A stretch of DNA of 64,000 bases from a virus. Its lineage: Duplodnaviria; Caudoviricetes. The number at the start of each line of letters is the position of its first letter. Positions within the stretch are counted from its first letter, which is position 1. The stretch lies in IMG/VR virus record IMGVR_UViG_3300031993_006627, positions 1 through 64,000 of that record; one strand, given 5' to 3'. Below, piece by piece: positions 1-64,000 of the stretch. Position numbers and translations under genes: made by a program. The notes under the pieces were generated by a model. The model was given only the letters and a program-made list of their open reading frames with translations. It was not told where the DNA came from and searched no databases.

Positions 1-3000
1 ATGCAAATTCTCGGTAAGACCCAGGTCATGCTTCGAAATGATGATATCAAGAAGAGGTGGTGGTCTGGAGAAGTGGAGGTGCGCCTATGGGAAACCGGAG
101 ATCCGTTTCCGACGTTGGGCAGTTCGGTAGGCATCGACACAGAGACGGAGCTTATCACGGACACAGTGAAGGATCCGCCGCTGGTTGTCTACGGCTGCTT
201 CGACCCGGCAAGTTCGATTTGCTGGATTGCTTATTGGGATGAGGCGCTGCCGTTGATGCAGTATGTCAGTACGACAAGCACGCGGCAGTATTACTTCAAC
301 GTCGGCTTCGATGAGATGGTCATCGACAACGAGGACCCGGACGAGACCCTGATGGGAGCCGTGGATGCCGGTCGTGTGAGAGACATGCAGATCCGGTACC
401 ATTTGTGGTTGCTGGCGACGGCCGGTGATATTCCTAAGACCGGCCACGGTAAGCTGTATGAAGTGGCGAAGAGGATGCTGGATGTCGAGCTTGATAAAGG
501 CGCGGCAGATGATCCGGAATCTCATCGCCTGACATTCCGTCGATACAACGAAGACGGTACGATCTACAGGATGACTGAAAAGCAGGCGATCTACCTTGCA
601 TGGGACTGTATCTCTACCTGGGGTCTTTCCCAGGCGGTGCCTGAGCAGCCGACGGAGGTCCAGCACACTAAGGGTATGATCGTGCTCGCTCATATCGCGA
701 GAAACGGTCTGCAAATCGATCCGATGGTATTTGACCATGTAGAACGCCAGCTGGTAGAGCACATGGAAGAAGCACGGGAACGCCTGATGTCATTCGGGTT
801 CCCGGATCCTGAGAAGCGGAATGACAGTACCGAACCGCAGGAAACGCTGTTCAAGACGTCAGTACAGCAGTTCTGCGAGGTGACTGGTCAGGACTTCAAC
901 ATGGAATACCTGACATGCTCGAAGGACCGTATGAGATTCCTGCTGACGTTTGTCTACAACTACAGAAGCAGTACGGAAGCGAGCGATCTGGAGACACTCG
1001 CGCAGCTCGTCCCGTATGTCCTGAGTGCAAAGACACCGGATAAGGATCTGTCACTGACCAAGAAGATCAAGGAGATGTGGAATGTTGTGCTGGAGGAGTA
1101 CGAACTTCTGGCCTTTGATTCTAACAAACGCAAGATCGTTCCAGTGGCATATCTCGGTGCGTTCATCGAAGACCTGGTGCGACAGTGGAGGCTGCCTGAA
1201 TTTTCCACCTCAGGTGTAAATTTCGAGGAGGCCATAGATGCCGCTGGTCGGTACATGGATGACCATCCGTGGCTGATGGAGAACAAGTCCGATAAGATCG
1301 GCCCGAAAAAGTTCTTCCAGAACCATGTGGCCGGGATCATGAAGCAGTACCCGCAGCTGGAGCTGCCGCTCACGAAGAAGGCCAAGCAGGTGAAGCTCGC
1401 CAAGGATGATATGTGGCGGTTGAAAGACCTCGGAATCGAGGATGATTTCCTGACTGCATATACCGAGTACGGTCATCTGAGGAAGTACAAAAGCACCTAC
1501 ATCAACCGGGAGTACACGGCCAGTGATGGGAGGGTGCATCCGTTCCTAAAAAATGTCGTTCGTACAGGCCGGACGGCGGCAAGCGCACCGAACGTTTAAC
1601 TTAAACATAGTTTTGGACGTTCTAAAACCCGTTGAATTGCTGGAAAACCTCCGAGAGGCCAATCAGCAGCCAAGCATAAGTCAGTCTCAATTTGAGTTTG
1701 ACTTTTGAAGGTTCAGAGACTATCGAAAGGCACTACGGTGAACCGAGTAGAGTAGGCATCAAGCGATGCCGAAGCGGCGGGACGCGAAAGCGTAAGATAT
1801 AGTCCGATACCGGTAGTAATACCGGAGTTGCGTAGCGAACAACAGAACAAAAGCAAAACTATCCGAGTAGGGACAAGATATGGCCATTAAAAAACATATT
1901 TGCCCCCTACCCAGGAACTATTCTTTGTGCCACAGACTTCTCATTTGTTGAGTGGTAAATCGCATAGCTCAACTAAAAGAAAGTGAATTGCTGGAATCCC
2001 GACCGGATAATGCCGAGGGCAATCAGCAGCCAATCAAGGGACAGCCTAAACCGAAAGGCATGGCACCCGGAAAAGGTTCATCGACTATCCCGCAAGGGAG
2101 TAGGCAGTAGCGTGCCGAAGTGCTCCTGGGAGGGAAACCGACCAGATGATATAGTCAGACCCCGTAGAAATGCGGTACGACGCTACAGCAGTGAGGATGA
2201 GTATGCGGATTTGCCCAAACCTGCTACACTCGCTTCGGAAAATCAACCATGAGAGACATTATCAACGCTGGAATTGACCCACACAGATGGTTCGCTGGAG
2301 TGATGAAGAAACTCATCACAACGGACTTGAGGGAGAAGGACAATCCAGAATGGGTAGCAGAACTCAACAAATTCTTAAAGGAGAACGTACCGGATTCTGT
2401 CAGACAGTTGGCCAAAGCAGCAAATTTCGGTGCCGAAGTTAGATTACTTGATTGACTGACGTATGTGCTATAGTAGATTGGACAACAAGGAGGTCTCTAT
2501 GGCGAAATACGAAGAAATTGAAAAATGTCTTAACTGCGGAGAGGAATTCAAAAAGCACACAAGGAGACACATGTTCTGTTCGAGTCGGTGCAAGGAGGCA
2601 CATAGGCTCAAGCAGCTTGAATGGCATGATGGCGTCTGTAAGGGCTGTGGTGCTCCTATCAGGTATAAGCTGAAGCATGGTAAACCTACAAGGGAATACT
2701 GTTCAGCGCCCTGTCAGGTTAAACACACAGTACCTACAAAAATGCTGACATGTGTTGATTGTGGTAGAGAATTTGAATTCCGAGGACGTACCAAGAAGCT
2801 CAGATGTGATGAATGCTGGCATAAGCACAGATCGGAAAATGCTATGGCGAATAGAGCTCTTAGAGACCCATCTGTTCAGGTTGGTATTGGTTCTGGCGGC
2901 GGTCAGAATCTGGATACAGCCATACCGGATGAGATCAGGGCTTCTGCTAATGCAGCAAGACGTGCAAAATATGCAGCGCACAGAGAGGCATTTAGGATGA

Positions 3001-4168
3001 TAGCCAAATCTCGTTACAGGGAGAAGAAACTGGCTGAGAGTTCCGAATGTGCTATCTGTGGGTATCATGCACATGTTGAATGTTTGGTGGTGCATCATAT
3101 CAATATGGACCGAACTGACAATAGAGGCGAGAATCTTGTTGTTCTTTGTGCAAATTGCCATATGTGGCTACACAAGGAAATCAAGTGCCGTCAGAAGGTT
3201 GAACAGATAACCGCAGAATCAGTTTACAATCAAGTAAGGGAAGCCGAAGTAAAAGAGCGGAATAAAGCTGGAACACCCGACAGGGCAATCAGAACCGAAG
3301 GCTTGAAGGAATTCAAGTCAGGGGCAACGCATAGCAGTACGTCCAGACCGGATATGAACTGCCACGAGGCCGCTCCATTAGCCGAAGACTTAGTCTTTGA
3401 CTTTTGAAAAGATATGCTGAACGTGCGCGTATAGACAGAAAGGCGCAGAAGTGACGGATAAAAAACCGACACGATAACAAAATGTTCCCAGGTGCTCTTG
3501 GCGCAAAACGCTTTTATCTCAATAGCAGAGCCCAGGGTCTTGAAATGACTATGGATGACGCTTATGAGATGAGGGAAGAATGGATCAGAGCATTCCCGGA
3601 AATGCGTAAGCATATGAATCCAGAAAAAGCGAGAGATACAGGTGTGCTAAATAGAAACCTTTTCGGTTTTCATGGCAACTGGCATCCTATTGCAGAGGAC
3701 GAGGAAGAGGACTATGATGAGGAAGAGTATGAAGAAATTGCAAATGGCAGAGATGATTCTTTTGCCTATTGTGCAGTTCTTCCATGCGGCCAAGTCAGAA
3801 ACTGTTGTAGTTACAATGCTGCATGCAATTTCCAATTCCAAGGAACAGTTGCAGTAGGAGCCAAGGCAGCAGGTTGGAATTTAGTCAAAGCCGGTTATGG
3901 TGAAAGACTTTACAACTTCGTACACGACGAGTACCTCTACTGCCTCTACCCGGATGAGCTCAAAATCCATGTTCCGATCATTGAGAAACTCATGATTCAG
4001 GGCATGAAAACCGTTATCCCGGATGTTAATGTAAAGGTAGAAACTACCTGCATGTTGCACTGGGATAAGAAGGCAACAGAATTTGTCAATTTACAATGGA
4101 CACCAGATGGCGCTCCTATCATAGACGAGCCGCCATACGTACAAAAAATACTAACACACAAGGAGTAA
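1..4168 (+). CDS. polA: Family A DNA polymerase, spliced: join(1..1596,1854..1953,2202..2431,3485..4168), 869 aa if position 1 is the start
   Basis: Exon 1 has ExoI GIDTETE, ExoII FNVGFD, ExoIII YLAWD and RTGRTAASAPNV. Splicing restores PNV|QNYP, motif A TDFSFVE|L and motif B RQLAKAANFG|FPG. Motif C VHDE is in exon 4. Exons sum to 2610 nt, in frame. Confidence 0.93.
1597..1853 (+). ncRNA. Group I intron 1 (ORF-less) in polA
   Basis: P1 GAACGTT/GACGTTC with U.G at 1596. P AATTGCTGGAAA 1635, Q AATCAGCAGC 1661, R GTTCAGAGACTA 1711, S AAGATATAGTCC 1794. Terminal G 1853. P10 TAGTTTTG pairs with exon CAAAACTA. Confidence 0.93.
1954..2201 (+). ncRNA. Group I intron 2 (ORF-less) in polA motif A
   Basis: P1 GTTGAGT/GCTCAAC with U.G at 1953. 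P 1986, Q 2021, R GTTCATCGACTA 2076, S GATATAGTCA 2148. Terminal G 2201. P10 CGCATA pairs with exon TATGCG. Confidence 0.92.
2466..2474 (+). promoter_or_regulatory. Possible extended -10 promoter for the intron HNH gene
   Basis: TGcTATAGT just upstream of the RBS. Confidence 0.4.
2499..3407 (+). CDS. Intron-encoded HNH homing endonuclease with N-terminal zinc fingers
   Basis: CAICG..LVVHHINMDRTDNRGENLVVLCANCH and several CxxC..CSxxC motifs. RBS AAGGAGG 2487-2493 precedes ATG 2499. Confidence 0.88.
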   Translation: MAKYEEIEKCLNCGEEFKKHTRRHMFCSSRCKEAHRLKQLEWHDGVCKGCGAPIRYKLKHGKPTREYCSAPCQVKHTVPTKMLTCVDCGREFEFRGRTKKLRCDECWHKHRSENAMANRALRDPSVQVGIGSGGGQNLDTAIPDEIRASANAARRAKYAAHREAFRMIAKSRYREKKLAESSECAICGYHAHVECLVVHHINMDRTDNRGENLVVLCANCHMWLHKEIKCRQKVEQITAESVYNQVREAEVKERNKAGTPDRAIRTEGLKEFKSGATHSSTSRPDMNCHEAAPLAEDLVFDF

Positions 4169-4172
4169 CGCA

Positions 4173-5582
4173 ATGTACGACGCATCGCGTAGACGGACCC
4201 AGAGCGGGTCGAGCAAAAAGAGAATCACCTATGTCAAACCTGAGTTTCAGCAGAAGGGAGTCACGTTTCCCGGCTTCGAGACCTGGCAGCAGTATGGGTA
4301 TCTCACCAGTGCTCTCTGGAACAGCAGAGATCACATCATTAGAATCATTCCGGGATATGACCCGGAGACGAAAGAGATCTTCCGTCAGAATGTCAATGTG
4401 AATGATTTCTCCGAGGATGAGGCGCCCACCGCCTATCTGTCGGATACGTTCATGATGGCGGATACCGTGCAGGGCTTCGGTGAAGGCCGCAACGCCTTCA
4501 TCACCAGTTATGCTCCGGATTCTCCGGAAGAACAGAAGTACGGCGGTGACACCATGATCGCCATTTTCAGTCGCAATGTCTTCTGGACCGTGAAGCCGAC
4601 CAAGAACCGCAAGCCCCGTTTCGGCTGTATCCCAGTCATGCATCGCTGGACGGCCATGAAGGAAGGCACTCTGCCGATGACCCGCCGCGCCATCCTGGTG
4701 CAGGCACTCATCTACAAGCTGCAGGGTGACTGGCTGAAAGATAAGGACGACAACTATCTGCTGGCAGAGGACGGTTCCTATCTGCCCAAGATCGGTGTCG
4801 TGTCCCTGGACGGCCCGACGACTGTGCAGGCGGTTCTGCGGGCTCTTGTTGAGCCGATGAATCCTGGGCTCCCTCTTGATGCCAAGACGAACAACAAGTA
4901 CGGGGCTTTTGCGGAACTTGAGGGACACAAGCTGTATCTGAATGCAGCCATCTCCCCTGAGCGCAATGTCAAGTACCTCAATCCGTCTGTGCATGAAGCC
5001 AAGGCGAAAGGCTGGGAGTTCGATGAACTCGACTTCTCGCCAGAGGACGTGTACAACTGGTGGAAACCGTGGACGGAGATCATCAACTACATGACGCCGG
5101 CGCAGCAGGCGGAGCTTCTGGCAGCCGAGTTCGGCGCTGATTCCGTGAATTACTTTGTCGGCACCGATCCTGCATACCGTGACTTCGAGATGCCCGAATC
5201 TGTGGCGTCCGCCGGCTACGGCAGATTTGCACAGTTCACGGATGGGGTGAAGGATGTCCGCACGTCGGGTACGGTTACTGTCCCGGCGTCCGGCGGAATG
5301 GTTGCTCCTGGCAAGAACAAAGCGGAGACCACACTGGCGGCTGCTTTCAGACCGGCCAAGAACCCGGTTTCCAAGCCCGCTGAGGGCATCAAAGCACCGG
5401 CCAGGGGTCCTCTTATCCCCAAAGGCTCCGGCGTTGATCAGAGCCCCACCAGCGCGTTTTCTGCGACACTCGGTCAGCTCCGTCGTGCATCCAAGCCGGC
5501 ACCGCAGGAAGAGGAGCCTCAGGAAGACTACGCTTCCGGGCTTGAGAACGACAATTTCGATGACTACGAAGAGGAACAGTGA
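4173..5582 (+). CDS. Hypothetical protein, candidate ssDNA-binding protein
   Basis: RBS AAGGAG. Lies between polA and recA-like genes. Flexible linker and acidic tail (DDYEEEQ). Function inferred only. Confidence 0.6.
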   Translation: MYDASRRRTQSGSSKKRITYVKPEFQQKGVTFPGFETWQQYGYLTSALWNSRDHIIRIIPGYDPETKEIFRQNVNVNDFSEDEAPTAYLSDTFMMADTVQGFGEGRNAFITSYAPDSPEEQKYGGDTMIAIFSRNVFWTVKPTKNRKPRFGCIPVMHRWTAMKEGTLPMTRRAILVQALIYKLQGDWLKDKDDNYLLAEDGSYLPKIGVVSLDGPTTVQAVLRALVEPMNPGLPLDAKTNNKYGAFAELEGHKLYLNAAISPERNVKYLNPSVHEAKAKGWEFDELDFSPEDVYNWWKPWTEIINYMTPAQQAELLAAEFGADSVNYFVGTDPAYRDFEMPESVASAGYGRFAQFTDGVKDVRTSGTVTVPASGGMVAPGKNKAETTLAAAFRPAKNPVSKPAEGIKAPARGPLIPKGSGVDQSPTSAFSATLGQLRRASKPAPQEEEPQEDYASGLENDNFDDYEEEQ

Positions 5583-5590
5583 GGTGACTT

Positions 5591-6913
5591 ATGGCGAATA
5601 GCCTTATGTCCAACATGCTGAAGGCGCTTCGCAATAAGAACACAGGAGGCTTTGTCACGACACCCCAGGAGATGAAGGAGAATCAGTTCGGTTTTCCACT
5701 GAGGCATTACGCCCAGCAGTATCTCTTCGGGGCGACGGGACTGCGCATCCAGGTGTTCAACTCGATTGCGGGTTCTGCAGGCAGCTGTAAAAGTACGACG
5801 CTCTTTGACCTGATTGGTCATACCTGTGCTGATCCGGAGAACGGAGGCATTGGCGGTATCGCATGGTTGTTCGAGCTGGAAGGCAAGATCAGTCCGGTAT
5901 TGCTGTCCTCCATCCTGAACGGCTACGGCGTGGATTTCGGGGAAGACGGCGGCGTTGGTGTTCTTCAGCCGAAGACGCTTGAAGATGCCATTACGATGCT
6001 GAACAAGGATATCATCCCCATGTACAAGGAGATGGCTCCGAACAACGATGTTCCGATGCTGATCGGTTTCGACTCCATTGGTGGTGCTGCATCACGCGAC
6101 ATCTCTGGCAAGATGGAGAAAGAAGGCAATGTCGGCAAGGGGTTCCATGACAAGGCTGTCAACATGAAGCACTTCTGCGAGAACGTCGTGGCTACTATCG
6201 GGGATATCCCGGCGGTGTTCGTGATGATCAATCAGGAGAAGGAATCTCTGAATGCTACGCCGTATGGTCCTCCGCAGAAGCACATCACAGGCGGTACCAG
6301 TCAGGTCTTCAAAGATGGTCACATGATCTCCAACAAGGTAAACAAGCTGGCGTCCGGCGACGGCAACCAGGTTATCATGAAGACGACCAAGACATCCTTC
6401 TGCGATCCCAGGAAGATCGAGGTTTACTTCCGCTGGAACAAATTCGGCACGTCTGAGGATGACTATTACGGTCATCACTTTGACTGGGCGCTGGCGAGTG
6501 CGAATGTGCTTGCCAACCCGGAGAAGGGCGTCGGTGAGCTTCGTGACATCTGCGACGTGAAGGTCTCCGACAAAGGACTTGTCACCAGTGAGAAGCTGGG
6601 GCTTCGGTCTGTACCTGCCGAGGAATTCGAGGCAGCTCTGTTCGATCCATCCAATGCGGCTATCCTGAATGCGCTCTACACATACCAGAAGATCGACCGG
6701 TTGAAAGGCATGGACGAATACCGTGAATACCTGAAGAAGCGCAAGGCGGCAGCCAAGGAAGCAAAGGCAGCCGACAAAGAGATTCCGAAGGTCACGGTTA
6801 CGACCAAGAAGGGTGCCAAGAAGAAAGCCGCGTCAGCGCCCAAGAAGGAGCCGGAAAGTATGAGCTTGGAGGCTGCTGCGGCCGGGGACGACGATGAGGA
6901 GGTGACGCTCTGA
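5591..6913 (+). CDS. RecA/UvsX-like recombinase
   Basis: Walker A-like GSAGSCKST, catalytic ELE, Walker B IGFDSIG, FVMINQEKE, ITGG. Confidence 0.85.
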   Translation: MANSLMSNMLKALRNKNTGGFVTTPQEMKENQFGFPLRHYAQQYLFGATGLRIQVFNSIAGSAGSCKSTTLFDLIGHTCADPENGGIGGIAWLFELEGKISPVLLSSILNGYGVDFGEDGGVGVLQPKTLEDAITMLNKDIIPMYKEMAPNNDVPMLIGFDSIGGAASRDISGKMEKEGNVGKGFHDKAVNMKHFCENVVATIGDIPAVFVMINQEKESLNATPYGPPQKHITGGTSQVFKDGHMISNKVNKLASGDGNQVIMKTTKTSFCDPRKIEVYFRWNKFGTSEDDYYGHHFDWALASANVLANPEKGVGELRDICDVKVSDKGLVTSEKLGLRSVPAEEFEAALFDPSNAAILNALYTYQKIDRLKGMDEYREYLKKRKAAAKEAKAADKEIPKVTVTTKKGAKKKAASAPKKEPESMSLEAAAAGDDDEEVTL

Positions 6914-7431
6914 TGTCTTCCAGAAACGAGATGATCCAGACAACGATAGCAAGGATTAAGCGTAGCTACCAGCAGCAATCCAAGCAGCAGAAGTCGGATG
7001 ATATCATCGAGTTCATCAAAACCAACTGGAAACTGTTCACTGCCCGCCGCAGCGAGATGACTGCGGCGGTGCAGTCCCTCGGTTCTCCGGGTACACCTTA
7101 CAGCGTGGACGGCTTGTGTGACGTTCTCGGCATTCCGCCGAACGTGTACTTCAAGCGTTCACCTGTGAAGGATGTCGGTGCAGCGATCCTGGACTTCCCG
7201 CATAACAAGCTCTACGACATTTTTGAGAAGTGTGCGGAAGCGAACCCTGATGAGCAAGTCTGCCTGTTCGTTGTAGCAGGCCAGAAATCCATCTGTATCA
7301 CTAACATGCCGATCCAGTATCCGCCGGATGATGTCATTTGTTACCTTCCGGCCAGGGACGACATTCACATCTTTAAGGCTACGGAAGCCATGTACAGACT
7401 TCCGCAGCTGTTCGAACATGAGGAACTCTAA
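6913..7431 (+). CDS. Hypothetical protein
   Basis: TGATG overlap with the upstream gene; phage-like codons. Confidence 0.75.
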   Translation: MSSRNEMIQTTIARIKRSYQQQSKQQKSDDIIEFIKTNWKLFTARRSEMTAAVQSLGSPGTPYSVDGLCDVLGIPPNVYFKRSPVKDVGAAILDFPHNKLYDIFEKCAEANPDEQVCLFVVAGQKSICITNMPIQYPPDDVICYLPARDDIHIFKATEAMYRLPQLFEHEEL

Positions 7432-8477
7432 TGAGCAAGAAACAAGAAGAAAATGCCGAAGTGGTGGCCGCCGAGGTCGTCACGGAACCCGAACAGACGG
7501 AAGCTGTCGCTACCGTTGAAGAAGACGAACTGTCCATGGCGACCCAGTTTGGGGACAATGACCCGATGATGGTGTCGAACATTCCTCTTCCCACCGAGGA
7601 CGATACTACCATGAAGAAAGTCGATGATGCCCTCAAGGCCAGCTTCGACAACTTCACCTTCGATGAGAACGAGGACATGTCGCTCCAGTTCGACGACATC
7701 GAGTCTCTCGCGGACTATTCGATGCGCAGCATGAAGGACATCCGTGAGAAGGAGCTCAAGAAGGATGCGCAGAATCGCACCAAGAACGCGGCCATTCTGG
7801 TTCGCCTTTGGTGTCTGTGCAAGACATGGAGCGACGCAGCGGCCAAGTCCAAGAAGTACGGCGCCGGCGCTGTGCAGAAGCTGGCCGCGAAGCTCGGATA
7901 TTCCCAGAGCTACATGTACAGCCTGATCGCGGTTGGCAAGAATCTGACCAAGATGGATGCCTATCTGCTCGGTGTCCGTGAAGTCGGCAGCAAGACGCTG
8001 CGCGATGTCGCGGCCATCAAGGATGACACTGTGCGCAAGACTGCGATCCGCGAGTTCTGCGACGTGTATCGTGATTCGGCCAACTTCAAGGAACGCGACG
8101 AAGCCAAGCGCAAACTGGTGCTCGCCACCGGTATCGGCTCCAAGAAGGATGCCTTCGAGGGAGATCTCACAGCCAACCCCGGAGCTCCGGACAATGGAAC
8201 TACGCCGGAATACGACAACGTGATGTCTGCGATGGCGGCCGTTACAAAGATGGTGGACAAGCTGTCCAGGGAAGACTCGACCAACAATTTCCAGCAGTAT
8301 GCTTCCAACTACTTCATGATGAGGGATACCCCCGGCTCCGAGTTCATGCACGGGAACGTCATTGAACGTGCCAAGGCACTTCGTGATGCCTGCATCAGCG
8401 CCCAGGCGAATATCGACATCATTGTCCAGGAACTTGACAGCGTGATCGTTTCCCAGATTCTGGACAACGAGAAATGA
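7431..8477 (+). CDS. Hypothetical protein with HTH-like segment
   Basis: YGAGAVQKLAAKLGYSQSYMY resembles an HTH; strong codon bias. Confidence 0.7.
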   Translation: MSKKQEENAEVVAAEVVTEPEQTEAVATVEEDELSMATQFGDNDPMMVSNIPLPTEDDTTMKKVDDALKASFDNFTFDENEDMSLQFDDIESLADYSMRSMKDIREKELKKDAQNRTKNAAILVRLWCLCKTWSDAAAKSKKYGAGAVQKLAAKLGYSQSYMYSLIAVGKNLTKMDAYLLGVREVGSKTLRDVAAIKDDTVRKTAIREFCDVYRDSANFKERDEAKRKLVLATGIGSKKDAFEGDLTANPGAPDNGTTPEYDNVMSAMAAVTKMVDKLSREDSTNNFQQYASNYFMMRDTPGSEFMHGNVIERAKALRDACISAQANIDIIVQELDSVIVSQILDNEK

Positions 8478-9226
8478 AGAAGGAACCGTCGAGGAACCGG
8501 ATCAACAAGGCTCTGGCGGAAGTACAAGGGCAGCTGTCGAAGTTCGTCGGTCATTATTTTGATGAGACGAAACTTCGGCAGTTTGCCGTAGTGCTCGTGC
8601 GGGCGATGCACAAGAGCAACGCACCGTTCAAGCAGAGAGCAAACGAGGCGCTTTATGCGACCTGTAAGCATCTACTTGGGCAGGCCCCGAGCCGGGCAGT
8701 TGTCAAAGGCAACATGCTTCGTATCATCGCCAACTGGCACTTCATCGAAAACGGTATGGAGATCCCTGTGTGGGATGGCTCTTCGTGCACATCTGATGCA
8801 GTATTCCTGGGAGTACGGCGTATCAATGTACCGGAGGGCGTGATGCCGAAGATGATCGTCAGAGTCAAGTTGAAGAGCGGATTGTGCGCCGGCGTAATCC
8901 GGTCGGTCGAACTGTCTGCCAACCGTATCGGACAGTTCCTCGACCGCGTGGCCGGCGTGAACCATTATCACTGTGCCTTGGAAGAAATTGCAGGTATGGA
9001 AGCGAAGCTGATGGTCGATTACAGCGGCAATCAGCTGAACATCTACGACTGGTCCTGTACAGAGGCGCAGAAGCACGTCAACCGTGAAATAACGGCGGCA
9101 CGAACTGATGCCGCAAAGTGTCCGAATGCGCAGCCATGCAACGTTTGCAAGAAAGACATCAAGCAGTGCCCACTTGCTGTATGGCTCCCCAAACCATGTA
9201 AAGAAACAGAGAAAAACAATGACTGA
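8474..9226 (+). CDS. Hypothetical protein with C-terminal Cys cluster
   Basis: ATGA overlap; C-terminal CPNAQPCNVC..CP. Confidence 0.75.
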   Translation: MKKEPSRNRINKALAEVQGQLSKFVGHYFDETKLRQFAVVLVRAMHKSNAPFKQRANEALYATCKHLLGQAPSRAVVKGNMLRIIANWHFIENGMEIPVWDGSSCTSDAVFLGVRRINVPEGVMPKMIVRVKLKSGLCAGVIRSVELSANRIGQFLDRVAGVNHYHCALEEIAGMEAKLMVDYSGNQLNIYDWSCTEAQKHVNREITAARTDAAKCPNAQPCNVCKKDIKQCPLAVWLPKPCKETEKNND

Positions 9227-10025
9227 ACAAGAACAACCGAAAGAACCAAGGACGAAGCTCCACATCTTCCGGGTCAGAACCCGTGGAGAAGCGGATTTCT
9301 TCGATCCCCAGACTGACATCAGGAAGCTCCTGCCGTATATCGGTCTCATGGTGATCGACGACATGAAGGTCGCCTACAAGGATGACCCGATGGCGCAGTA
9401 CAGCATCAGCTATCTGTGGAACTGTCTGAATGTGTTCCGTATCCGCATTAGTGAGGATCCGACACCGCTGGCGGAGCAGATGCTGAAGTTCGTGGAAGCG
9501 ATCAACCAGGTGCCGCAGGATATTCTGAGCCGGTTCACCACCAGCGTTTTCGTGATGCTGACCACGATCTATGCACTTTATCAGCGCCGCGATATTCAGA
9601 TCGACGGTCCTTCCCAGGCACAGATGCTGGCAACAGCACGTCTGGCGGATTTCATGTCCATACTTCCTCAGGAATGTGCGGAAAAGCTCCACAAGTGTGT
9701 GAAGGCGAACCCGGCGTTCCAGGAGAAATTCGTGTCCGTCGATCAGACAAGCAACGCGGAAGTCGCCAAGGATGGCAAGGTCGTGGATGTGTTTACCAAT
9801 CTTAAGGAACGTGCCAGACTGTTCTTGGCCGCTGATGGCGACCAAAGCTGGGAAGCATTGGCTGAAGCATGTGACCAATGTTTCCAGACGCTTCCTGAAG
9901 ATGCGCCGGTGCAGACGAAGGCTGCGCTGTGTCTTGCATATCCTGATTACAGATTCCCAACCCAGTGTGAATTCGATGAAACCGATCAGAGTGACACTAC
10001 ACGAGAAGCTACGCCACCTGCATGA
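9219..10025 (+). CDS. Hypothetical protein
   Basis: Coupled ORF with phage-like codons. Confidence 0.75.
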   Translation: MTEQEQPKEPRTKLHIFRVRTRGEADFFDPQTDIRKLLPYIGLMVIDDMKVAYKDDPMAQYSISYLWNCLNVFRIRISEDPTPLAEQMLKFVEAINQVPQDILSRFTTSVFVMLTTIYALYQRRDIQIDGPSQAQMLATARLADFMSILPQECAEKLHKCVKANPAFQEKFVSVDQTSNAEVAKDGKVVDVFTNLKERARLFLAADGDQSWEALAEACDQCFQTLPEDAPVQTKAALCLAYPDYRFPTQCEFDETDQSDTTREATPPA

Positions 10026-10734
10026 GGTCGGCGACATCGTTCTTTACAGGTGGTCCACCGGTCGTTTCCGCATTGCGAAGGATTACACCGTGCTGTCCTC
10101 GCTCCGTATGGAGGTGCTGACATGCACGAAAGATCATATCCTGTTCAGTAGCTGTGCGCCGTGTCTGTTCATCCCGAACGGCCGGCCGCAGGTGCGGTTC
10201 CAGGATCACGATATCCTCAGCATCAGCGATGGACCACGTAAGGGAATGAACATCACGTCTTCTATGCTTAAAGACGGCGAGATGGCCATTGAGGCACGGC
10301 ACTGCACACACCAGGAAGTGGATGAGTTCCATTGCGAGAAATGGCTGGAGAAAAAGGTCATGTCGATGGGACTTAGCCCAGTGTATCCGGTGTCCAGGAT
10401 CATCATGCCGGAGCTGTGCCGAATAAGCAAGAAGATCAACGTACTTAAACCACAGATCACCAATGAGTTAAAGCGCACACTCGGCTGTGCTATGGATGCT
10501 CCGGTTGAGGAGATCAACCAAAAGTTCCAGGCGAACCTGCAGTTGTTCGGGCACAAGTCGGATGACGGCTGGGTTGTCTCGAATGATCATATTGCTTCCG
10601 GCGGCTGTCTTGTAGCGGCCGTGAAGGGGCTTGCAGGCAGCTGTTCCATGGTGCACAAGATGCCGCTTACCATGTTCCAGATCGAGATCGCGAACAGGCA
10701 CTGGGAGATCAGAACGACAAAGGAACACAGATGA
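9976..10734 (+). CDS. Hypothetical protein
   Basis: ORF in operon; start uncertain. Confidence 0.65.
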   Translation: MKPIRVTLHEKLRHLHEVGDIVLYRWSTGRFRIAKDYTVLSSLRMEVLTCTKDHILFSSCAPCLFIPNGRPQVRFQDHDILSISDGPRKGMNITSSMLKDGEMAIEARHCTHQEVDEFHCEKWLEKKVMSMGLSPVYPVSRIIMPELCRISKKINVLKPQITNELKRTLGCAMDAPVEEINQKFQANLQLFGHKSDDGWVVSNDHIASGGCLVAAVKGLAGSCSMVHKMPLTMFQIEIANRHWEIRTTKEHR

Positions 10735-11357
10735 GCTGGACAGATACACTTGAACTGCTGAGTCTGGGAAAGTCCGGCGCCGTGCTGTTCTGTACAGCGA
10801 CTACCGGTCTTCACAGGACGGATAAACTGCTGGCAGTTGCCTATCAGCTGTACAGTGGAGATACCGTGGAGAAGACCGGCACGTTGTTTCTGGATGTGAC
10901 GGACGAGGAGCTCGCTCCAGGTCAGCAGTATCATCAGATTACCCCGGATATCATACGGGCCAATGCGATGAAGCCGGATGCCTTCAAGGAAGCGCTGATG
11001 GAGATCATGACGCAACGTGTGGCGTTCACTTACAACACAGCTTTCCAGTTGAAGGCTCTCATGGTGATGGGTGGCGGCATAATAGATGCACCCCCATGTG
11101 AGGTTTGTGAGTTGCCTCTGTGGGTGAAAGCAGGGGAATCCAAGTTGCACTTCGTGGTTGATCTCCCACTGAGTAAAGCAGAATCCCAGATGGCGAACCG
11201 CATTCCGATTCCCACGTGGAAGAAGATGCTGGAGTATCGTGGAATAGCCGCGAAGCCGCCTCCGGGAATGCTTCCAGTGGTCTATAATGCGGAGTGTCTT
11301 GGGAAGATGTATGAGGCGCTCATCGAGCAGCCACCAAACATCGACTTGGCTTTGTAA
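10731..11357 (+). CDS. DnaQ/DEDDh exonuclease-fold protein, probably inactive
   Basis: FCTATTGL (cf. FDxETTGL), YHQIT (cf. HGIT), TYNTAFQ (cf. HNxxFD): scaffold kept, acidic residues lost. Confidence 0.65.
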   Translation: MSWTDTLELLSLGKSGAVLFCTATTGLHRTDKLLAVAYQLYSGDTVEKTGTLFLDVTDEELAPGQQYHQITPDIIRANAMKPDAFKEALMEIMTQRVAFTYNTAFQLKALMVMGGGIIDAPPCEVCELPLWVKAGESKLHFVVDLPLSKAESQMANRIPIPTWKKMLEYRGIAAKPPPGMLPVVYNAECLGKMYEALIEQPPNIDLAL

Positions 11358-11862
11358 CGACCGGCAGAGGTGCTGTGATCGCAGACAGCATAAGGGAAGC
11401 ACGGTTCATCTGGCGGATGAATGGCTTCCCGTTTTCATCGACGGCAACGATCATGGAAGGGTCGTGCCACGATACAAGAGCGCAGCTGGTGTTTGCGTAC
11501 AGCAGCAAAATTGCATGGCCGTGGAGGCCGCATGGGTCCACGATTGCTGCCGGAATAACGTCTTTCGCGAGACGCCATCTTTCCGGATTCACGGCAAGCA
11601 GGCAGTTGGTCTTCGACTTCTTTGTTTTGCCCGTGATCTCATGCAGGAATGTCATACTGACACCTGCCAGGTAACGGAAGTCCCCGATGTCTTTCTGGGC
11701 TACTTTCGCCACGACAGGCTCTGTCTGAAGAGCCGCCTGTTTCACGACAGCAGTATCCGGGCTCACGGTGATGACGCTTTCAAAGTCGCCAACCGTGATA
11801 CCGGCAGTGATCGTGTTTTCGTAGAGAGAATAACAACTCAGCGATTCCAAAGGAGACCTCAA
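11320..11862 (-). other. Antisense ORF over the putative ncRNA (cryptic gene candidate)
   Basis: 180 open codons. Codon usage is phage-like only between ~11823 and ~11358. No credible 5' start or promoter space. Confidence 0.5.
11358..11848 (+). ncRNA. Putative structured RT-associated ncRNA
   Basis: About 10 consecutive stem-loops, e.g. 11394-11430, 11437-11473, 11502-11550, 11550-11586, 11589-11637, 11643-11668, 11763-11798, directly upstream of the RT RBS. Confidence 0.6.
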
Positions 11863-12839
11863 TGTTTAAGTTCGATGGTGTTCCACCAATCTCGTATCAG
11901 GAATACCATATTCCCAAAAAGAGTAAAGGCGTTCGAATCATCGAAGAGCCCAATGCTCAACTAAAAGCAGTACAGAAGAACATCTTACAATACCTGTATC
12001 AGTGTACCCGTGCCGGGATACTTCCGGTATCTCATCTGGCACACGGATTCATTCCATACAGGGGTTGCATGACAGCGGTGCCGAAGCATTCGCTGAGGTC
12101 GCCGGTGCTGATTGGAGCGGATATCCATGATTTCTTCTTCAATTTCCCACCGGAACCTGTAGCGGAGAATCTGTCATTTGCCACGGATGGTCCCAGGGTT
12201 AACTTCATCATGAAGTGTGCTTTGTGGAGGGGTAACTACCCGAAGGAGCATTTCCCGCAGGGCAGTCCCATCAGTCCGTATCTGACGAATGTAGGGATGT
12301 TCGACGTGGATCGTATGATTGCGTCGTACTGCAAGAAGAACGGCATCTTCTTCACGAGGTATGCCGATGATATGCTGTTCAGCATCATAGACGGTGCGGA
12401 GGATACTCCGGCTGTTCGGCGCATGATGCATGAAGATGAGCCTTTTGCCTCGTTGTTCCACGGCGTAGAGATGATCCTGCAGGATCATCTCGGTCTGGAG
12501 CTTTCGAAGGCGAAGTCACACGTTATGTGGCGGTATTCCACGTGTAAGACACAGGCTCTCGGCATAACGTTCCGCCAAGACAACAAAGGCTACAACGCCA
12601 ACAAACGAAAGAGAAGAAACACACGAGCCCAGCTGTATAACCTGTATCGCAAGGTTCAGGCACAGAATGGGCATTTCGAATATGATGACTGGAAAGAGTG
12701 GCAGAGCGTGAATGGCAGTATGAACTACTGCAATCTCGTTCGCTCTCTGAGCAAGTTCCCGGAAGTAGCGGGGATTGATCCGGTCTTCCAACTTTCCTAC
12801 TACAACGAAATCGAGAGGTGGGCAAATGCTTCCTTATGA
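11862..12839 (+). CDS. Retron-like reverse transcriptase (325 aa)
   Basis: KGVRIIEEP..LKAVQ, AHGF..TAVPKH (region X-like), DIHDFF, PQGSPISPYLTN, RYADD, ALG in place of VTG. RBS AAGGAG. No maturase or endonuclease domain. Confidence 0.92.
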   Translation: MFKFDGVPPISYQEYHIPKKSKGVRIIEEPNAQLKAVQKNILQYLYQCTRAGILPVSHLAHGFIPYRGCMTAVPKHSLRSPVLIGADIHDFFFNFPPEPVAENLSFATDGPRVNFIMKCALWRGNYPKEHFPQGSPISPYLTNVGMFDVDRMIASYCKKNGIFFTRYADDMLFSIIDGAEDTPAVRRMMHEDEPFASLFHGVEMILQDHLGLELSKAKSHVMWRYSTCKTQALGITFRQDNKGYNANKRKRRNTRAQLYNLYRKVQAQNGHFEYDDWKEWQSVNGSMNYCNLVRSLSKFPEVAGIDPVFQLSYYNEIERWANASL

Positions 12840-14850
12840 AGATTTATGCTTGAAGGCGCGGCATGCTGCCGAAGCATACTATGAGAAGGACGATCCCATC
12901 ATGACCGATCAGGAGTACGATGCCCTTATACTCCAGATCGAAGCCATGGAAAAGGCTGATCCGTCTCTACGGCATCCGAACAGCCCAACAAGGAAGGTCG
13001 GAGGGCGTGCGGTCGACGGATTCAAGAAGGTCAAGCACCCGAAGAAAATCCTGTCGCTGAAGAACGCCTACAACGATGCAGATCTGGATGCGTTCTTCAA
13101 GACGGTGACGGGTATCCAGCCGGATACCAAATTTGTCGTGGAGCCGAAGTATGACGGTCTCACGCTGGTCTGCAAGTATGTGGACGGCAAGTTCGTCCAG
13201 GCAGTCACGCGGGGTGACGGCAAGGTCGGCGAGGACGTCACAGAAAACGCCAAGCACATCATCGGGCTTCCCATGCAGTTATCGAACATGGATATGTTGC
13301 AGATCGACTCGCATATTATCTGGGCGCGTGGCGAGGTTCTTATGTTCAAGGCGGACTTTGAGGAGCTGAATAAGCGTCTTGAAGTCAACGGTCAGCCGAA
13401 GATGGCGAATGAACGCAATGCGGCGGCCGGCGCACTTCGTCAAAAGGATCCGGAAGTGACACGTAGCCGTAAACTCCACATTGTGTTCTACGACATGTGG
13501 GAGGACAACGGCGAGTACTACACGGAGGAGTGGGGCATGCTCCAGACTATGCGTGTTCTTGGGTTTGAGAGTGCCTATGATGATACCGAGACGGTTCCGA
13601 TGACAGCTTCGCCTGATGATCCGAATCAACACGATGTCCGGTGGGCAATCAAGGATCTGTATGAGCAGCGTGAGAAGCTCCCGTACAAGATCGACGGTGC
13701 CGTAGTGAAGCTGTGCAACAAGGATCTTCAGGAAGACATGGGCAATGCCGAGAAGTATCCCAAGTGGGCAATCGCGTGGAAGTACGAGCAGCCGCAGTAC
13801 GATACCAAGCTGCTCGGTGTTCAGTGGGAAGTCGGCCGCACCGGTCGGCTCACGCCTGTCGCATGGTTTGAGCCGGTGCTGATCGACGGCACCAGTGTGC
13901 AGTTTGCCACGCTGAACAACCCGGATTACATCGCCGGTCTCGGCGGTCTGCGGGAAGGTGATATCGTGTCCGTCTATAAGGCGGCCGAGATCATTCCGCA
14001 GGTGGACCGGGTCGTGGAACCGAATGAGGACGGCCAGGAATTCACTACACCGGAGAAATGTCCGGACTGCAACAGCAAGCTGGAACGCGATGGCGCCAAC
14101 CTCAAGTGCCCGAACATGTTCTGCCTGGGCAAAATGGCTGCGCAGATGACGTATTTCTGTTCCAAGCCGTGCATGGACATCCAGGGACTCGGTCAGAGCA
14201 TCATCAACGAACTCGTCGAGCGCAACATTGCGTGGTCGATTCCGGATCTCTACCGGCTCAAGGTTGAAGATCTGATGAAGCTCCCGCGCACCACTGAACT
14301 GGTTGCCACGAAGCTCCAAAAGGCGATCCAGGCATCCAAGCAGATGCCGTATGATCGGGTGCTCTGTGCACTTGGTTACAGGCATGTCGGCACAGTTGCG
14401 TCCAGAAGGCTTACGGAGAAGTTCCCGTCGTATGCACAGCTCCTGGTATGTTCCGTGGAGCAGCTCGCTGCGGTTCCTGGAATCGGCAAAGTGAAGGCCA
14501 AGGAGATCTGGGAGGATATCAACAACGAGGAGAACAAGAACATTGTCCGCCAGCTTGCAGGGTTCGGGCTCAAGCTCGAATGTGAGAAACCGGCGACGCA
14601 GCTGGACAATACGCTGCAGGACAAAGGTTTCTGTTTCACGGGCAAGCTGTCCCATCCAAGAGACTGGTACAGATCGTTCGTCAGCAGCCACGGCGGTATG
14701 TTCAAGGAAGCCGTGACCGGCAGCCTGGATTACCTGGTGGCCGGCGAAGGCGGAGGTTCCAAGCGCAGCAAGGCGAAGGCGCTCGGCATTGCAATCATCA
14801 CAGAAGAACAACTCATGGAGATGGCAAATGGTGGAACCAGACCCTCTTGA
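12826..14850 (+). CDS. ligA: NAD-dependent DNA ligase
   Basis: EPKYDG, TRGDG..GEDVT, RGEV, RNAAAG, GRTG, C4 zinc finger, HhH, BRCT. Confidence 0.97.
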   Translation: MLPYEDLCLKARHAAEAYYEKDDPIMTDQEYDALILQIEAMEKADPSLRHPNSPTRKVGGRAVDGFKKVKHPKKILSLKNAYNDADLDAFFKTVTGIQPDTKFVVEPKYDGLTLVCKYVDGKFVQAVTRGDGKVGEDVTENAKHIIGLPMQLSNMDMLQIDSHIIWARGEVLMFKADFEELNKRLEVNGQPKMANERNAAAGALRQKDPEVTRSRKLHIVFYDMWEDNGEYYTEEWGMLQTMRVLGFESAYDDTETVPMTASPDDPNQHDVRWAIKDLYEQREKLPYKIDGAVVKLCNKDLQEDMGNAEKYPKWAIAWKYEQPQYDTKLLGVQWEVGRTGRLTPVAWFEPVLIDGTSVQFATLNNPDYIAGLGGLREGDIVSVYKAAEIIPQVDRVVEPNEDGQEFTTPEKCPDCNSKLERDGANLKCPNMFCLGKMAAQMTYFCSKPCMDIQGLGQSIINELVERNIAWSIPDLYRLKVEDLMKLPRTTELVATKLQKAIQASKQMPYDRVLCALGYRHVGTVASRRLTEKFPSYAQLLVCSVEQLAAVPGIGKVKAKEIWEDINNEENKNIVRQLAGFGLKLECEKPATQLDNTLQDKGFCFTGKLSHPRDWYRSFVSSHGGMFKEAVTGSLDYLVAGEGGGSKRSKAKALGIAIITEEQLMEMANGGTRPS

Positions 14851-15790
14851 TCTTGACACGCTGTCGCCCGTGAATGACGCCATCATCGTTGACAGAACCG
14901 AGGACATGTTCCTGCAGCATGGAGGCTGCGCAACCAGGCTTGTTTTTGAGGAAGTCGAAGAGATGTCTGTGTCGGAGTTCCTGGATGAATTGCCGCTGCA
15001 TCCGCACCTGCCGGACAAGGAACTGGACTTCATACGCAGTCCATCGACGCAGACGGCTATGCTGCTCAGAGGCGACAAAGTCATCCGTTACAAAGGCTGC
15101 CAGTTCCAGGACGTCCTTGTAGACGGCATGATCAAGTTACTGACGGAGAAGGAAGCGACGATGACGTATACACCGATGTCCCAGTATCCTCTGGTGCATG
15201 CCTGCATTCAGGGCGGGGAGCGGTGGATCACGGTGCAGATTCCCAAGCGTATCGTGCATATCTTCGGGGATGAATACCTCGGTGATATTGATGATGATGT
15301 CACGATGCCTCCGTTGTGGTTCTGCTGCAAGATGACGTCGACGTTCACAGTCACCAGTGGCTGGGTCGCGGTGGTCGGTCGATTGGATCCGGACCCGACA
15401 AAGTGTGAACTCCGTAAGTTGTGCTTCCCGAATACATACGATGATGCGCATATTTGCTTCGGTTCGACCAGAACAGATGCGGTCAAGTATGACAAGATGA
15501 CGGAAGGTCTTGCGGTGGCCAGTACGATTGACCGGTTCTTCAACAGCACCAGGAACAATCACTGTCTGCATTATCATGCGGATTTCCTCCAGACTTGTCG
15601 TAGCATCTATAACGACATGCCGAAGGAGAAGCAGTATGAGAAAGCAATCTCCAAAGTCGCCAATGACTGTACCACAGCCAACTTTCTGCGGTATCTGCGG
15701 ATTCTGCATGAACCGGATGGCTGGATGCGCATTGCGCTTCCGAGATTGTCAAGCAAGGCAGTTTCCGACAACTTCCTGCATGGAGCCTGA
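14828..15790 (+). CDS. Prokaryotic E2-like (Prok-E2 family D-like) protein
   Basis: PPLWF..FPNTYDDAHICFG motif; neighbours JAB and ThiF genes. Confidence 0.72.
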   Translation: MVEPDPLDLDTLSPVNDAIIVDRTEDMFLQHGGCATRLVFEEVEEMSVSEFLDELPLHPHLPDKELDFIRSPSTQTAMLLRGDKVIRYKGCQFQDVLVDGMIKLLTEKEATMTYTPMSQYPLVHACIQGGERWITVQIPKRIVHIFGDEYLGDIDDDVTMPPLWFCCKMTSTFTVTSGWVAVVGRLDPDPTKCELRKLCFPNTYDDAHICFGSTRTDAVKYDKMTEGLAVASTIDRFFNSTRNNHCLHYHADFLQTCRSIYNDMPKEKQYEKAISKVANDCTTANFLRYLRILHEPDGWMRIALPRLSSKAVSDNFLHGA

Positions 15791-16068
15791 TGATGCTTCA
15801 CGTTTATGAAAGAAAACCGAAAGTCCGGCGTAAGCCGACCAAGATGCCGACACATGTCATCCAGGTGGCTGCTCCGCCGTTCATGCTGCAACCATCCAAG
15901 GATTATCTCCTGTTGCGTGGCGCGTTCTTTGCCTGCCTTGAGCAGACGAAGAAGATGCGTCTGGACAGGGATATTGACAAGCTGATGGAGGAAAAGGTGG
16001 ATACGACTGGACTTCACATTGTAAGAGAGGAGGACCTTGATGGTACCTCAGTTCAAGATTTGTCCTGA
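15790..16068 (+). CDS. Small hypothetical protein in the Ubl module
   Basis: TGATG coupling. Confidence 0.65.
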   Translation: MMLHVYERKPKVRRKPTKMPTHVIQVAAPPFMLQPSKDYLLLRGAFFACLEQTKKMRLDRDIDKLMEEKVDTTGLHIVREEDLDGTSVQDLS

Positions 16069-17515
16069 TGGTGTCTATATCAGATATGACGGCCCCATGA
16101 TCTACGGTTGGGAGAAGATTGAAAAGGCTGATGACCTTATCGGCTATGCAGGCGACCAGCTCTCGACCGAGTCCCCGAAGACGGGTCTTACTTGGCACGG
16201 TGCTAAAATCCCGATGGCTGTTATCGGTCCGGTACTTGGTACTATTCGGGATTTCCCGGACATGGAGACCGGCTACACCCTGTATTACAACAGGCCGGCC
16301 GGGAAATGGACAATCGGCTGCCCTCGTCAGTTCGGTTATCAGAGCGCTGTGTTCTTCGAGAACGACGGTGAGATGCCAGACGGCTACCAGGGCTATTACC
16401 AGATCGGTACGATTCACACACACCCGAATATGGGTGCGTTCTGGTCTGACATGGATCTGAGCACCAATGCAAAGCATTTTGGCCTGCACATGGTGTTCGG
16501 GCTCCGGGAAGGAAAAGTCAAGGAATCGAAGATTACGATTTTCACGCCGCGAGCGCACTATGATGTGCCGTGGCACGATATCTTCGAGGAGGATGTTAAT
16601 TTCCTGGCCGATTATCTACCGGATAATACGGCCTGGAAGGAGCGCATCCTTGAGCAGTTCAAGCCCGACTTCAGGTTGGTTGTGGATGGTAAGACATACG
16701 GACCACATGTGCAGAACAGGGAAGACATGCCAAAACTCTATTCCGAGAAGGAGTTGCAGTTCATGCATGATTCTATTCAGATGGCCGCGAGAGAAGTTGT
16801 GGCTAAGAAGAAGAAGGTAAAGCCCAAGAGTAAATTCCAGAAGCTACTGGTGGAGAAGTATGGCTATGACGCCAATGACTTGGCAGACTGGATCGGAGAT
16901 CAGACGGATTCCGGTTTTGAAGATGCGGAAGAGGTTTGCATCTACGACCAGAACGATAGTGGCTACTGGGGAGATGGCATCATGGCCAGCAACGATATGC
17001 GTTCCTTCCTGGATGACAGCGACACAGCGTTCGGCAGCGAATTTAAGCCGGATATGACGGTTAACGAGAAGATACTGGTTACTGTCCTGTATGAAAGGGT
17101 TACGAGCTGCAAGCTGGTCGAGAAAGCACATGCTGCAGAGGATCTGGATGAATATGATGAAGACCTGAAGGTCATCTTCGAGTACATCCCGGAGGAAACC
17201 CTTCGTATTCTTATCGAGGATTTCCGAGATCAGTTAGATTTCGCATGTGATGCGGGAAATGACGCCTTGTTTGGTGGTCGCTTGCTGACCCCGACGGCTT
17301 TCAGATGGGCTGAGGCAGCTATGCGCAATCCAGGCGTAGACCACACAGGGAGAGACCTTGCAGAGGCGCTCGACAGGTGTGCCGATATGAATGGCTGCTT
17401 GTCGTGGCATGCAATGGCACTGCTACTGGTAGCACTCGAAACGACGCCCATGACATGTATTCATCTCTGGGAGCTTTACCAGAGGATGAAGAAGGAAGGA
17501 CGGCTGGAATGCTGA
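16040..17515 (+). CDS. JAB/JAMM metallopeptidase with long acidic C-terminal extension
   Basis: E(TG)..IHTHPNMGAFWSDMD = HxH-x7-S-x2-D. Confidence 0.88.
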   Translation: MVPQFKICPDGVYIRYDGPMIYGWEKIEKADDLIGYAGDQLSTESPKTGLTWHGAKIPMAVIGPVLGTIRDFPDMETGYTLYYNRPAGKWTIGCPRQFGYQSAVFFENDGEMPDGYQGYYQIGTIHTHPNMGAFWSDMDLSTNAKHFGLHMVFGLREGKVKESKITIFTPRAHYDVPWHDIFEEDVNFLADYLPDNTAWKERILEQFKPDFRLVVDGKTYGPHVQNREDMPKLYSEKELQFMHDSIQMAAREVVAKKKKVKPKSKFQKLLVEKYGYDANDLADWIGDQTDSGFEDAEEVCIYDQNDSGYWGDGIMASNDMRSFLDDSDTAFGSEFKPDMTVNEKILVTVLYERVTSCKLVEKAHAAEDLDEYDEDLKVIFEYIPEETLRILIEDFRDQLDFACDAGNDALFGGRLLTPTAFRWAEAAMRNPGVDHTGRDLAEALDRCADMNGCLSWHAMALLLVALETTPMTCIHLWELYQRMKKEGRLEC

Positions 17516-18408
17516 GTCTGTACGTAATCGGCTGTGGCGGCATTGGCGGCCACTTGCTGAATCATCTGCTGGAGTCTCTGGCAAGCCTTGACCTGGATGT
17601 CATGGCAAAGAATGTCAAAGAGGAGAGGTTCACGGATACCCTTGAGAATTTCGGAAAGGAGGTCGTACCATCCATGATCGACAGGATTGTACTGGTGGAC
17701 GGTGACGAATATTCCCCACGGAATGCTCTCCGGCAGGGACATGCCGCAGGAACAAAACTGGATGTTTGTATGAGTCAGCTGGAACACAGCGCGATTCGCC
17801 GGACATTCTTCAGGCTTACCGACCTTGTAGGCTACCCGATGTACATCAATCCGGGCAATATGGCGAAGATCATACCCAGGAACCCGAAACGGAATCTGGC
17901 CAACGATGGTGGCTGCTTGGCGGATTATCCGAACACGAGGACCAACATGATCAGATCCACATGGCCCGGACCGAGGGATATGCCGGTGATCTTTATCTGT
18001 GTCGACAACATGAAGACAAGATATGAGATCAGCCGGTATGCTGAATCCTTCGATAACATTCTCGTCATCAACGGCGGGAACGAGAAAACGACCGGTCACG
18101 TAACCGTGTACGAAAGACGTGACGGCGTAGCGCTCGATCCCAATCTGCCAGACGTTTACCCCGATGTGACGGCAGATGCTGACCTGAGACCTGACGAGGT
18201 GGACACATGCACGCACATTGCTCCGAAACATGACCAGGTTTCGGATACCAATGAAATGATTGCGCTCTACATGCGTCGGTTCTTCAACCGCTGGCTCATC
18301 CGGGGGCTCAGCAGTTTTGGACCCAAGGGGAAAGACAGGTACAATGACGAACTGATAGATCTGGAGAGCATGACGAACATGCCGGTCTATCACCCACCTA
18401 GAACCTGA
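17509..18408 (+). CDS. ThiF/E1-like activating enzyme
   Basis: VIGCGGIG, LVDGD..RNALRQ, ICVDN..TR, INGGN; candidate catalytic Cys in DTCT. Confidence 0.9.
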   Translation: MLSLYVIGCGGIGGHLLNHLLESLASLDLDVMAKNVKEERFTDTLENFGKEVVPSMIDRIVLVDGDEYSPRNALRQGHAAGTKLDVCMSQLEHSAIRRTFFRLTDLVGYPMYINPGNMAKIIPRNPKRNLANDGGCLADYPNTRTNMIRSTWPGPRDMPVIFICVDNMKTRYEISRYAESFDNILVINGGNEKTTGHVTVYERRDGVALDPNLPDVYPDVTADADLRPDEVDTCTHIAPKHDQVSDTNEMIALYMRRFFNRWLIRGLSSFGPKGKDRYNDELIDLESMTNMPVYHPPRT

Positions 18409-18423
18409 CAAAGGAAACGAAAC

Positions 18424-18789
18424 ATGAGTTTCAATATTACGACAAGCGTGTACTGCCAGCAGGACCGCAACATGAATCTGGATGAAGGGACCACCTGCGA
18501 GACCCTTCGCAACATCCTCTATGCAGCAGGACTTGATACCCACGCTTCCAACGTGCGCGTCTTCCGTGACGGCAAGATCCACATCGGCCGTATGGATGGT
18601 TTCGTGCTCAAGGAAGGCGATCACGTCGAATTCCGCAACAGCTATGACCTGGTGGTCGAGCATGATGTGACCATGAAGAGGGAGCCGAAGAAGACTCCCA
18701 ATCATGACCAGGCTCCGACCGGCTATCCCACCAGGGAACAGATCACTAAGATTTGCAACGCTATTTTCGACCACTTCTGCATCGGCTAA
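18424..18789 (+). CDS. Ubiquitin-like (beta-grasp) domain protein with C-terminal extension
   Basis: VRVFRDG..LKEGDHVEF signature; follows E1. Confidence 0.6.
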   Translation: MSFNITTSVYCQQDRNMNLDEGTTCETLRNILYAAGLDTHASNVRVFRDGKIHIGRMDGFVLKEGDHVEFRNSYDLVVEHDVTMKREPKKTPNHDQAPTGYPTREQITKICNAIFDHFCIG

Positions 18790-18811
18790 TTAACACAAAG
18801 GACAATATACT

Positions 18812-19561
18812 ATGAAAACTATCACGATTTCCGCCCGTAATGCTTCCCGTGAATTCGAGGGCAATGACCTTGACACTGTCGTTTCTGTTCTCTCCCATGC
18901 GGCTACCCGTTCCTTCTTCGGATTCGACCCCGCAGAATCCGCAGATGCCATCAATGAGGCGCTCGACACGCTTATCCCCAACATCGTTACCATCGTCAGC
19001 GGTGGCAACGCAGTCGAACTGAAGAAGATCCCGGAATCCTTCCGCAACGCCATGCTGAATGCAGTTCTGGAAGATGGCGCCGAGATTGAGATCGATTACT
19101 ATGCAGCTGAGGACAACGACGCCAATGAAGTCGATAACGACGGTGGCTTTGATCCGACTGCGAATGGCAATCCGGAGAACTGGCATGTGAACGGCATGGA
19201 TACCGGAATTCCTCTGAAGGACGCTCAGGAAGGCGACTTCACAAAAGCCGGTGACGAGCAGTCGGAGCCCCCGCAGGGTACGGCCGGTGAAAAGCGCCAC
19301 AGCCTGGTCACGGTGAGCACCAATGGCGGCATGGTCACGACCCCGATTGAGATCGAGGATGGCGTGACCACTGTGCGCACTGTCATCTACAACAAAGTCG
19401 TTCTCAGCCGTGCCGGCATGGACGAAACTGCCATGAGCAACTGTATGGTAAATCTGAACGGCGACATCATCAATCCCAACAACATCAACATCCGCAAGCT
19501 GCATGCGGGTGATACTCTCGATATCACCCCGCGCTTCGCATCGAAACTCGGCGCAGAATGA
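18812..19561 (+). CDS. Ubiquitin-like protein, probably two beta-grasp domains, ends KLGAE
   Basis: LEDGAEIEI and VNLNG..LHAGDTLDI motifs joined by an acidic linker. Confidence 0.68.
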   Translation: MKTITISARNASREFEGNDLDTVVSVLSHAATRSFFGFDPAESADAINEALDTLIPNIVTIVSGGNAVELKKIPESFRNAMLNAVLEDGAEIEIDYYAAEDNDANEVDNDGGFDPTANGNPENWHVNGMDTGIPLKDAQEGDFTKAGDEQSEPPQGTAGEKRHSLVTVSTNGGMVTTPIEIEDGVTTVRTVIYNKVVLSRAGMDETAMSNCMVNLNGDIINPNNINIRKLHAGDTLDITPRFASKLGAE

Positions 19562-20064
19562 ATTCTCCTCGGCATTGGAAGATCGTGATACCGGTGAAAC
19601 CTAAGGCAGTGCAAGCTGTCAGAGGCGGTCGCCGGGGCTTCTATGCCGACAAGAAGGTAATTGCTTGGAAGGATTCGATCAGACCTTTCATCAGAAAAGC
19701 CTGCAAGGGTTCTCCAAGCAAGCTGCCGATTCGTGCAATGTCCTTGCGCTACATCTTCAAGCTCCCGCAGACGGCTCCTCCGCACATTGTCAAGTTTGTT
19801 GAGCAGGGTGGCTACGTACCGTACCTGATGCAGATTGACATTACGGACAACCTGTCGAAGGGCGTGATTGATGTGTGCAAGGGCATTGTTTTCGAGGATG
19901 ACAGCCAGATCTGGGATATGAGTGAAGTCAAGAAGCTGTACGGCACCAGTGACCGTATAGAGCTTGAGTTCGAGGAAACCCCTGATGTGGTGATGTTGCA
20001 TGCGAAAGGGGAGAAATGTGAGTCAAAAGACCAACTTTCTGTCGACGCAGAGCTTGCTTTTTGA
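19558..20064 (+). CDS. rusA: RusA-like Holliday junction resolvase
   Basis: DITDNLSKGVID..FEDDSQI. Confidence 0.85.
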   Translation: MNSPRHWKIVIPVKPKAVQAVRGGRRGFYADKKVIAWKDSIRPFIRKACKGSPSKLPIRAMSLRYIFKLPQTAPPHIVKFVEQGGYVPYLMQIDITDNLSKGVIDVCKGIVFEDDSQIWDMSEVKKLYGTSDRIELEFEETPDVVMLHAKGEKCESKDQLSVDAELAF

Positions 20065-20374
20065 GCGAGCTGCTTTGCACGGGTTGGTGGACACGCTGTG
20101 GCAGGATGGAGTCCTGAACAGGAAAGGTGTCTACGCTCTGATGTCCGAGACGCTGCAGAAGGACGAGGTCCATATCTCCGATATGACAACGGAGGAGATG
20201 GAGAAGATCGTCCAGAGGATGCAGCCGATGGTCGCAAAGCATCTGAACCGGATATGTCACTGCTGCAAGCACGGATACAAGGGAGCACTTGGTCTGTATA
20301 TATGCGAGTGTACCGGCAAGTTCTCGCTCACGAACAAGGAGCCTTGCAATGCTTTTGCCGGCGATGAACTTTGA
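20018..20374 (+). CDS. Hypothetical protein (DUF3268-like)
   Basis: RAALH..DTLWQ..R..VY..HI pattern plus a Cys cluster. Confidence 0.55.
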   Translation: MSQKTNFLSTQSLLFERAALHGLVDTLWQDGVLNRKGVYALMSETLQKDEVHISDMTTEEMEKIVQRMQPMVAKHLNRICHCCKHGYKGALGLYICECTGKFSLTNKEPCNAFAGDEL

Positions 20375-20759
20375 CCAAGTCAACTGCCGGATGGATTTCT
20401 TCTTCTGTCTTTCGTTTGAGGACATCACCGAGGAATCCTTGCGGGCTTATCTGCCGATTCTCAAACTTTCCACTCCAGGTGGAATATCTTTGAAACTGTA
20501 TGGTAAGACTTTGCGTATCCGACTGACAGTCAAGAACATAGAAGCGTGCTTCCCCTTGACGGGAATGGCGACGCACACTAGTTACGAGCACAATGTAATC
20601 TATCGCAGCGTGAGGAACGCCGAGAATTACGTCGATACGATTTATCGGACGATTCTGGAGTTGGATCACGTTGCTACAACAATGAAAGGAGATCTCAGTG
20701 GCTTTATCCAACCGAGACAAGAACCTGATCGAGGCGTTCTGGCAGTCGTGCCAGTTTGA
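20364..20759 (+). CDS. Hypothetical protein
   Basis: ORF in operon. Confidence 0.6.
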   Translation: MNFDQVNCRMDFFFCLSFEDITEESLRAYLPILKLSTPGGISLKLYGKTLRIRLTVKNIEACFPLTGMATHTSYEHNVIYRSVRNAENYVDTIYRTILELDHVATTMKGDLSGFIQPRQEPDRGVLAVVPV

Positions 20760-22083
20760 TTCGGTGCCGGAAACTGTCCAGTATGTGCGTGGTGAGGATG
20801 TGTATTACACCCACAAGTACGCATTTCTGATTAAGCCGGCAGCAGACGCAGACAAGGCGACGATGAAACAGGGTGAATTGTACCCGTACATCAAGTCGAA
20901 ACCTCTGAAGACGATCAAGGATATCACCCGGTGCGATCCCAGCGTGTGTCTGTCGGGTGATGGCATCGAGATACCGGATATTCGTCAGCTGAAGGATACG
21001 GAGTTCCTTGTCACGAAGGCGGGAACTGGCGGCAGCCAGGCGTCTTTCCTGTATTTTCTGAGAGACAAGCCGTCCCATAAGGAAGTGACAGGAGGTGTGA
21101 ACCTGGAAGGCTCGTCCCTGTCTATGCTTCCGATGCGCCCCTATACGTTCAAAGAGGAGACAATGGGAGGGAACTACGATGGCTGCACATTCGAGCTCCA
21201 CGTGTTCTTCCCGTTGAATGCTCCTATTGTCGTTATACGGGGCGATGTCGTTCGTCTCTATTGCATGACCTGCACGGACTTCAAGGACATCCTGTATAAG
21301 CCTGTGCTGGTGAACGGCAGTTATTTCAAACTGGATGGCTGGAGACACTCCCAGACACCAGGATCTTCAACATATCAATACTTCAAGAAACTGAAAGGCA
21401 AAGAAACCATGAATCTGCCCAAACTTGGTTCCCCCATCAAAGCCGGTGCCAAACCTACCGCTCCTGCACAGACCGTTACTCCGCCTGCCGACGCAACCCC
21501 GCTCGAACAGGCTGCCGCCGAGACACCGGTCGCGCCTCCTGTCCGTCCGCTGCCGAAGCGCAGGCTTGCTCCGACGCCTGCACCGGCGCCCAAGGTTGTT
21601 CCTGCTCCGGAACCGGCCGGAACGCCGGAAGACAGCGTGACCGTGGAAGAGCTCCAGCAGCGCCAGGCTGAGGAGCCCCAGGTCGAGACCTTCGAGCAGC
21701 CCATCAACGCGATGGAGCAGCCGATGGAGGATCCTGCGGAGCCCGTCACGGTCGCGGAAGAACAGACTGACATTCCGAAGGACCGGGTGACTCAGCCGGA
21801 TCGCGAGATGACCCAGGCCGAATATGCGGCACTCAAGAAGCGTACCCGCAAGCCGGCTCCGGTCGTTCCTGTGGGATTCGATTTCGGCCCAGTGCTTGAA
21901 TACACCGGGAGTGCCCTGCCGGAAGATCTCACGGCTGACCAGATCGAGGCGGAGATTCGCTCCCTGCGGGATCTCATCATCAACGCCGGTCGCCGTATGT
22001 GCAATCTCACGTTTGCTATGCGCAAGACCGGTAGCGCTTCCGAAGCGAAGCTCAAGGCTCTGGCGGATCTCCTCGGAAAATGA
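20698..22083 (+). CDS. Hypothetical protein with Pro/Ala/Glu-rich linker
   Basis: RBS AAAGGAG; possible internal start at ~21409. Confidence 0.75.
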   Translation: MALSNRDKNLIEAFWQSCQFDSVPETVQYVRGEDVYYTHKYAFLIKPAADADKATMKQGELYPYIKSKPLKTIKDITRCDPSVCLSGDGIEIPDIRQLKDTEFLVTKAGTGGSQASFLYFLRDKPSHKEVTGGVNLEGSSLSMLPMRPYTFKEETMGGNYDGCTFELHVFFPLNAPIVVIRGDVVRLYCMTCTDFKDILYKPVLVNGSYFKLDGWRHSQTPGSSTYQYFKKLKGKETMNLPKLGSPIKAGAKPTAPAQTVTPPADATPLEQAAAETPVAPPVRPLPKRRLAPTPAPAPKVVPAPEPAGTPEDSVTVEELQQRQAEEPQVETFEQPINAMEQPMEDPAEPVTVAEEQTDIPKDRVTQPDREMTQAEYAALKKRTRKPAPVVPVGFDFGPVLEYTGSALPEDLTADQIEAEIRSLRDLIINAGRRMCNLTFAMRKTGSASEAKLKALADLLGK

Positions 22084-23600
22084 GAATCCAACGGCAATGT
22101 CGCGCTCTTGCAGACGAATTGACCGACAGGGTACGCACCCAGTTGCCGGGTGAGGTCGACAATTACTGCAAGGACCGTGAGAGCAAAAAGCCGAACAAGA
22201 AGCCGGACAGCGAACTGTATGTCGATGAGAAGGATAACACGGTTCTCATCGGAGGTACGCTGTCCGGCGACCTTTCCAACACCAGCATGTGTCTGGTTGG
22301 TGAGGGCATGACCGTAGAGATCGGGGAAGGCAGCATCGTGATGGGCTGCGTCTTCACCAGACTGGATTTGTCCAGTATCTACGACGCATCCGTGAAGGAA
22401 TTACATGAGCAGCATCATGTCAAGATCGGCAGGAACTGTATGCTGATCGGTTGTCTGTTCCGTGATGATTGCGTCATAGGGGACAATGCGACCATGGCAT
22501 CTTCCGCTGTCAGCCAGGCAACGATTGGTGAAGATGCAAGGCTGTTCATGTCATCTGTGCTTCTGCGGTATGGACGGGTTGGAGACCGCTTTACAGCCGT
22601 CCAAACGCTGTTCCATTCGGACAAGTGTGAAGTGGGCGCAGACGCCTTTATGATGAGCGGAAAGTACGGCATAATATCATGGGAACCCGCGATTAAAGAG
22701 TTGTACCAGGAAATCTATAGTCGCTGTGTGTTCCTGGCAGGCAGTAATGCAGTGCTAAACACGGTGAACGACTGTTTCCAGCATGGGGTGGAATACTACG
22801 ACAATCAGAAAGAGATGCAGAGACTTGCGGAAGAGGATCCGGATGACTTGTCTTACAAGTATTCGGTGGCTCCCACGGTATACCGCAAGCAGTATTTGTA
22901 CCTCGACAAGGTTGCCCGAATGCTGAAGCTCACGAACGATATCATCTGCTTCTACGCGAAAGATATCACGATGGACAAGGCCAAGTTCCCGCCTATGTAC
23001 GTTGTGCTGCGCGACCGCATCACATGCAGTAATGCAGAACGTGAGTGGGACAACTACGATGAACGCAAGTTCACGTTCCGGGAGGTATTTGCCTATGAGC
23101 CACGTATCAGAATCGGCAACAATGTACAGTTCTTCAGTCCATTTGCCCTTTGCGTGACCCGTATCGAGCAGGATACTTATGCAAGCTGGAGACGCCAGAG
23201 GGTGAAACCCTGCGGCTTCGACAGCTTTACCTGGAACAAGTTCAACGGTTATGAACACGACTTGGTGATTGGTGACGACTGTGTTATCACAAGTTGCGCC
23301 GACTGGCTTGAGTTCAAGCCGATCCCGCACTATGAGCGTGCGGGCAAATTCACCATGAAGGATGGCGTTACGTTCTATGTCCCGACAGAAAGGGACGGCA
23401 GCGCTTCGTTCATTGATGGACTGCGGACAGTGGATATCCTCGCTGATTCAGGAAGATCACATAGACTGTTCACCGGAGTGGAATACATCTTCGAGGACAA
23501 CACCAGAATCTTCATGCGGCAGGCTATCAACTGGCAGGCCAAGTCGAACAGTTACGTGTGGCGCATTAAGGTAAAGCCAGGAGACATGGCAGTCATTTAA
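22080..23600 (+). CDS. Protein with hexapeptide (left-handed beta-helix)-like repeats
   Basis: VEIGEGSIV, VKIGRNCML, CVIGDNA, IRIGNNV, LVIGDDCVI. Confidence 0.7.
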   Translation: MRIQRQCRALADELTDRVRTQLPGEVDNYCKDRESKKPNKKPDSELYVDEKDNTVLIGGTLSGDLSNTSMCLVGEGMTVEIGEGSIVMGCVFTRLDLSSIYDASVKELHEQHHVKIGRNCMLIGCLFRDDCVIGDNATMASSAVSQATIGEDARLFMSSVLLRYGRVGDRFTAVQTLFHSDKCEVGADAFMMSGKYGIISWEPAIKELYQEIYSRCVFLAGSNAVLNTVNDCFQHGVEYYDNQKEMQRLAEEDPDDLSYKYSVAPTVYRKQYLYLDKVARMLKLTNDIICFYAKDITMDKAKFPPMYVVLRDRITCSNAEREWDNYDERKFTFREVFAYEPRIRIGNNVQFFSPFALCVTRIEQDTYASWRRQRVKPCGFDSFTWNKFNGYEHDLVIGDDCVITSCADWLEFKPIPHYERAGKFTMKDGVTFYVPTERDGSASFIDGLRTVDILADSGRSHRLFTGVEYIFEDNTRIFMRQAINWQAKSNSYVWRIKVKPGDMAVI

Positions 23601-23610
23601 GGAGAAAACA

Positions 23611-24132
23611 ATGTCTTTAACAAAAGCAGCAGTCGACATGCTGGGCGCGAAGCTCGCTGACGACAATGTTGACGGTCCGATAACGCCGACCGGGATGACC
23701 AAGGGGCCGAGAGGCACCGTGATCGTCAATCCGTCAACATCCAGTCCGCGAACTGCGAAGACTGGTCCCTTGGTCGATCCCCAGGGACAGATGATCCAGC
23801 AGCAGACAGAAACCGCGCCTCCTCCGCCGGCGAAGAAAGGCAGGAAGCGCGTGCTGAAACAGGAGCCGCCCAAGCAGACGCTTGTGAAGGCTACTGTGCA
23901 TGTGAACGGCATGGATATTACGACACAGTATGTGCACCTGAATATCGGTGCAGGCATTCTGGTGTTGTGGCTGAATGAGATGTCGTTCGTACCGCCGCCG
24001 GCCATGAAAGGCGCTGATGGTAACATCATAGGAAAGGTCCAGTTCGCCGGCATCGAAGGCGAATGGGCAAATCTCGGCCAGGCATTCACGGACAGAGACG
24101 GCACGCGGTGTGTCGTGCTCTTCAAAACGTAA
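23611..24132 (+). CDS. Hypothetical protein
   Basis: RBS AAGGAG. Confidence 0.75.
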   Translation: MSLTKAAVDMLGAKLADDNVDGPITPTGMTKGPRGTVIVNPSTSSPRTAKTGPLVDPQGQMIQQQTETAPPPPAKKGRKRVLKQEPPKQTLVKATVHVNGMDITTQYVHLNIGAGILVLWLNEMSFVPPPAMKGADGNIIGKVQFAGIEGEWANLGQAFTDRDGTRCVVLFKT

Positions 24133-24142
24133 GGAGGCCATT

Positions 24143-24313
24143 ATGGCAATGGACAAATGCAGTGCAGAGGGTCGCCCTTGCACGTTCTGCGGGAAGGATG
24201 CCCTGCCGGGTACCGACCCCGCCGTCTGCGAGGATCACCTTCAGCAGACGAAAGAAGCGTCCGGGGAGGAGAAGAAACCTCAGACGCTGAAAGAATTGGA
24301 AGCGCAGGACTGA
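24143..24313 (+). CDS. Small zinc-finger protein
   Basis: RBS AAGGAGG; CTFCG..CEDH. Confidence 0.65.
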   Translation: MAMDKCSAEGRPCTFCGKDALPGTDPAVCEDHLQQTKEASGEEKKPQTLKELEAQD

Positions 24314-24429
24314 TGGGATCGCTGTTCGAGTTTCTCGGCGGCTACTACGTTGGCCTGATTCTTCTTACTCCAGTGCTGCTGTTCATCGGCGTGTGCGCAG
24401 CAGCCTCCAAGCGATAACCAGGAGGTTTT

Positions 24430-25326
24430 GTGATTAACTTTCGAGAACAAAAAGCAACTCTTCTCGCCATGCCCAATGCCCTGGACATGGCGGAGTACGC
24501 CGCAAGGATCTGCTACAACAGTTCCAGGCCGCAGCGCGAAGATTACGACAGGATCAAGTTCCTGAAAAGTCTTGCGCATCGTGGCCATCTTACGCCGTTC
24601 GAGCATGGCTGGATCTGCATCCCGATTGGAGATAACTTCGACGGGATGACCAAGGATGTTTTCAAGGACATCGCTAACAGATCCGGCCGGCCGAGGACTT
24701 TGGTGAGATGGGACGATACGATGGACTATTGCGTGGCGAACCTGCGGACGTTCATCGAAGTCTGCGGCACGGAGAAAGCGTTCGAGCTCTTCGAGAAATG
24801 GAACGAGCGGGTTCCTGGCTGGTACTCGTTCGAAATCATTACCAGCCGTGCTATCGGCAACCAGCTGATCCGGCATCGCAGCCTGTCTTTCGAGAACACC
24901 TGGGAGCTCCCCGAATTTTCGATCAATCAGGAGTCGCTTCGCTGGGTTCCCCAAGGCGAGGCGTCTGTCTGCATTGGCAAAGGGTACAAAGCTGCGCTTG
25001 ACGAGAATCCCGGCATGAAGCAGAAATGGATCCACTCGATCAATCAGAGCTTCGAAGCGTACCGGTCATTGTGCGAGAGCTACAAGAAGGAGTTCGCAAG
25101 GACTGTCCTTCCGCTCTGCACGACTACCAGGATCATGATGACCGGCAGCGGCCATACCTGGGTGGAGTTCCTCAAACTCCGGCTTGAACAGAGCGCGGAG
25201 CCTCAGATGAGGGAACTTGCCCAGGACATCTACGCACAGCTCAAAGACCATCTGACATTCGAGGACGGATATCATGCCGAAGAAGAACCCTTCGCCTCCG
25301 TTGCCGAGGGTGCCTGTATCGGATGA
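24430..25326 (+). CDS. thyX: Flavin-dependent thymidylate synthase
   Basis: AARICY, GHLTPFEH, QLIRHR..QESLRW, KEFARTVLP, LRL..SAEPQMRELA. Confidence 0.9.
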   Translation: MINFREQKATLLAMPNALDMAEYAARICYNSSRPQREDYDRIKFLKSLAHRGHLTPFEHGWICIPIGDNFDGMTKDVFKDIANRSGRPRTLVRWDDTMDYCVANLRTFIEVCGTEKAFELFEKWNERVPGWYSFEIITSRAIGNQLIRHRSLSFENTWELPEFSINQESLRWVPQGEASVCIGKGYKAALDENPGMKQKWIHSINQSFEAYRSLCESYKKEFARTVLPLCTTTRIMMTGSGHTWVEFLKLRLEQSAEPQMRELAQDIYAQLKDHLTFEDGYHAEEEPFASVAEGACIG

Positions 25327-25840
25327 GGTCTACGTCTTTGCGAGGTCGTGTCGCACATTCAAGGAAGCCGCAAGCAAACTGATCTGCAGTCAGACCACAG
25401 CGAAGGCGCTGCGGAAGGACGACAGATCACTTAGGGTAACGCCGCTGGAACTGGCATCCATGGAGATGCAGGTCCGGCGGCTTACTTCTTTGACTGCGTT
25501 GCGCGGTCTTGTACAGACGTTCCGGAATCCGCCGAAGTCTCAGCTGAAATACATCGAGTTCATGCGGTCTGTAGCCGTATTTGCCGTGGATCACAGCGAC
25601 CAGCTGGACAAGTTCAAGCGAAAATGTCAGTTTCCGCGTGTCCACAGTGCTGTAGCATGGCATAGACCGCTGTATGCCCTTGCAGACATGATGTCCCATC
25701 AGATCATACCGCACATGCGGCAGACCTGGTGGGACTTCCCTGAATGCAGAGAAATGTTTTTCGGCGGGACAGGCTTCGAAGAGAAGTATATCAAACATCA
25801 CAAAAGGCACTACGGTGTAAAGAAGGAGGGCCCTCCATGA
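25274..25840 (+). CDS. Hypothetical protein
   Basis: ORF ending at a terminator; start uncertain. Confidence 0.6.
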   Translation: MPKKNPSPPLPRVPVSDEVYVFARSCRTFKEAASKLICSQTTAKALRKDDRSLRVTPLELASMEMQVRRLTSLTALRGLVQTFRNPPKSQLKYIEFMRSVAVFAVDHSDQLDKFKRKCQFPRVHSAVAWHRPLYALADMMSHQIIPHMRQTWWDFPECREMFFGGTGFEEKYIKHHKRHYGVKKEGPP

Positions 25841-25851
25841 GAGGGCCTTTT
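25829..25851 (+). terminator. Intrinsic terminator
   Basis: GGCCCTC-catga-GAGGGCC-TTTT. Confidence 0.75.
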
Positions 25852-25911
25852 ATATGATGACAACAGCATTTTATCTGGGGCTGTTATTTGCCCTGATTGT
25901 AGGTATAGCAA

Positions 25912-27570
25912 GTGCACTTAATCGACATTGATTATTACGACAGGGCTATCAGGCTCTACGGAGCACTTCTTCCAGGCAGTAAAACAAAGATACCGATTGT
26001 CATAGCGAGTACCACTTCCCCATGCCCGAACTGTGATAAGGGCCATGTCTTCTTCGACACCATGTCGACAGAGGGACATAGACCTGACAGCAATCACACA
26101 GCTCCTCATGTAGAGTTCCGTGTCCCATCCAGGACGACGGACGGCTGTGGGGATAAGGAAGGCTGGGGTCGTGCGGAGCCGTTGTTCACAACCAATGGTG
26201 CGGCTCTGCTGTCGAACACGCGATTCGTGGTGACGAATGCGTGGCTTGGCAAAAGTGGCCGCGTCGATGAACCGGGGAACACTCATACCAGAGACCATGT
26301 GTGGAACGTGTATTTGCGTGGCGTGATACACCAGCGGTTGAACACGGACTGCAATGCGCTGCTGTTGCCGGAAAGCAATCCGGAGTTCCGGTATGAGTTC
26401 GACTATCTGTGGCGTATCCCAAGGCATCCAGGCGATCTTCGGAAAGTTCCGATGATGGCCGCTGAAGTTGAGGATATGCACATGGACGCAACAGAGGGCG
26501 ATGTCGACAGTGACAGCATCGGTCTCCGCGTCATGACAGCAGATGGTCCTTTGAGGTTCGGTGTTCGCGCACCGGTCAGTACTTTGCCTGACATCAATAT
26601 GTGCTCTATGGACGCTTCCCTGCGTCAGTTCTACGGAACAGACCACATGTACACTACACCATTGAACAGACTCTGTCTGACAGCGATTGTATATTCTCTG
26701 GTGAAGAATCATCACATTACGAGGAAAGCCGCGTTCGATTTTCTCGGTCTTACGACGTGTGATGTCTACCCCGTGAAGAAACCCGGTTTTTACACCCTCG
26801 ACGACCCGCAGATGGAGCCTTCGCTCATCTATGGACGGGAGAAGCTCTGGGACAAGCGGCTGTACCGTCTGTACGGTGAACCGCTGTTCGACGGAACCGC
26901 ATCCCAGGAGGATATCAACAGATTCAAGGAACTGGCCGGCAGTACATGGGAGTATCTTCAGGATGTCCAGGTGATGTTCGCGCTTGATAAACCGCTCGAC
27001 AGCGATATCTGGTGGGGTGGTTCGAGTTACAAGCCGGACTGGCACTTGAGTGTCCGTACCTGTGGTCTCTTGTCTGATTTCCTCTGGAGACAGGAAGACA
27101 TCCCATGGGATCACCAGGAGCTGAAAGGGGAGAAAGACATCTGGAATGTCGACTGGAATCTGAAATGGGAGGCATGGAGCAAGACACGCAACAACAGGAC
27201 GGATTTCCGTCTGCTGGAACGTCTCGGCATTATCCCGTTCCTTCCCAGGATATACCCGGATGCCAAGCATGCAAGACAATGGGAATGGCTCGCGTCCTAC
27301 CGTCGCAGAATATATCCGGCCTGCGTAGTTCCGTGGAACAAGATTGAGCAGATGCCAGGAGAGATCGCCAAGCTGGCGAAAATGCTCGGTGAGGATGTCG
27401 ATCCGAAAACTGTCAAAGAAGGGCTCGCAAAACGAGCAATCGGCAGCAAGAGACCAGATACAGCCGTGTTCATGCTCGGCGTGATGGAGCTTACTGCATT
27501 ACCCAAAAATGACGTGGAGAAAACAATCAAGGACCAGCTCGGTCCGTACATCTATGTACCGCGTCCGTAA
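25912..27570 (+). CDS. Hypothetical protein (552 aa)
   Basis: Long ORF with phage-like codons. Confidence 0.75.
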   Translation: MHLIDIDYYDRAIRLYGALLPGSKTKIPIVIASTTSPCPNCDKGHVFFDTMSTEGHRPDSNHTAPHVEFRVPSRTTDGCGDKEGWGRAEPLFTTNGAALLSNTRFVVTNAWLGKSGRVDEPGNTHTRDHVWNVYLRGVIHQRLNTDCNALLLPESNPEFRYEFDYLWRIPRHPGDLRKVPMMAAEVEDMHMDATEGDVDSDSIGLRVMTADGPLRFGVRAPVSTLPDINMCSMDASLRQFYGTDHMYTTPLNRLCLTAIVYSLVKNHHITRKAAFDFLGLTTCDVYPVKKPGFYTLDDPQMEPSLIYGREKLWDKRLYRLYGEPLFDGTASQEDINRFKELAGSTWEYLQDVQVMFALDKPLDSDIWWGGSSYKPDWHLSVRTCGLLSDFLWRQEDIPWDHQELKGEKDIWNVDWNLKWEAWSKTRNNRTDFRLLERLGIIPFLPRIYPDAKHARQWEWLASYRRRIYPACVVPWNKIEQMPGEIAKLAKMLGEDVDPKTVKEGLAKRAIGSKRPDTAVFMLGVMELTALPKNDVEKTIKDQLGPYIYVPRP

Positions 27571-27610
27571 CCCTAAAGACCGGCGTAGGTTAACCGCCGT
27601 TTGAAAAGCA

Positions 27611-28258
27611 ATGGAAAAGTCTGTTGAAATTGAAGTTAACAGTTCCGTGAAAGAATTTACTGCTCTCTGGAATGAGAGCCTGGAGAACCGCTACGAAGCT
27701 GCAACGATCTACTACGGGTGCGTGACCGAGCACCCGGACGCTGAGGTGAAGGAGAAATTCTTTGCAGCGTTCCCGAACTGGACCGCTCTGCGCTGGCGCT
27801 GGATCTATTACGTCGGCGCCGGCAAGATTTGCAAAGCCATGCTGGACGTGCATAACTACAGCCTGGCGCTTGCGATGACCGCTATCCCGATCAAGGATCA
27901 GGAGGCCATCGTGAAATCCGGGCTGAAGCTGTACTGCAAGGAGCATCCCGGTGGAATCGTGATCCCGCTGAAGCGCCTCAATCGCAGGATGCTGGCGCAT
28001 GTCTACGATCTGCGCACGGGCGAAGCCAAGTCCGTTGCCCAGCAGCGCAAGACGCCGCTGTCCGAGCGCCCGGAGAAGGCCGCCATTATCTGGGTCCATG
28101 ACAAGGATGACCATCTGGCTGCCAAGGTCATCCGCCCTGTGCTGCTCGACAGGAAGATGCTCGAAGGCATCCTTCTGTTCAAGAACGCGGAAGGCGAGCG
28201 TATCTTCAGCGCTGCTGATCTCCGTGGCATCGCCAACAAGATCGGAGGACTCATCTGA
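27611..28258 (+). CDS. Hypothetical protein
   Basis: Strong codon bias. Confidence 0.75.
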   Translation: MEKSVEIEVNSSVKEFTALWNESLENRYEAATIYYGCVTEHPDAEVKEKFFAAFPNWTALRWRWIYYVGAGKICKAMLDVHNYSLALAMTAIPIKDQEAIVKSGLKLYCKEHPGGIVIPLKRLNRRMLAHVYDLRTGEAKSVAQQRKTPLSERPEKAAIIWVHDKDDHLAAKVIRPVLLDRKMLEGILLFKNAEGERIFSAADLRGIANKIGGLI

Positions 28259-29223
28259 TGAACTACCAGGCATCCAATCCCTCCGACTATCCGGTAGGGG
28301 AAATGGTGAAACTGCTGCCGAAGGATGTCAGGGATTGGGTGCTTGCCCAGTCGTTGGATACCAAGTCCCACCTCGACATCCACCAGCTCATGCTGAAAGC
28401 ACGCAGTGAGATGGGGCTGCCTCCGTGGCACATGTTCACAGCGGTTATGCAGGCATACGCGGCTGCCGCGTTCGAGGAGACAGGGGAACGGCTTGACGTT
28501 ACTTGTTCCTGGTTCGCCTGCGGGAAACAGCCGAGACCGCTGGATATCTACAACCACAAGTATGAGGACACCCACGAGATATGGGTGCACATGCATACTG
28601 GTGAGGATATCATGGTTGGTCATATTGTCGGCCGCTACGACGGCCGACCTGTGTTTTCATTCTGGGACGTTCGTACAGAACGTTACTGGTCTGATTGCAC
28701 GAGGGCTATGACCATTTATCACCCATACACCCGTGAACCCATTCTCACAAACTATGGGCTGGCGAAATGGCGCGACCATATTGCCGTGGACGGCCGGGCG
28801 ATTCTGCCGGAGATGACCAGACGCAGCGGAAAGAAGAAAGGCAAGGTCAACAAGGACGATGCACCGACAGAACCTCTGCCCAAACCTGTGGCTACGTTGT
28901 CCGAGACTTCCGCGAATATCCGGCTTACGCTGCTGAAGCTGTTTCAGTCCGTCATGGACCGGCGCATCTTCACCGACAGAGTGGCCGGCGGCGTGAATGG
29001 GGATGACGACATGTTCGAAGCGCTGTGCGGGATTCTACGCAACTCGATGGACATCTACATCACCAAACTTGAAAAGCGCGATGTTACTGCGATCCATATC
29101 CCGGATGCAGTATTCCTTGCGTGCAAGACTACAATGGAGATATTGGGCGAGGCTGAAGGCCTCGGCAATGCGCTCAAGATGTGGATGGAGGAGCTGGTGA
29201 AAACCGACGTCACCAGAGGTTAA
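28258..29223 (+). CDS. Hypothetical protein
   Basis: TGATG coupling. Confidence 0.75.
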   Translation: MNYQASNPSDYPVGEMVKLLPKDVRDWVLAQSLDTKSHLDIHQLMLKARSEMGLPPWHMFTAVMQAYAAAAFEETGERLDVTCSWFACGKQPRPLDIYNHKYEDTHEIWVHMHTGEDIMVGHIVGRYDGRPVFSFWDVRTERYWSDCTRAMTIYHPYTREPILTNYGLAKWRDHIAVDGRAILPEMTRRSGKKKGKVNKDDAPTEPLPKPVATLSETSANIRLTLLKLFQSVMDRRIFTDRVAGGVNGDDDMFEALCGILRNSMDIYITKLEKRDVTAIHIPDAVFLACKTTMEILGEAEGLGNALKMWMEELVKTDVTRG

Positions 29224-30083
29224 AAACGAACACCGTTTGTCAGGAGTTTCTCTTTCAGGATTCTCTGAATCTTGGTTATCCGGATATGAAGCCGGGTGAC
29301 AGAGAGGCCAACTTCCTGGCAAACGGTGTTTTCATCAAGGCGCTCGGCGCCGATTCCAAAACAATGCTGGAGAATGAATTTGTCCCGGTCGGACAAGTCT
29401 TTCATGGCGTTTTTGAGTTCTGTGATGACGGCGTCCATCTCGTCAGATTCCTGAGAACCGTCGTCCAGATTATCTTTTATAACTTCGCCGAATGTACCTT
29501 TCTTTGGATCGTCTTCTGAGATATGTGCTTCGATGGAGTAAACTTTCAAATCAGCTTTATTGATGTTGTCGAGCTGCTTCTTGGTCATTCCCGTGATTCC
29601 CAGCAGCTCCTCTTCGGTCGGTTCTCTGTTGAACTGACTTCGGAACGAGTGTTTCACCTTTTCCAAGTTCAATACCTTCTGAGTTGCTCCTCCGGGGATC
29701 CTGATGGTATGACACTGTTCCGCGAGCGCCTTGCGAATGGATTGCTTGATCCACCAGGTCGCGTAGCAACTGAACTTGGCTCCCTTACCCGGAAGGAACT
29801 TGTCGGCTGCGATTACCAGGCCCCGGTTTCCTTCTGCCACGATATCCGCAAAGGTCATTCCGTATCGCTTGAAATCATGAGATATCTTGATTACAAGGCG
29901 CAAATTACTACAGATAAGTTCTTCTCTTGCAGCAGCTTTCTCCTGGTCAGTCCCATGGTGGATAATATTCGATAGCTCAATCTCGCGTTTGGTCGTAATG
30001 CGCGGGATGTCTTCGATGTCCTTCATGTAGCGGGAGATATCTTCTGTGATGATGGAAGTGTTGCGGGTCTGGGCACAAATCAT
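29220..30083 (-). CDS. Sigma-70 family RNA polymerase sigma factor (RpoD/RpoS-like, no region 1.1)
   Basis: NLRLVIKIS, EGNRGL..AADKF..GAKFSCYATWWIKQ, TIRIP, REPTEEEL, region 4 HTH. RBS AAGGAG before ATG 30083. Confidence 0.93.
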   Translation of the reverse strand: MICAQTRNTSIITEDISRYMKDIEDIPRITTKREIELSNIIHHGTDQEKAAAREELICSNLRLVIKISHDFKRYGMTFADIVAEGNRGLVIAADKFLPGKGAKFSCYATWWIKQSIRKALAEQCHTIRIPGGATQKVLNLEKVKHSFRSQFNREPTEEELLGITGMTKKQLDNINKADLKVYSIEAHISEDDPKKGTFGEVIKDNLDDGSQESDEMDAVITELKNAMKDLSDRDKFILQHCFGIGAERLDENTVCQEVGLSVTRLHIRITKIQRILKEKLLTNGVRF

Positions 30084-30180
30084 GAGCTGCTCCTTGTGAT
30101 TTGGGTTGGTTGTGGGAATACGAAAATATACCATGAAAAACGCAGATTGCAAGCCCTGTTTCGAGACTTTTTCGAGAAAA

Positions 30181-30209
30181 TTTACAGGGCGCGCGTCTGA
30201 TGGCATAAT
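30181..30209 (+). promoter_or_regulatory. Promoter TTTACA-17-CATAAT (GGCATAAT class)
   Basis: Same motif as the promoters at 59-64 kb. Confidence 0.55.
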
Positions 30210-30297
30210 ATGATGAGACCTGCTTATTTGTGCCCACAGTGGGCATGAGAGGCAGTATCAATAACCGGTGCACTGTGCACCAGGAAGGAGTGGCTCT

Positions 30298-31263
30298 ATG
30301 CCACAAAAAGTCAAAGCCGTTGTGTCTGACATGATCGGGCACGAAACCAAGAATCTGGTCATCTCCAACGAATGTCTCGCCCTTGGCGATGACCTGCAAC
30401 CCAGGATCATGGGCTCCGCGATCACAGTCGCGCTTCCCACGAACTTCGGCGAATATCATATCGCCGCAGTCGGGTTGCTCTCCGTGATGACGAAGCGGAA
30501 GATCAATTTCGTGTTCGTCACCAAGGAGGAAGACAAGGAATGGTGTGAAGCAGACATCTGTCTTCTGCCATGGAGCAAGATCTGGGGCGGCGATAACGAT
30601 ACATGGGAAACCATGATCGGCGTCGCCGAGAACACCCAGTGGTTCCTCGATATGTTCCAGGAGCCCCAGGCAGCGGAAGGGTTCTTCCGGTCTCTCTACA
30701 ACGAATACTATGATGGCCTTGAGGACATCATGGCGCTCGACCGCCTGGAGGGACGTCAGAATGAGAAGATCGCGGTGCATCTCCTGATGTACTGCCAGCA
30801 GCGCATGAGCACCCTGTTCAAGCTGCAGCAGTTCAGAGGTAAGATGATGCGCGAAGTTCGTGTTGAGGTCATGAAAGACCGTCCCGGCATCCTTGTTGTG
30901 CCTGAGGCGAGCACGAATATGTACCTCATTAATCTCTTGGAATGGATCGCCCTGTGCGTCTGTGAGCAGAATCTGCAGAAAACGAATCCGGTCTATGTCG
31001 TCGTTCTTCATTGGAGCGATGGCTGGCGCGTGTATCCGGCTCTTGAGCTGGAAGACACGGGTAAGTACCGTGAAGTCAAGAACATGCGGTATCCGTTCAA
31101 GCTGCAGCATGCTCTTTCCAAGTACAAATGCAAAGCTGTACCGCAGGAGATCCTGCCGTACATTACTTGCCCGGACAACAAGACGGCCTTTGAGGTCGCG
31201 GTCTGGATGAACGAGAAACGGCTTGGCAACAAGACCAAGCTGGAGGAGATTGTGAAGAAATGA
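30298..31263 (+). CDS. Degenerate MYG1-like protein
   Basis: Aligns by eye with 61334..62419 but lacks HxDD and DHH. Confidence 0.5.
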   Translation: MPQKVKAVVSDMIGHETKNLVISNECLALGDDLQPRIMGSAITVALPTNFGEYHIAAVGLLSVMTKRKINFVFVTKEEDKEWCEADICLLPWSKIWGGDNDTWETMIGVAENTQWFLDMFQEPQAAEGFFRSLYNEYYDGLEDIMALDRLEGRQNEKIAVHLLMYCQQRMSTLFKLQQFRGKMMREVRVEVMKDRPGILVVPEASTNMYLINLLEWIALCVCEQNLQKTNPVYVVVLHWSDGWRVYPALELEDTGKYREVKNMRYPFKLQHALSKYKCKAVPQEILPYITCPDNKTAFEVAVWMNEKRLGNKTKLEEIVKK

Positions 31264-31610
31264 CTACGACATATCAACTGGTTACTTCCAACGCCACGGA
31301 GCAGATGTTCCGTGGCGCTATTTTCGGGATCCCGCCGCTCAAGGAACAGGACCGTCGGTTCTGCGAGCTGATCGACAGGCTCCATGAGGTCAGTGAAGCT
31401 GTGGAAAATCTCAAGCCTTACAACGCGCTCGGCAAGAGCATGCAATGGGGGCTCCAGCAGATGATCCAGGCTACCACAGCCAACGTGATGAACACCCGCC
31501 TGCTCAAGAATGACAGGGACGTGTTCCGCACGTTGAACGAAATGGAGAAGCGCACGGCAAGGTTCGAGCGCATCGTTGGTATCCAGGGATGGAAGGAGCT
31601 CTACGCATGA
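31260..31610 (+). CDS. Hypothetical protein
   Basis: ATGA coupling. Confidence 0.7.
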   Translation: MTTTYQLVTSNATEQMFRGAIFGIPPLKEQDRRFCELIDRLHEVSEAVENLKPYNALGKSMQWGLQQMIQATTANVMNTRLLKNDRDVFRTLNEMEKRTARFERIVGIQGWKELYA

Positions 31611-32587
31611 TCGAGGGCTACAAAGGATTTGATCGGGACTGGACATGTCTCAACCAGCGTTACAGACTCGGTGAGACTGTCACGGTCGATGGCAAATTGG
31701 AGATGTGCGAGAATGGGATTCATTTCTGTAAGAATCCCATTGGCGTGTTCGGTTACTACTCCCCCTGTGATTCTGTATATGCTCGTATCGAAGCCAGTGA
31801 CGAGTGCATTCAGGAGCCTGCGAGCAGTTTCAACACTACCAAATGTTGCGCACGTTCGATCACGGTCAAGAGTGAGCTCGATGTTTGGGACATGGTATTC
31901 TTTGCAGAAGACTACATGTCAGCCAACTCCATCAACGGGAACAAGAACATCTACACAGAGAACTACTACGAAGAACGTGTCAATGTTACCTATGTGCGAG
32001 ATCCTTATTCGTACTGGGTCGCTACGTCTACGATGGTTCTTGCAACGGAGCTCTCGTCATGTGTGAGGAACACAGGCGGAGGCATCGCCATTGCTATGGC
32101 CCCGCTGTCAATCGCGACAGTGGAGCGCGGCTGGGAAGGCGTCGCCATTGCAAACGGAAGTCAGTCGGCGGCGAGAGCCGCGAGCAGCGGTGCCGTGGCT
32201 GTTACTCTTGGTTGCGATTCGGTTGCTATTACCGAGGGTGACGAATCCGTGGCTTTCGTAGGTGCGTCCAGCCTCGCTGTCGTGAAAGGTCGCAACAGTG
32301 TAGGCATGTCCGTATTCCGTGGAGCCAAGGTTCTACTCGAAGGTGATGGATGCGTGGCTATGGCTCTCGGTGATGTTGAAGTTCGAGGGAAAGGTTGTGT
32401 TGTCATATTGGCATGCGGCTACAAGAAGGAAGCCCTGATTAAAGCCACAGCCGGTACCAGACTTCTCATCCCATTCCTCGACACAATGACCTACAACGAA
32501 ATCATCTGCGGAGAAGCGGATGACTGGCCGGCGGGCGTTGCCCGCAGCTACATGGATATCATGGAGGATTTTCTGAAAAATGTATGA
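31607..32587 (+). CDS. Phage protein with YKGF..C..G.HFC domain and Gly/Ala/Ser beta-solenoid repeats
   Basis: YKGFDRDWTC..MCENGIHFC; 11-residue A.A.G..S repeats. Confidence 0.75.
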   Translation: MIEGYKGFDRDWTCLNQRYRLGETVTVDGKLEMCENGIHFCKNPIGVFGYYSPCDSVYARIEASDECIQEPASSFNTTKCCARSITVKSELDVWDMVFFAEDYMSANSINGNKNIYTENYYEERVNVTYVRDPYSYWVATSTMVLATELSSCVRNTGGGIAIAMAPLSIATVERGWEGVAIANGSQSAARAASSGAVAVTLGCDSVAITEGDESVAFVGASSLAVVKGRNSVGMSVFRGAKVLLEGDGCVAMALGDVEVRGKGCVVILACGYKKEALIKATAGTRLLIPFLDTMTYNEIICGEADDWPAGVARSYMDIMEDFLKNV

Positions 32588-32733
32588 CATTCTGATTACA
32601 ATCAATTCGCCGGGACTCTATGCCCTGGTGCCCGTTCGGGAATTGGAACAGTTCCACAAAGTGCTCATTGTTACCGCAGAGGAGATTGCTCCTAAGCGCT
32701 GGGATACAAACAACAAATGGATGGAGGCCACTC

Positions 32734-33123
32734 ATGCACAAGAAAGCTGAACGCAGCGATATCGTTCCCTTCGGGGATTTCAACTGGTGCGCCAACAGGG
32801 ACTGCCCGAAGGCGCTGATCTGCGGGCGCTCTGTGAGGCGTTTGGACTTTCTGCCGAAACAGGTCCTGTGGCAGATGGCTCCTGCACCGGATGAGACAGG
32901 GAGCTGTGAGTTCCAGGAGCCGTACAAGACCTATGCCCATGCGCTCGTCTACCCGGAGCTGAAGGCAATGCGGGATGACGTGGCGGAAGCCATCGACGTC
33001 ATCCGCAAGCTGTACGACGAAGACGGCACGCTTGATAACATCCAGGCTATCCTGGAGAGTGTCGAAGAGCGTGTGAACTACTTGCTCACTGGCTTCGAGG
33101 AGAAGAAAAATGCCAAGAAATGA
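32734..33123 (+). CDS. Hypothetical protein
   Basis: RBS GGAGG. Confidence 0.65.
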   Translation: MHKKAERSDIVPFGDFNWCANRDCPKALICGRSVRRLDFLPKQVLWQMAPAPDETGSCEFQEPYKTYAHALVYPELKAMRDDVAEAIDVIRKLYDEDGTLDNIQAILESVEERVNYLLTGFEEKKNAKK

Positions 33124-34381
33124 CACTGTGGTCGACAACAACGACTTCGACTGTGAAGACCTGCACGCCGCCTTTGACAGCCTGCAGGAGCTTGAGTCGA
33201 CTGTCCGGTCGTTCTGCGGCAGATGGGATTGCAGTGAATGCCCGCTGGGCAAGCATATTGCTCCCGAAGCAGCCTATCCGGCTGACGCCTGCCCCACACT
33301 CCAGCATATCCGTGATCTGCGGTATATCCTGCAGGATCATGTACGGAAGACTGTTGTGAAGGAAAGAGGGCTTGATAAGTATAAAGTCGACTGGGTCGAT
33401 AAACAGAAGGTATTCTTCAAAGGATTCGACCAGGATCTGTGCTGCAGAGGTATGCAGTTCGAGGTCGGCTGGGAGTTCTCTGTGAATGGTCCTGCTGCTA
33501 TCTGCGAGAATGGAATTCACTTCTGCTGCAACATCCTGGAGGTGCTTGACCATTATTCGCTCCCGTGGAGCAGGTACTGCACAGTAACTGTGCCGGAAGG
33601 TGATGATGTGTCCGTCGCGTTTTCATCGGATCATGAGGAGACAAAACGGTGTGCGACGAAGGTCAAGATAGAATGTGAACTCAGTCTATCTGATTTCGTT
33701 CGTAAATTGCAGGCCGGTTACGGTTTCCGGTATGACATCGGGACTTGGTTTTCGAATGACACAATTACCGTCGGCACCGATTGGGCATACTACTGGTGCA
33801 ATGCACCTGTCGGTGTTCTCACAGGATGCTATTCCATGATGCACTTGGATGGCTACATCGGGGTTGCCAAAGCATGTAACTCTGCTGTTTACATTGACTG
33901 GGAACACGCCGTGGCCATCGGGATGAAAGAACACACAGTGGCGCATACCACAGGCTACATGAGCATTGCCATCGCCAAGGAGTGGCGCAGTATTGCGCTT
34001 GCAGATGGGACAGGTTCTATTGCCATTGCGCATGGTACGGAGGCAACGGCCATCGTTGCAGAGCGCTACAGTGTGGGTGTCGATGTGCTCGGAGCAGGCA
34101 GTGTAGTTCGCCTGGAATCAGAGTACTGCGTCGCTGTTGCCACAGGCCATACGGTTGTCACGGCAGACTGCTGCACAGTAGTTATCCCTTACCATCATGA
34201 CAGCGAGAGATTCTCCGTGTGCGCAGTAGAGGGAACCAGAATCATCTGGGTGGGTAACAACGACGAGGATCCGGTCGTAACCACAGTAAGTGAGGACGGG
34301 CCTATCAAACCAAACAAAACCTATGTGTGGTCGGACTTCATCTACAATGTTCTTGGTAGACCGGCCACTTGGAAAGACTGA
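33110..34381 (+). CDS. Paralog of 31607..32587 with an extra N-terminal Cys domain
   Basis: FKGFDQDLCC..ICENGIHFC plus the same repeats. Confidence 0.75.
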   Translation: MPRNDTVVDNNDFDCEDLHAAFDSLQELESTVRSFCGRWDCSECPLGKHIAPEAAYPADACPTLQHIRDLRYILQDHVRKTVVKERGLDKYKVDWVDKQKVFFKGFDQDLCCRGMQFEVGWEFSVNGPAAICENGIHFCCNILEVLDHYSLPWSRYCTVTVPEGDDVSVAFSSDHEETKRCATKVKIECELSLSDFVRKLQAGYGFRYDIGTWFSNDTITVGTDWAYYWCNAPVGVLTGCYSMMHLDGYIGVAKACNSAVYIDWEHAVAIGMKEHTVAHTTGYMSIAIAKEWRSIALADGTGSIAIAHGTEATAIVAERYSVGVDVLGAGSVVRLESEYCVAVATGHTVVTADCCTVVIPYHHDSERFSVCAVEGTRIIWVGNNDEDPVVTTVSEDGPIKPNKTYVWSDFIYNVLGRPATWKD

Positions 34382-34393
34382 AAGGAAACAATC

Positions 34394-34801
34394 ATGTCTG
34401 TTATTATGACCATTGGTGTGGCAGCCACCATTATTCTGCTGCTCGCTGCGTCTTACTTCTACGCCAAGGGCATGGAGCAGGATGCTGCGCAGGACGATTT
34501 TGAGCACTTACGCAACAGCTTCCGTGCCATCGGCCACCTCGCGCAGAAGCACAAAGATGGGAGTATCACCACAGCTGATCTCGAAGCGGAGATCGACAGG
34601 GACGCCGCATATACCGACAAGTTGCGAGGTTTATACGGCTCCGCGAGCAGAAAGAACTGTCGCATCAGCTGGATCGTAGGGCTTATTGCCTTCTTCACGA
34701 TACTCCTGTCAATCCTGCTGGAGTCTTATCTGGACTACGCGGTTCAGGAGGCCTATCATCGGGGCGTTCTCGAATCCGTCCAGAAAGGAGTCCAGCCATG
34801 A
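34394..34801 (+). CDS. Two-TM membrane protein
   Basis: Two hydrophobic stretches; RBS. Confidence 0.7.
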   Translation: MSVIMTIGVAATIILLLAASYFYAKGMEQDAAQDDFEHLRNSFRAIGHLAQKHKDGSITTADLEAEIDRDAAYTDKLRGLYGSASRKNCRISWIVGLIAFFTILLSILLESYLDYAVQEAYHRGVLESVQKGVQP

Positions 34802-35094
34802 AAATGGTATTCAGTGACGGGACCGAGATCGAGATCCCGATGACAGATCCGGATGCTGTGCAAAAGCTCATGGACAATACTGAAGCACTTATCGAGACCA
34901 ACGAGAAATGGATCGCGGCGAAGGAACGCGAGATCCAGGCAATCCGTAAGCATGTATTCACATTGCGTCGTGAGTACGATGCTCTTGGTGCTCTGAAAGA
35001 TGCTATTGAGCGGCACAATGAGGCCATGGAGAAGTATGCGCGGGAAAGCAACCTGCAAAACACTCAGAGGAGTATTGAAGATGGCGAAGAATGA
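34798..35094 (+). CDS. Coiled-coil hypothetical protein
   Basis: ATGA coupling. Confidence 0.7.
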   Translation: MKMVFSDGTEIEIPMTDPDAVQKLMDNTEALIETNEKWIAAKEREIQAIRKHVFTLRREYDALGALKDAIERHNEAMEKYARESNLQNTQRSIEDGEE

Positions 35095-35881
35095 TTGGAG
35101 CAACATTATTTCCGGCGGTGTCTGCACCAGCGGCACGCTTATGGATCTTCATGATCTTGACAGAGTCCGTGTTTTGAATTATCATATCGGGCATGGTGCT
35201 ATCATGCGTACTGGTAAGCTCAACTCACTGCAGGACATCGTGGTAGATGGCAATCTGAATGCGAGCGACACATTTATCTGCAAGATGACGATACCGACGG
35301 GCTACGCTGCCTTGTACGGGAGTACAACAGGATCCCGTGTGTTTGTCGGTGGGCATCTGGACTGTAACAGCAAAGTGGTGCTCACAGAGCTGGAAATTGT
35401 GTCCGGCGGCAGAGTCACAGTTCAGGGAAGTTCGTTCATACGCAATACTACGGTCTGCTCCGGCGGGGCCGTTGCCATGTATGGGAATACCAGCGCGCAT
35501 CTCATGGTGATTTCCAGTGGTGCAACTGTGACCCTCTACGGCCAGGCTGAACTGACCAGTGCACAAGTGTGCTCCGGCGGCTATCTGGAATGCTGGGATG
35601 ATACCAACACGTCAGATCTCTATGTCGCGGAAGGCGCCAAATTCGTGTGCCATGATGGGGCCGAGGTTGTTTATCAGCGGGATTCCCCGCAGAAGCCTAT
35701 CGACTTCGGTGTCTCATCTGCAGGCCAGTCCACAGATAGTGGCTGGGTGGATATTTACAGGGCGAAAGTATCGGTATATCCGGATAACCTTGTAGTGATT
35801 GATCTTCCCGTGTCCATGCAGAAAGCATTTGCAGTCGACAGGATCCACATCAACTGGAAGGGTGACAAAAATGGTAAATGA
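35081..35881 (+). CDS. AIDA-like repeat protein
   Basis: V.SGG-type repeats about every 19 aa. Confidence 0.7.
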   Translation: MAKNDWSNIISGGVCTSGTLMDLHDLDRVRVLNYHIGHGAIMRTGKLNSLQDIVVDGNLNASDTFICKMTIPTGYAALYGSTTGSRVFVGGHLDCNSKVVLTELEIVSGGRVTVQGSSFIRNTTVCSGGAVAMYGNTSAHLMVISSGATVTLYGQAELTSAQVCSGGYLECWDDTNTSDLYVAEGAKFVCHDGAEVVYQRDSPQKPIDFGVSSAGQSTDSGWVDIYRAKVSVYPDNLVVIDLPVSMQKAFAVDRIHINWKGDKNGK

Positions 35882-36563
35882 CAAACCGTTCGCCAATATC
35901 AGTGGCCACCTCTATATCTCCAGCGGTCTCTTTGAGTTGCCGGAGGACATCCAAGCCAGACTCGACGGAAACGTACCTGGCGGCCTCATAGCAGTGGGGA
36001 GAGAGGGCACCATGAACATCTACGGGGGTAAAGCCTCACAGACCGTCAGAAAGGCCTGCGTTGAAAATGGCGGGTTCATGTTCGTGTCCGGTTCTCTGGC
36101 CGGCGTGTACGACTGTCATGTCAATGAAGGCGGCAAGCTGTCCGTGGTTTCCGGGGCTGCGGCCTGGGAAATTGAAGTGGAGGGTGAACTCCGTCTGGTG
36201 TCTGCTGCCGGCAACGTGGGCCATGTCCATGTATCGGCCGGCGGATACGTGCAGGTCGAGGGCTGCTGGGTGGATAGGGTCACGACGTATGCCGGTGGTT
36301 CTCTGTCCGTTCTGAGTGGTGGTCATGTGGAAGTTCTGCATGTTGCTCCAGGGGCTGTGTGCCATGTCATCAAAGGTTCCGTTGCAAGTGCGGAAATTCA
36401 TTCCGGCGGTACGCTGACTGTCACGGATGGCGCAGCCACGGAACTCAGCGTGGATTCCGGTGGAGTTGTCATCAGGAACGGTCGTTGCAAGATCCACTAC
36501 CAATCCTATTCCCAGGTTGGAGGGGCCTCATTCGAGGAATACCACGATGCCGAAATTGATTAG
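35871..36563 (+). CDS. AIDA-like repeat protein
   Basis: VENGG, VNEGG, VSAGG, IHSGG, VDSGG repeats. Confidence 0.7.
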   Translation: MVNDKPFANISGHLYISSGLFELPEDIQARLDGNVPGGLIAVGREGTMNIYGGKASQTVRKACVENGGFMFVSGSLAGVYDCHVNEGGKLSVVSGAAAWEIEVEGELRLVSAAGNVGHVHVSAGGYVQVEGCWVDRVTTYAGGSLSVLSGGHVEVLHVAPGAVCHVIKGSVASAEIHSGGTLTVTDGAATELSVDSGGVVIRNGRCKIHYQSYSQVGGASFEEYHDAEID

Positions 36564-37158
36564 AGCTACTTGGGACTGGGGCTTTGAGTATCGTGGCGGA
36601 ACGGAGGCATCTGGTGAGCCTGGTCATTGGACAGTATGCCGTGACAGGTTCCAGGATAACTCTTTCCCATTCGCAAAGCGAAATGCCAAGAGTTGCAACC
36701 TCCATGAGGACAAAGAGCGGTGGAAAAAGCTGCATGGATTCAGGAAGGTCTTCGATGAGAAGGCCCTGAAGGAATTCAGGCGCCCGGAAGGTATGACAAC
36801 ACCGAAGTTTGTCCCAGGTGAGAAAGTCTGGGCGGTGTGCCCGGATGTTTGGAGTCCCTTCGCGGCCAAAGGTGTTGTATGTTCCATAGACTGGAGTTTC
36901 TCCACGCAGAAATGGATATATGGCATTGCCTGGTACGAGCGTGTCAAGAATACACCGGAAGGTTGCCCGAAGAACCAATACCGCATCGCAGTCAGACATG
37001 TTCTGGAAGAATATCTCTACAAGTTCGAGGATAAGGCGAAAGCAAGAGAACTTATGATCGGCACCATTGCCAAGATCTTGAAATGGGTTGCCGATTTTGA
37101 GGACCGCTTGCATAATCTGAAACCCAAAGACTTGAAAGAGGGTGACTGGCTGAAATGA
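36547..37158 (+). CDS. Hypothetical protein
   Basis: ORF in operon. Confidence 0.7.
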   Translation: MPKLIRATWDWGFEYRGGTEASGEPGHWTVCRDRFQDNSFPFAKRNAKSCNLHEDKERWKKLHGFRKVFDEKALKEFRRPEGMTTPKFVPGEKVWAVCPDVWSPFAAKGVVCSIDWSFSTQKWIYGIAWYERVKNTPEGCPKNQYRIAVRHVLEEYLYKFEDKAKARELMIGTIAKILKWVADFEDRLHNLKPKDLKEGDWLK

Positions 37159-37188
37159 CGCTGGGTCTCTTTGTAGGAGGTAACGCCT

Positions 37189-38088
37189 ATGAAGAGACTC
37201 AAAGTTTTGATCATCAATGGTGGCGGAATTTTCGGCTGTCTTCCAGCTCATTTTCTTTCCATGCTACCAACAAACCAGCAGAGCCTGAAAGGTATTGATG
37301 TTCTTTCAGGATGCAGCGTGGGCGGCATATTGGCAGCCGCATATGCTGTAGGTCATCAGTTTGCGCTCATTGATGACGTTTTTCAGCGCAGGGCAAAGGA
37401 TTGTTTCAAGAAGCGGTTCGCCGCCAAGATAAATCCACTCGCATGTCCCACGTATGATAACGACAGCATTGATGAAGTAATACAAGAGATGATCGGAGAA
37501 AGTACGATGCGGGATGTCCATAAGATTTTCCCGAAGTTGTCTCTGATTATTCCTGCGTTGGATGTCACTGATGATAAGTACATTGTGTTTGACAATATCA
37601 GACACAAGTATGATCTGGTTCCTCTGAAGAAGATCGCAGGTTATACGTCGGCTGCACCGAGTTATTTTGCGGGAAGAGACTTTAATGGTCACTGTCTTAT
37701 TGATGGCGGTTTGATAGAGGTCTTCCCTATGATCACAGCAACCACGTCCGTGAAGAAGAACCTTGGTGTTCCATTCATGAACATGTCTGTGCTGATGCTC
37801 GGTACAGGTCAGGACAAGGATCAACATCCTTTAACACTCAAAAGCTACAACAATCTTGGACTTCTTGGGATTGCTACTGATGTGCTTGTTCCTTATGCAA
37901 CTCTGAGTAATTCTCTGGCAACAGAGTATTGGGGCCGCAACATGGGATACGGCAATTTCTATTACTTCAACCCAGTTCAGACGGATGGTAAACTTGATGA
38001 TGTCAAGCAGATTCCGGCTCTGGTGAAAGAAGCAGACAACCATCGGGAAGAATTTCTCGAAGTCTGGGATAAGTGGTACAACGACTAA
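37189..38088 (+). CDS. Patatin-like phospholipase
   Basis: GGGIFG, GCSVG nucleophile elbow, SAAPSYF, DGG. Confidence 0.92.
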   Translation: MKRLKVLIINGGGIFGCLPAHFLSMLPTNQQSLKGIDVLSGCSVGGILAAAYAVGHQFALIDDVFQRRAKDCFKKRFAAKINPLACPTYDNDSIDEVIQEMIGESTMRDVHKIFPKLSLIIPALDVTDDKYIVFDNIRHKYDLVPLKKIAGYTSAAPSYFAGRDFNGHCLIDGGLIEVFPMITATTSVKKNLGVPFMNMSVLMLGTGQDKDQHPLTLKSYNNLGLLGIATDVLVPYATLSNSLATEYWGRNMGYGNFYYFNPVQTDGKLDDVKQIPALVKEADNHREEFLEVWDKWYND

Positions 38089-38150
38089 GGTTATCGTAAA
38101 TAAAGACCCGCTGAAGTTCACGGCTCCAGCGGGTCCAAACTCTAACACAC

Positions 38151-38402
38151 ATGCGTAGTATTCGCCAATCTAATGAGAAACAAGCAAAACCAATTCAGTG
38201 TATAGAAACTGGAGAAATCTGGGAATCTGTACATGAAGCAGCCAGACAGCTTGGGTTAAACCAGGCTAATATGTCTAAGCGCTGTCAGAATTATGAAGCT
38301 GGCAAAACATACAGACGTCACACTTATCGGGGCAAGGCTGTACTTCATTTTCGTTGGATTGATAAACAATTAACCAACCAATCACCCAACTTGGTTGTAT
38401 AA
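38151..38402 (+). CDS. Stand-alone NUMOD1-like HTH DNA-binding protein
   Basis: IQCIETGEIWESVHEAARQLG..LHFRW, paralogous to domains of 59944..61116. Confidence 0.7.
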   Translation: MRSIRQSNEKQAKPIQCIETGEIWESVHEAARQLGLNQANMSKRCQNYEAGKTYRRHTYRGKAVLHFRWIDKQLTNQSPNLVV

Positions 38403-38483
38403 TCAGGTTGGGTATTCGCCTTCAACTGGCCCGGATCAGAAATGTTCCGGGCTTTAATTTTCTACCCCAGGTGGAAATTTCAA

Positions 38484-39092
38484 ATGAGTGAAAACAAAGA
38501 AATCGAAGTGACTCTGCGTACACCGGCCGATTGGATGCAGATGGCAATCGAACATAAGATCGGGAACCAGGAACTCTGGGACCATATCGACAAAAGCAAG
38601 GAAGAGAAGACCGTGTTCGACGGTAAGGAATGGCCGACGCTGTTTGCTATCACCGAGGAGCAGCGTCAGACTATCAACGAACACGTCGACGCGATCTTCA
38701 ACGTCTGCATGAGCGGCGGGATCCCGATCACGGTCGTCATGCAGGAGATGAACATGGGTGGCATCGGTGCCTACAACGTGATGAATGTCATCCCGCGTGG
38801 ACGTGCCGGCCGTAAGATCATGGAAGTCGGAAACATCGTGCATGCTTTCATCGGGGAAGGCACGATTGATTCCCAGAACAGATCGCTGGACTACATCGTC
38901 ACCCGGCACATCGCCAACCTGACAGCGCTCCTGTGGAAGGCCAAAAATCACGAGGTTCCCCGCGAGGAGTTCCACATGCAGATGGAACTTATTGTCCAGG
39001 CGATCTGCAATTACGCCGGAGAACTCAGTAATACGCTGGAACTCTCGGATCCAGAACCTGTTCCCAGTGAAAATGACGAGAAGGAGATCTGA
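38484..39092 (+). CDS. Hypothetical protein
   Basis: Strong codon bias. Confidence 0.75.
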   Translation: MSENKEIEVTLRTPADWMQMAIEHKIGNQELWDHIDKSKEEKTVFDGKEWPTLFAITEEQRQTINEHVDAIFNVCMSGGIPITVVMQEMNMGGIGAYNVMNVIPRGRAGRKIMEVGNIVHAFIGEGTIDSQNRSLDYIVTRHIANLTALLWKAKNHEVPREEFHMQMELIVQAICNYAGELSNTLELSDPEPVPSENDEKEI

Positions 39093-39094
39093 TC

Positions 39095-39676
39095 ATGTTC
39101 GCTGAAGATGACTTCAATTTTGAGGACTTTGTCGATAATGCTGCTCGCAATGTCCGCAAGAACCTGAAGAAGGAAGAATCGCAGGAGAAATCGGAAAAGA
39201 AATCCGGGGAACAGCCTGAGAAGGGTCCCAGGATGATCAAGAGCAAGGATGGCAAGAGCGGCATCATTGCGTGCAGAACGCCGGAAGAAGCCATCGAGGC
39301 TATCAAAAAATACGGCGTGCCTGACGACGTTATGACTATCGGAGATATCCTGAATCGTATTCTCAAAGGTTCCGAGGAGTATGAACTCACAGAGGAAGAG
39401 GATAAGGAACTTGAGTCCTTGATGAAACCTCTTCAGAAGTTCTGCGACAAACACAAGCTCCCGGCCATGGTTCTTGTCCAGCATGGTAAGAGCGGGACAT
39501 CTGTTGGCATGAAGGGATTCCGGAATGCCGAGGAAGGCCGCATGGAACTCCGTATGCGCTTCATGATGCGTCTGAAGGATCTCATTTACAATGATGCCTG
39601 CTGTGCCGAGGACATGGAGGACATTGCTGAGATCTTCAATCGCATCTATGAAAGACAGGAGAAACGACATGGGTGA
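39095..39676 (+). CDS. Hypothetical protein
   Basis: RBS AAGGAG; C-terminal half resembles 39669..40001. Confidence 0.7.
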   Translation: MFAEDDFNFEDFVDNAARNVRKNLKKEESQEKSEKKSGEQPEKGPRMIKSKDGKSGIIACRTPEEAIEAIKKYGVPDDVMTIGDILNRILKGSEEYELTEEEDKELESLMKPLQKFCDKHKLPAMVLVQHGKSGTSVGMKGFRNAEEGRMELRMRFMMRLKDLIYNDACCAEDMEDIAEIFNRIYERQEKRHG

Positions 39677-40001
39677 CTGTCCGGGACGAGGTTGCCTGAC
39701 ATACAAGCTCTCTGAAGCCGACGAAAAGAAACTACAGAGAGCTGTAACCAGGCTGGAGAAGCTGTGTAAGGAACTTGTTGTTCCGGCCATGTGCGTTATC
39801 CAGGTCAGTAACAACAATCGGCACTATGGCACCATCTCCTTCAGCAACCAGGTGACAGCCAAGTCTGATCTGACTGTCGACGCCATGGTGAAGCTGGAAC
39901 ATCTCTTTTGGGGCTTTGAAGACTGCCTCAACAGGGAAGATGTCGCCGATATATGGGAGCATGTGGACGACCTCCACCAGATTTTGAAGGAGAGGAACTG
40001 A
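39669..40001 (+). CDS. Hypothetical protein
   Basis: RBS AGGAG. Confidence 0.65.
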   Translation: MGDCPGRGCLTYKLSEADEKKLQRAVTRLEKLCKELVVPAMCVIQVSNNNRHYGTISFSNQVTAKSDLTVDAMVKLEHLFWGFEDCLNREDVADIWEHVDDLHQILKERN

Positions 40002-40201
40002 TGCTCATGCCTACATCCCTTGTGGTGGGCATGGCAATCGGTGAATGGGTAGCCAAAGAATGGGATGGCTGGATGGATGGATGGACCTACACATGGGTTT
40101 ATACTCATGATCGGGACCTGTCTTTTGCTGATGGGCATTCTTCTGGCTGTCGGGGAAAAGAAACCAGAACAACAAACAACGAAGGAATCGACAATGGCTG
40201 A
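40001..40201 (+). pseudogene. Small membrane-protein gene apparently frameshifted at a (TGGA)4 tract
   Basis: Deleting one TGGA unit (40070-40085) joins it to the hydrophobic frame GFILMIGTCLLLMGILLAV. Confidence 0.5.
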
Positions 40202-40877
40202 TTGTACCAAATGCAACAGCAGTGACAACCCAATCGTGGAAGGCCCGGACTGGAGTGGAGAGAACGAGATTCAGGTTCACCGCAAATGCGAAGTCTGCGG
40301 CCATGTCCAGATCGAATATTACAAGCTCGTGCTCACTGATATTGACGACATGGGGGATCAATGAAAGCGCCTGAGAAATGCTCCAAGTGTGGAAAGGACG
40401 ATATTCAGACTTTCGAGCCTCCGCTGTTTGAGAGTGACAACCGCATCAGTGTTGTCATGCAGTGTCAGGATTGTGGGCACAAGTGGTATGAATACTTCGA
40501 TCTTACCGAGGTCGTGGAGGAGAACGACTGATGTTCATCGAAAAAGCATGTCCGCAATGTGGCAGTGAGGACATCGACATCGACTATGGACCGGAGTTCA
40601 ATCTCTTCCAGGATGATGAAGTCACCATAGGTTTCCTGTGCACGGAATGTCTTCATTTCTGGTCCAAGAACTACAAACTCACGCCAGTGGAGGATAACAA
40701 TGGCTAAAAAGAAAGAGAAACCGGTTCCCAGGATGCACTGCCCTAAATGTGGCAGCGATGACCTCGATGTGCATGAGATTAACAGAGATGATCGTAGCAT
40801 GTCCGAGGAAGTCGACTGCTGCACTTGTGGTAAATCCTGGACTGAGCACTACAAACTGGTTCTGGAGGAGATCGAAG

Positions 40878-41234
40878 ATGACGAAAATGAGTAGCCCGGA
40901 GATACCGCAGAAGGCAAAAGACCTTTGCGCCAAGCTGGAGAGGCTCGCTGAAGACAGAGGGCGCATCACGGAAGCATACCGCGCATTGCGCCATACGGAG
41001 GAGTGCATTCAGGCACAGCAGGAAGAGATCGAACAGGACCTGATGGACATTCTCAACACTGGTGACTTCGAGATACTGGACATCGGTCGGCTTCGCCTTA
41101 TCTTCCAGCCGGAGGACAAGTATAATACCAGGCCGTGGTTCGAGGTTCGCTACCCGGACTACACCGGCGTCTATACCAAGCGACACTTCCTGCGTAAGCC
41201 CGGAAACAAACGCCGGCCGAAGAAAGGAGACTGA
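40878..41234 (+). CDS. Hypothetical protein
   Basis: RBS GGAGG. Confidence 0.65.
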   Translation: MTKMSSPEIPQKAKDLCAKLERLAEDRGRITEAYRALRHTEECIQAQQEEIEQDLMDILNTGDFEILDIGRLRLIFQPEDKYNTRPWFEVRYPDYTGVYTKRHFLRKPGNKRRPKKGD

Positions 41235-42361
41235 CATGGGATTTTTACACGAATGCCCATCCTGTCACAAGGTGTGCGAGCAGAACATCTGCACAAGAAC
41301 AGATACCAAGGGATATGAGACCGAACTACTGGAATGTTCAGGTTGCAAACATACTTGGTTTGCCACGCACGTGATCACAGAAGTGAATCTGAATATCGTG
41401 ACGTGCCCAAAGTGCGGCAGTCACGAGACGGATGTCAACGAAGGCCCGTGGATCTACGACACCTACATGAAACTCAACCAGGAATGCTATGAATGCGGCC
41501 ATCTGTGGACCGGCATTTATAAACTCCCTGAGAGAATTGGTGTGGAGGATGAATCGGATCCGACGGACGCCATGGAGGATATCAAATGAAATGCCCGAAA
41601 TGCAAAAGTGAAGAGATCTATCTGGAAGACGGTCCGAACTTCGGACACGGCTGTGACGAAGAAATCTACAACGTCTGGCAGTGTGAGAAGTGCGGAGCCC
41701 GATGGGCCGCTTCCTATGAACTCAATCTCATAGACATAGAAATCCTGGAGGAAGGGAACAATGGATAAGCCCCAGTTCTTACCATGCCCGGTCTGCGGCA
41801 GTATGGTGATCGACTACACGCGAGTGCAACCGATTACAGAGCAGCAGATCGTGATCACCCAGAAATGTGAAGCCTGCGGTCATGTGTGGGAAGATACCTT
41901 CTGGGTGGAGCGCAGTACAAACCTGGAGAACTGACATGACTATGCAAACAGTATGCCCGCATTGCGGTTATGCAGCTGATTCGGCCAACCTTGCTGTCAT
42001 GGATCCACCTGATCACATGTCGTTTCTCCAATGCTGTGAACGGTGCGGCGAGTACTACACGGACCACTACAAGGTTCATTTCCTCGGTAGCTCCGCTTAT
42101 GGCTGCAACCTTTATCCGGCAGACGGTGAGACCGAAGAGTCTATGACAGCTGCCGGTGTGGAGCTCGACGACTGATGGTTATGCCACATGAATGTCTGGA
42201 GTGCGGAGAGCATTCTAATATCGGTATGGATACCACTGTACAGATGACTCCATGTGGCGAACCAAGTCGCCTGGAGTTCACATTCACGTGTCTGCGATGT
42301 AATCACCAGTGGACAGTCACCACCAAGTATTTCACCGTGGATTTCGATAGGAGACCGCCTG

Positions 42362-42733
42362 ATGAAAGGTAAACAAACAATCAACTACGAAGGCCATAAG
42401 ATCGGCGACAAGGTGTGGATCTGGGTGGGCTGGTGCAAACTGCTCACCCAGGTCGAAATCCTGGGCATGACACTCTGGTTCTATGAAGACGAACCGGATA
42501 AATCTCACCCGGATTACACGGTCAAGTTCGTTGATCCCAATGGAGAAACTCAGACCTACACGTTCCAGGAGGATGACGTCTACGACACCGCAGAGGAAGC
42601 TATCAGAGCCGCCATCAAGGAGGAAGAGACGGATCTTACTGAGAACAAGGAGATCATCCAGCGGCAGGAGTTCAGCCTTGACTGGCTCAGGCGCCGCCTT
42701 GTACAGGAGACAGCTGATGGCTCTGAAGCATAA
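42362..42733 (+). CDS. Hypothetical protein (SH3-like barrel plus coiled coil)
   Basis: KIGDKVW..; RBS AGGAG. Confidence 0.65.
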   Translation: MKGKQTINYEGHKIGDKVWIWVGWCKLLTQVEILGMTLWFYEDEPDKSHPDYTVKFVDPNGETQTYTFQEDDVYDTAEEAIRAAIKEEETDLTENKEIIQRQEFSLDWLRRRLVQETADGSEA

Positions 42734-42930
42734 GTGCCCGAAGTGCGGAGAACTGACGATCCAGATTGTGGACCACGAGTTCCGCCTCAAGGGCGTCATG
42801 ATCCTGTGGCGCATCTGTGAAAACTGCGGGCATAAGTGGCGTGAAGTCTACAACCTCAGCTTCTTCCAGGGGCTCCCGTGGATCAAGCCGCCGCATAACG
42901 ACGGAGAAGATATATTCGAGGAGGATGACG

Positions 42931-43368
42931 ATGGCTATTGAATCCATGTCGCAACTGATCCAGCATGTCAAAAATCACGACGACATCACAGGAAGATGTG
43001 CCGTGATTTTGTCGTTCTGGGCGCACTACTATGAGAAGTCGAGCCATTATCGCAGTATCTCGGTGATAGACTGGGGTCTGCATCAAGGAAAAACAGCGCT
43101 GGAAATCTCTGCCAGTTACAGAGCCTGGGACAGGACGTCCATGGCGATCAGAGGATCCAGTTTCCCAGCGATGTACCTGTTCATGCCGATAGAAGATGTC
43201 GAAGCAGACATCAAGAAACGCCGGCGTGAATACGACAAGGAGATCCGCAAGGAGCGGAAGGCGCAGGAACGTGAGGACCAGGAAAAACGAGACGCCCGGA
43301 TCGAACGGGAATATGCCGAGCTCCAGGAGCGTCGTGCTAAGAAACAAAAGAAAGGAACCAAGAAATGA
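42931..43368 (+). CDS. Hypothetical protein
   Basis: RBS GAGGAGG. Confidence 0.65.
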   Translation: MAIESMSQLIQHVKNHDDITGRCAVILSFWAHYYEKSSHYRSISVIDWGLHQGKTALEISASYRAWDRTSMAIRGSSFPAMYLFMPIEDVEADIKKRRREYDKEIRKERKAQEREDQEKRDARIEREYAELQERRAKKQKKGTKK

Positions 43369-43766
43369 AATTCCGCAAGAAACCTGTTGTCATCGAGGCT
43401 ATCCAATGGACGGGCGACAACGTTGAAGAAATCGGCGAGTTCATGACTGGTGTCCACTGGGCAATGGCAGGTGATCGCGATCCGGTTATTCCCACGCTGG
43501 AAGGGGACATGAAGGTCTCAGTGAACGACTGGATCATCAGAGGCGTGAAAGGGGAATACTATCCCTGCAAGCCCGACATCTTCGAGGCCACCTACGAGCC
43601 CGCGATGAATGAACAGTCTGTGAAATGTCCGGAGTGCGGCGGTACCACTGACCAGGATATCATTATATCCACAGAGGTCCCGCAGTACAGAAAGACCATG
43701 CAACTGCGTGTCTGCAAGCGCTGCGGCAGGGATTTCGTCACAGAGCTCTCCACAAGGGAATTCTGA
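43365..43766 (+). CDS. Conserved phage protein (KKPVVIEA..TLEG..GEYYPCKPDIF) fused to a zinc ribbon
   Basis: Recognisable widespread phage domain. Confidence 0.8.
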   Translation: MKFRKKPVVIEAIQWTGDNVEEIGEFMTGVHWAMAGDRDPVIPTLEGDMKVSVNDWIIRGVKGEYYPCKPDIFEATYEPAMNEQSVKCPECGGTTDQDIIISTEVPQYRKTMQLRVCKRCGRDFVTELSTREF

Positions 43767-44263
43767 CATGGAGACGAAATGTCCGACATGTGGTCATGAG
43801 CGCTCCATACCACTTGGAGAGCTATTTGACAACCAGCGGGGTTCTTCTGAAGGATCGCGCAAGGATGGCTTATTCGGCTTTTGGCTCATCTGTCCGGAAT
43901 GCCATGAAGCATACATGGAATGGGTCAAGGTGCAGCGTCTCGGCGTTACTGTGGACGACGCCATTGCGACCATACCGCACAGATTCTTCTACCCTGCCGA
44001 AGGGCAGACAGAGGAATCTATGGTCGCAGCAGGTGTCCAGAAACTCGGTTCTATCATGAAAGGATCTGACAAATGATTAAACCACAAGTCTGCTCCCGTT
44101 GCGGAAGCGAGAACATCTGGCGAGTCTTCAGCCATAAGGAAGGAGACGACGAATACGCCATGATGGTGACTTGCAAGAGCTGCGGCTATGATTGGCTGGA
44201 GCATTACGAAACTAGGCTGGTCCGTATCGAACTGGTGCATTTCAACAAAAAGGACTCTGACAA

Positions 44264-44527
44264 ATGACCCTGAAGATCGGAATTGGTATCCTGATTGCAG
44301 GGCTCGTGCTGATGTCGCCGGTGTTCTTCCTGCTGATACGGGATATCTTCAAGAAGATCATGAATGAGTTCAAGAGCGACTTCCCAGTAACCGCCTATGT
44401 CATCGGTGTGGCCCTGCTCATAACAGGACTGTTCGTGTGCGCCCTCGCCCTGGGGCTGCGCAACCAGAAGCAATCAGAGGCTGACGCACAACCAATGAAG
44501 GAGACAACCACCAACAATCAACCATAG
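44264..44527 (+). CDS. Two-TM membrane protein
   Basis: Hydrophobic stretches. Confidence 0.7.
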   Translation: MTLKIGIGILIAGLVLMSPVFFLLIRDIFKKIMNEFKSDFPVTAYVIGVALLITGLFVCALALGLRNQKQSEADAQPMKETTTNNQP

Positions 44528-44537
44528 GAGTACCCAA

Positions 44538-44786
44538 ATGAGCAAGAACCTGTACGGGCTGGTCTTCGTGGAAACACATGATTGCAGCCCGGAATCGTAT
44601 GATGTGTTCGACAACGGCACCAAGATAGCCACTGTGACGTATGACTGGGGGAAGATGACCTGTACGAAAAAAGGCAAGGTCGTCTATACCAGAGACGCGG
44701 AATACAACTGGCTGTCCAGATTCCGCAATGACAAGGAACGCACGGACTGGCTTGAGGATGCCGCGAGACACATCAAGGCCGCATAA
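44538..44786 (+). CDS. Hypothetical protein
   Basis: RBS AGGAG. Confidence 0.7.
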   Translation: MSKNLYGLVFVETHDCSPESYDVFDNGTKIATVTYDWGKMTCTKKGKVVYTRDAEYNWLSRFRNDKERTDWLEDAARHIKAA

Positions 44787-44821
44787 GAGCTTTGCGCCAT
44801 TACGCTGCAGGTATTGTAGCA

Positions 44822-44866
44822 CAAGGGCAGTGGTTCCAACACACGGAGCCCCTGCCCTTTCTTTTA
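44822..44866 (+). terminator. Intrinsic terminator
   Basis: AAGGGCAG..CTGCCCTT then TCTTTT. Confidence 0.7.
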
Positions 44867-44888
44867 CAATCCGCACGGGAATAAAAGA

Positions 44889-45062
44889 ATGGACGAGAAG
44901 GACTCCAGGAAGTATGGCATACCGATCTATACGCAGACACAGATGGACGAGTTGAAGAAGCTGTACATTTCACTTATCTGCGCCGCGATGTTCTTTGCGT
45001 TCTGCCTGGGATTCGTGTGCGGACATCTTGATCTCCAGAAGTTGGCGGACTTCTTCAGATAA
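44889..45062 (+). CDS. Small membrane protein (57 aa)
   Basis: MDEKDSRKY..LYISLICAAMFFAFCLGFVCG; fills a gap between hairpin terminators. Confidence 0.55.
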   Translation: MDEKDSRKYGIPIYTQTQMDELKKLYISLICAAMFFAFCLGFVCGHLDLQKLADFFR

Positions 45063-45199
45063 GGCGGCAAGGGTCTTCGACGGTTTTCCTCCTTTGCTGC
45101 CGGACGGCGGTCACTGCTTTCATCCTTTCCAGTGGCCGCTGTCTTTTATTGTAGAACGCACGCTGTTTAATGAGAACAACATAAGGAGACACTCCCACT

Positions 45200-45886
45200 A
45201 TGTCCACATACGAAGTCATACAGATGCATGATGCACAGGATTCGTCCAAGCTGCAATTCCCCAAGGTTCCGCTGGAAGCGCTGATAGAGGATGTCAACCA
45301 TCTGACAACACCCTATGGAATTCCCGCCAGAGTCACGGAGCTTCTCGCCCTGTCAGCAACAGCTCCCACTCCCACGAAGGCAGGCCAGCACTACTACAAC
45401 ACGGCAACGCACAAGATCCATACGTCGGAAACAAGCGGTGCGACATTCACATGGGATGCGGGACAGGAGCCGCAGGCAGGCATTCTCTATAAGGTGCCAC
45501 AGCAGAGTGGATCCAGCGATACTCTTTACGTAAAGAGTATCGATGCTCTGGGTATCGGGCTGCATGCGATTGGTGTGTACCAGTACAATGGCCCGTTCTG
45601 GTGTGCAGGGGTCAAGTCGGGCACGACATGGGTTGTCGCAGTGGAGTCAGGCAACGTGTACGCAGGCTGGAAGGAGTACACTGTGGCAAGGAATACCAGC
45701 GGTATCACACTGGAAGCAGGGCAGACGCTTTATCTGGTGGGGACCAACGGATCCACAGATGCCACGTTCCAATATACCACAAATGCTTCTGTCACGGGAG
45801 ACATGAGAGTCCGCATCGCATATAACAACGCAGGCAATCTTGTACAGTGTCAATACGGAGATATCCAGACGAATGCATTGACGTAA
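45200..45886 (+). CDS. Putative virion/tail-associated protein
   Basis: Thr/Gly/Ser-rich beta composition; RBS AAGGAG. Confidence 0.6.
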   Translation: MSTYEVIQMHDAQDSSKLQFPKVPLEALIEDVNHLTTPYGIPARVTELLALSATAPTPTKAGQHYYNTATHKIHTSETSGATFTWDAGQEPQAGILYKVPQQSGSSDTLYVKSIDALGIGLHAIGVYQYNGPFWCAGVKSGTTWVVAVESGNVYAGWKEYTVARNTSGITLEAGQTLYLVGTNGSTDATFQYTTNASVTGDMRVRIAYNNAGNLVQCQYGDIQTNALT

Positions 45887-45980
45887 TATTCCACTCCAGG
45901 TGGAAAATCCCGGTAGTGTTACGCCGCTTCTATTGTAACACGATACTCTCTTATAATGGTTGCAACCCAGGAGATTCAAC

Positions 45981-46280
45981 ATGTATGACACAAAGCCCGA
46001 ATTGATCGGCATCTACAACAACGGCGTGAAAGGCGGCGGTGGAGGCGGCGGTGGCTCCGGAAGCACAATCACCATCACAGTACCGAATGCTACTCTCACG
46101 GATCCCGGTGTCGTTGTTACCGGGAATACCACCAGTGAAAGCGTCACCAGCGAAACTGTCAATGTCGTTCCTACTATGTGGTGGTTCCAGCAGGAAGTTG
46201 CCCGGCTGGACCTTCGCATCGACAACGCACAGGGAACTGTGATGTACACCAAAATCGCACAATATCCACCTGAAGACTAA
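45981..46280 (+). CDS. Small Gly/Thr-rich protein, probably structural
   Basis: RBS AGGAG; poly-Gly linker. Confidence 0.6.
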   Translation: MYDTKPELIGIYNNGVKGGGGGGGGSGSTITITVPNATLTDPGVVVTGNTTSESVTSETVNVVPTMWWFQQEVARLDLRIDNAQGTVMYTKIAQYPPED

Positions 46281-46292
46281 AGGAGTCTACAT

Positions 46293-49200
46293 ATGAGCCA
46301 AGTTTACATGACAGCGAAACTCAATCTCGCGGATGGCACTATCATCTATCCGCAGGTTTCCTTGGATAATATCGTCGCCAGCATCAGCAACCCCACGCTG
46401 GTGTCCGTGGCTACTACGGCAGATGTGTCTGCACAGATGTCAACCAAACAAGATACACTTACGGAGGGTCCTGGCGTGCAAATCCTTAACGGCAGCACCA
46501 TTTCTTTCAACGGCACCACGCTGGATGTCACCACCATCATGGAGACAGAGAGCAATGGTGTGCACCTTTCTCTGGATGGGGCCAACGTCAGCGTCGTGGC
46601 TAACCTTGCTGCCAACGACAGCGCCGGTGTTATTGCCGGTGCGGCTGATGGTGTCACACTGGATAATGGCGTCGTGAAGGCGAATATCGGCGACGGTCTG
46701 CTGGTTGAAGACAGCCAGATTGCTATTGATGAAGCCACCGTGGAGCAGGTTCTCCAGGGCGGTACTGCTACATGGACGGAAGGTGCCGGCGGCTGGTCCC
46801 AGTCTGTTGTGCTCGCCGATGACAAGGTGGACACTCCGGCGAATCTGCGTGGCGCTCTTTCCGTGGGACAGGCTGTAGATGTCAGCTGTGCGCCGTATAA
46901 CAACAGCGGCAGTATCGTTTATGTGAACGATGATTTCCTTCAGGGCTTTACAGCCACGATGGTCAATGGCACCAAGGTCGGGTTCTACGATACCACGACG
47001 CACAGGTTCCCGAAGTTTGCCGACGGTCTGGTCTACCTTTTCATTGCCAATGTTTCGGGTTCAGGCACGGTTACACCGAATGGTGCATCCGCTGTTACAC
47101 TGTCCGATACGCCGCAGCGCATTTGGACGAAGGTAACGGCAGCTGACTCCGGCTACATCTCCGCATCTGCCAACGCGACCATGACTGTAACCAACTGGCG
47201 CCAGTATGAAGTCACCGCGCTCACAGACGAAGCCATCGCTTACATCGCCAGTCTTCCGGATCCCGACCAGTTCTTCCGCAGCTCCACGATCTTCCAGGTC
47301 CGCGACAAGTACCTCGTGAAGCAGGACATGGTCTGCCCCTGGATCTATACCATCGGCATGCCCGACAACAGCGATCTTACGGTCGCCGCCGGTCTGAGCT
47401 ACAAGATCAAGTATACCAATGACAATCCGCACAAGATCACCGTGGATACCATCCCCACGGATGCCTACGGCTGGGATACTCACGTGCAGATGTTCATCAA
47501 GGGTACATCTTCCATCCAGTTCCAGCACCCGCTGATCCTGATGGACGCTCTTACGCCGAATGCCGGCCACAACCTGATCATCAAGTACCGCAACGGCGAT
47601 GCCCTGGTGTACGTGGATGACACCAACGCCGGTAACATAGTGGTCGCAGCCACAGGTACGACTGCAGGCACACTGAACTACTTCCTTCAGCAGGATCCCG
47701 GCAGTGGCAATGAAAACTATATCATCTTTGCGCCTGCTACCGATGGTCTTACCTGTGATGCCGGTACAGTGTCCGTGGCTTATAATACGGATATTCTCGG
47801 CAACGGCATGGACAAGACGGCGATCAGCGGCATCTGTACCATCGGATACAACAAGGTCATGAATCTGCAGGACCTGACGATCAGCGGCAGCACGATCAAT
47901 GGAGCCGGAACGGTGAACTTTGATAATGTTTCGCTGAGTAACGTTGATTTGTCCGTTACGGTCAGCGAATACGGCACAGTTATTGTTCCGGCGGGCAGCA
48001 CAGTTACGGGCAGCGGATACTTTCTTAAAGGTAAGTCACTTATTATAAATGGTACTCTATACAAAAAGGGTGCAAAGTCCCATTTTATAGATGGTGACGG
48101 GACCGGCGTGATCGACGGCGGCGGCTCTATGAGTGATCTTATCAGTCTCTATCTGTCCAACGAGAGTTATATTATAAAAAACATAACGGTCACAGGAGGT
48201 TCCTCCTCGACGTCCGGCGGCGCATCCTGGGTCACAGATATAAAAGACGCCTATTTCTATAACTGCACTTTCCAGGGAAATACAGCGAGTTCTGCCAGCA
48301 GAGATTTTTACTTGAAGGTGATAACTGGGGAAATCGTTTTTGATGGGTGCAAGTTCTTGGACGAGTATCCTATCATGCATACCAATTCCTGCAACGTGCT
48401 GAAGATTGTTGACTGCACTTTTACGGCTCAGATCAGAATCATCACCACCGCTCCAAGTGGCTCAACACCATCATACAGGGGCAAACTGATTTTTGCCGGC
48501 ACAAATAAGATTAACAGTCGTATCTGTGGCCCCAGCACAGCCGCCAGTTATAACTATATAGGCTGTGACACTTATCTGTCTGCTGGAAGTGTACTGGATT
48601 TTATGGATTATGCATTACCCGTGACTACCGCGTTTCTTACCTATACAAGTTTTGCAGAGGCCAACTCACTTGGGAAATACATCTTTGTTTCCGACGATGT
48701 TTCCGTGATATCGCCCGGTGGTACGACCGCTTCCATAGACGGATGCAGGATTGACGGTTTGTTTGTGACTGGTATGGTCAGAAACATTGAAGATGGCGTC
48801 GTTACGATTACCGGCTCCACTGCAAATCCGTGGAAAGCGACCAACGTCATCTTTGCCTCACCCCTCGATGCTTCCGCCGCTTCCACGGTCAAGCTCTCCG
48901 GCACCACGTTCACCAGTGGCTCCCTTATTTCCGGTCAGCCTACCCGTATCCAGCTGCCTGCGTCTACTACCGTCAGCCTCTCCGGCAATACCAACGCGGC
49001 TGACACCAAGATCATTCAGGCACCGATCATCGTGGTCGGCGACGATCCGGCTGCTCCGAGCGGCAGCGCCACTGTTGTCAACGCGGCCGGTACCACCAGC
49101 ACTATCAGCGGCATCGGCACCTACATCGACAAGGAAGGCGACAACGACTTTGTGGCTAATAATTCCACTAATGTTGTTCCAGTTGATAATTCTACTACTG

Positions 49201-50381
49201 GTGCTAAATATCTTGGTACTGTTCTCTCGGCTACTACTGGTGAAACTGGTGCTAATAGGTTCGCAAAGATTGACAGTGGCGCGGTTGCTGTTGTGGATGG
49301 GGCTGTGAATGCTGTAAACAAGCAGATTATCACACACGATTACGAGCCTATTATTGGTGGTACTTTCTCATTGACTTCAGCTACCGTAAATGAAGCTACT
49401 AAGACCGTAGCTATTCAGTCTGGTGGTGCTATAAGTGTTGATGATATTCGTGGTGGAAACGATAGTATTATTGACCTTAATGAGAAATTGTTTGCTAAGT
49501 TTGCTAGTAGATCTGCTAGTATAAGTGGCTTTACTATAACTAATGGTGGTCAATCAGGTAATGGTGGTGGGGTTATACAATTTAGCGGTTCAGATAAGCA
49601 ACTTAATATTAGTAATTGTTCTTTCACAAATAATTATACTGGTGGCACTTATACTCTTAATGTCATTGACAATGAAGCTGGTACAGTAATGATAACTGAT
49701 TGTTACTTCGGTTCTCAAAAGAATAGCAATAGAATCATTAAAACTAGAGCTGCAGGGACTACCATTATCGAAGGTTCTACTATCTATGGATTCGTAACTT
49801 TTGTAGGTGGTCCAGGAGGTTCTTATGTATTATCTGGTTATAATTATTTCAATGGATCACTATCAGCTTCCAATTCTAATGCTGGTACTGTAACACTCAC
49901 CAGCGGCGCTGTCCTCGACCTCACGGGCAACGCGACCGTCACACCTATTGCTCCTGGTGTCGGCGTTACGTTCGAGGCTGGCGGTGCAACTGTCTACCCA
50001 TCTGCCGGTTCTGCCTCTGCCTATGTGCTCGGCGGCATGACTGTTCCGCAGATCGGGAACACCAATGTTGTGAACCTGAGTGGCGGTACGGCTATCGTGC
50101 CAGTCAACACACAGGCATACGCCAGCGGAGCCATTTTCAGCAGCGGAAACGTGTTCGTCTCCAGCGGCGGCACACTCACGCTTGGAACTGTCGGGTTGCA
50201 GGAAATTGCGGGGGAAAGCGGCGCAGTCATTATCAGCTCCGGCGCATCGGTCAATCTCACGTCCAGCATTGCTCCCGGCGGCGGAATCACTGTTCTTACT
50301 GGTGGTTGCAAAGTGAACGGCAATACCATCCCTGCCGGAACGTACACCAGCATTGACAGTAATGGTAGTGCCACTGTTTGA
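46293..50381 (+). CDS. Large tail fibre/adhesin with beta-helix repeats (1362 aa)
   Basis: KQDTLTEG N-terminal fibre motif; NCTFQGN and NCSFTNN parallel beta-helix repeats; SSGG repeats. Confidence 0.75.
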   Translation: MSQVYMTAKLNLADGTIIYPQVSLDNIVASISNPTLVSVATTADVSAQMSTKQDTLTEGPGVQILNGSTISFNGTTLDVTTIMETESNGVHLSLDGANVSVVANLAANDSAGVIAGAADGVTLDNGVVKANIGDGLLVEDSQIAIDEATVEQVLQGGTATWTEGAGGWSQSVVLADDKVDTPANLRGALSVGQAVDVSCAPYNNSGSIVYVNDDFLQGFTATMVNGTKVGFYDTTTHRFPKFADGLVYLFIANVSGSGTVTPNGASAVTLSDTPQRIWTKVTAADSGYISASANATMTVTNWRQYEVTALTDEAIAYIASLPDPDQFFRSSTIFQVRDKYLVKQDMVCPWIYTIGMPDNSDLTVAAGLSYKIKYTNDNPHKITVDTIPTDAYGWDTHVQMFIKGTSSIQFQHPLILMDALTPNAGHNLIIKYRNGDALVYVDDTNAGNIVVAATGTTAGTLNYFLQQDPGSGNENYIIFAPATDGLTCDAGTVSVAYNTDILGNGMDKTAISGICTIGYNKVMNLQDLTISGSTINGAGTVNFDNVSLSNVDLSVTVSEYGTVIVPAGSTVTGSGYFLKGKSLIINGTLYKKGAKSHFIDGDGTGVIDGGGSMSDLISLYLSNESYIIKNITVTGGSSSTSGGASWVTDIKDAYFYNCTFQGNTASSASRDFYLKVITGEIVFDGCKFLDEYPIMHTNSCNVLKIVDCTFTAQIRIITTAPSGSTPSYRGKLIFAGTNKINSRICGPSTAASYNYIGCDTYLSAGSVLDFMDYALPVTTAFLTYTSFAEANSLGKYIFVSDDVSVISPGGTTASIDGCRIDGLFVTGMVRNIEDGVVTITGSTANPWKATNVIFASPLDASAASTVKLSGTTFTSGSLISGQPTRIQLPASTTVSLSGNTNAADTKIIQAPIIVVGDDPAAPSGSATVVNAAGTTSTISGIGTYIDKEGDNDFVANNSTNVVPVDNSTTGAKYLGTVLSATTGETGANRFAKIDSGAVAVVDGAVNAVNKQIITHDYEPIIGGTFSLTSATVNEATKTVAIQSGGAISVDDIRGGNDSIIDLNEKLFAKFASRSASISGFTITNGGQSGNGGGVIQFSGSDKQLNISNCSFTNNYTGGTYTLNVIDNEAGTVMITDCYFGSQKNSNRIIKTRAAGTTIIEGSTIYGFVTFVGGPGGSYVLSGYNYFNGSLSASNSNAGTVTLTSGAVLDLTGNATVTPIAPGVGVTFEAGGATVYPSAGSASAYVLGGMTVPQIGNTNVVNLSGGTAIVPVNTQAYASGAIFSSGNVFVSSGGTLTLGTVGLQEIAGESGAVIISSGASVNLTSSIAPGGGITVLTGGCKVNGNTIPAGTYTSIDSNGSATV

Positions 50382-50403
50382 CACATCTGCCAGTACAGAT
50401 ACT

Positions 50404-50437
50404 AGCCCTCCTGGGAGTAATCCTGGGAGGGCTTTTT
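50404..50437 (+). terminator. Intrinsic terminator
   Basis: AGCCCTCCTGG..CTGGGAGGGCT-TTTT. Confidence 0.8.
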
Positions 50438-50489
50438 CATGCTCGTATAGTAAGACAACCGCTAAACCCAAACAGAAAGGATTCCCGCT

Positions 50490-51035
50490 ATGTCAGACAC
50501 TACCCTTGTGCCCAATTCCGTCTACTGCGTCCCGGACACCTTCAACGTCTTCCTTGCGGATGACATCAAACTGGACTTCCCACCGGACAGACTTCATCTG
50601 GGCTTCTGCTACCAGCTGGCAAAGATGCCGGTGATCGCCAGCAGCCTCAAGGACGGCAAGCTCCGTCTGAAAGTGCACGGAGGTGATGGTGATCCCAATT
50701 TCCCTGCAGAGATGCATGGCATGCTCGGCGACTGCTACTGGGCGACCGCAAAGGAGGCTACTGTGGCACTTCTGAAGCGGCGCATTGCAGATGTCCGCAG
50801 AGCATTGGACTCTGTGCTGGAACTGCCTGACATGATTGACAAGCACGAGGGGCTGTTGGATGGCCAGTATGATGAAGAGACCATCAAGTACGATTACACC
50901 ACCGGAGACATGATCATGATTCTCACCACCAGAATTGCCCCGGTACTTGGCTCCTTTGTCAGCGACGTCGCCAAGCTCCTTATCCAGTACCGTCGGCTCC
51001 GCAAGGAAGAGCAGGAGGCCGCCAATGATCGTTAA
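50490..51035 (+). CDS. Hypothetical protein
   Basis: RBS AAAGGA. Confidence 0.7.
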   Translation: MSDTTLVPNSVYCVPDTFNVFLADDIKLDFPPDRLHLGFCYQLAKMPVIASSLKDGKLRLKVHGGDGDPNFPAEMHGMLGDCYWATAKEATVALLKRRIADVRRALDSVLELPDMIDKHEGLLDGQYDEETIKYDYTTGDMIMILTTRIAPVLGSFVSDVAKLLIQYRRLRKEEQEAANDR

Positions 51036-51552
51036 ACCGAGAGCTGTGCCGGCGGATCCCACCAAGGTTTGCAGAACCTGTTCTCACTATGACCCCAATC
51101 TGCATGTATGCTGCGCCAATGATTATGCTATCCACGATGAAGAGGCTAATACTATGTCTTGCAGTGATTGGAATCCGAAGAAGATCTGCATTACCTGTGA
51201 CCACTTCGACCCAGATACGAATCAGTGCTGTTCTGAGGAGTATGACATGTCAGAGGAAGATTCTATGACGAGAACCTGCGAGTCCTGGGAGCAGAGGGAG
51301 GATAAGCAGACAGTCTTCGGCGACACTTCCCTGAATGAGCTGGAGGCGAAAGCCAAGGTCTGGGGACACCAGCAGGAAGCCAAGACTCTTAATCGCGGCG
51401 CCAAGCAGGGCATGACCCTGGAGGCTCTGGACACGGTTTTTGCGATTGCCTGTCAGCAGGTGCCTTCTATGGAGCAGCGCTGGATGGAGCTGAAGGCTGA
51501 AATCAATGTCATGTTTGCCCAGAAGTGGTCAGCGGAGGATATGACGAAATGA
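51025..51552 (+). CDS. Protein with two Cys-rich repeats
   Basis: CxTCxH(Y/F)DP..CC..C..W occurs twice. Confidence 0.7.
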   Translation: MIVKPRAVPADPTKVCRTCSHYDPNLHVCCANDYAIHDEEANTMSCSDWNPKKICITCDHFDPDTNQCCSEEYDMSEEDSMTRTCESWEQREDKQTVFGDTSLNELEAKAKVWGHQQEAKTLNRGAKQGMTLEALDTVFAIACQQVPSMEQRWMELKAEINVMFAQKWSAEDMTK

Positions 51553-51770
51553 ATAACGTCAGCATTGTTCTGTTTGTTCTGTCCGGCATTTTCTTGCTGC
51601 CATTGCTCGGTGCCTGCATTGTTGCCTGGTGCCAGGAAGCACTGCGTTTGTTCCACTATGCGATCAAGACGCACAAGTTCGATGACATCGCGGCTTTTTC
51701 GGTTTACATGTGTGTCAGCCTCGGTCTTCTGGCAGTCATTGTCGCTGCAGTAGACAGATTTCTTCTGTGA
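51549..51770 (+). CDS. Small membrane protein
   Basis: Two hydrophobic segments. Confidence 0.6.
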   Translation: MNNVSIVLFVLSGIFLLPLLGACIVAWCQEALRLFHYAIKTHKFDDIAAFSVYMCVSLGLLAVIVAAVDRFLL

Positions 51771-51778
51771 GGTGCCCT

Positions 51779-52042
51779 ATGACATACGAGAGAGTACTCG
51801 AAATCATTAACCAGGCGGACGAAGTACCTATCTGGGGCTACGCGCTGGATGACACCGGCTGGTACCTGTTTATCCTGGATCGCAACGACGAGGAGTTCCC
51901 GGAGCCGCTGGCGTGGGACATCATGCTGGACGAATACCGGGATGCTCCGGATGCCAGGAAGCGTGCCAAGCGCAAAGCGACCTGGTGGGTGTCCACCGTG
52001 AATCCGCAGGAAACAATCAGACAGAACCACTGGGAGTCATGA
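51779..52042 (+). CDS. Hypothetical protein
   Basis: RBS GAGGT. Confidence 0.6.
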   Translation: MTYERVLEIINQADEVPIWGYALDDTGWYLFILDRNDEEFPEPLAWDIMLDEYRDAPDARKRAKRKATWWVSTVNPQETIRQNHWES

Positions 52043-52043
52043 C

Positions 52044-52310
52044 ATGAGAATCGCCATGTACGTTTTCTTCAGTATCGCTGCTCTTTGTTTCCTCCCATTC
52101 GCCGGCAGTATCATTGTAGGCGCTTGTTACTATTTCAACGAGTGGCGCAAGGAATTCTTCGGGAAAGGCGGATACAAAGATCCACAGCAGGTGATGGATG
52201 CCATCATGTTCATCGGTTGTATGTGTTTCCTTCTCGGCGGCATGACGTGCTGCTTGCAGGAGATTGAAGACAAACCGCAACAGGAAGTGCAACAGGAAGC
52301 GCAGCCATGA
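52044..52310 (+). CDS. Small membrane protein
   Basis: Two TM segments; similar to neighbours. Confidence 0.65.
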   Translation: MRIAMYVFFSIAALCFLPFAGSIIVGACYYFNEWRKEFFGKGGYKDPQQVMDAIMFIGCMCFLLGGMTCCLQEIEDKPQQEVQQEAQP

Positions 52311-52600
52311 CGTTCATCAAGATCCTTGCTCTCATTGGTGCGCTTCTTATGGGTATACCCCTTCTATGTGGCATATGCTATGTGCTCTGGGAGTTTGCCA
52401 AATATGTGCGCAAGATGACATGGTGCGAACGGCTGAACCTTATGTTTCATACAGGCTGGGCTATTTTGATCGCAGCGGCTATGGGCTGGACTTTGATTCG
52501 TATATACGACAGGAAGATTACCGCTGATGCTTCTACAGATACTAAACAAGAAATTCCACCTCAGGTGGAGAATCTCAACCAAGAGGAGCTTCCGAAATGA
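52307..52600 (+). CDS. Small membrane protein
   Basis: Two TM segments. Confidence 0.65.
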   Translation: MTFIKILALIGALLMGIPLLCGICYVLWEFAKYVRKMTWCERLNLMFHTGWAILIAAAMGWTLIRIYDRKITADASTDTKQEIPPQVENLNQEELPK

Positions 52601-53028
52601 AATACTATATCTGGCAAGGGGTTACGTACAAAAACAACCCGCCCAATCCACTGTACACCGAAGATGGCCGGTCCATCAGTCCCGTGGATGACGAAACCTT
52701 CATTGCGAATGGCGGCGAGATCACCGAGGACGCCAAGCCAACCCCGGTGGACGAAGCACATGCGGCCTGGAAGCAGTTCCGTAAGGCGGTCTATGACACC
52801 CAGAAGTTCCTGCATGATCCCACCTACATGGGTGGCTTCGACGAGGACTGGAAGATCGAGCAGTCCGAGTACACTGCGGCTGATCCCACGACCGCACTCA
52901 TGCTGACCACCAGACTCCAGAACGCCAATGCCAAGTGCGTGTATCGTTCCGGTCTCATCGGCCTTGGACAGCCGGAATGGTACTTCGAGTGCTGGAAGCA
53001 CACGGACGAAGACGATCCGGAGGAATAA
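52597..53028 (+). CDS. Hypothetical protein
   Basis: Strong codon bias; ATGA coupling. Confidence 0.7.
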   Translation: MKYYIWQGVTYKNNPPNPLYTEDGRSISPVDDETFIANGGEITEDAKPTPVDEAHAAWKQFRKAVYDTQKFLHDPTYMGGFDEDWKIEQSEYTAADPTTALMLTTRLQNANAKCVYRSGLIGLGQPEWYFECWKHTDEDDPEE

Positions 53029-53031
53029 GCA

Positions 53032-54699
53032 ATGGCTGACGGAAAACAGAGCGATCCGGAATTACAGGAGATTCGCAGGAAGTATAATATCTGGCGTAAG
53101 AGTACAAATCGAATCCCTGTAGACTATAATAGGGAACAAGCTGCCGCTGGCGGCAGCTCTGTTTTTCGTGGCCTGATCAATTACAATGATCCTGTTGATG
53201 TAGCCACAAAAACACGCGCAGATAACATACGTCTTTCCCTGAATAAGTGGCGTGATTACATGAGCCCGGAAAGAGGTAATGCAGGGTACTACGCAAAGCA
53301 CATGGAACTCCCACCGTTCTCCATCAGGATGTTTATGGGTGGCAAACATACTTTGGATTCCCGTACGGATCCGAGTAAGCAGAAACAGGATGTCACACCG
53401 ACGGAGAAGTCTGTCGAAGCTCCAGTCAATGCAGTGCAAGAGAAGACAGCAACGGCTCATAATATGAATATTTGCACGGTAAGAAATGCCATGCAGAAGC
53501 GAGCATTTTTCTCCTTCTGGCCACAGTGGCCGAGCGATCAGGAAGTCGCTGCTGTCTATGGAGAAACGCCGCAACAAGTCGCTGACAGGCAATTTGAAGC
53601 GCAGCATGGTATGACCCGTGGTGTCTGGGATCAGCGCTATCAGGAGGCTTCCCAGAATCTTGACAAATACTTATCCGGACAGCCTTCGGAATCGATCTTC
53701 TCGCCGGGGCACATGATCTATCCAAATGAAGGCCCTGCGCAGATGCGTACCAGAGCCAATATGGAGAATGATCTTCGGACACTCTCGGCAATGAATCCGG
53801 ACGCCTATAACCATTTGATGCGCATTTCCGGAGGCAACCCGACACCTCAACTGCTGAACGACTACATGTTCCGTGCAGTCCCCGGATATAAAGGAGCTTA
53901 CCAGGGCTTTAACATATACGAGTACGGCAACTATACACCAAAGCAAAGAAACCAGATACTCAGTGCCGCAAGGGAGTTGGGAGTTAAGCCGAATCAAATT
54001 GCTGCGGTACGCCTTGGTCAGAGTGGGCTCATCAATGGTTTCCAGACGACAAGCAATCCAGATACACTTCGCCGTCTTGTCCAACTGAAAAACCCACAGG
54101 CTTATAACAACTATATCCTGAGTTACCTGAAGCCCCAATGGGGTGCGAATCCCAGGACGAGGGGGCTTGCGATGCCATCTAATCAGCAGTTTCTTACGGC
54201 GTTTAACAGAAATCAGAATCCTGCATGGCTGTCCAGGGATATGAATGGTATGCACCTTGGCAAACGGCCAAAAGGTGCTGCACCCATGAGCACATTCGGT
54301 ATCAATGGTCAGTACTATGACAAGTACGCTGATGGCAGAATCGTTGCGGTGAATCCCGGCATGGTGAGAGGACGCTCCATGATGAATGGTGGCCACATGA
54401 CTGGAACAAGAGCAGGAAGAGCGCCTGGGTACAACAAGCCGGATTGGTCCACAAGGCCCCAGGGTGATAACTACTGGAACGGCCAGAAGTGGGTCGCGAT
54501 TGATCGCTCCGAACTCGGAAAGCCTGTTACCGCAGAGGAGATGGGATACAGGACAACATCAGCTGGAGGCACGACATCGGATTTTACCCGCTTGCCGCAA
54601 ACGCATTACAAGTTTAAGCCATCTACGACGTCCACGAACGGTACATCCGGAGCTCTGCGCAGGCAGATGAGGAATACGGTGAACAGCCGAATTGCTTGA
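53032..54699 (+). CDS. Hypothetical Gln/Asn/Gly-rich protein, possible internal virion protein
   Basis: 555-aa ORF ending at a terminator. Confidence 0.7.
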   Translation: MADGKQSDPELQEIRRKYNIWRKSTNRIPVDYNREQAAAGGSSVFRGLINYNDPVDVATKTRADNIRLSLNKWRDYMSPERGNAGYYAKHMELPPFSIRMFMGGKHTLDSRTDPSKQKQDVTPTEKSVEAPVNAVQEKTATAHNMNICTVRNAMQKRAFFSFWPQWPSDQEVAAVYGETPQQVADRQFEAQHGMTRGVWDQRYQEASQNLDKYLSGQPSESIFSPGHMIYPNEGPAQMRTRANMENDLRTLSAMNPDAYNHLMRISGGNPTPQLLNDYMFRAVPGYKGAYQGFNIYEYGNYTPKQRNQILSAARELGVKPNQIAAVRLGQSGLINGFQTTSNPDTLRRLVQLKNPQAYNNYILSYLKPQWGANPRTRGLAMPSNQQFLTAFNRNQNPAWLSRDMNGMHLGKRPKGAAPMSTFGINGQYYDKYADGRIVAVNPGMVRGRSMMNGGHMTGTRAGRAPGYNKPDWSTRPQGDNYWNGQKWVAIDRSELGKPVTAEEMGYRTTSAGGTTSDFTRLPQTHYKFKPSTTSTNGTSGALRRQMRNTVNSRIA

Positions 54700-54704
54700 G
54701 GATA

Positions 54705-54729
54705 AGGCCCTGCAATGGGCCTTTCTTTT
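54705..54729 (+). terminator. Intrinsic terminator
   Basis: AGGCCC-tgcaat-GGGCCT-TTCTTTT. Confidence 0.75.
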
Positions 54730-54760
54730 ATTGTAAAGGGAACAACAAAGGAGACACAGC

Positions 54761-57079
54761 ATGGCATACCCGGACTATACCAGTAATTTTGACAGTAAAT
54801 GGAAGGATCAGAGTACGCCATGCAAGTATGATGTGGATAATCCCACGTTCTGTTCCCCGATGTCTGTCCTGTCCGGTCTTGTCAGCGGATTCTGTGAGCG
54901 ACAGGCCGTTGTTAATTCCAGCTTTGTCACCGGAACTACGACATCTCCTGTTACTTCGGACTGGTATGCGGCCACACAGGCAGGCCGTGATACCATTGTA
55001 AACAATGCCGTGCAACATGTTGCGCTACATGATTTGAAGCCGTCCCAAGTCGGTGCAGAGAGCTACAAGGGCCCTGTGGACGCTACGTTCGCTCCAGTGG
55101 ACAAGACTACGGTGACGGATGGTGGTGTTTCCGTTGTTACCACCTATATGACATATATGGATAACCTGATCACTTCTCTGGTCGAGATAGGAAGCTATTG
55201 CACGGATATTTCAGGTGGGACATTTTTCACATCCTTTGACCAGCTCGCTCAGTCCGCTTATGCATCTATCTCCGGAGGTGCTTCTGCACTTGCAAACGTT
55301 CCTGTATATGGTGGTACAAATTATAGCCAGGATTTTATGCCTGCTTTTCCAAAAGAATGGGCAAAAGAGCGCAAGTGGATGCTGGAACAACTGCGATATA
55401 CTGCGGACAATACATCCAGCATGATACAGGGGAATAATACCGAGTTGTCAGGCGCTTCATGGGTGGAGGATTTGACAGTAAGCAGGGCAACGCTATCCCC
55501 GGATATTGCAGTTTCAGGGGGCACGGCTTTCAGCGATGAAATACCGGCGAGTTCCATGATTCTGCAGATAGGGATGCGGGGAAATAACTATGATGATGCC
55601 ACATTATCTCCCAGTACAGCATGTGCTGTTGCCTACGAATACGCAGATACCCAGACAGTACAAACAGTCGGAGAGGGAGTCACTGTAACGCGCGCCGGAT
55701 ATAACGATTTTGTCACATATGACTATAATATTGCGTGGTGTACTGATGATGGCACCTATGAAATACTGGATACAGCTGTCCTGACTGGAACGTCGGCTAC
55801 AGAGGTTGACATTACCGGGACTACCAGTGGTACGAATCTGAGACTCAGCGCCTATCTTAGTCCTCCAAACAGAAGATACAGCGGTGTTTTCTACAGCTCA
55901 TATATGAATGATGCTTCTGTGATCGTAACGGGTACAACTATATTTACAGGACAGAACATGCCAGGCAGTAACCAGGATAATGTGCCAGGCACTATTATAG
56001 TCACATCCGGCGGTACCGCCGTGGTTTCGGCCGGCTCAATGGATCGTGTAATCGTGGAACCGCATGGCAGCTTGGTTATCCAGAGTGGTGCTCGTGTTAC
56101 GAACTGCTGTGTATTGACTGCAGTGGAAGAAGGTCAGACGGTTCGGGGCACTGTGACAGGTCTATACGAGACAACTACCAGTGCAGATACCATCTCATCT
56201 TTACTCATAGATTTCGTTGACATGCACTGTGCCTCTGCCACCTCATGTTACTTTGTCTCATCCGGTGTTCAGTACACATACACGTCTGCCACTGTTGGCG
56301 GCGCCGATTGTATTGTGGTCCTTACAGGAGGAACATGTGTGGTAACTGATGCAGAGTATACAGGGGAAGTCCGTGTCGAATCCGGTGCTTCTGTCCTTAT
56401 TGCAGATAACGGGAAACTGTTGGGCGACTGTGTTGTGTACGAAGGTGGCTATGTTGGTATTACCGGCAGTGATGCGGGTATCGGAGATGTGGATCATGAA
56501 CAAGCCTGCCTCTTTTTACATAGCGGGGCATCCTGCAGGATAAGCCCTCCAACTGATGAATTTGCCTGGGTCAGAACATGCGAAATTCTGAGTGGGGCTA
56601 CGTGTACAATTACATGTAGCGTCGGATTGGCAACTATGTGGGGCGGTGGTAATAACAGAGGACATTTACACGTAGAAGATGGCGCTGTCATACGTGTAGA
56701 GTCTGCCGGCGTAATTCTGAATAAGCCGATAGATATTATGACAGCTTATAAGGGGCAGAGGGATTGTCCTGATATAACATATGTGCAACGATTCTATGAC
56801 CAGGAAATGGTAGCGGGCGAGAACACCCTGCACAGGGGGTGGAATACTTTTGAGCTTTCGCCAAGTGGTACAAGTGCCACGTTATTGACAAGGCGCAGTA
56901 CACCAACCGGTATTACTCCTGTTAAAGAAACCATGTTTGTTGGTACATGTAATAACGCTGACTACAGTCAAGTATATCTGAATGCCGGTTTTCATATATG
57001 CACAATACGAGCCGAAATAGTAGGCGCAGGTACTGTTGATCACTACACCAAATTCAGACTTCGCCAGAACGCGACTTGA
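54761..57079 (+). CDS. Putative tail/adhesin protein with AIDA-like repeats
   Basis: VTSGG, IQSGA, VESGA, LHSGA repeats; Thr/Ser-rich. Confidence 0.7.
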   Translation: MAYPDYTSNFDSKWKDQSTPCKYDVDNPTFCSPMSVLSGLVSGFCERQAVVNSSFVTGTTTSPVTSDWYAATQAGRDTIVNNAVQHVALHDLKPSQVGAESYKGPVDATFAPVDKTTVTDGGVSVVTTYMTYMDNLITSLVEIGSYCTDISGGTFFTSFDQLAQSAYASISGGASALANVPVYGGTNYSQDFMPAFPKEWAKERKWMLEQLRYTADNTSSMIQGNNTELSGASWVEDLTVSRATLSPDIAVSGGTAFSDEIPASSMILQIGMRGNNYDDATLSPSTACAVAYEYADTQTVQTVGEGVTVTRAGYNDFVTYDYNIAWCTDDGTYEILDTAVLTGTSATEVDITGTTSGTNLRLSAYLSPPNRRYSGVFYSSYMNDASVIVTGTTIFTGQNMPGSNQDNVPGTIIVTSGGTAVVSAGSMDRVIVEPHGSLVIQSGARVTNCCVLTAVEEGQTVRGTVTGLYETTTSADTISSLLIDFVDMHCASATSCYFVSSGVQYTYTSATVGGADCIVVLTGGTCVVTDAEYTGEVRVESGASVLIADNGKLLGDCVVYEGGYVGITGSDAGIGDVDHEQACLFLHSGASCRISPPTDEFAWVRTCEILSGATCTITCSVGLATMWGGGNNRGHLHVEDGAVIRVESAGVILNKPIDIMTAYKGQRDCPDITYVQRFYDQEMVAGENTLHRGWNTFELSPSGTSATLLTRRSTPTGITPVKETMFVGTCNNADYSQVYLNAGFHICTIRAEIVGAGTVDHYTKFRLRQNAT

Positions 57080-57108
57080 CCCGCTCTCTTCCATAAGAGG
57101 AATCACCA

Positions 57109-58416
57109 ATGCCAGACTTCGCTCCAGGAATCCCAGACAAGCTCAATAAGGGCAGGCTCATGGATCTGCCGACCGACGTGTTGCTCACGATGGTACGGCA
57201 GCAGCATGACGCCCGGAAGGCCGGCCGGCACACGGATCTGCGCATCGGCAATGAGTCTGGCCTCTTCAGTTGGGCTGTGCCGAAGGATCTTCCCACAGAA
57301 CCCGGCCAGTTCCGTCTGGCGATTCCTACGAGCCTGCACCGATATTCCTACAAGGACTTCGAGGGCGACATCCCGGAGGGCAAATACGGCGCCGGCCATG
57401 TGAGCAAGCAGGAAGAATCCCCTGTGGTTCTCCTGAAGAACACGTCCAGCTATATCGAGTTTACCAGGGGCACCAGCAAGGATTCCCCGGTATACAAGAT
57501 GAAGCGCACCAGCGGTGGCAACTGGATCATCGGTATCAAGGAGCCCCAGGAGCCGGAGTCCGTGGCCGATTACCAGCGTGAGCACTTCAAGTCGGTTCCC
57601 ATTGAGAGCGTCCAGAAGATGATTGATAGCGGCGCGACCATTGCCCCCAAGATCGACGGCTCCTCTGTGTTGGCATATCTGGACAAGCACGGCATCAAGG
57701 TCTATGGCACCCGACCGGACAAGTCGGGGCACAAGCCTGACTACAGCGCACACATCGGCGGTCTTTCTCAGGTGCAGGTGCCGGAGGATCTCGTGGGCAT
57801 GATGCTGCGCGGAGAACTCTACGGTGTGCGTAATGGGCAGGTGATCCCACCTCAGGAACTCTCCGGGTTTCTCAACAGTACCATCCAGAACGCCATTCAG
57901 AAGCGCCAGCGTGGTCTCCGACTTATGGTCGCGGCTCTGGCCGTGAATCGTGGCAAGGATGACTATGGAGCGCCTGTGGGCGACATCGTGCGCCGGCTCC
58001 ACAGTCCTTCTTTTACAGCATTGCAGCCGGTCGGCGGGGAGAAAGCCCGCAGATTGCTCCGGCAGATACTGGCTGGCCGGCATCCGCTCACCCAGGAGGG
58101 CTTAGTGATCCACCAGAAAGACAAGCGGCCGCTGAAGGCGAAGCTCCGTGAGGACTATGATGTGGTAATCCGGGACATCTTCCCGGCGGATACCAAGTCC
58201 GAGCCACGGGCCGGCGGATTCACCTATGCACTCCCTGATCGGCCGGACAAATTGGTCGGTAACGTGGGTACCGGGTTCTCCCATGAACTGCTGCGGGACA
58301 TGCTGCAGCACCCGGAGAAATACGTTGGCCGGCTGGCCCGCATCCATGCTCAGTCTCAATATCCGGACACCGGCGCTTACAGAGCGCCGAGTTTTATCGC
58401 AATGAGGGAAGACTAA
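57109..58416 (+). CDS. LigD-type 3'-phosphoesterase fused to an ATP-dependent DNA ligase
   Basis: PE domain: QHDA..HTDLR..SWAVPK..RLA..H..Y.DFEG.IP..YGAG. Ligase: KIDG, RGEL, EGLV, KAK, VGTGFS. Confidence 0.88.
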   Translation: MPDFAPGIPDKLNKGRLMDLPTDVLLTMVRQQHDARKAGRHTDLRIGNESGLFSWAVPKDLPTEPGQFRLAIPTSLHRYSYKDFEGDIPEGKYGAGHVSKQEESPVVLLKNTSSYIEFTRGTSKDSPVYKMKRTSGGNWIIGIKEPQEPESVADYQREHFKSVPIESVQKMIDSGATIAPKIDGSSVLAYLDKHGIKVYGTRPDKSGHKPDYSAHIGGLSQVQVPEDLVGMMLRGELYGVRNGQVIPPQELSGFLNSTIQNAIQKRQRGLRLMVAALAVNRGKDDYGAPVGDIVRRLHSPSFTALQPVGGEKARRLLRQILAGRHPLTQEGLVIHQKDKRPLKAKLREDYDVVIRDIFPADTKSEPRAGGFTYALPDRPDKLVGNVGTGFSHELLRDMLQHPEKYVGRLARIHAQSQYPDTGAYRAPSFIAMRED

Positions 58417-58509
58417 TGCGAACTTTGCGCATCGGATTCAAAATTTCGCAGTAGTTACTGTAGTAACGTTTACCGACACTTCTTTTTATAGAACAACAAG
58501 GAGCAACTT

Positions 58510-59067
58510 ATGAAATACACCGACTTCAAGAAATCCTATGATCCCAGCAAGCAACTCGTTGCTGAACAACCTACGGAAAAGCCCATCGAGAAGCAGGCCG
58601 CCGAAGACGCCACCAAATCTGACATCATCGACATGCTCTGCAAGATTCTGGCGGATGAGTATGTGTCTTACTACGCATACTTCGCCGGCGCCAAGAACAT
58701 CCGTGGCGAGAACTGGATGGACGTGAAGCAGGAGTTCGAGCAGCATGCAGAAGACGAACGCGGCCATTTCGAGTCTGTGTTCGACCGGCTCTACCAGCTG
58801 GGTTACTACAACAAGGATCTCCTGAAGGACATCAAGGAGAATGCTGGCTACTACTGGGACGTTGACACCAAGGATCCCAAGAAGGCTGCCGAGATCGCCC
58901 GCACGGCGGAGAAGAAGGCCGTGGAAGCCTACCAGAAGCTCCTCGCGGCCATCGCCGGTCAGGAACCGGAGAAGCGGGACTACGCCACCGAGAAGCTCGC
59001 CAAAGAGCATCTGGAGACCGAGCAGGATCACCTGCAGGATATGGAACGGCTCGTGGAAGAGTTCTGA
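58510..59067 (+). CDS. Ferritin-like (bacterioferritin/Dps-like) protein
   Basis: DEY, DERGH, EKKAVEAY, TEQDH di-iron ligands. Confidence 0.87.
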   Translation: MKYTDFKKSYDPSKQLVAEQPTEKPIEKQAAEDATKSDIIDMLCKILADEYVSYYAYFAGAKNIRGENWMDVKQEFEQHAEDERGHFESVFDRLYQLGYYNKDLLKDIKENAGYYWDVDTKDPKKAAEIARTAEKKAVEAYQKLLAAIAGQEPEKRDYATEKLAKEHLETEQDHLQDMERLVEEF

Positions 59068-59096
59068 TCCAGAAGTTCCACTTCAGGTAGAAAATT

Positions 59097-59166
59097 GAGG
59101 CTCCAGAAATGGAGCCTTTTTCATGCCAAAATGGGCTAAATTTGAAGGGTTTTGAGGGCAGTATAA
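59097..59166 (+). promoter_or_regulatory. Terminator followed by promoter CTAAAT-17-CAGTAT
   Basis: Hairpin GAGGCTCCA/TGGAGCCTT plus T run; promoter motif recurs at 61252, 62451 and 63213. Confidence 0.65.
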
Positions 59167-59215
59167 GATGTCCCTGTAATTCTTCATCAACCAAACTCTA
59201 GAAAGGAGAACTCAA

Positions 59216-59812
59216 ATGAAGAACAACCCTAAATTACAGTTCGTCGTCGGAATCATCCTCATGGTTGCTTGTGGTGGTATGCTTACGGCCGCATTCCGCA
59301 CACTTGGACATTCCTGGCTGGGCGCCATCGGGCTTGCAGTCCTTTGGTCTGTGCTCACTTTCATCGGACTTTTGCTCGCGATTGTTCTGCTCGCAGTCTT
59401 CACAGGCTGGATTCTGCAGGCAATTCGCAGTAGACGATTCGATAGAAATTGGGTGAAGCATACCCAGGAGATCCGTGATTTCATGGATGCTCTTACGGTC
59501 GATCCTTCGTCCTGCCCCGCAGACAAGGATATCATCGTAAGTGGCACTGCCAAAGTGAGAATCACTGGACAGCCAAAGCAGAAGATCTACGTCAAGAAAG
59601 GAGCCATGGTGTGGCTCAATGACGGAGAGGTCAAAGGGGAAGGAGGAACGGTCTGTATTGGGTCGGGCGACAGCCTGATCTATGTGGACAACGATCCTGA
59701 ACCGAAGAACCATATTTGGCTTTCCGGCGAATTCAAGGAAGTTCGAGTTGGACTGGATGTCCCGGTGACATTCCGGCAAGGAATCAAAATCGGACACATC
59801 AGTGTTTACTGA
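59216..59812 (+). CDS. Membrane protein
   Basis: N-terminal TM helices; RBS AAAGGAG. Confidence 0.75.
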   Translation: MKNNPKLQFVVGIILMVACGGMLTAAFRTLGHSWLGAIGLAVLWSVLTFIGLLLAIVLLAVFTGWILQAIRSRRFDRNWVKHTQEIRDFMDALTVDPSSCPADKDIIVSGTAKVRITGQPKQKIYVKKGAMVWLNDGEVKGEGGTVCIGSGDSLIYVDNDPEPKNHIWLSGEFKEVRVGLDVPVTFRQGIKIGHISVY

Positions 59813-59943
59813 TTGTCCTGCCCCTCTGCCCCGCAAGGGGCATGGGCTTTTCTTTTATTCTGTACCTGAAAAACGTGGGCTCCTGGGGGCATAATACGAT
59901 GAGAGCTCTATACCATAAACCAAACTAACGAAAGGAGTTACAA

Positions 59944-61116
59944 ATGGAACAAGAAGAGTGGAAGCCAATCATCGGGTTTGAAGGGCAATACGAGGTATCC
60001 AATCTTGGCCGACTCCGCAGAACATGTAATCAGCGCATCCTGAAACCAAGCAGTGTGAGAGGGTGTCTGCTGGTCACACTTCGTAAAGACAGGAAAGCAC
60101 GGTCATACACGGTAGCAAGATTGGTTGCCTTTGCATTTCTCGGTGCACCGGATAACAGTGAGTCCGTAGTAGGGCATCTGGACGGCGATACTTGCAATAA
60201 TGCGTTGAAGAACCTGTACTGGACGACCAATGGCTATTTGCTGCAGACACCGAGAATTGTGGCGCTTCTCAAGGCAGCAAGATCTTCCCCTGAGGCTCGC
60301 GCAGCCATGGCAAAGCGTATGGAAGGTTATGGCGATACTCCGGAGGGAGCCGCCAGATTGCGTAAGATGACAGACGCTGCTGCTTTGCACAACATAAAAA
60401 AGATCATGTGTCTGGAAACCGGCGTTATTTACCCGTCTATCAAAGCCGCTTCTGCTGCATTCGGGCTTTCCAGGGGAGCAATATCAACGAAACTTCTCCG
60501 GGCAAAAACCAGGCAGTATAACAAGTTCAGCACGAAAGGTAAACCTGTATTTCATTTCCGGTTATATGACCCGGAGGAATGGAAACCTAAAGAACGCATC
60601 TGGCGACCCGTAGTGGGATTCGAAGGGAAATACGAAGTCTCGAATATGGGTGAAGTGCGGAATGCTAAAACGAAGCGGCCAAAGAAAGTCTGTTGGGATA
60701 AGGAAGGCAAGCCCGATTACGTTGGTCTCTCTGTGAATGGGAGCAAAGGAAGAACCCTCACGGTTCCACGGCTGGTTGCAGAAGCATTTATCCCCAAGGT
60801 ATATGGATCTTCAGCAGTGGGTCACAGGGATGGTGATCGACACAATAACTGTGTGACAAACCTGTTCTGGTCCAGTAAGCGTGGAGTGACTACTCCCATA
60901 GCGAAGGCACGATTTATGGAGAGGCTACCAAGGAGACAGATAATTTGTATAGAAACTGGCAAATTATATGGCTCCATCAGGGAAGCAGCAAAAGACTGCA
61001 ACATGCGAGAAGGCACTGTTGGTATGGCCTGTAAGCGAGCAGAGAAAGGAGTACGGTATACCGTCCGGAATGCACGTGGTAGATCTATTCTTCATTTCCG
61101 GTATGCTGACCAGTGA
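59944..61116 (+). CDS. Tandemly duplicated NUMOD4-HNH-NUMOD1 homing-endonuclease-like protein
   Basis: W(K/R)P..GFEG.YEVSN.G, H.DGD..NN...NL.W and C(L/I)ETG each occur twice. Confidence 0.88.
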   Translation: MEQEEWKPIIGFEGQYEVSNLGRLRRTCNQRILKPSSVRGCLLVTLRKDRKARSYTVARLVAFAFLGAPDNSESVVGHLDGDTCNNALKNLYWTTNGYLLQTPRIVALLKAARSSPEARAAMAKRMEGYGDTPEGAARLRKMTDAAALHNIKKIMCLETGVIYPSIKAASAAFGLSRGAISTKLLRAKTRQYNKFSTKGKPVFHFRLYDPEEWKPKERIWRPVVGFEGKYEVSNMGEVRNAKTKRPKKVCWDKEGKPDYVGLSVNGSKGRTLTVPRLVAEAFIPKVYGSSAVGHRDGDRHNNCVTNLFWSSKRGVTTPIAKARFMERLPRRQIICIETGKLYGSIREAAKDCNMREGTVGMACKRAEKGVRYTVRNARGRSILHFRYADQ

Positions 61117-61333
61117 CCCCGGAAGAGCCAGGTGGTGCAAACCCCCTGGCTTTTCTTTTAGTCCTTAATCGGGTATCTTCCTGTGGCATAATCAGATGCA
61201 AGGCTTACAATTTTCTAATAGTCAATCAATAACTTTTAGGCTCCAGTTGACCTTAATAAGGATACCTTTTGGGGCAGAATAATCTGGATCGGGTGATCCA
61301 ATAGTTTAACCAACCAAACAGAAAGGAGGAACT

Positions 61334-62419
61334 ATGGAATTTATACCCATTGATCCATTCCTGTCGCTGCCTCACCCGGCACGCGACGGAATCTGCGGGA
61401 TGCCCAATGTCCAATGGGATCCTGCCCTGCTTACAAAGCGCGAGCAGGAAATCATCATCGCCGCCTGGGACGGAGATGTCATCATCGACTTCCAGGCGAA
61501 GCGCTTCGAACGCGGCCGCGTAATCACGGTTGCAGTCCATAACGGAGATCCTCACGCCGATGACATCGGTGCTGTGGCGCTCCTCATGGTTCTGCTTCGT
61601 GGTTTCCAGATCCGGGTTTTCCGTACCCGTGATCCGCAGAAACTGGCCAATGCCGATATCCGCATCGACGTTGGTTTCGGCGCGTTCGATCACCACGGGC
61701 TCCGCGCCGATAAGGCGCATGGGATCTCCGCGATTACGAGGATATTCTTCCTCCTCCTGAACAGTCTGGGCGATGAATATCCCCGGATTGTCTGGGAGCG
61801 GTTCGCAGATATCTGCGACCGTATCGCGGCGTCTGATGTCGGCCTCATCGAGTTTACCATCACCCCCTGGGTGAACGATGCAGTGGCCGCACATCGTGCC
61901 GACCCCGGCTGGTCGGCTGACGGGGACGGCAGCGATACGACGGAAGATGGCCTGTTCAATAGGCTAGTCGACCGTATGTATAGCTGGTTCGACGACGTGT
62001 TCCGCAAGGCGATGGCGGAGCACAGAGCTACCGAAGCAGCGCTTGCTGACATTGCGGAATCGGGGGATCCTGCCTATGTCGTTTTCTCCGAGGATGCCAG
62101 GCAGGCGCCGTGCAAGGAGATCCTGTGGAAGCAGGGTCACACCGCATGGTACTTCATCAGCCCCGGCCGGGCAGGTGAAAGATGGGTCGTGGGTTGCACC
62201 TGTGATCCGTCCGGTCCGTTCCTCCGGAAGTCCAGCTGGCACCTGTTCCCGGAACGCCTCTGGGGGCTGGAAGATGCCGCGCTGGAAAAAGCAGCCGATC
62301 TCCCGAAGGGGACTATCGGCTTCGTCCACGCAGACGGCTTCCTGGCCGTGCTTAATAGCTTTGAGGCAGCTATTAAGTTTGTCAAGTTCTGCCTCAAGGA
62401 AGGGGGCTGGGGGTCGTGA
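61334..62419 (+). CDS. MYG1-family (DHH superfamily) exonuclease
   Basis: HNGDPHADD, RTRDP, DVG..FDHH, FVHADGF. Confidence 0.88.
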   Translation: MEFIPIDPFLSLPHPARDGICGMPNVQWDPALLTKREQEIIIAAWDGDVIIDFQAKRFERGRVITVAVHNGDPHADDIGAVALLMVLLRGFQIRVFRTRDPQKLANADIRIDVGFGAFDHHGLRADKAHGISAITRIFFLLLNSLGDEYPRIVWERFADICDRIAASDVGLIEFTITPWVNDAVAAHRADPGWSADGDGSDTTEDGLFNRLVDRMYSWFDDVFRKAMAEHRATEAALADIAESGDPAYVVFSEDARQAPCKEILWKQGHTAWYFISPGRAGERWVVGCTCDPSGPFLRKSSWHLFPERLWGLEDAALEKAADLPKGTIGFVHADGFLAVLNSFEAAIKFVKFCLKEGGWGS

Positions 62420-62521
62420 GACCCCCTCCACTTTTTCTTTTAGAATCGGGCTAAATAAGTGGGGTTTTGTTGGCAGTATAAGTTGAGGCTGAATCATCAA
62501 CCATTAACCAGGAGGTGTATC

Positions 62522-62776
62522 ATGGCAAATGAAACAGTCAACCCCACCAACAATGTCGCGGTGCTCTACGGGGACGCCACGATACATGGGACGTTCGACA
62601 AGATCAATGTAGCAAAGGGAACCCTCAGGTTCTCTGGCTCAGTCAAATTCTTGGAAGTCGATGCGAACGCCTCCGTGTATGTTGCAGAGGGCAGCGACGT
62701 CGGGCAGTTCAAACTGCATCCTGGCGCCCGTTATCAATACGCGGACGAAGATCCGATCACCGGCTGGTGCAGCTGA
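62522..62776 (+). CDS. Hypothetical protein
   Basis: RBS AGGAGG after a promoter motif. Confidence 0.7.
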   Translation: MANETVNPTNNVAVLYGDATIHGTFDKINVAKGTLRFSGSVKFLEVDANASVYVAEGSDVGQFKLHPGARYQYADEDPITGWCS

Positions 62777-62786
62777 GGTGGCCTAT

Positions 62787-63161
62787 ATGCATAAGAGACC
62801 ACAGAAGCAGCAACAGGATCCTGAGCGCTATATCCCGTCTCCGACGGAGCGTATGGCCCAGGAGCTCGCGGTTATCGGAGGCACGGCCAGCATCCTGCAG
62901 GGGACGCTGGACCGTGTAAATGCCGCTGTGCTCAGGAATGGTCTTGACCACAATGTCGGAGGCTTGTTGGTCAAGGCTACCGAATTCATCGGTGCAATCG
63001 ACGCCGATGGTGCTCGTCTGGTAGCTCATCATCTGTTCATCATGATAGATGATATTCAAACAGACAAGCATCCCTGGACGGCTCGCTACGCGATCCCGTT
63101 TCTCCAGCAGCTAATCCAGCAGTCTCGTGAGAGCGCGTTCAATACGCGCTTGGGACTGTGA
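62787..63161 (+). CDS. Hypothetical protein
   Basis: RBS GAGGT. Confidence 0.65.
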   Translation: MHKRPQKQQQDPERYIPSPTERMAQELAVIGGTASILQGTLDRVNAAVLRNGLDHNVGGLLVKATEFIGAIDADGARLVAHHLFIMIDDIQTDKHPWTARYAIPFLQQLIQQSRESAFNTRLGL

Positions 63162-63286
63162 ACAGAGAATCGACCGGGCGTGGGAACCCCGGTCTTTTCT
63201 TTTAGATTTGAACTTAATAATAGACCTTTTGCGGGCAGTATAAACTGAACCTCTTAACCACAAATAAAACCGAAAGGAGAATTATC

Positions 63287-63619
63287 ATGTTCAACTTCAT
63301 AAAGAGGCTTTTCACGTGTCACAAACCGGAAAAACAACCTGATGTCGAACTCATTCAGACCAATGAGGATGACGGCTATGAGTGCGCATATCTGCGCAAT
63401 CAGGGGACGTCTTCGGTCGAATGCGAAGTTCACTTTAGGTATAAACCAACTGTGACATTGAGATTAGGAGCCACAGCACATGTGGCCTATGGATATAACA
63501 CCATTGATGGTGTTGTAACCACAATTTTTCACACGGGCTTCGAGGTCAAGTCGGAGTCATGGGATGGAACGCCATTCTGGGAGTGGTTTCCTTACAGAAA
63601 CTTGCTCGGCGCCAAGTGA
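63287..63619 (+). CDS. Hypothetical protein
   Basis: RBS AAAGGAG; flanked by promoter and terminator. Confidence 0.7.
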   Translation: MFNFIKRLFTCHKPEKQPDVELIQTNEDDGYECAYLRNQGTSSVECEVHFRYKPTVTLRLGATAHVAYGYNTIDGVVTTIFHTGFEVKSESWDGTPFWEWFPYRNLLGAK

Positions 63620-63758
63620 GGCGCCAGGAGATCGGGTGCCCCGAAAGGGATGCCCGGTTTTCTTTTACAATGTACTTGAAAAGCGCAGCTTCTGATGGCA
63701 TAATAGCATGGTAGTGTTACACCTTCACCAATAACAATCAACAAGAAAGGAGACTGTC

Positions 63759-64000
63759 ATGAAAAAGAGCTTTCGAGACAAAGTCCGTGATGCGCTGGCG
63801 CTGCGGCACATCAAGAGCCTGACCCCTGGCGGCAAACCGGTTCGTTCTGCCGAGGTCAACATCGTCACTGCCCAGGTGGCGTTCAAGCATTTCTGGAAGA
63901 AGGACTTCGACAAGTCCATCATCTGGACTACCGTATGGGAAAGCGGACTGAAGAATCACTATTCCAGCGGGGTCATCTACATTGGCGATTACAAGCTGAC
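63759..64000 (+). CDS. Hypothetical protein, 3'-truncated by the window end
   Basis: RBS AAAGGAG; MKKSFRDKVR.. open to the edge. Confidence 0.7.
   Translation, partial: MKKSFRDKVRDALALRHIKSLTPGGKPVRSAEVNIVTAQVAFKHFWKKDFDKSIIWTTVWESGLKNHYSSGVIYIGDYKL

Follow-up and report, generated by a model that had tools for sequence, protein, structure and literature searches.

So far, ubiquitin-like (Ubl) conjugation in bacteria, namely by Cap2 of CBASS, Bil and Bub, has been investigated as a means of defence against phages. The question raised by the present locus is what a set of the same kinds of enzymes does in the genome of a bacterial virus. The sequence comes from IMG/VR (IMGVR_UViG_3300031993_006627; Caudoviricetes), from a record of 164 kb that is flagged there as a provirus; "the window" denotes the whole 64,000-nt stretch analysed, i.e. 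positions 1-64,000 of this record. Open reading frame calls, with coordinates as in an earlier note on this DNA, place six close-set or overlapping genes on the plus strand between ligA and rusA:

12829..14850, plus strand: NAD-dependent DNA ligase LigA, upstream neighbour, its end overlapping the E2 start
14828..15790, plus strand: E2-like conjugating enzyme, 320 aa; Prok-E2_D core at about 128-250, Pro201-Asn202 and Cys210-x-Gly212
15790..16068, plus strand: small protein, 92 aa, always between E2 and JAB in relatives
16037..17515, plus strand: JAMM/JAB metallopeptidase, 492 aa; Glu77, His127-x-His129, Ser137, Asp140
17509..18408, plus strand: ThiF-type E1, 299 aa, single adenylation domain; adenylation motifs and Cys234
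18424..18789, plus strand: accessory beta-grasp protein (g121), 121 aa; fold in residues 1-72
18812..19561, plus strand: di-beta-grasp modifier precursor (g249), 249 aa; Gly247 followed by Ala-Glu
19558..20064, plus strand: RusA Holliday-junction resolvase, downstream neighbour, its start overlapping the stop of the modifier gene

The ATG of the E2 gene precedes the stop codon of ligA at 14850, so that these two genes overlap, the end of the modifier gene overlaps the start of rusA at 19558, and there is no excess of terminator-like or promoter-like signals within the block. The earlier note had recognized an E2-D type protein, a JAMM peptidase, a ThiF-type E1 and beta-grasp genes between ligA and rusA, and every one of these parts was identified correctly. 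Its five-gene set (E2, JAB, E1 and two Ubls) is present in full, but omits the small ORF 15790-16068, which is a sixth conserved member of the block: its sequence is poorly conserved and yields no match in family profile searches, while the E2-small-JAB position is constant. The "replication operon" in which the note had placed the set rests on DNA polymerase, a UvsX-like recombinase, reverse transcriptase (RT), LigA and RusA; most other neighbouring genes have no family match in Pfam scans. PRTRC and Bil/Bub, named there for comparison, were the right systems to choose; the former is the ParB-Related, ThiF-Related Cassette (NCBIfam TIGR03734-03742) found on plasmids, ICEs and some prophages.

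Analysis of the three enzymes reveals conserved catalytic residues in each. The window E2 matches the Pfam family Prok-E2_D (PF14460) with 18.4 bits (E=2e-3), below the gathering cut-off of 25 bits; such a match is obtained at E<=0.01 for 14 of 18 clade members (best 5.8e-8), and 27 of the 30 nearest Atlas clusters carry PF14460. Pro201, Asn202, Cys210 and Gly212 are invariant in the clade alignment, and the motif aligns with the active site of UBE2B (HPNVYADGSIC); it reads F/L-P-N, i.e. the histidine of HPN is missing and the cysteine is retained. At its N-terminus the E2 is extended by about 120 aa that are specific to the clade. The E1 scores 30.9 bits on PF00899, above the cut-off of 28.1, and the GxGGxG and DGD motifs, Asn72, Arg75-Gln76, Lys83 and Asp166-Asn167 are invariant across its relatives. 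Cys234, within an RPDE..C loop, is invariant as well and, given its position after the adenylation core, is a candidate for the E1 catalytic cysteine. A wider E1 profile matches MoeB (8.4e-13, motifs aligned), which is the best match of solved structure, as well as the SUMO E1, UBA5 and ThiF. The JAB protein satisfies the JAMM motif, Glu ... His-x-His-x7-Ser-x2-Asp, and the five residues listed above are invariant in nine sequences at 28-35% identity. Its conserved part comprises approximately residues 1-200, followed by a variable, acidic C-terminal region of about 290 aa. Alone it scores 22.2 bits against a Pfam gathering cut-off of 25, and the profile of the family matches the deubiquitinases AMSH/STAMBP (AMSH 8e-4) and Rpn11.

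Structure prediction bears out the beta-grasp fold proposed for both Ubl candidates: both are beta-grasp proteins, with MoaD- and ubiquitin-like matches. In the AF2 model of g249, one beta-grasp domain occupies residues 1-100 and a second one 163-246, each with a pLDDT of about 80-85, and an acidic disordered linker spans 103-160. Foldseek ranks linear di-ubiquitin, FAT10, ISG15 and MoaD highest among its matches, and the C-terminal domain is closest in sequence to MoaD (25% identity) and, weakly, to ThiS. Gly247 is invariant in 19 sequences and is followed in most relatives by 0-5 unconserved residues (one called ORF extends by about 18); the modifiers of L006, P0117 and P0118 stop exactly at the glycine. 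Poly-Ubl precursors also occur among the relatives, with junctions at which ..KG is directly followed by the next repeat. The same pattern of a conserved Gly with a short tail is known from BilA, which is matured by its JAB peptidase (PMC10557695). In L006 the JAB gene is intact though the Ubl needs no trimming, which argues for deconjugation besides trimming. The other candidate, g121, matches MoaD (TM 0.71) and ubiquitin with residues 1-72, all at Foldseek probability 1.0, and has a variable C-terminal part. Its alignment contains no relative with a conserved glycine after the fold, and we therefore regard it as an accessory beta-grasp protein and not as a second modifier. Thus, of the two Ubl genes previously proposed, both encode the fold, but only 18812-19561 encodes the conserved C-terminal Gly.

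Ten related viral loci share the synteny of the block, and several of them lie on contigs of 175-192 kb. In each of the ten (L002-L011) the E2-JAB-E1 core is located between RT and RusA, and the order RT-(LigA)-E2-small-JAB-E1-Ubl-Ubl-RusA is retained in L002-L007; several relatives have no LigA in the interval from RT to E2. The divergence of the cassette keeps pace with that of the neighbouring genes, and the catalytic residues of the three enzymes are invariant among relatives down to about 20-35% identity. We put at roughly 70% the probability that the block is a complete, catalytically intact Ubl conjugation cassette, inherited in the genome backbone of a clade of large phages and working along the lines set out below.

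Distant versions, in the order Ubl–E2–small–JAB–E1 and in some cases with polyubiquitin-like precursors, are found in other large phages. In the cultured Salmonella phage Arash, gp248c-gp247c-gp246c correspond to E2-JAB-E1, and profiles of the window clade recognize its E1 (5e-15), JAB (6e-17) and E2 (2e-6), while tblastn searches of the phage collection that started from E1 and JAB of the window itself gave no match. Arash shares the E2-JAB-E1 order with the window but not the genomic position. Its three proteins are annotated only as hypothetical or "structural", on the basis of a proteome of virion preparations in which RNA polymerase and ribonucleotide reductase are listed as well (PMC10585845). 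Vibrio phages D69, D181 and D148, for which the match is to E1 only, probably carry the E2-JAB-E1 block too. The genomes of these cultured phages (about 180-187 kb) are similar in size to those of the window clade.

From the conserved residues and the known chemistry of E1, E2 and JAMM enzymes we infer the following pathway. JAB would cut the Ala-Glu cap off the two-domain modifier behind Gly247; the ThiF-type E1 would adenylate the exposed carboxylate of this glycine and take over the modifier as a thioester on Cys234; and the modifier would be handed on to Cys210 of the E2, with Asn202 as the presumed equivalent of the asparagine in HPN. The E2 would then transfer it, without an E3, to a lysine of the target protein or proteins, its clade-specific N-terminal domain being the best candidate for target recognition. 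JAB may be able to undo the conjugation, too, and g121, which lacks the glycine, and the 92-aa protein would serve as accessory subunits. The tightly coupled string of genes shared with the ligase, RT, recombinase and RusA suggests, from gene order, joint expression, in which case the cassette would act in the replication phase of infection. Its targets would be host proteins, in takeover or counter-defence, or replication proteins of the phage. The earlier note had proposed tagging of phage or host proteins for replisome control or counter-defence, which is reasonable as a hypothesis. A bolder reading, to which we give somewhat less than an even chance, is that the cassette is offensive equipment that tags specific host defence or replication factors, or the phage's own replisome, with a covalently attached, virus-encoded di-ubiquitin-like modifier during replication.

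Phages often carry defence genes, and the cassette might instead act like Bil on structural proteins of co-infecting phages, i.e. in superinfection exclusion rather than in the phage's own infection programme. We consider this unlikely: typical defence cargo is patchy, whereas the block occupies a single fixed backbone site and diverges in step with its core neighbours, and none of the six proteins matched the models of PADLOC-DB 2.0.0, which may leave some Bil types uncovered, beyond a chance-level E1-E2 match (E=0.03). Interference with host conjugation is a still weaker alternative, in which JAB would strip Bil or CBASS conjugates or the Ubl, E1 and E2 would absorb the host machinery as decoys. 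Host conjugation is reversible by the JAB-type peptidases BilC and Cap3 (PMC11601603), and the JAB gene is retained even where the Ubl requires no trimming; however, a pure decoy or peptidase would not need the E1 and E2 cysteines and the Ubl glycine to be invariant over deep divergence, and the proteins do not resemble components of Bil or CBASS in sequence.

The MoaD and ThiS likeness of the C-terminal beta-grasp domain and the short, single-domain E1 with MoeB as its closest solved structure would also fit a ThiS/MoaD-type pathway based on adenylation or a sulfur carrier, which would deliver a Ubl acyl-adenylate or thiocarboxylate for modification of a cofactor, tRNA or DNA base and would conjugate no protein. 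This appears improbable, since the conserved parts of the block include a JAMM peptidase and an E2 whose Cys and Asn are invariant, the modifier has two domains and a long linker, unlike sulfur carriers, and rhodanese, MoaE and other sulfur-transfer partners are absent from the whole record. Least credible, with hardly any weight, is a role in plasmid-type partition or maintenance, by which the cassette would aid segregation of an episomal prophage. PRTRC is often annotated in this sense, a Burkholderia prophage paper calls it a ParB/ThiF "partitioning cassette" (PMC13366799), and the present record carries the provirus flag. The enzymes, on the other hand, are of the protein-conjugation type, their genes are surrounded by those for replication and repair in a large phage, and the 164-kb record has neither a tyrosine integrase nor ParB (PF02195; the same search was positive in 11 of 14 control genomes). 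A CD-NTase (SMODS) match is likewise missing throughout, so that the previously remarked lack of adjacent CD-NTase, ParB and sulfur-transfer genes extends to the entire record.

The conservation of an E1–E2–peptidase–modifier set in a phage backbone suggests that bacterial viruses exploit such chemistry themselves. If the offensive role is correct, it would be a prokaryotic-virus counterpart to the manipulation of ubiquitin by eukaryotic viruses, and would provide the first function for the 20-year-old orphan PRTRC/6d family. The distant versions in cultured phages (Salmonella phage Arash and the Vibrio phages) make the tagged targets experimentally approachable. The architectural range of prokaryotic Ubls is widened by a capped modifier with two domains and, in its relatives, by polyubiquitin-like precursors.

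Comparison with the known systems reveals a mosaic of shared and distinct features. As in Bil (BilABCD), the Ubl, E2, JAB and E1 are encoded by separate genes and no E3 would be needed; the Ubl has two beta-grasp domains, as in Bil Type I, and a conserved terminal Gly with a possible short unconserved tail that JAB removes in Bil and would remove here. Unlike the multidomain BilD, the window E1 has a single adenylation domain, and the cassette is phage-encoded, syntenic with phage core genes and arranged in another gene order. It differs from type II CBASS (Cap2/Cap3) in its separate E1 and E2, which are fused there, and in the absence of a CD-NTase gene. With Bub it shares the logic of E1, E2, Ubl and peptidase and the multi-beta-grasp Ubls. 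Bub pathways (former "6E"/DUF6527 operons) use oxyester (serine) intermediates and a DUF6527 serine protease, and their proteins are fused as Ubl-E2, JAB-E1 or E2-E1 (PMC11601596), whereas the window genes are unfused, the E1 and E2 cysteines are invariant, and DUF6527 gave no match in Pfam scans.

PRTRC probably corresponds to operon type 6d of Iyer, Burroughs and Aravind, predicted in 2006 (PMC1779556). Such operons encode a small beta-grasp protein whose C-terminal glycine is conserved, an E2-like protein that retains the Cys, lacks the histidine of HPN and has an absolutely conserved His further downstream, and a JAB with an N-terminal alpha+beta domain containing conserved Arg and Trp. 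Papers annotate PRTRC cassettes in prophages; we found no functional study in the literature searched. The window proteins score far below the family cut-offs: 16.3 bits against 144.75 for the ThiF-family protein (TIGR03736), 12.2 against 101.8 for PRTRC_A and 14.3 against 131.45 for PRTRC_B. The three small proteins have no NCBIfam match at E<=0.1 to PRTRC C (Ubl), D, E or F; their matches in that collection are to ThiS and RpoL, at chance level. A transitive link exists, as distant phage loci found with the window E1 profile score 5e-17 on PRTRC_A and 3e-19 on PRTRC_ThiF, and nine of ten sampled short relatives of the window E2 match PRTRC_B only. From the sub-cut-off scores, the lack of ParB, CD-NTase, MoaE and rhodanese genes and the lack of a Bil or CBASS match, we read the cassette as a phage branch that has diverged from the PRTRC/"type 6d" kind and not as a member of it. 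The parts in common are a Prok-E2_D/PRTRC_B-like E2 that has the Cys but not the histidine of HPN, a JAB with an additional region at its N-terminus, a short E1 of ThiF type, a Ubl with a conserved Gly in its terminal region and a further small protein, which may correspond to the small helical protein encoded by type-6d operons. Within these parts, the downstream His of the window E2 (N-N-H motif) is restricted to closer relatives and not conserved clade-wide, and the N-terminal region of JAB has invariant Gly24, Trp25, Trp53 and Gly55 but no invariant Arg. The window differs from PRTRC in its Ubl, which has a capped glycine and an acidic linker joining two beta-grasp domains, the additional glycine-less beta-grasp gene, the E2 and JAB extensions at the N- and C-terminus, respectively, and the fixed location in a block of phage replication and repair genes.

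The block between ligA and rusA is a real and intact cassette for ubiquitin-like conjugation, and constitutes a variant of an already described type that lacks functional study; its interest rests on the question of what a phage tags. The window covers the first 64 kb of an IMG/VR virus record of 164,346 bp (estimated completeness 93%), in which the + strand carries nearly all genes. Six + strand genes, overlapping or spaced no more than about 20 bases apart, fill positions 14828-19561, and genes for a reverse transcriptase (RT) and a ligase precede them:

11862-12839, retron-like RT
12829-14850, + strand, LigA, NAD-dependent ligase
14828-15790, + strand, E2 (Pfam Prok-E2_D)
15790-16068, + strand, small ORF
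16037-17515, + strand, JAB
17509-18408, + strand, E1 (ThiF)
18424-18789, + strand, second beta-grasp gene
18812-19561, + strand, modifier

The ATG of E2 (14828) falls within the final codons of ligA, the small ORF begins on the stop of E2, E1 starts 7 bases upstream of the JAB stop, and rusA begins on the stop of the modifier, the last gene of the cassette; promoter-like and terminator-like sites are not enriched within the block. The recognisable genes nearby encode a DNA polymerase fragment, a UvsX-like recombinase, the retron-like RT, LigA and RusA, while most other neighbours lack a family match, and neither a tyrosine integrase nor ParB was found in the whole record. The place of the cassette among replication and repair genes, to which it is coupled, suggests that it acts in the replication phase. 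Directly after RusA there is a 124-aa protein (20000-20374), kept in relatives (62% identity in the syntenic locus L002), with a weak match to the DUF3268 zinc-finger domain (E=1.7e-5, under the cut-off), which could be a further cassette partner. Farther downstream, hexapeptide repeats of the left-handed beta-helix kind (Hexapep, 2.9e-8) occur in a 506-aa protein (22080-23600). A 435-aa protein (57109-58416) matches the PHROG family of ATP-dependent DNA ligases with its C-terminal part, and the phage may thus possess a second ligase besides LigA.

Analysis of the three enzymes reveals conservation of the residues expected of each of them. E1 scores above the ThiF cut-off, and its GxGGxG loop, DGD, N72, R75-Q76, K83, D166-N167 and Cys234 are invariant, also after the addition of distant phage and bacterial relatives. 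The profile of the single clade finds PDB entries 9egb-d as its best match, and the wider profile matches MoeB (8.4e-13), the SUMO E1 subunit UBA2, UBA5, Uba4 and ThiF, and in these matches the adenylation motifs line up. Homologs of E1 form 98 clusters in a large protein database, on contigs of up to 187 kb. E2 from the window matches Prok-E2_D with E=2e-3 and, weakly, PRTRC_B; Pro201, Asn202, Cys210 and Gly212 are among the residues that stay invariant in an alignment of 18 sequences, extending down to 20% identity, and 14 of these sequences match Prok-E2_D individually (best 5.8e-8). The profile aligns this motif to the active site HPNVYADGSIC of human UBE2B. Among 1.84 billion representative proteins, the E2 profile finds 453 clusters, 73 of which (at E<=1e-30) contain the long form of ~310 aa, while the remaining ones comprise proteins of about 215-240 aa that match the core only; for nine of ten short relatives PRTRC_B is the sole match, always under its cut-off. 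PF14460 is present in the nearest ESM Atlas clusters, which are 68-79% viral. In JAB, Glu77, His127, His129, Ser137 and Asp140 are invariant among nine sequences of 28-35% identity, and the profile matches the deubiquitinases AMSH/STAMBP (8e-4), AMSH-LP and Rpn11; the roughly 290 C-terminal residues vary.

The AlphaFold2 model of the modifier, built from a 19-sequence alignment, comprises two confident domains (residues 1-100 and 163-246, pLDDT about 80-85) joined by a disordered acidic linker. The linker (residues 103-160) is long and strongly acidic, and its length varies among relatives. The best Foldseek matches, which cover both domains, are linear di-ubiquitin, FAT10 and ISG15, and the C-terminal domain also matches MoaD (25% identity). 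Gly247 is invariant and is followed in most relatives by 0-5 unconserved residues: Ala-Glu in the window, and none in several relatives whose modifiers stop exactly at the glycine; one called ORF continues for about 18 residues. In the second beta-grasp protein, residues 1-72 form a beta-grasp, with MoaD (TM 0.71) and ubiquitin as the best matches (probability 1.0, E-values only about 1e-3); when compared with the modifier by hhalign, it resembles the N-terminal beta-grasp at a probability of 18%, too weakly to establish paralogy. Its C-terminal part varies and no conserved glycine follows the fold among relatives, so that this protein is not a second conjugatable modifier. The small ORF is found between E2 and JAB in all relatives, its sequence is barely conserved, and neither family searches nor the ESM Atlas provided anything identifying. 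PHROGs contains no family for any of the six cassette proteins.

Judged by the conserved residues and by what is known of the chemistry of ThiF/E1, UBC-fold E2 and JAMM enzymes, the most likely mechanism is a four-step sequence, of which both the thioester chemistry and the succession of steps are inferred. JAB would trim the cap after Gly247, whereupon E1 would adenylate the glycine and form a thioester via Cys234; the modifier would then be passed to Cys210 of E2, which would move it to a lysine of the target without an E3, and JAB would be able to reverse the reaction. A deconjugating role of JAB is supported by the related locus L006, where the modifier is made already trimmed, yet JAB is intact. 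The N-terminal domain of E2, which is specific to the clade, may serve to recognise the target.

We took relatives from IMG/VR by a scan with the E1 profile, which yielded 18 loci. Ten of them (L002-L011, E1 identity 35-57%) carry the E2-JAB-E1 core between RT and RusA, and L002-L007 retain the complete order RT-(LigA)-E2-small-JAB-E1-beta-grasp-modifier-RusA. The cassette proteins have diverged about as much as RT, LigA and RusA, which together with the shared order argues for vertical inheritance along with the phage backbone. All close relatives have RT and its head-to-head partner gene (11320-12839 in the window) next to the cassette, on its upstream side. LigA is a presence/absence polymorphism within an otherwise fixed gene order: it lies between RT and E2 in the window, L002, L003, L004 and L006, and is missing there in L005 and L007-L011, in which RT directly abuts E2.

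The eight more distant loci are on other large viral contigs, where HMMs of the window clade detect JAB adjoining E1 in every case; they detect E2 directly upstream in three loci, and in a fourth they detect two E2-like ORFs about 7 kb downstream. An RT is near the cassette in only one of the eight (L013, about 4.5 kb downstream of E1). JAB of the distant loci matches PRTRC_A (5e-17) and E1 matches PRTRC_ThiF (3e-19), both under the cut-offs. All eight possess a nearby ORF ending with ..G.KG plus 0-5 residues, and the one from L013 is the only such ORF confirmed as a beta-grasp, via Pfam ThiS and TGS matches. This L013 modifier (5936-6568) comprises three head-to-tail beta-grasp repeats, each ending with ..SG.KG (junctions RKG|A and RKG|S), and constitutes a polyubiquitin-like precursor. 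Polyubiquitin-like precursors also occur among the closer relatives: in the modifier homologs of L008 (4725-5840) and L010 (5146-6486) the conjugatable domain is present as an additional internal copy that ends with DG|A or KG|A, and the 607-aa ORF of L009 (10178-12001) continues beyond ..GDKG|S into further domains. Such poly-Ubl junctions would be the expected cleavage sites of a processing JAB.

When 185,579 species representatives of bacteria and archaea were scanned once, two JAB-E1 pairs from MAGs, both very distant, were the only matches; given this near-absence, the clade looks restricted to phages, and the scan gave no indication of a host. Sampling by the recombinase, meant to show whether all members of the clade have the cassette, returned five contigs only: four were carriers already identified, and the other, a fragment of 31.5 kb, stops short of the place where the cassette would lie. 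In a collection of 50,697 phage records we found no match to positions 12000-21000 (megablast) or to E1 and the JAB N-terminal domain of the window (tblastn), and cultured phages were reached only from the more distant E1 of L013. In Salmonella phage Arash (OQ632216.1, 176281-179301) the profiles of the window clade recognise E2 (gp248c), JAB (gp247c) and E1 (gp246c), and related E1 genes are present in Vibrio phages D69/D181/D148 and in a Bacillus phage. The Arash proteins gp246c and gp248c have been annotated as "structural protein" on the basis of a virion-preparation proteome of 116 proteins, which includes gp246 and gp248 (PMC10585845). Their packaging is doubtful, because the same list includes RNA polymerase and ribonucleotide reductase, and the entry shows only that both proteins are made.

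We considered whether the cassette belongs to one of the described systems. The Bub pathway was rejected, since the invariant residues of E1 and E2 are cysteines rather than serines and DUF6527 is absent (Bub features: PMC11601596). No genes for CD-NTase (SMODS), MoaE, rhodanese or ParB are present in the whole record, and no cassette component matches the PADLOC defence models, apart from a chance-level E1-E2 match (E=0.03). A 2026 preprint on a Phocaeicola prophage describes PRTRC protein B as a hotspot for DGRs; the RT of the window was rejected as a DGR targeting E2, because it carries QGSPISP, a motif of the retron/group II type, because it matches retron RT models best, and because positions 9000-24000 contain no pair of template and variable repeats. 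PRTRC cassettes have already been annotated in prophages (PMC13366799), and we found no paper testing the PRTRC family or discussing a phage-encoded conjugation cascade. PRTRC, the probable equivalent of operon type 6d in Iyer et al. 2006 (PMC1779556), is the closest described kind: its parts list equals that of the window cassette, which differs in having no ParB and is not placed in PRTRC by any membership criterion based on curated models. The likeness to Bil is functional, and lies in the capped glycine of a two-domain Ubl and in the separate genes for E2, JAB and E1.
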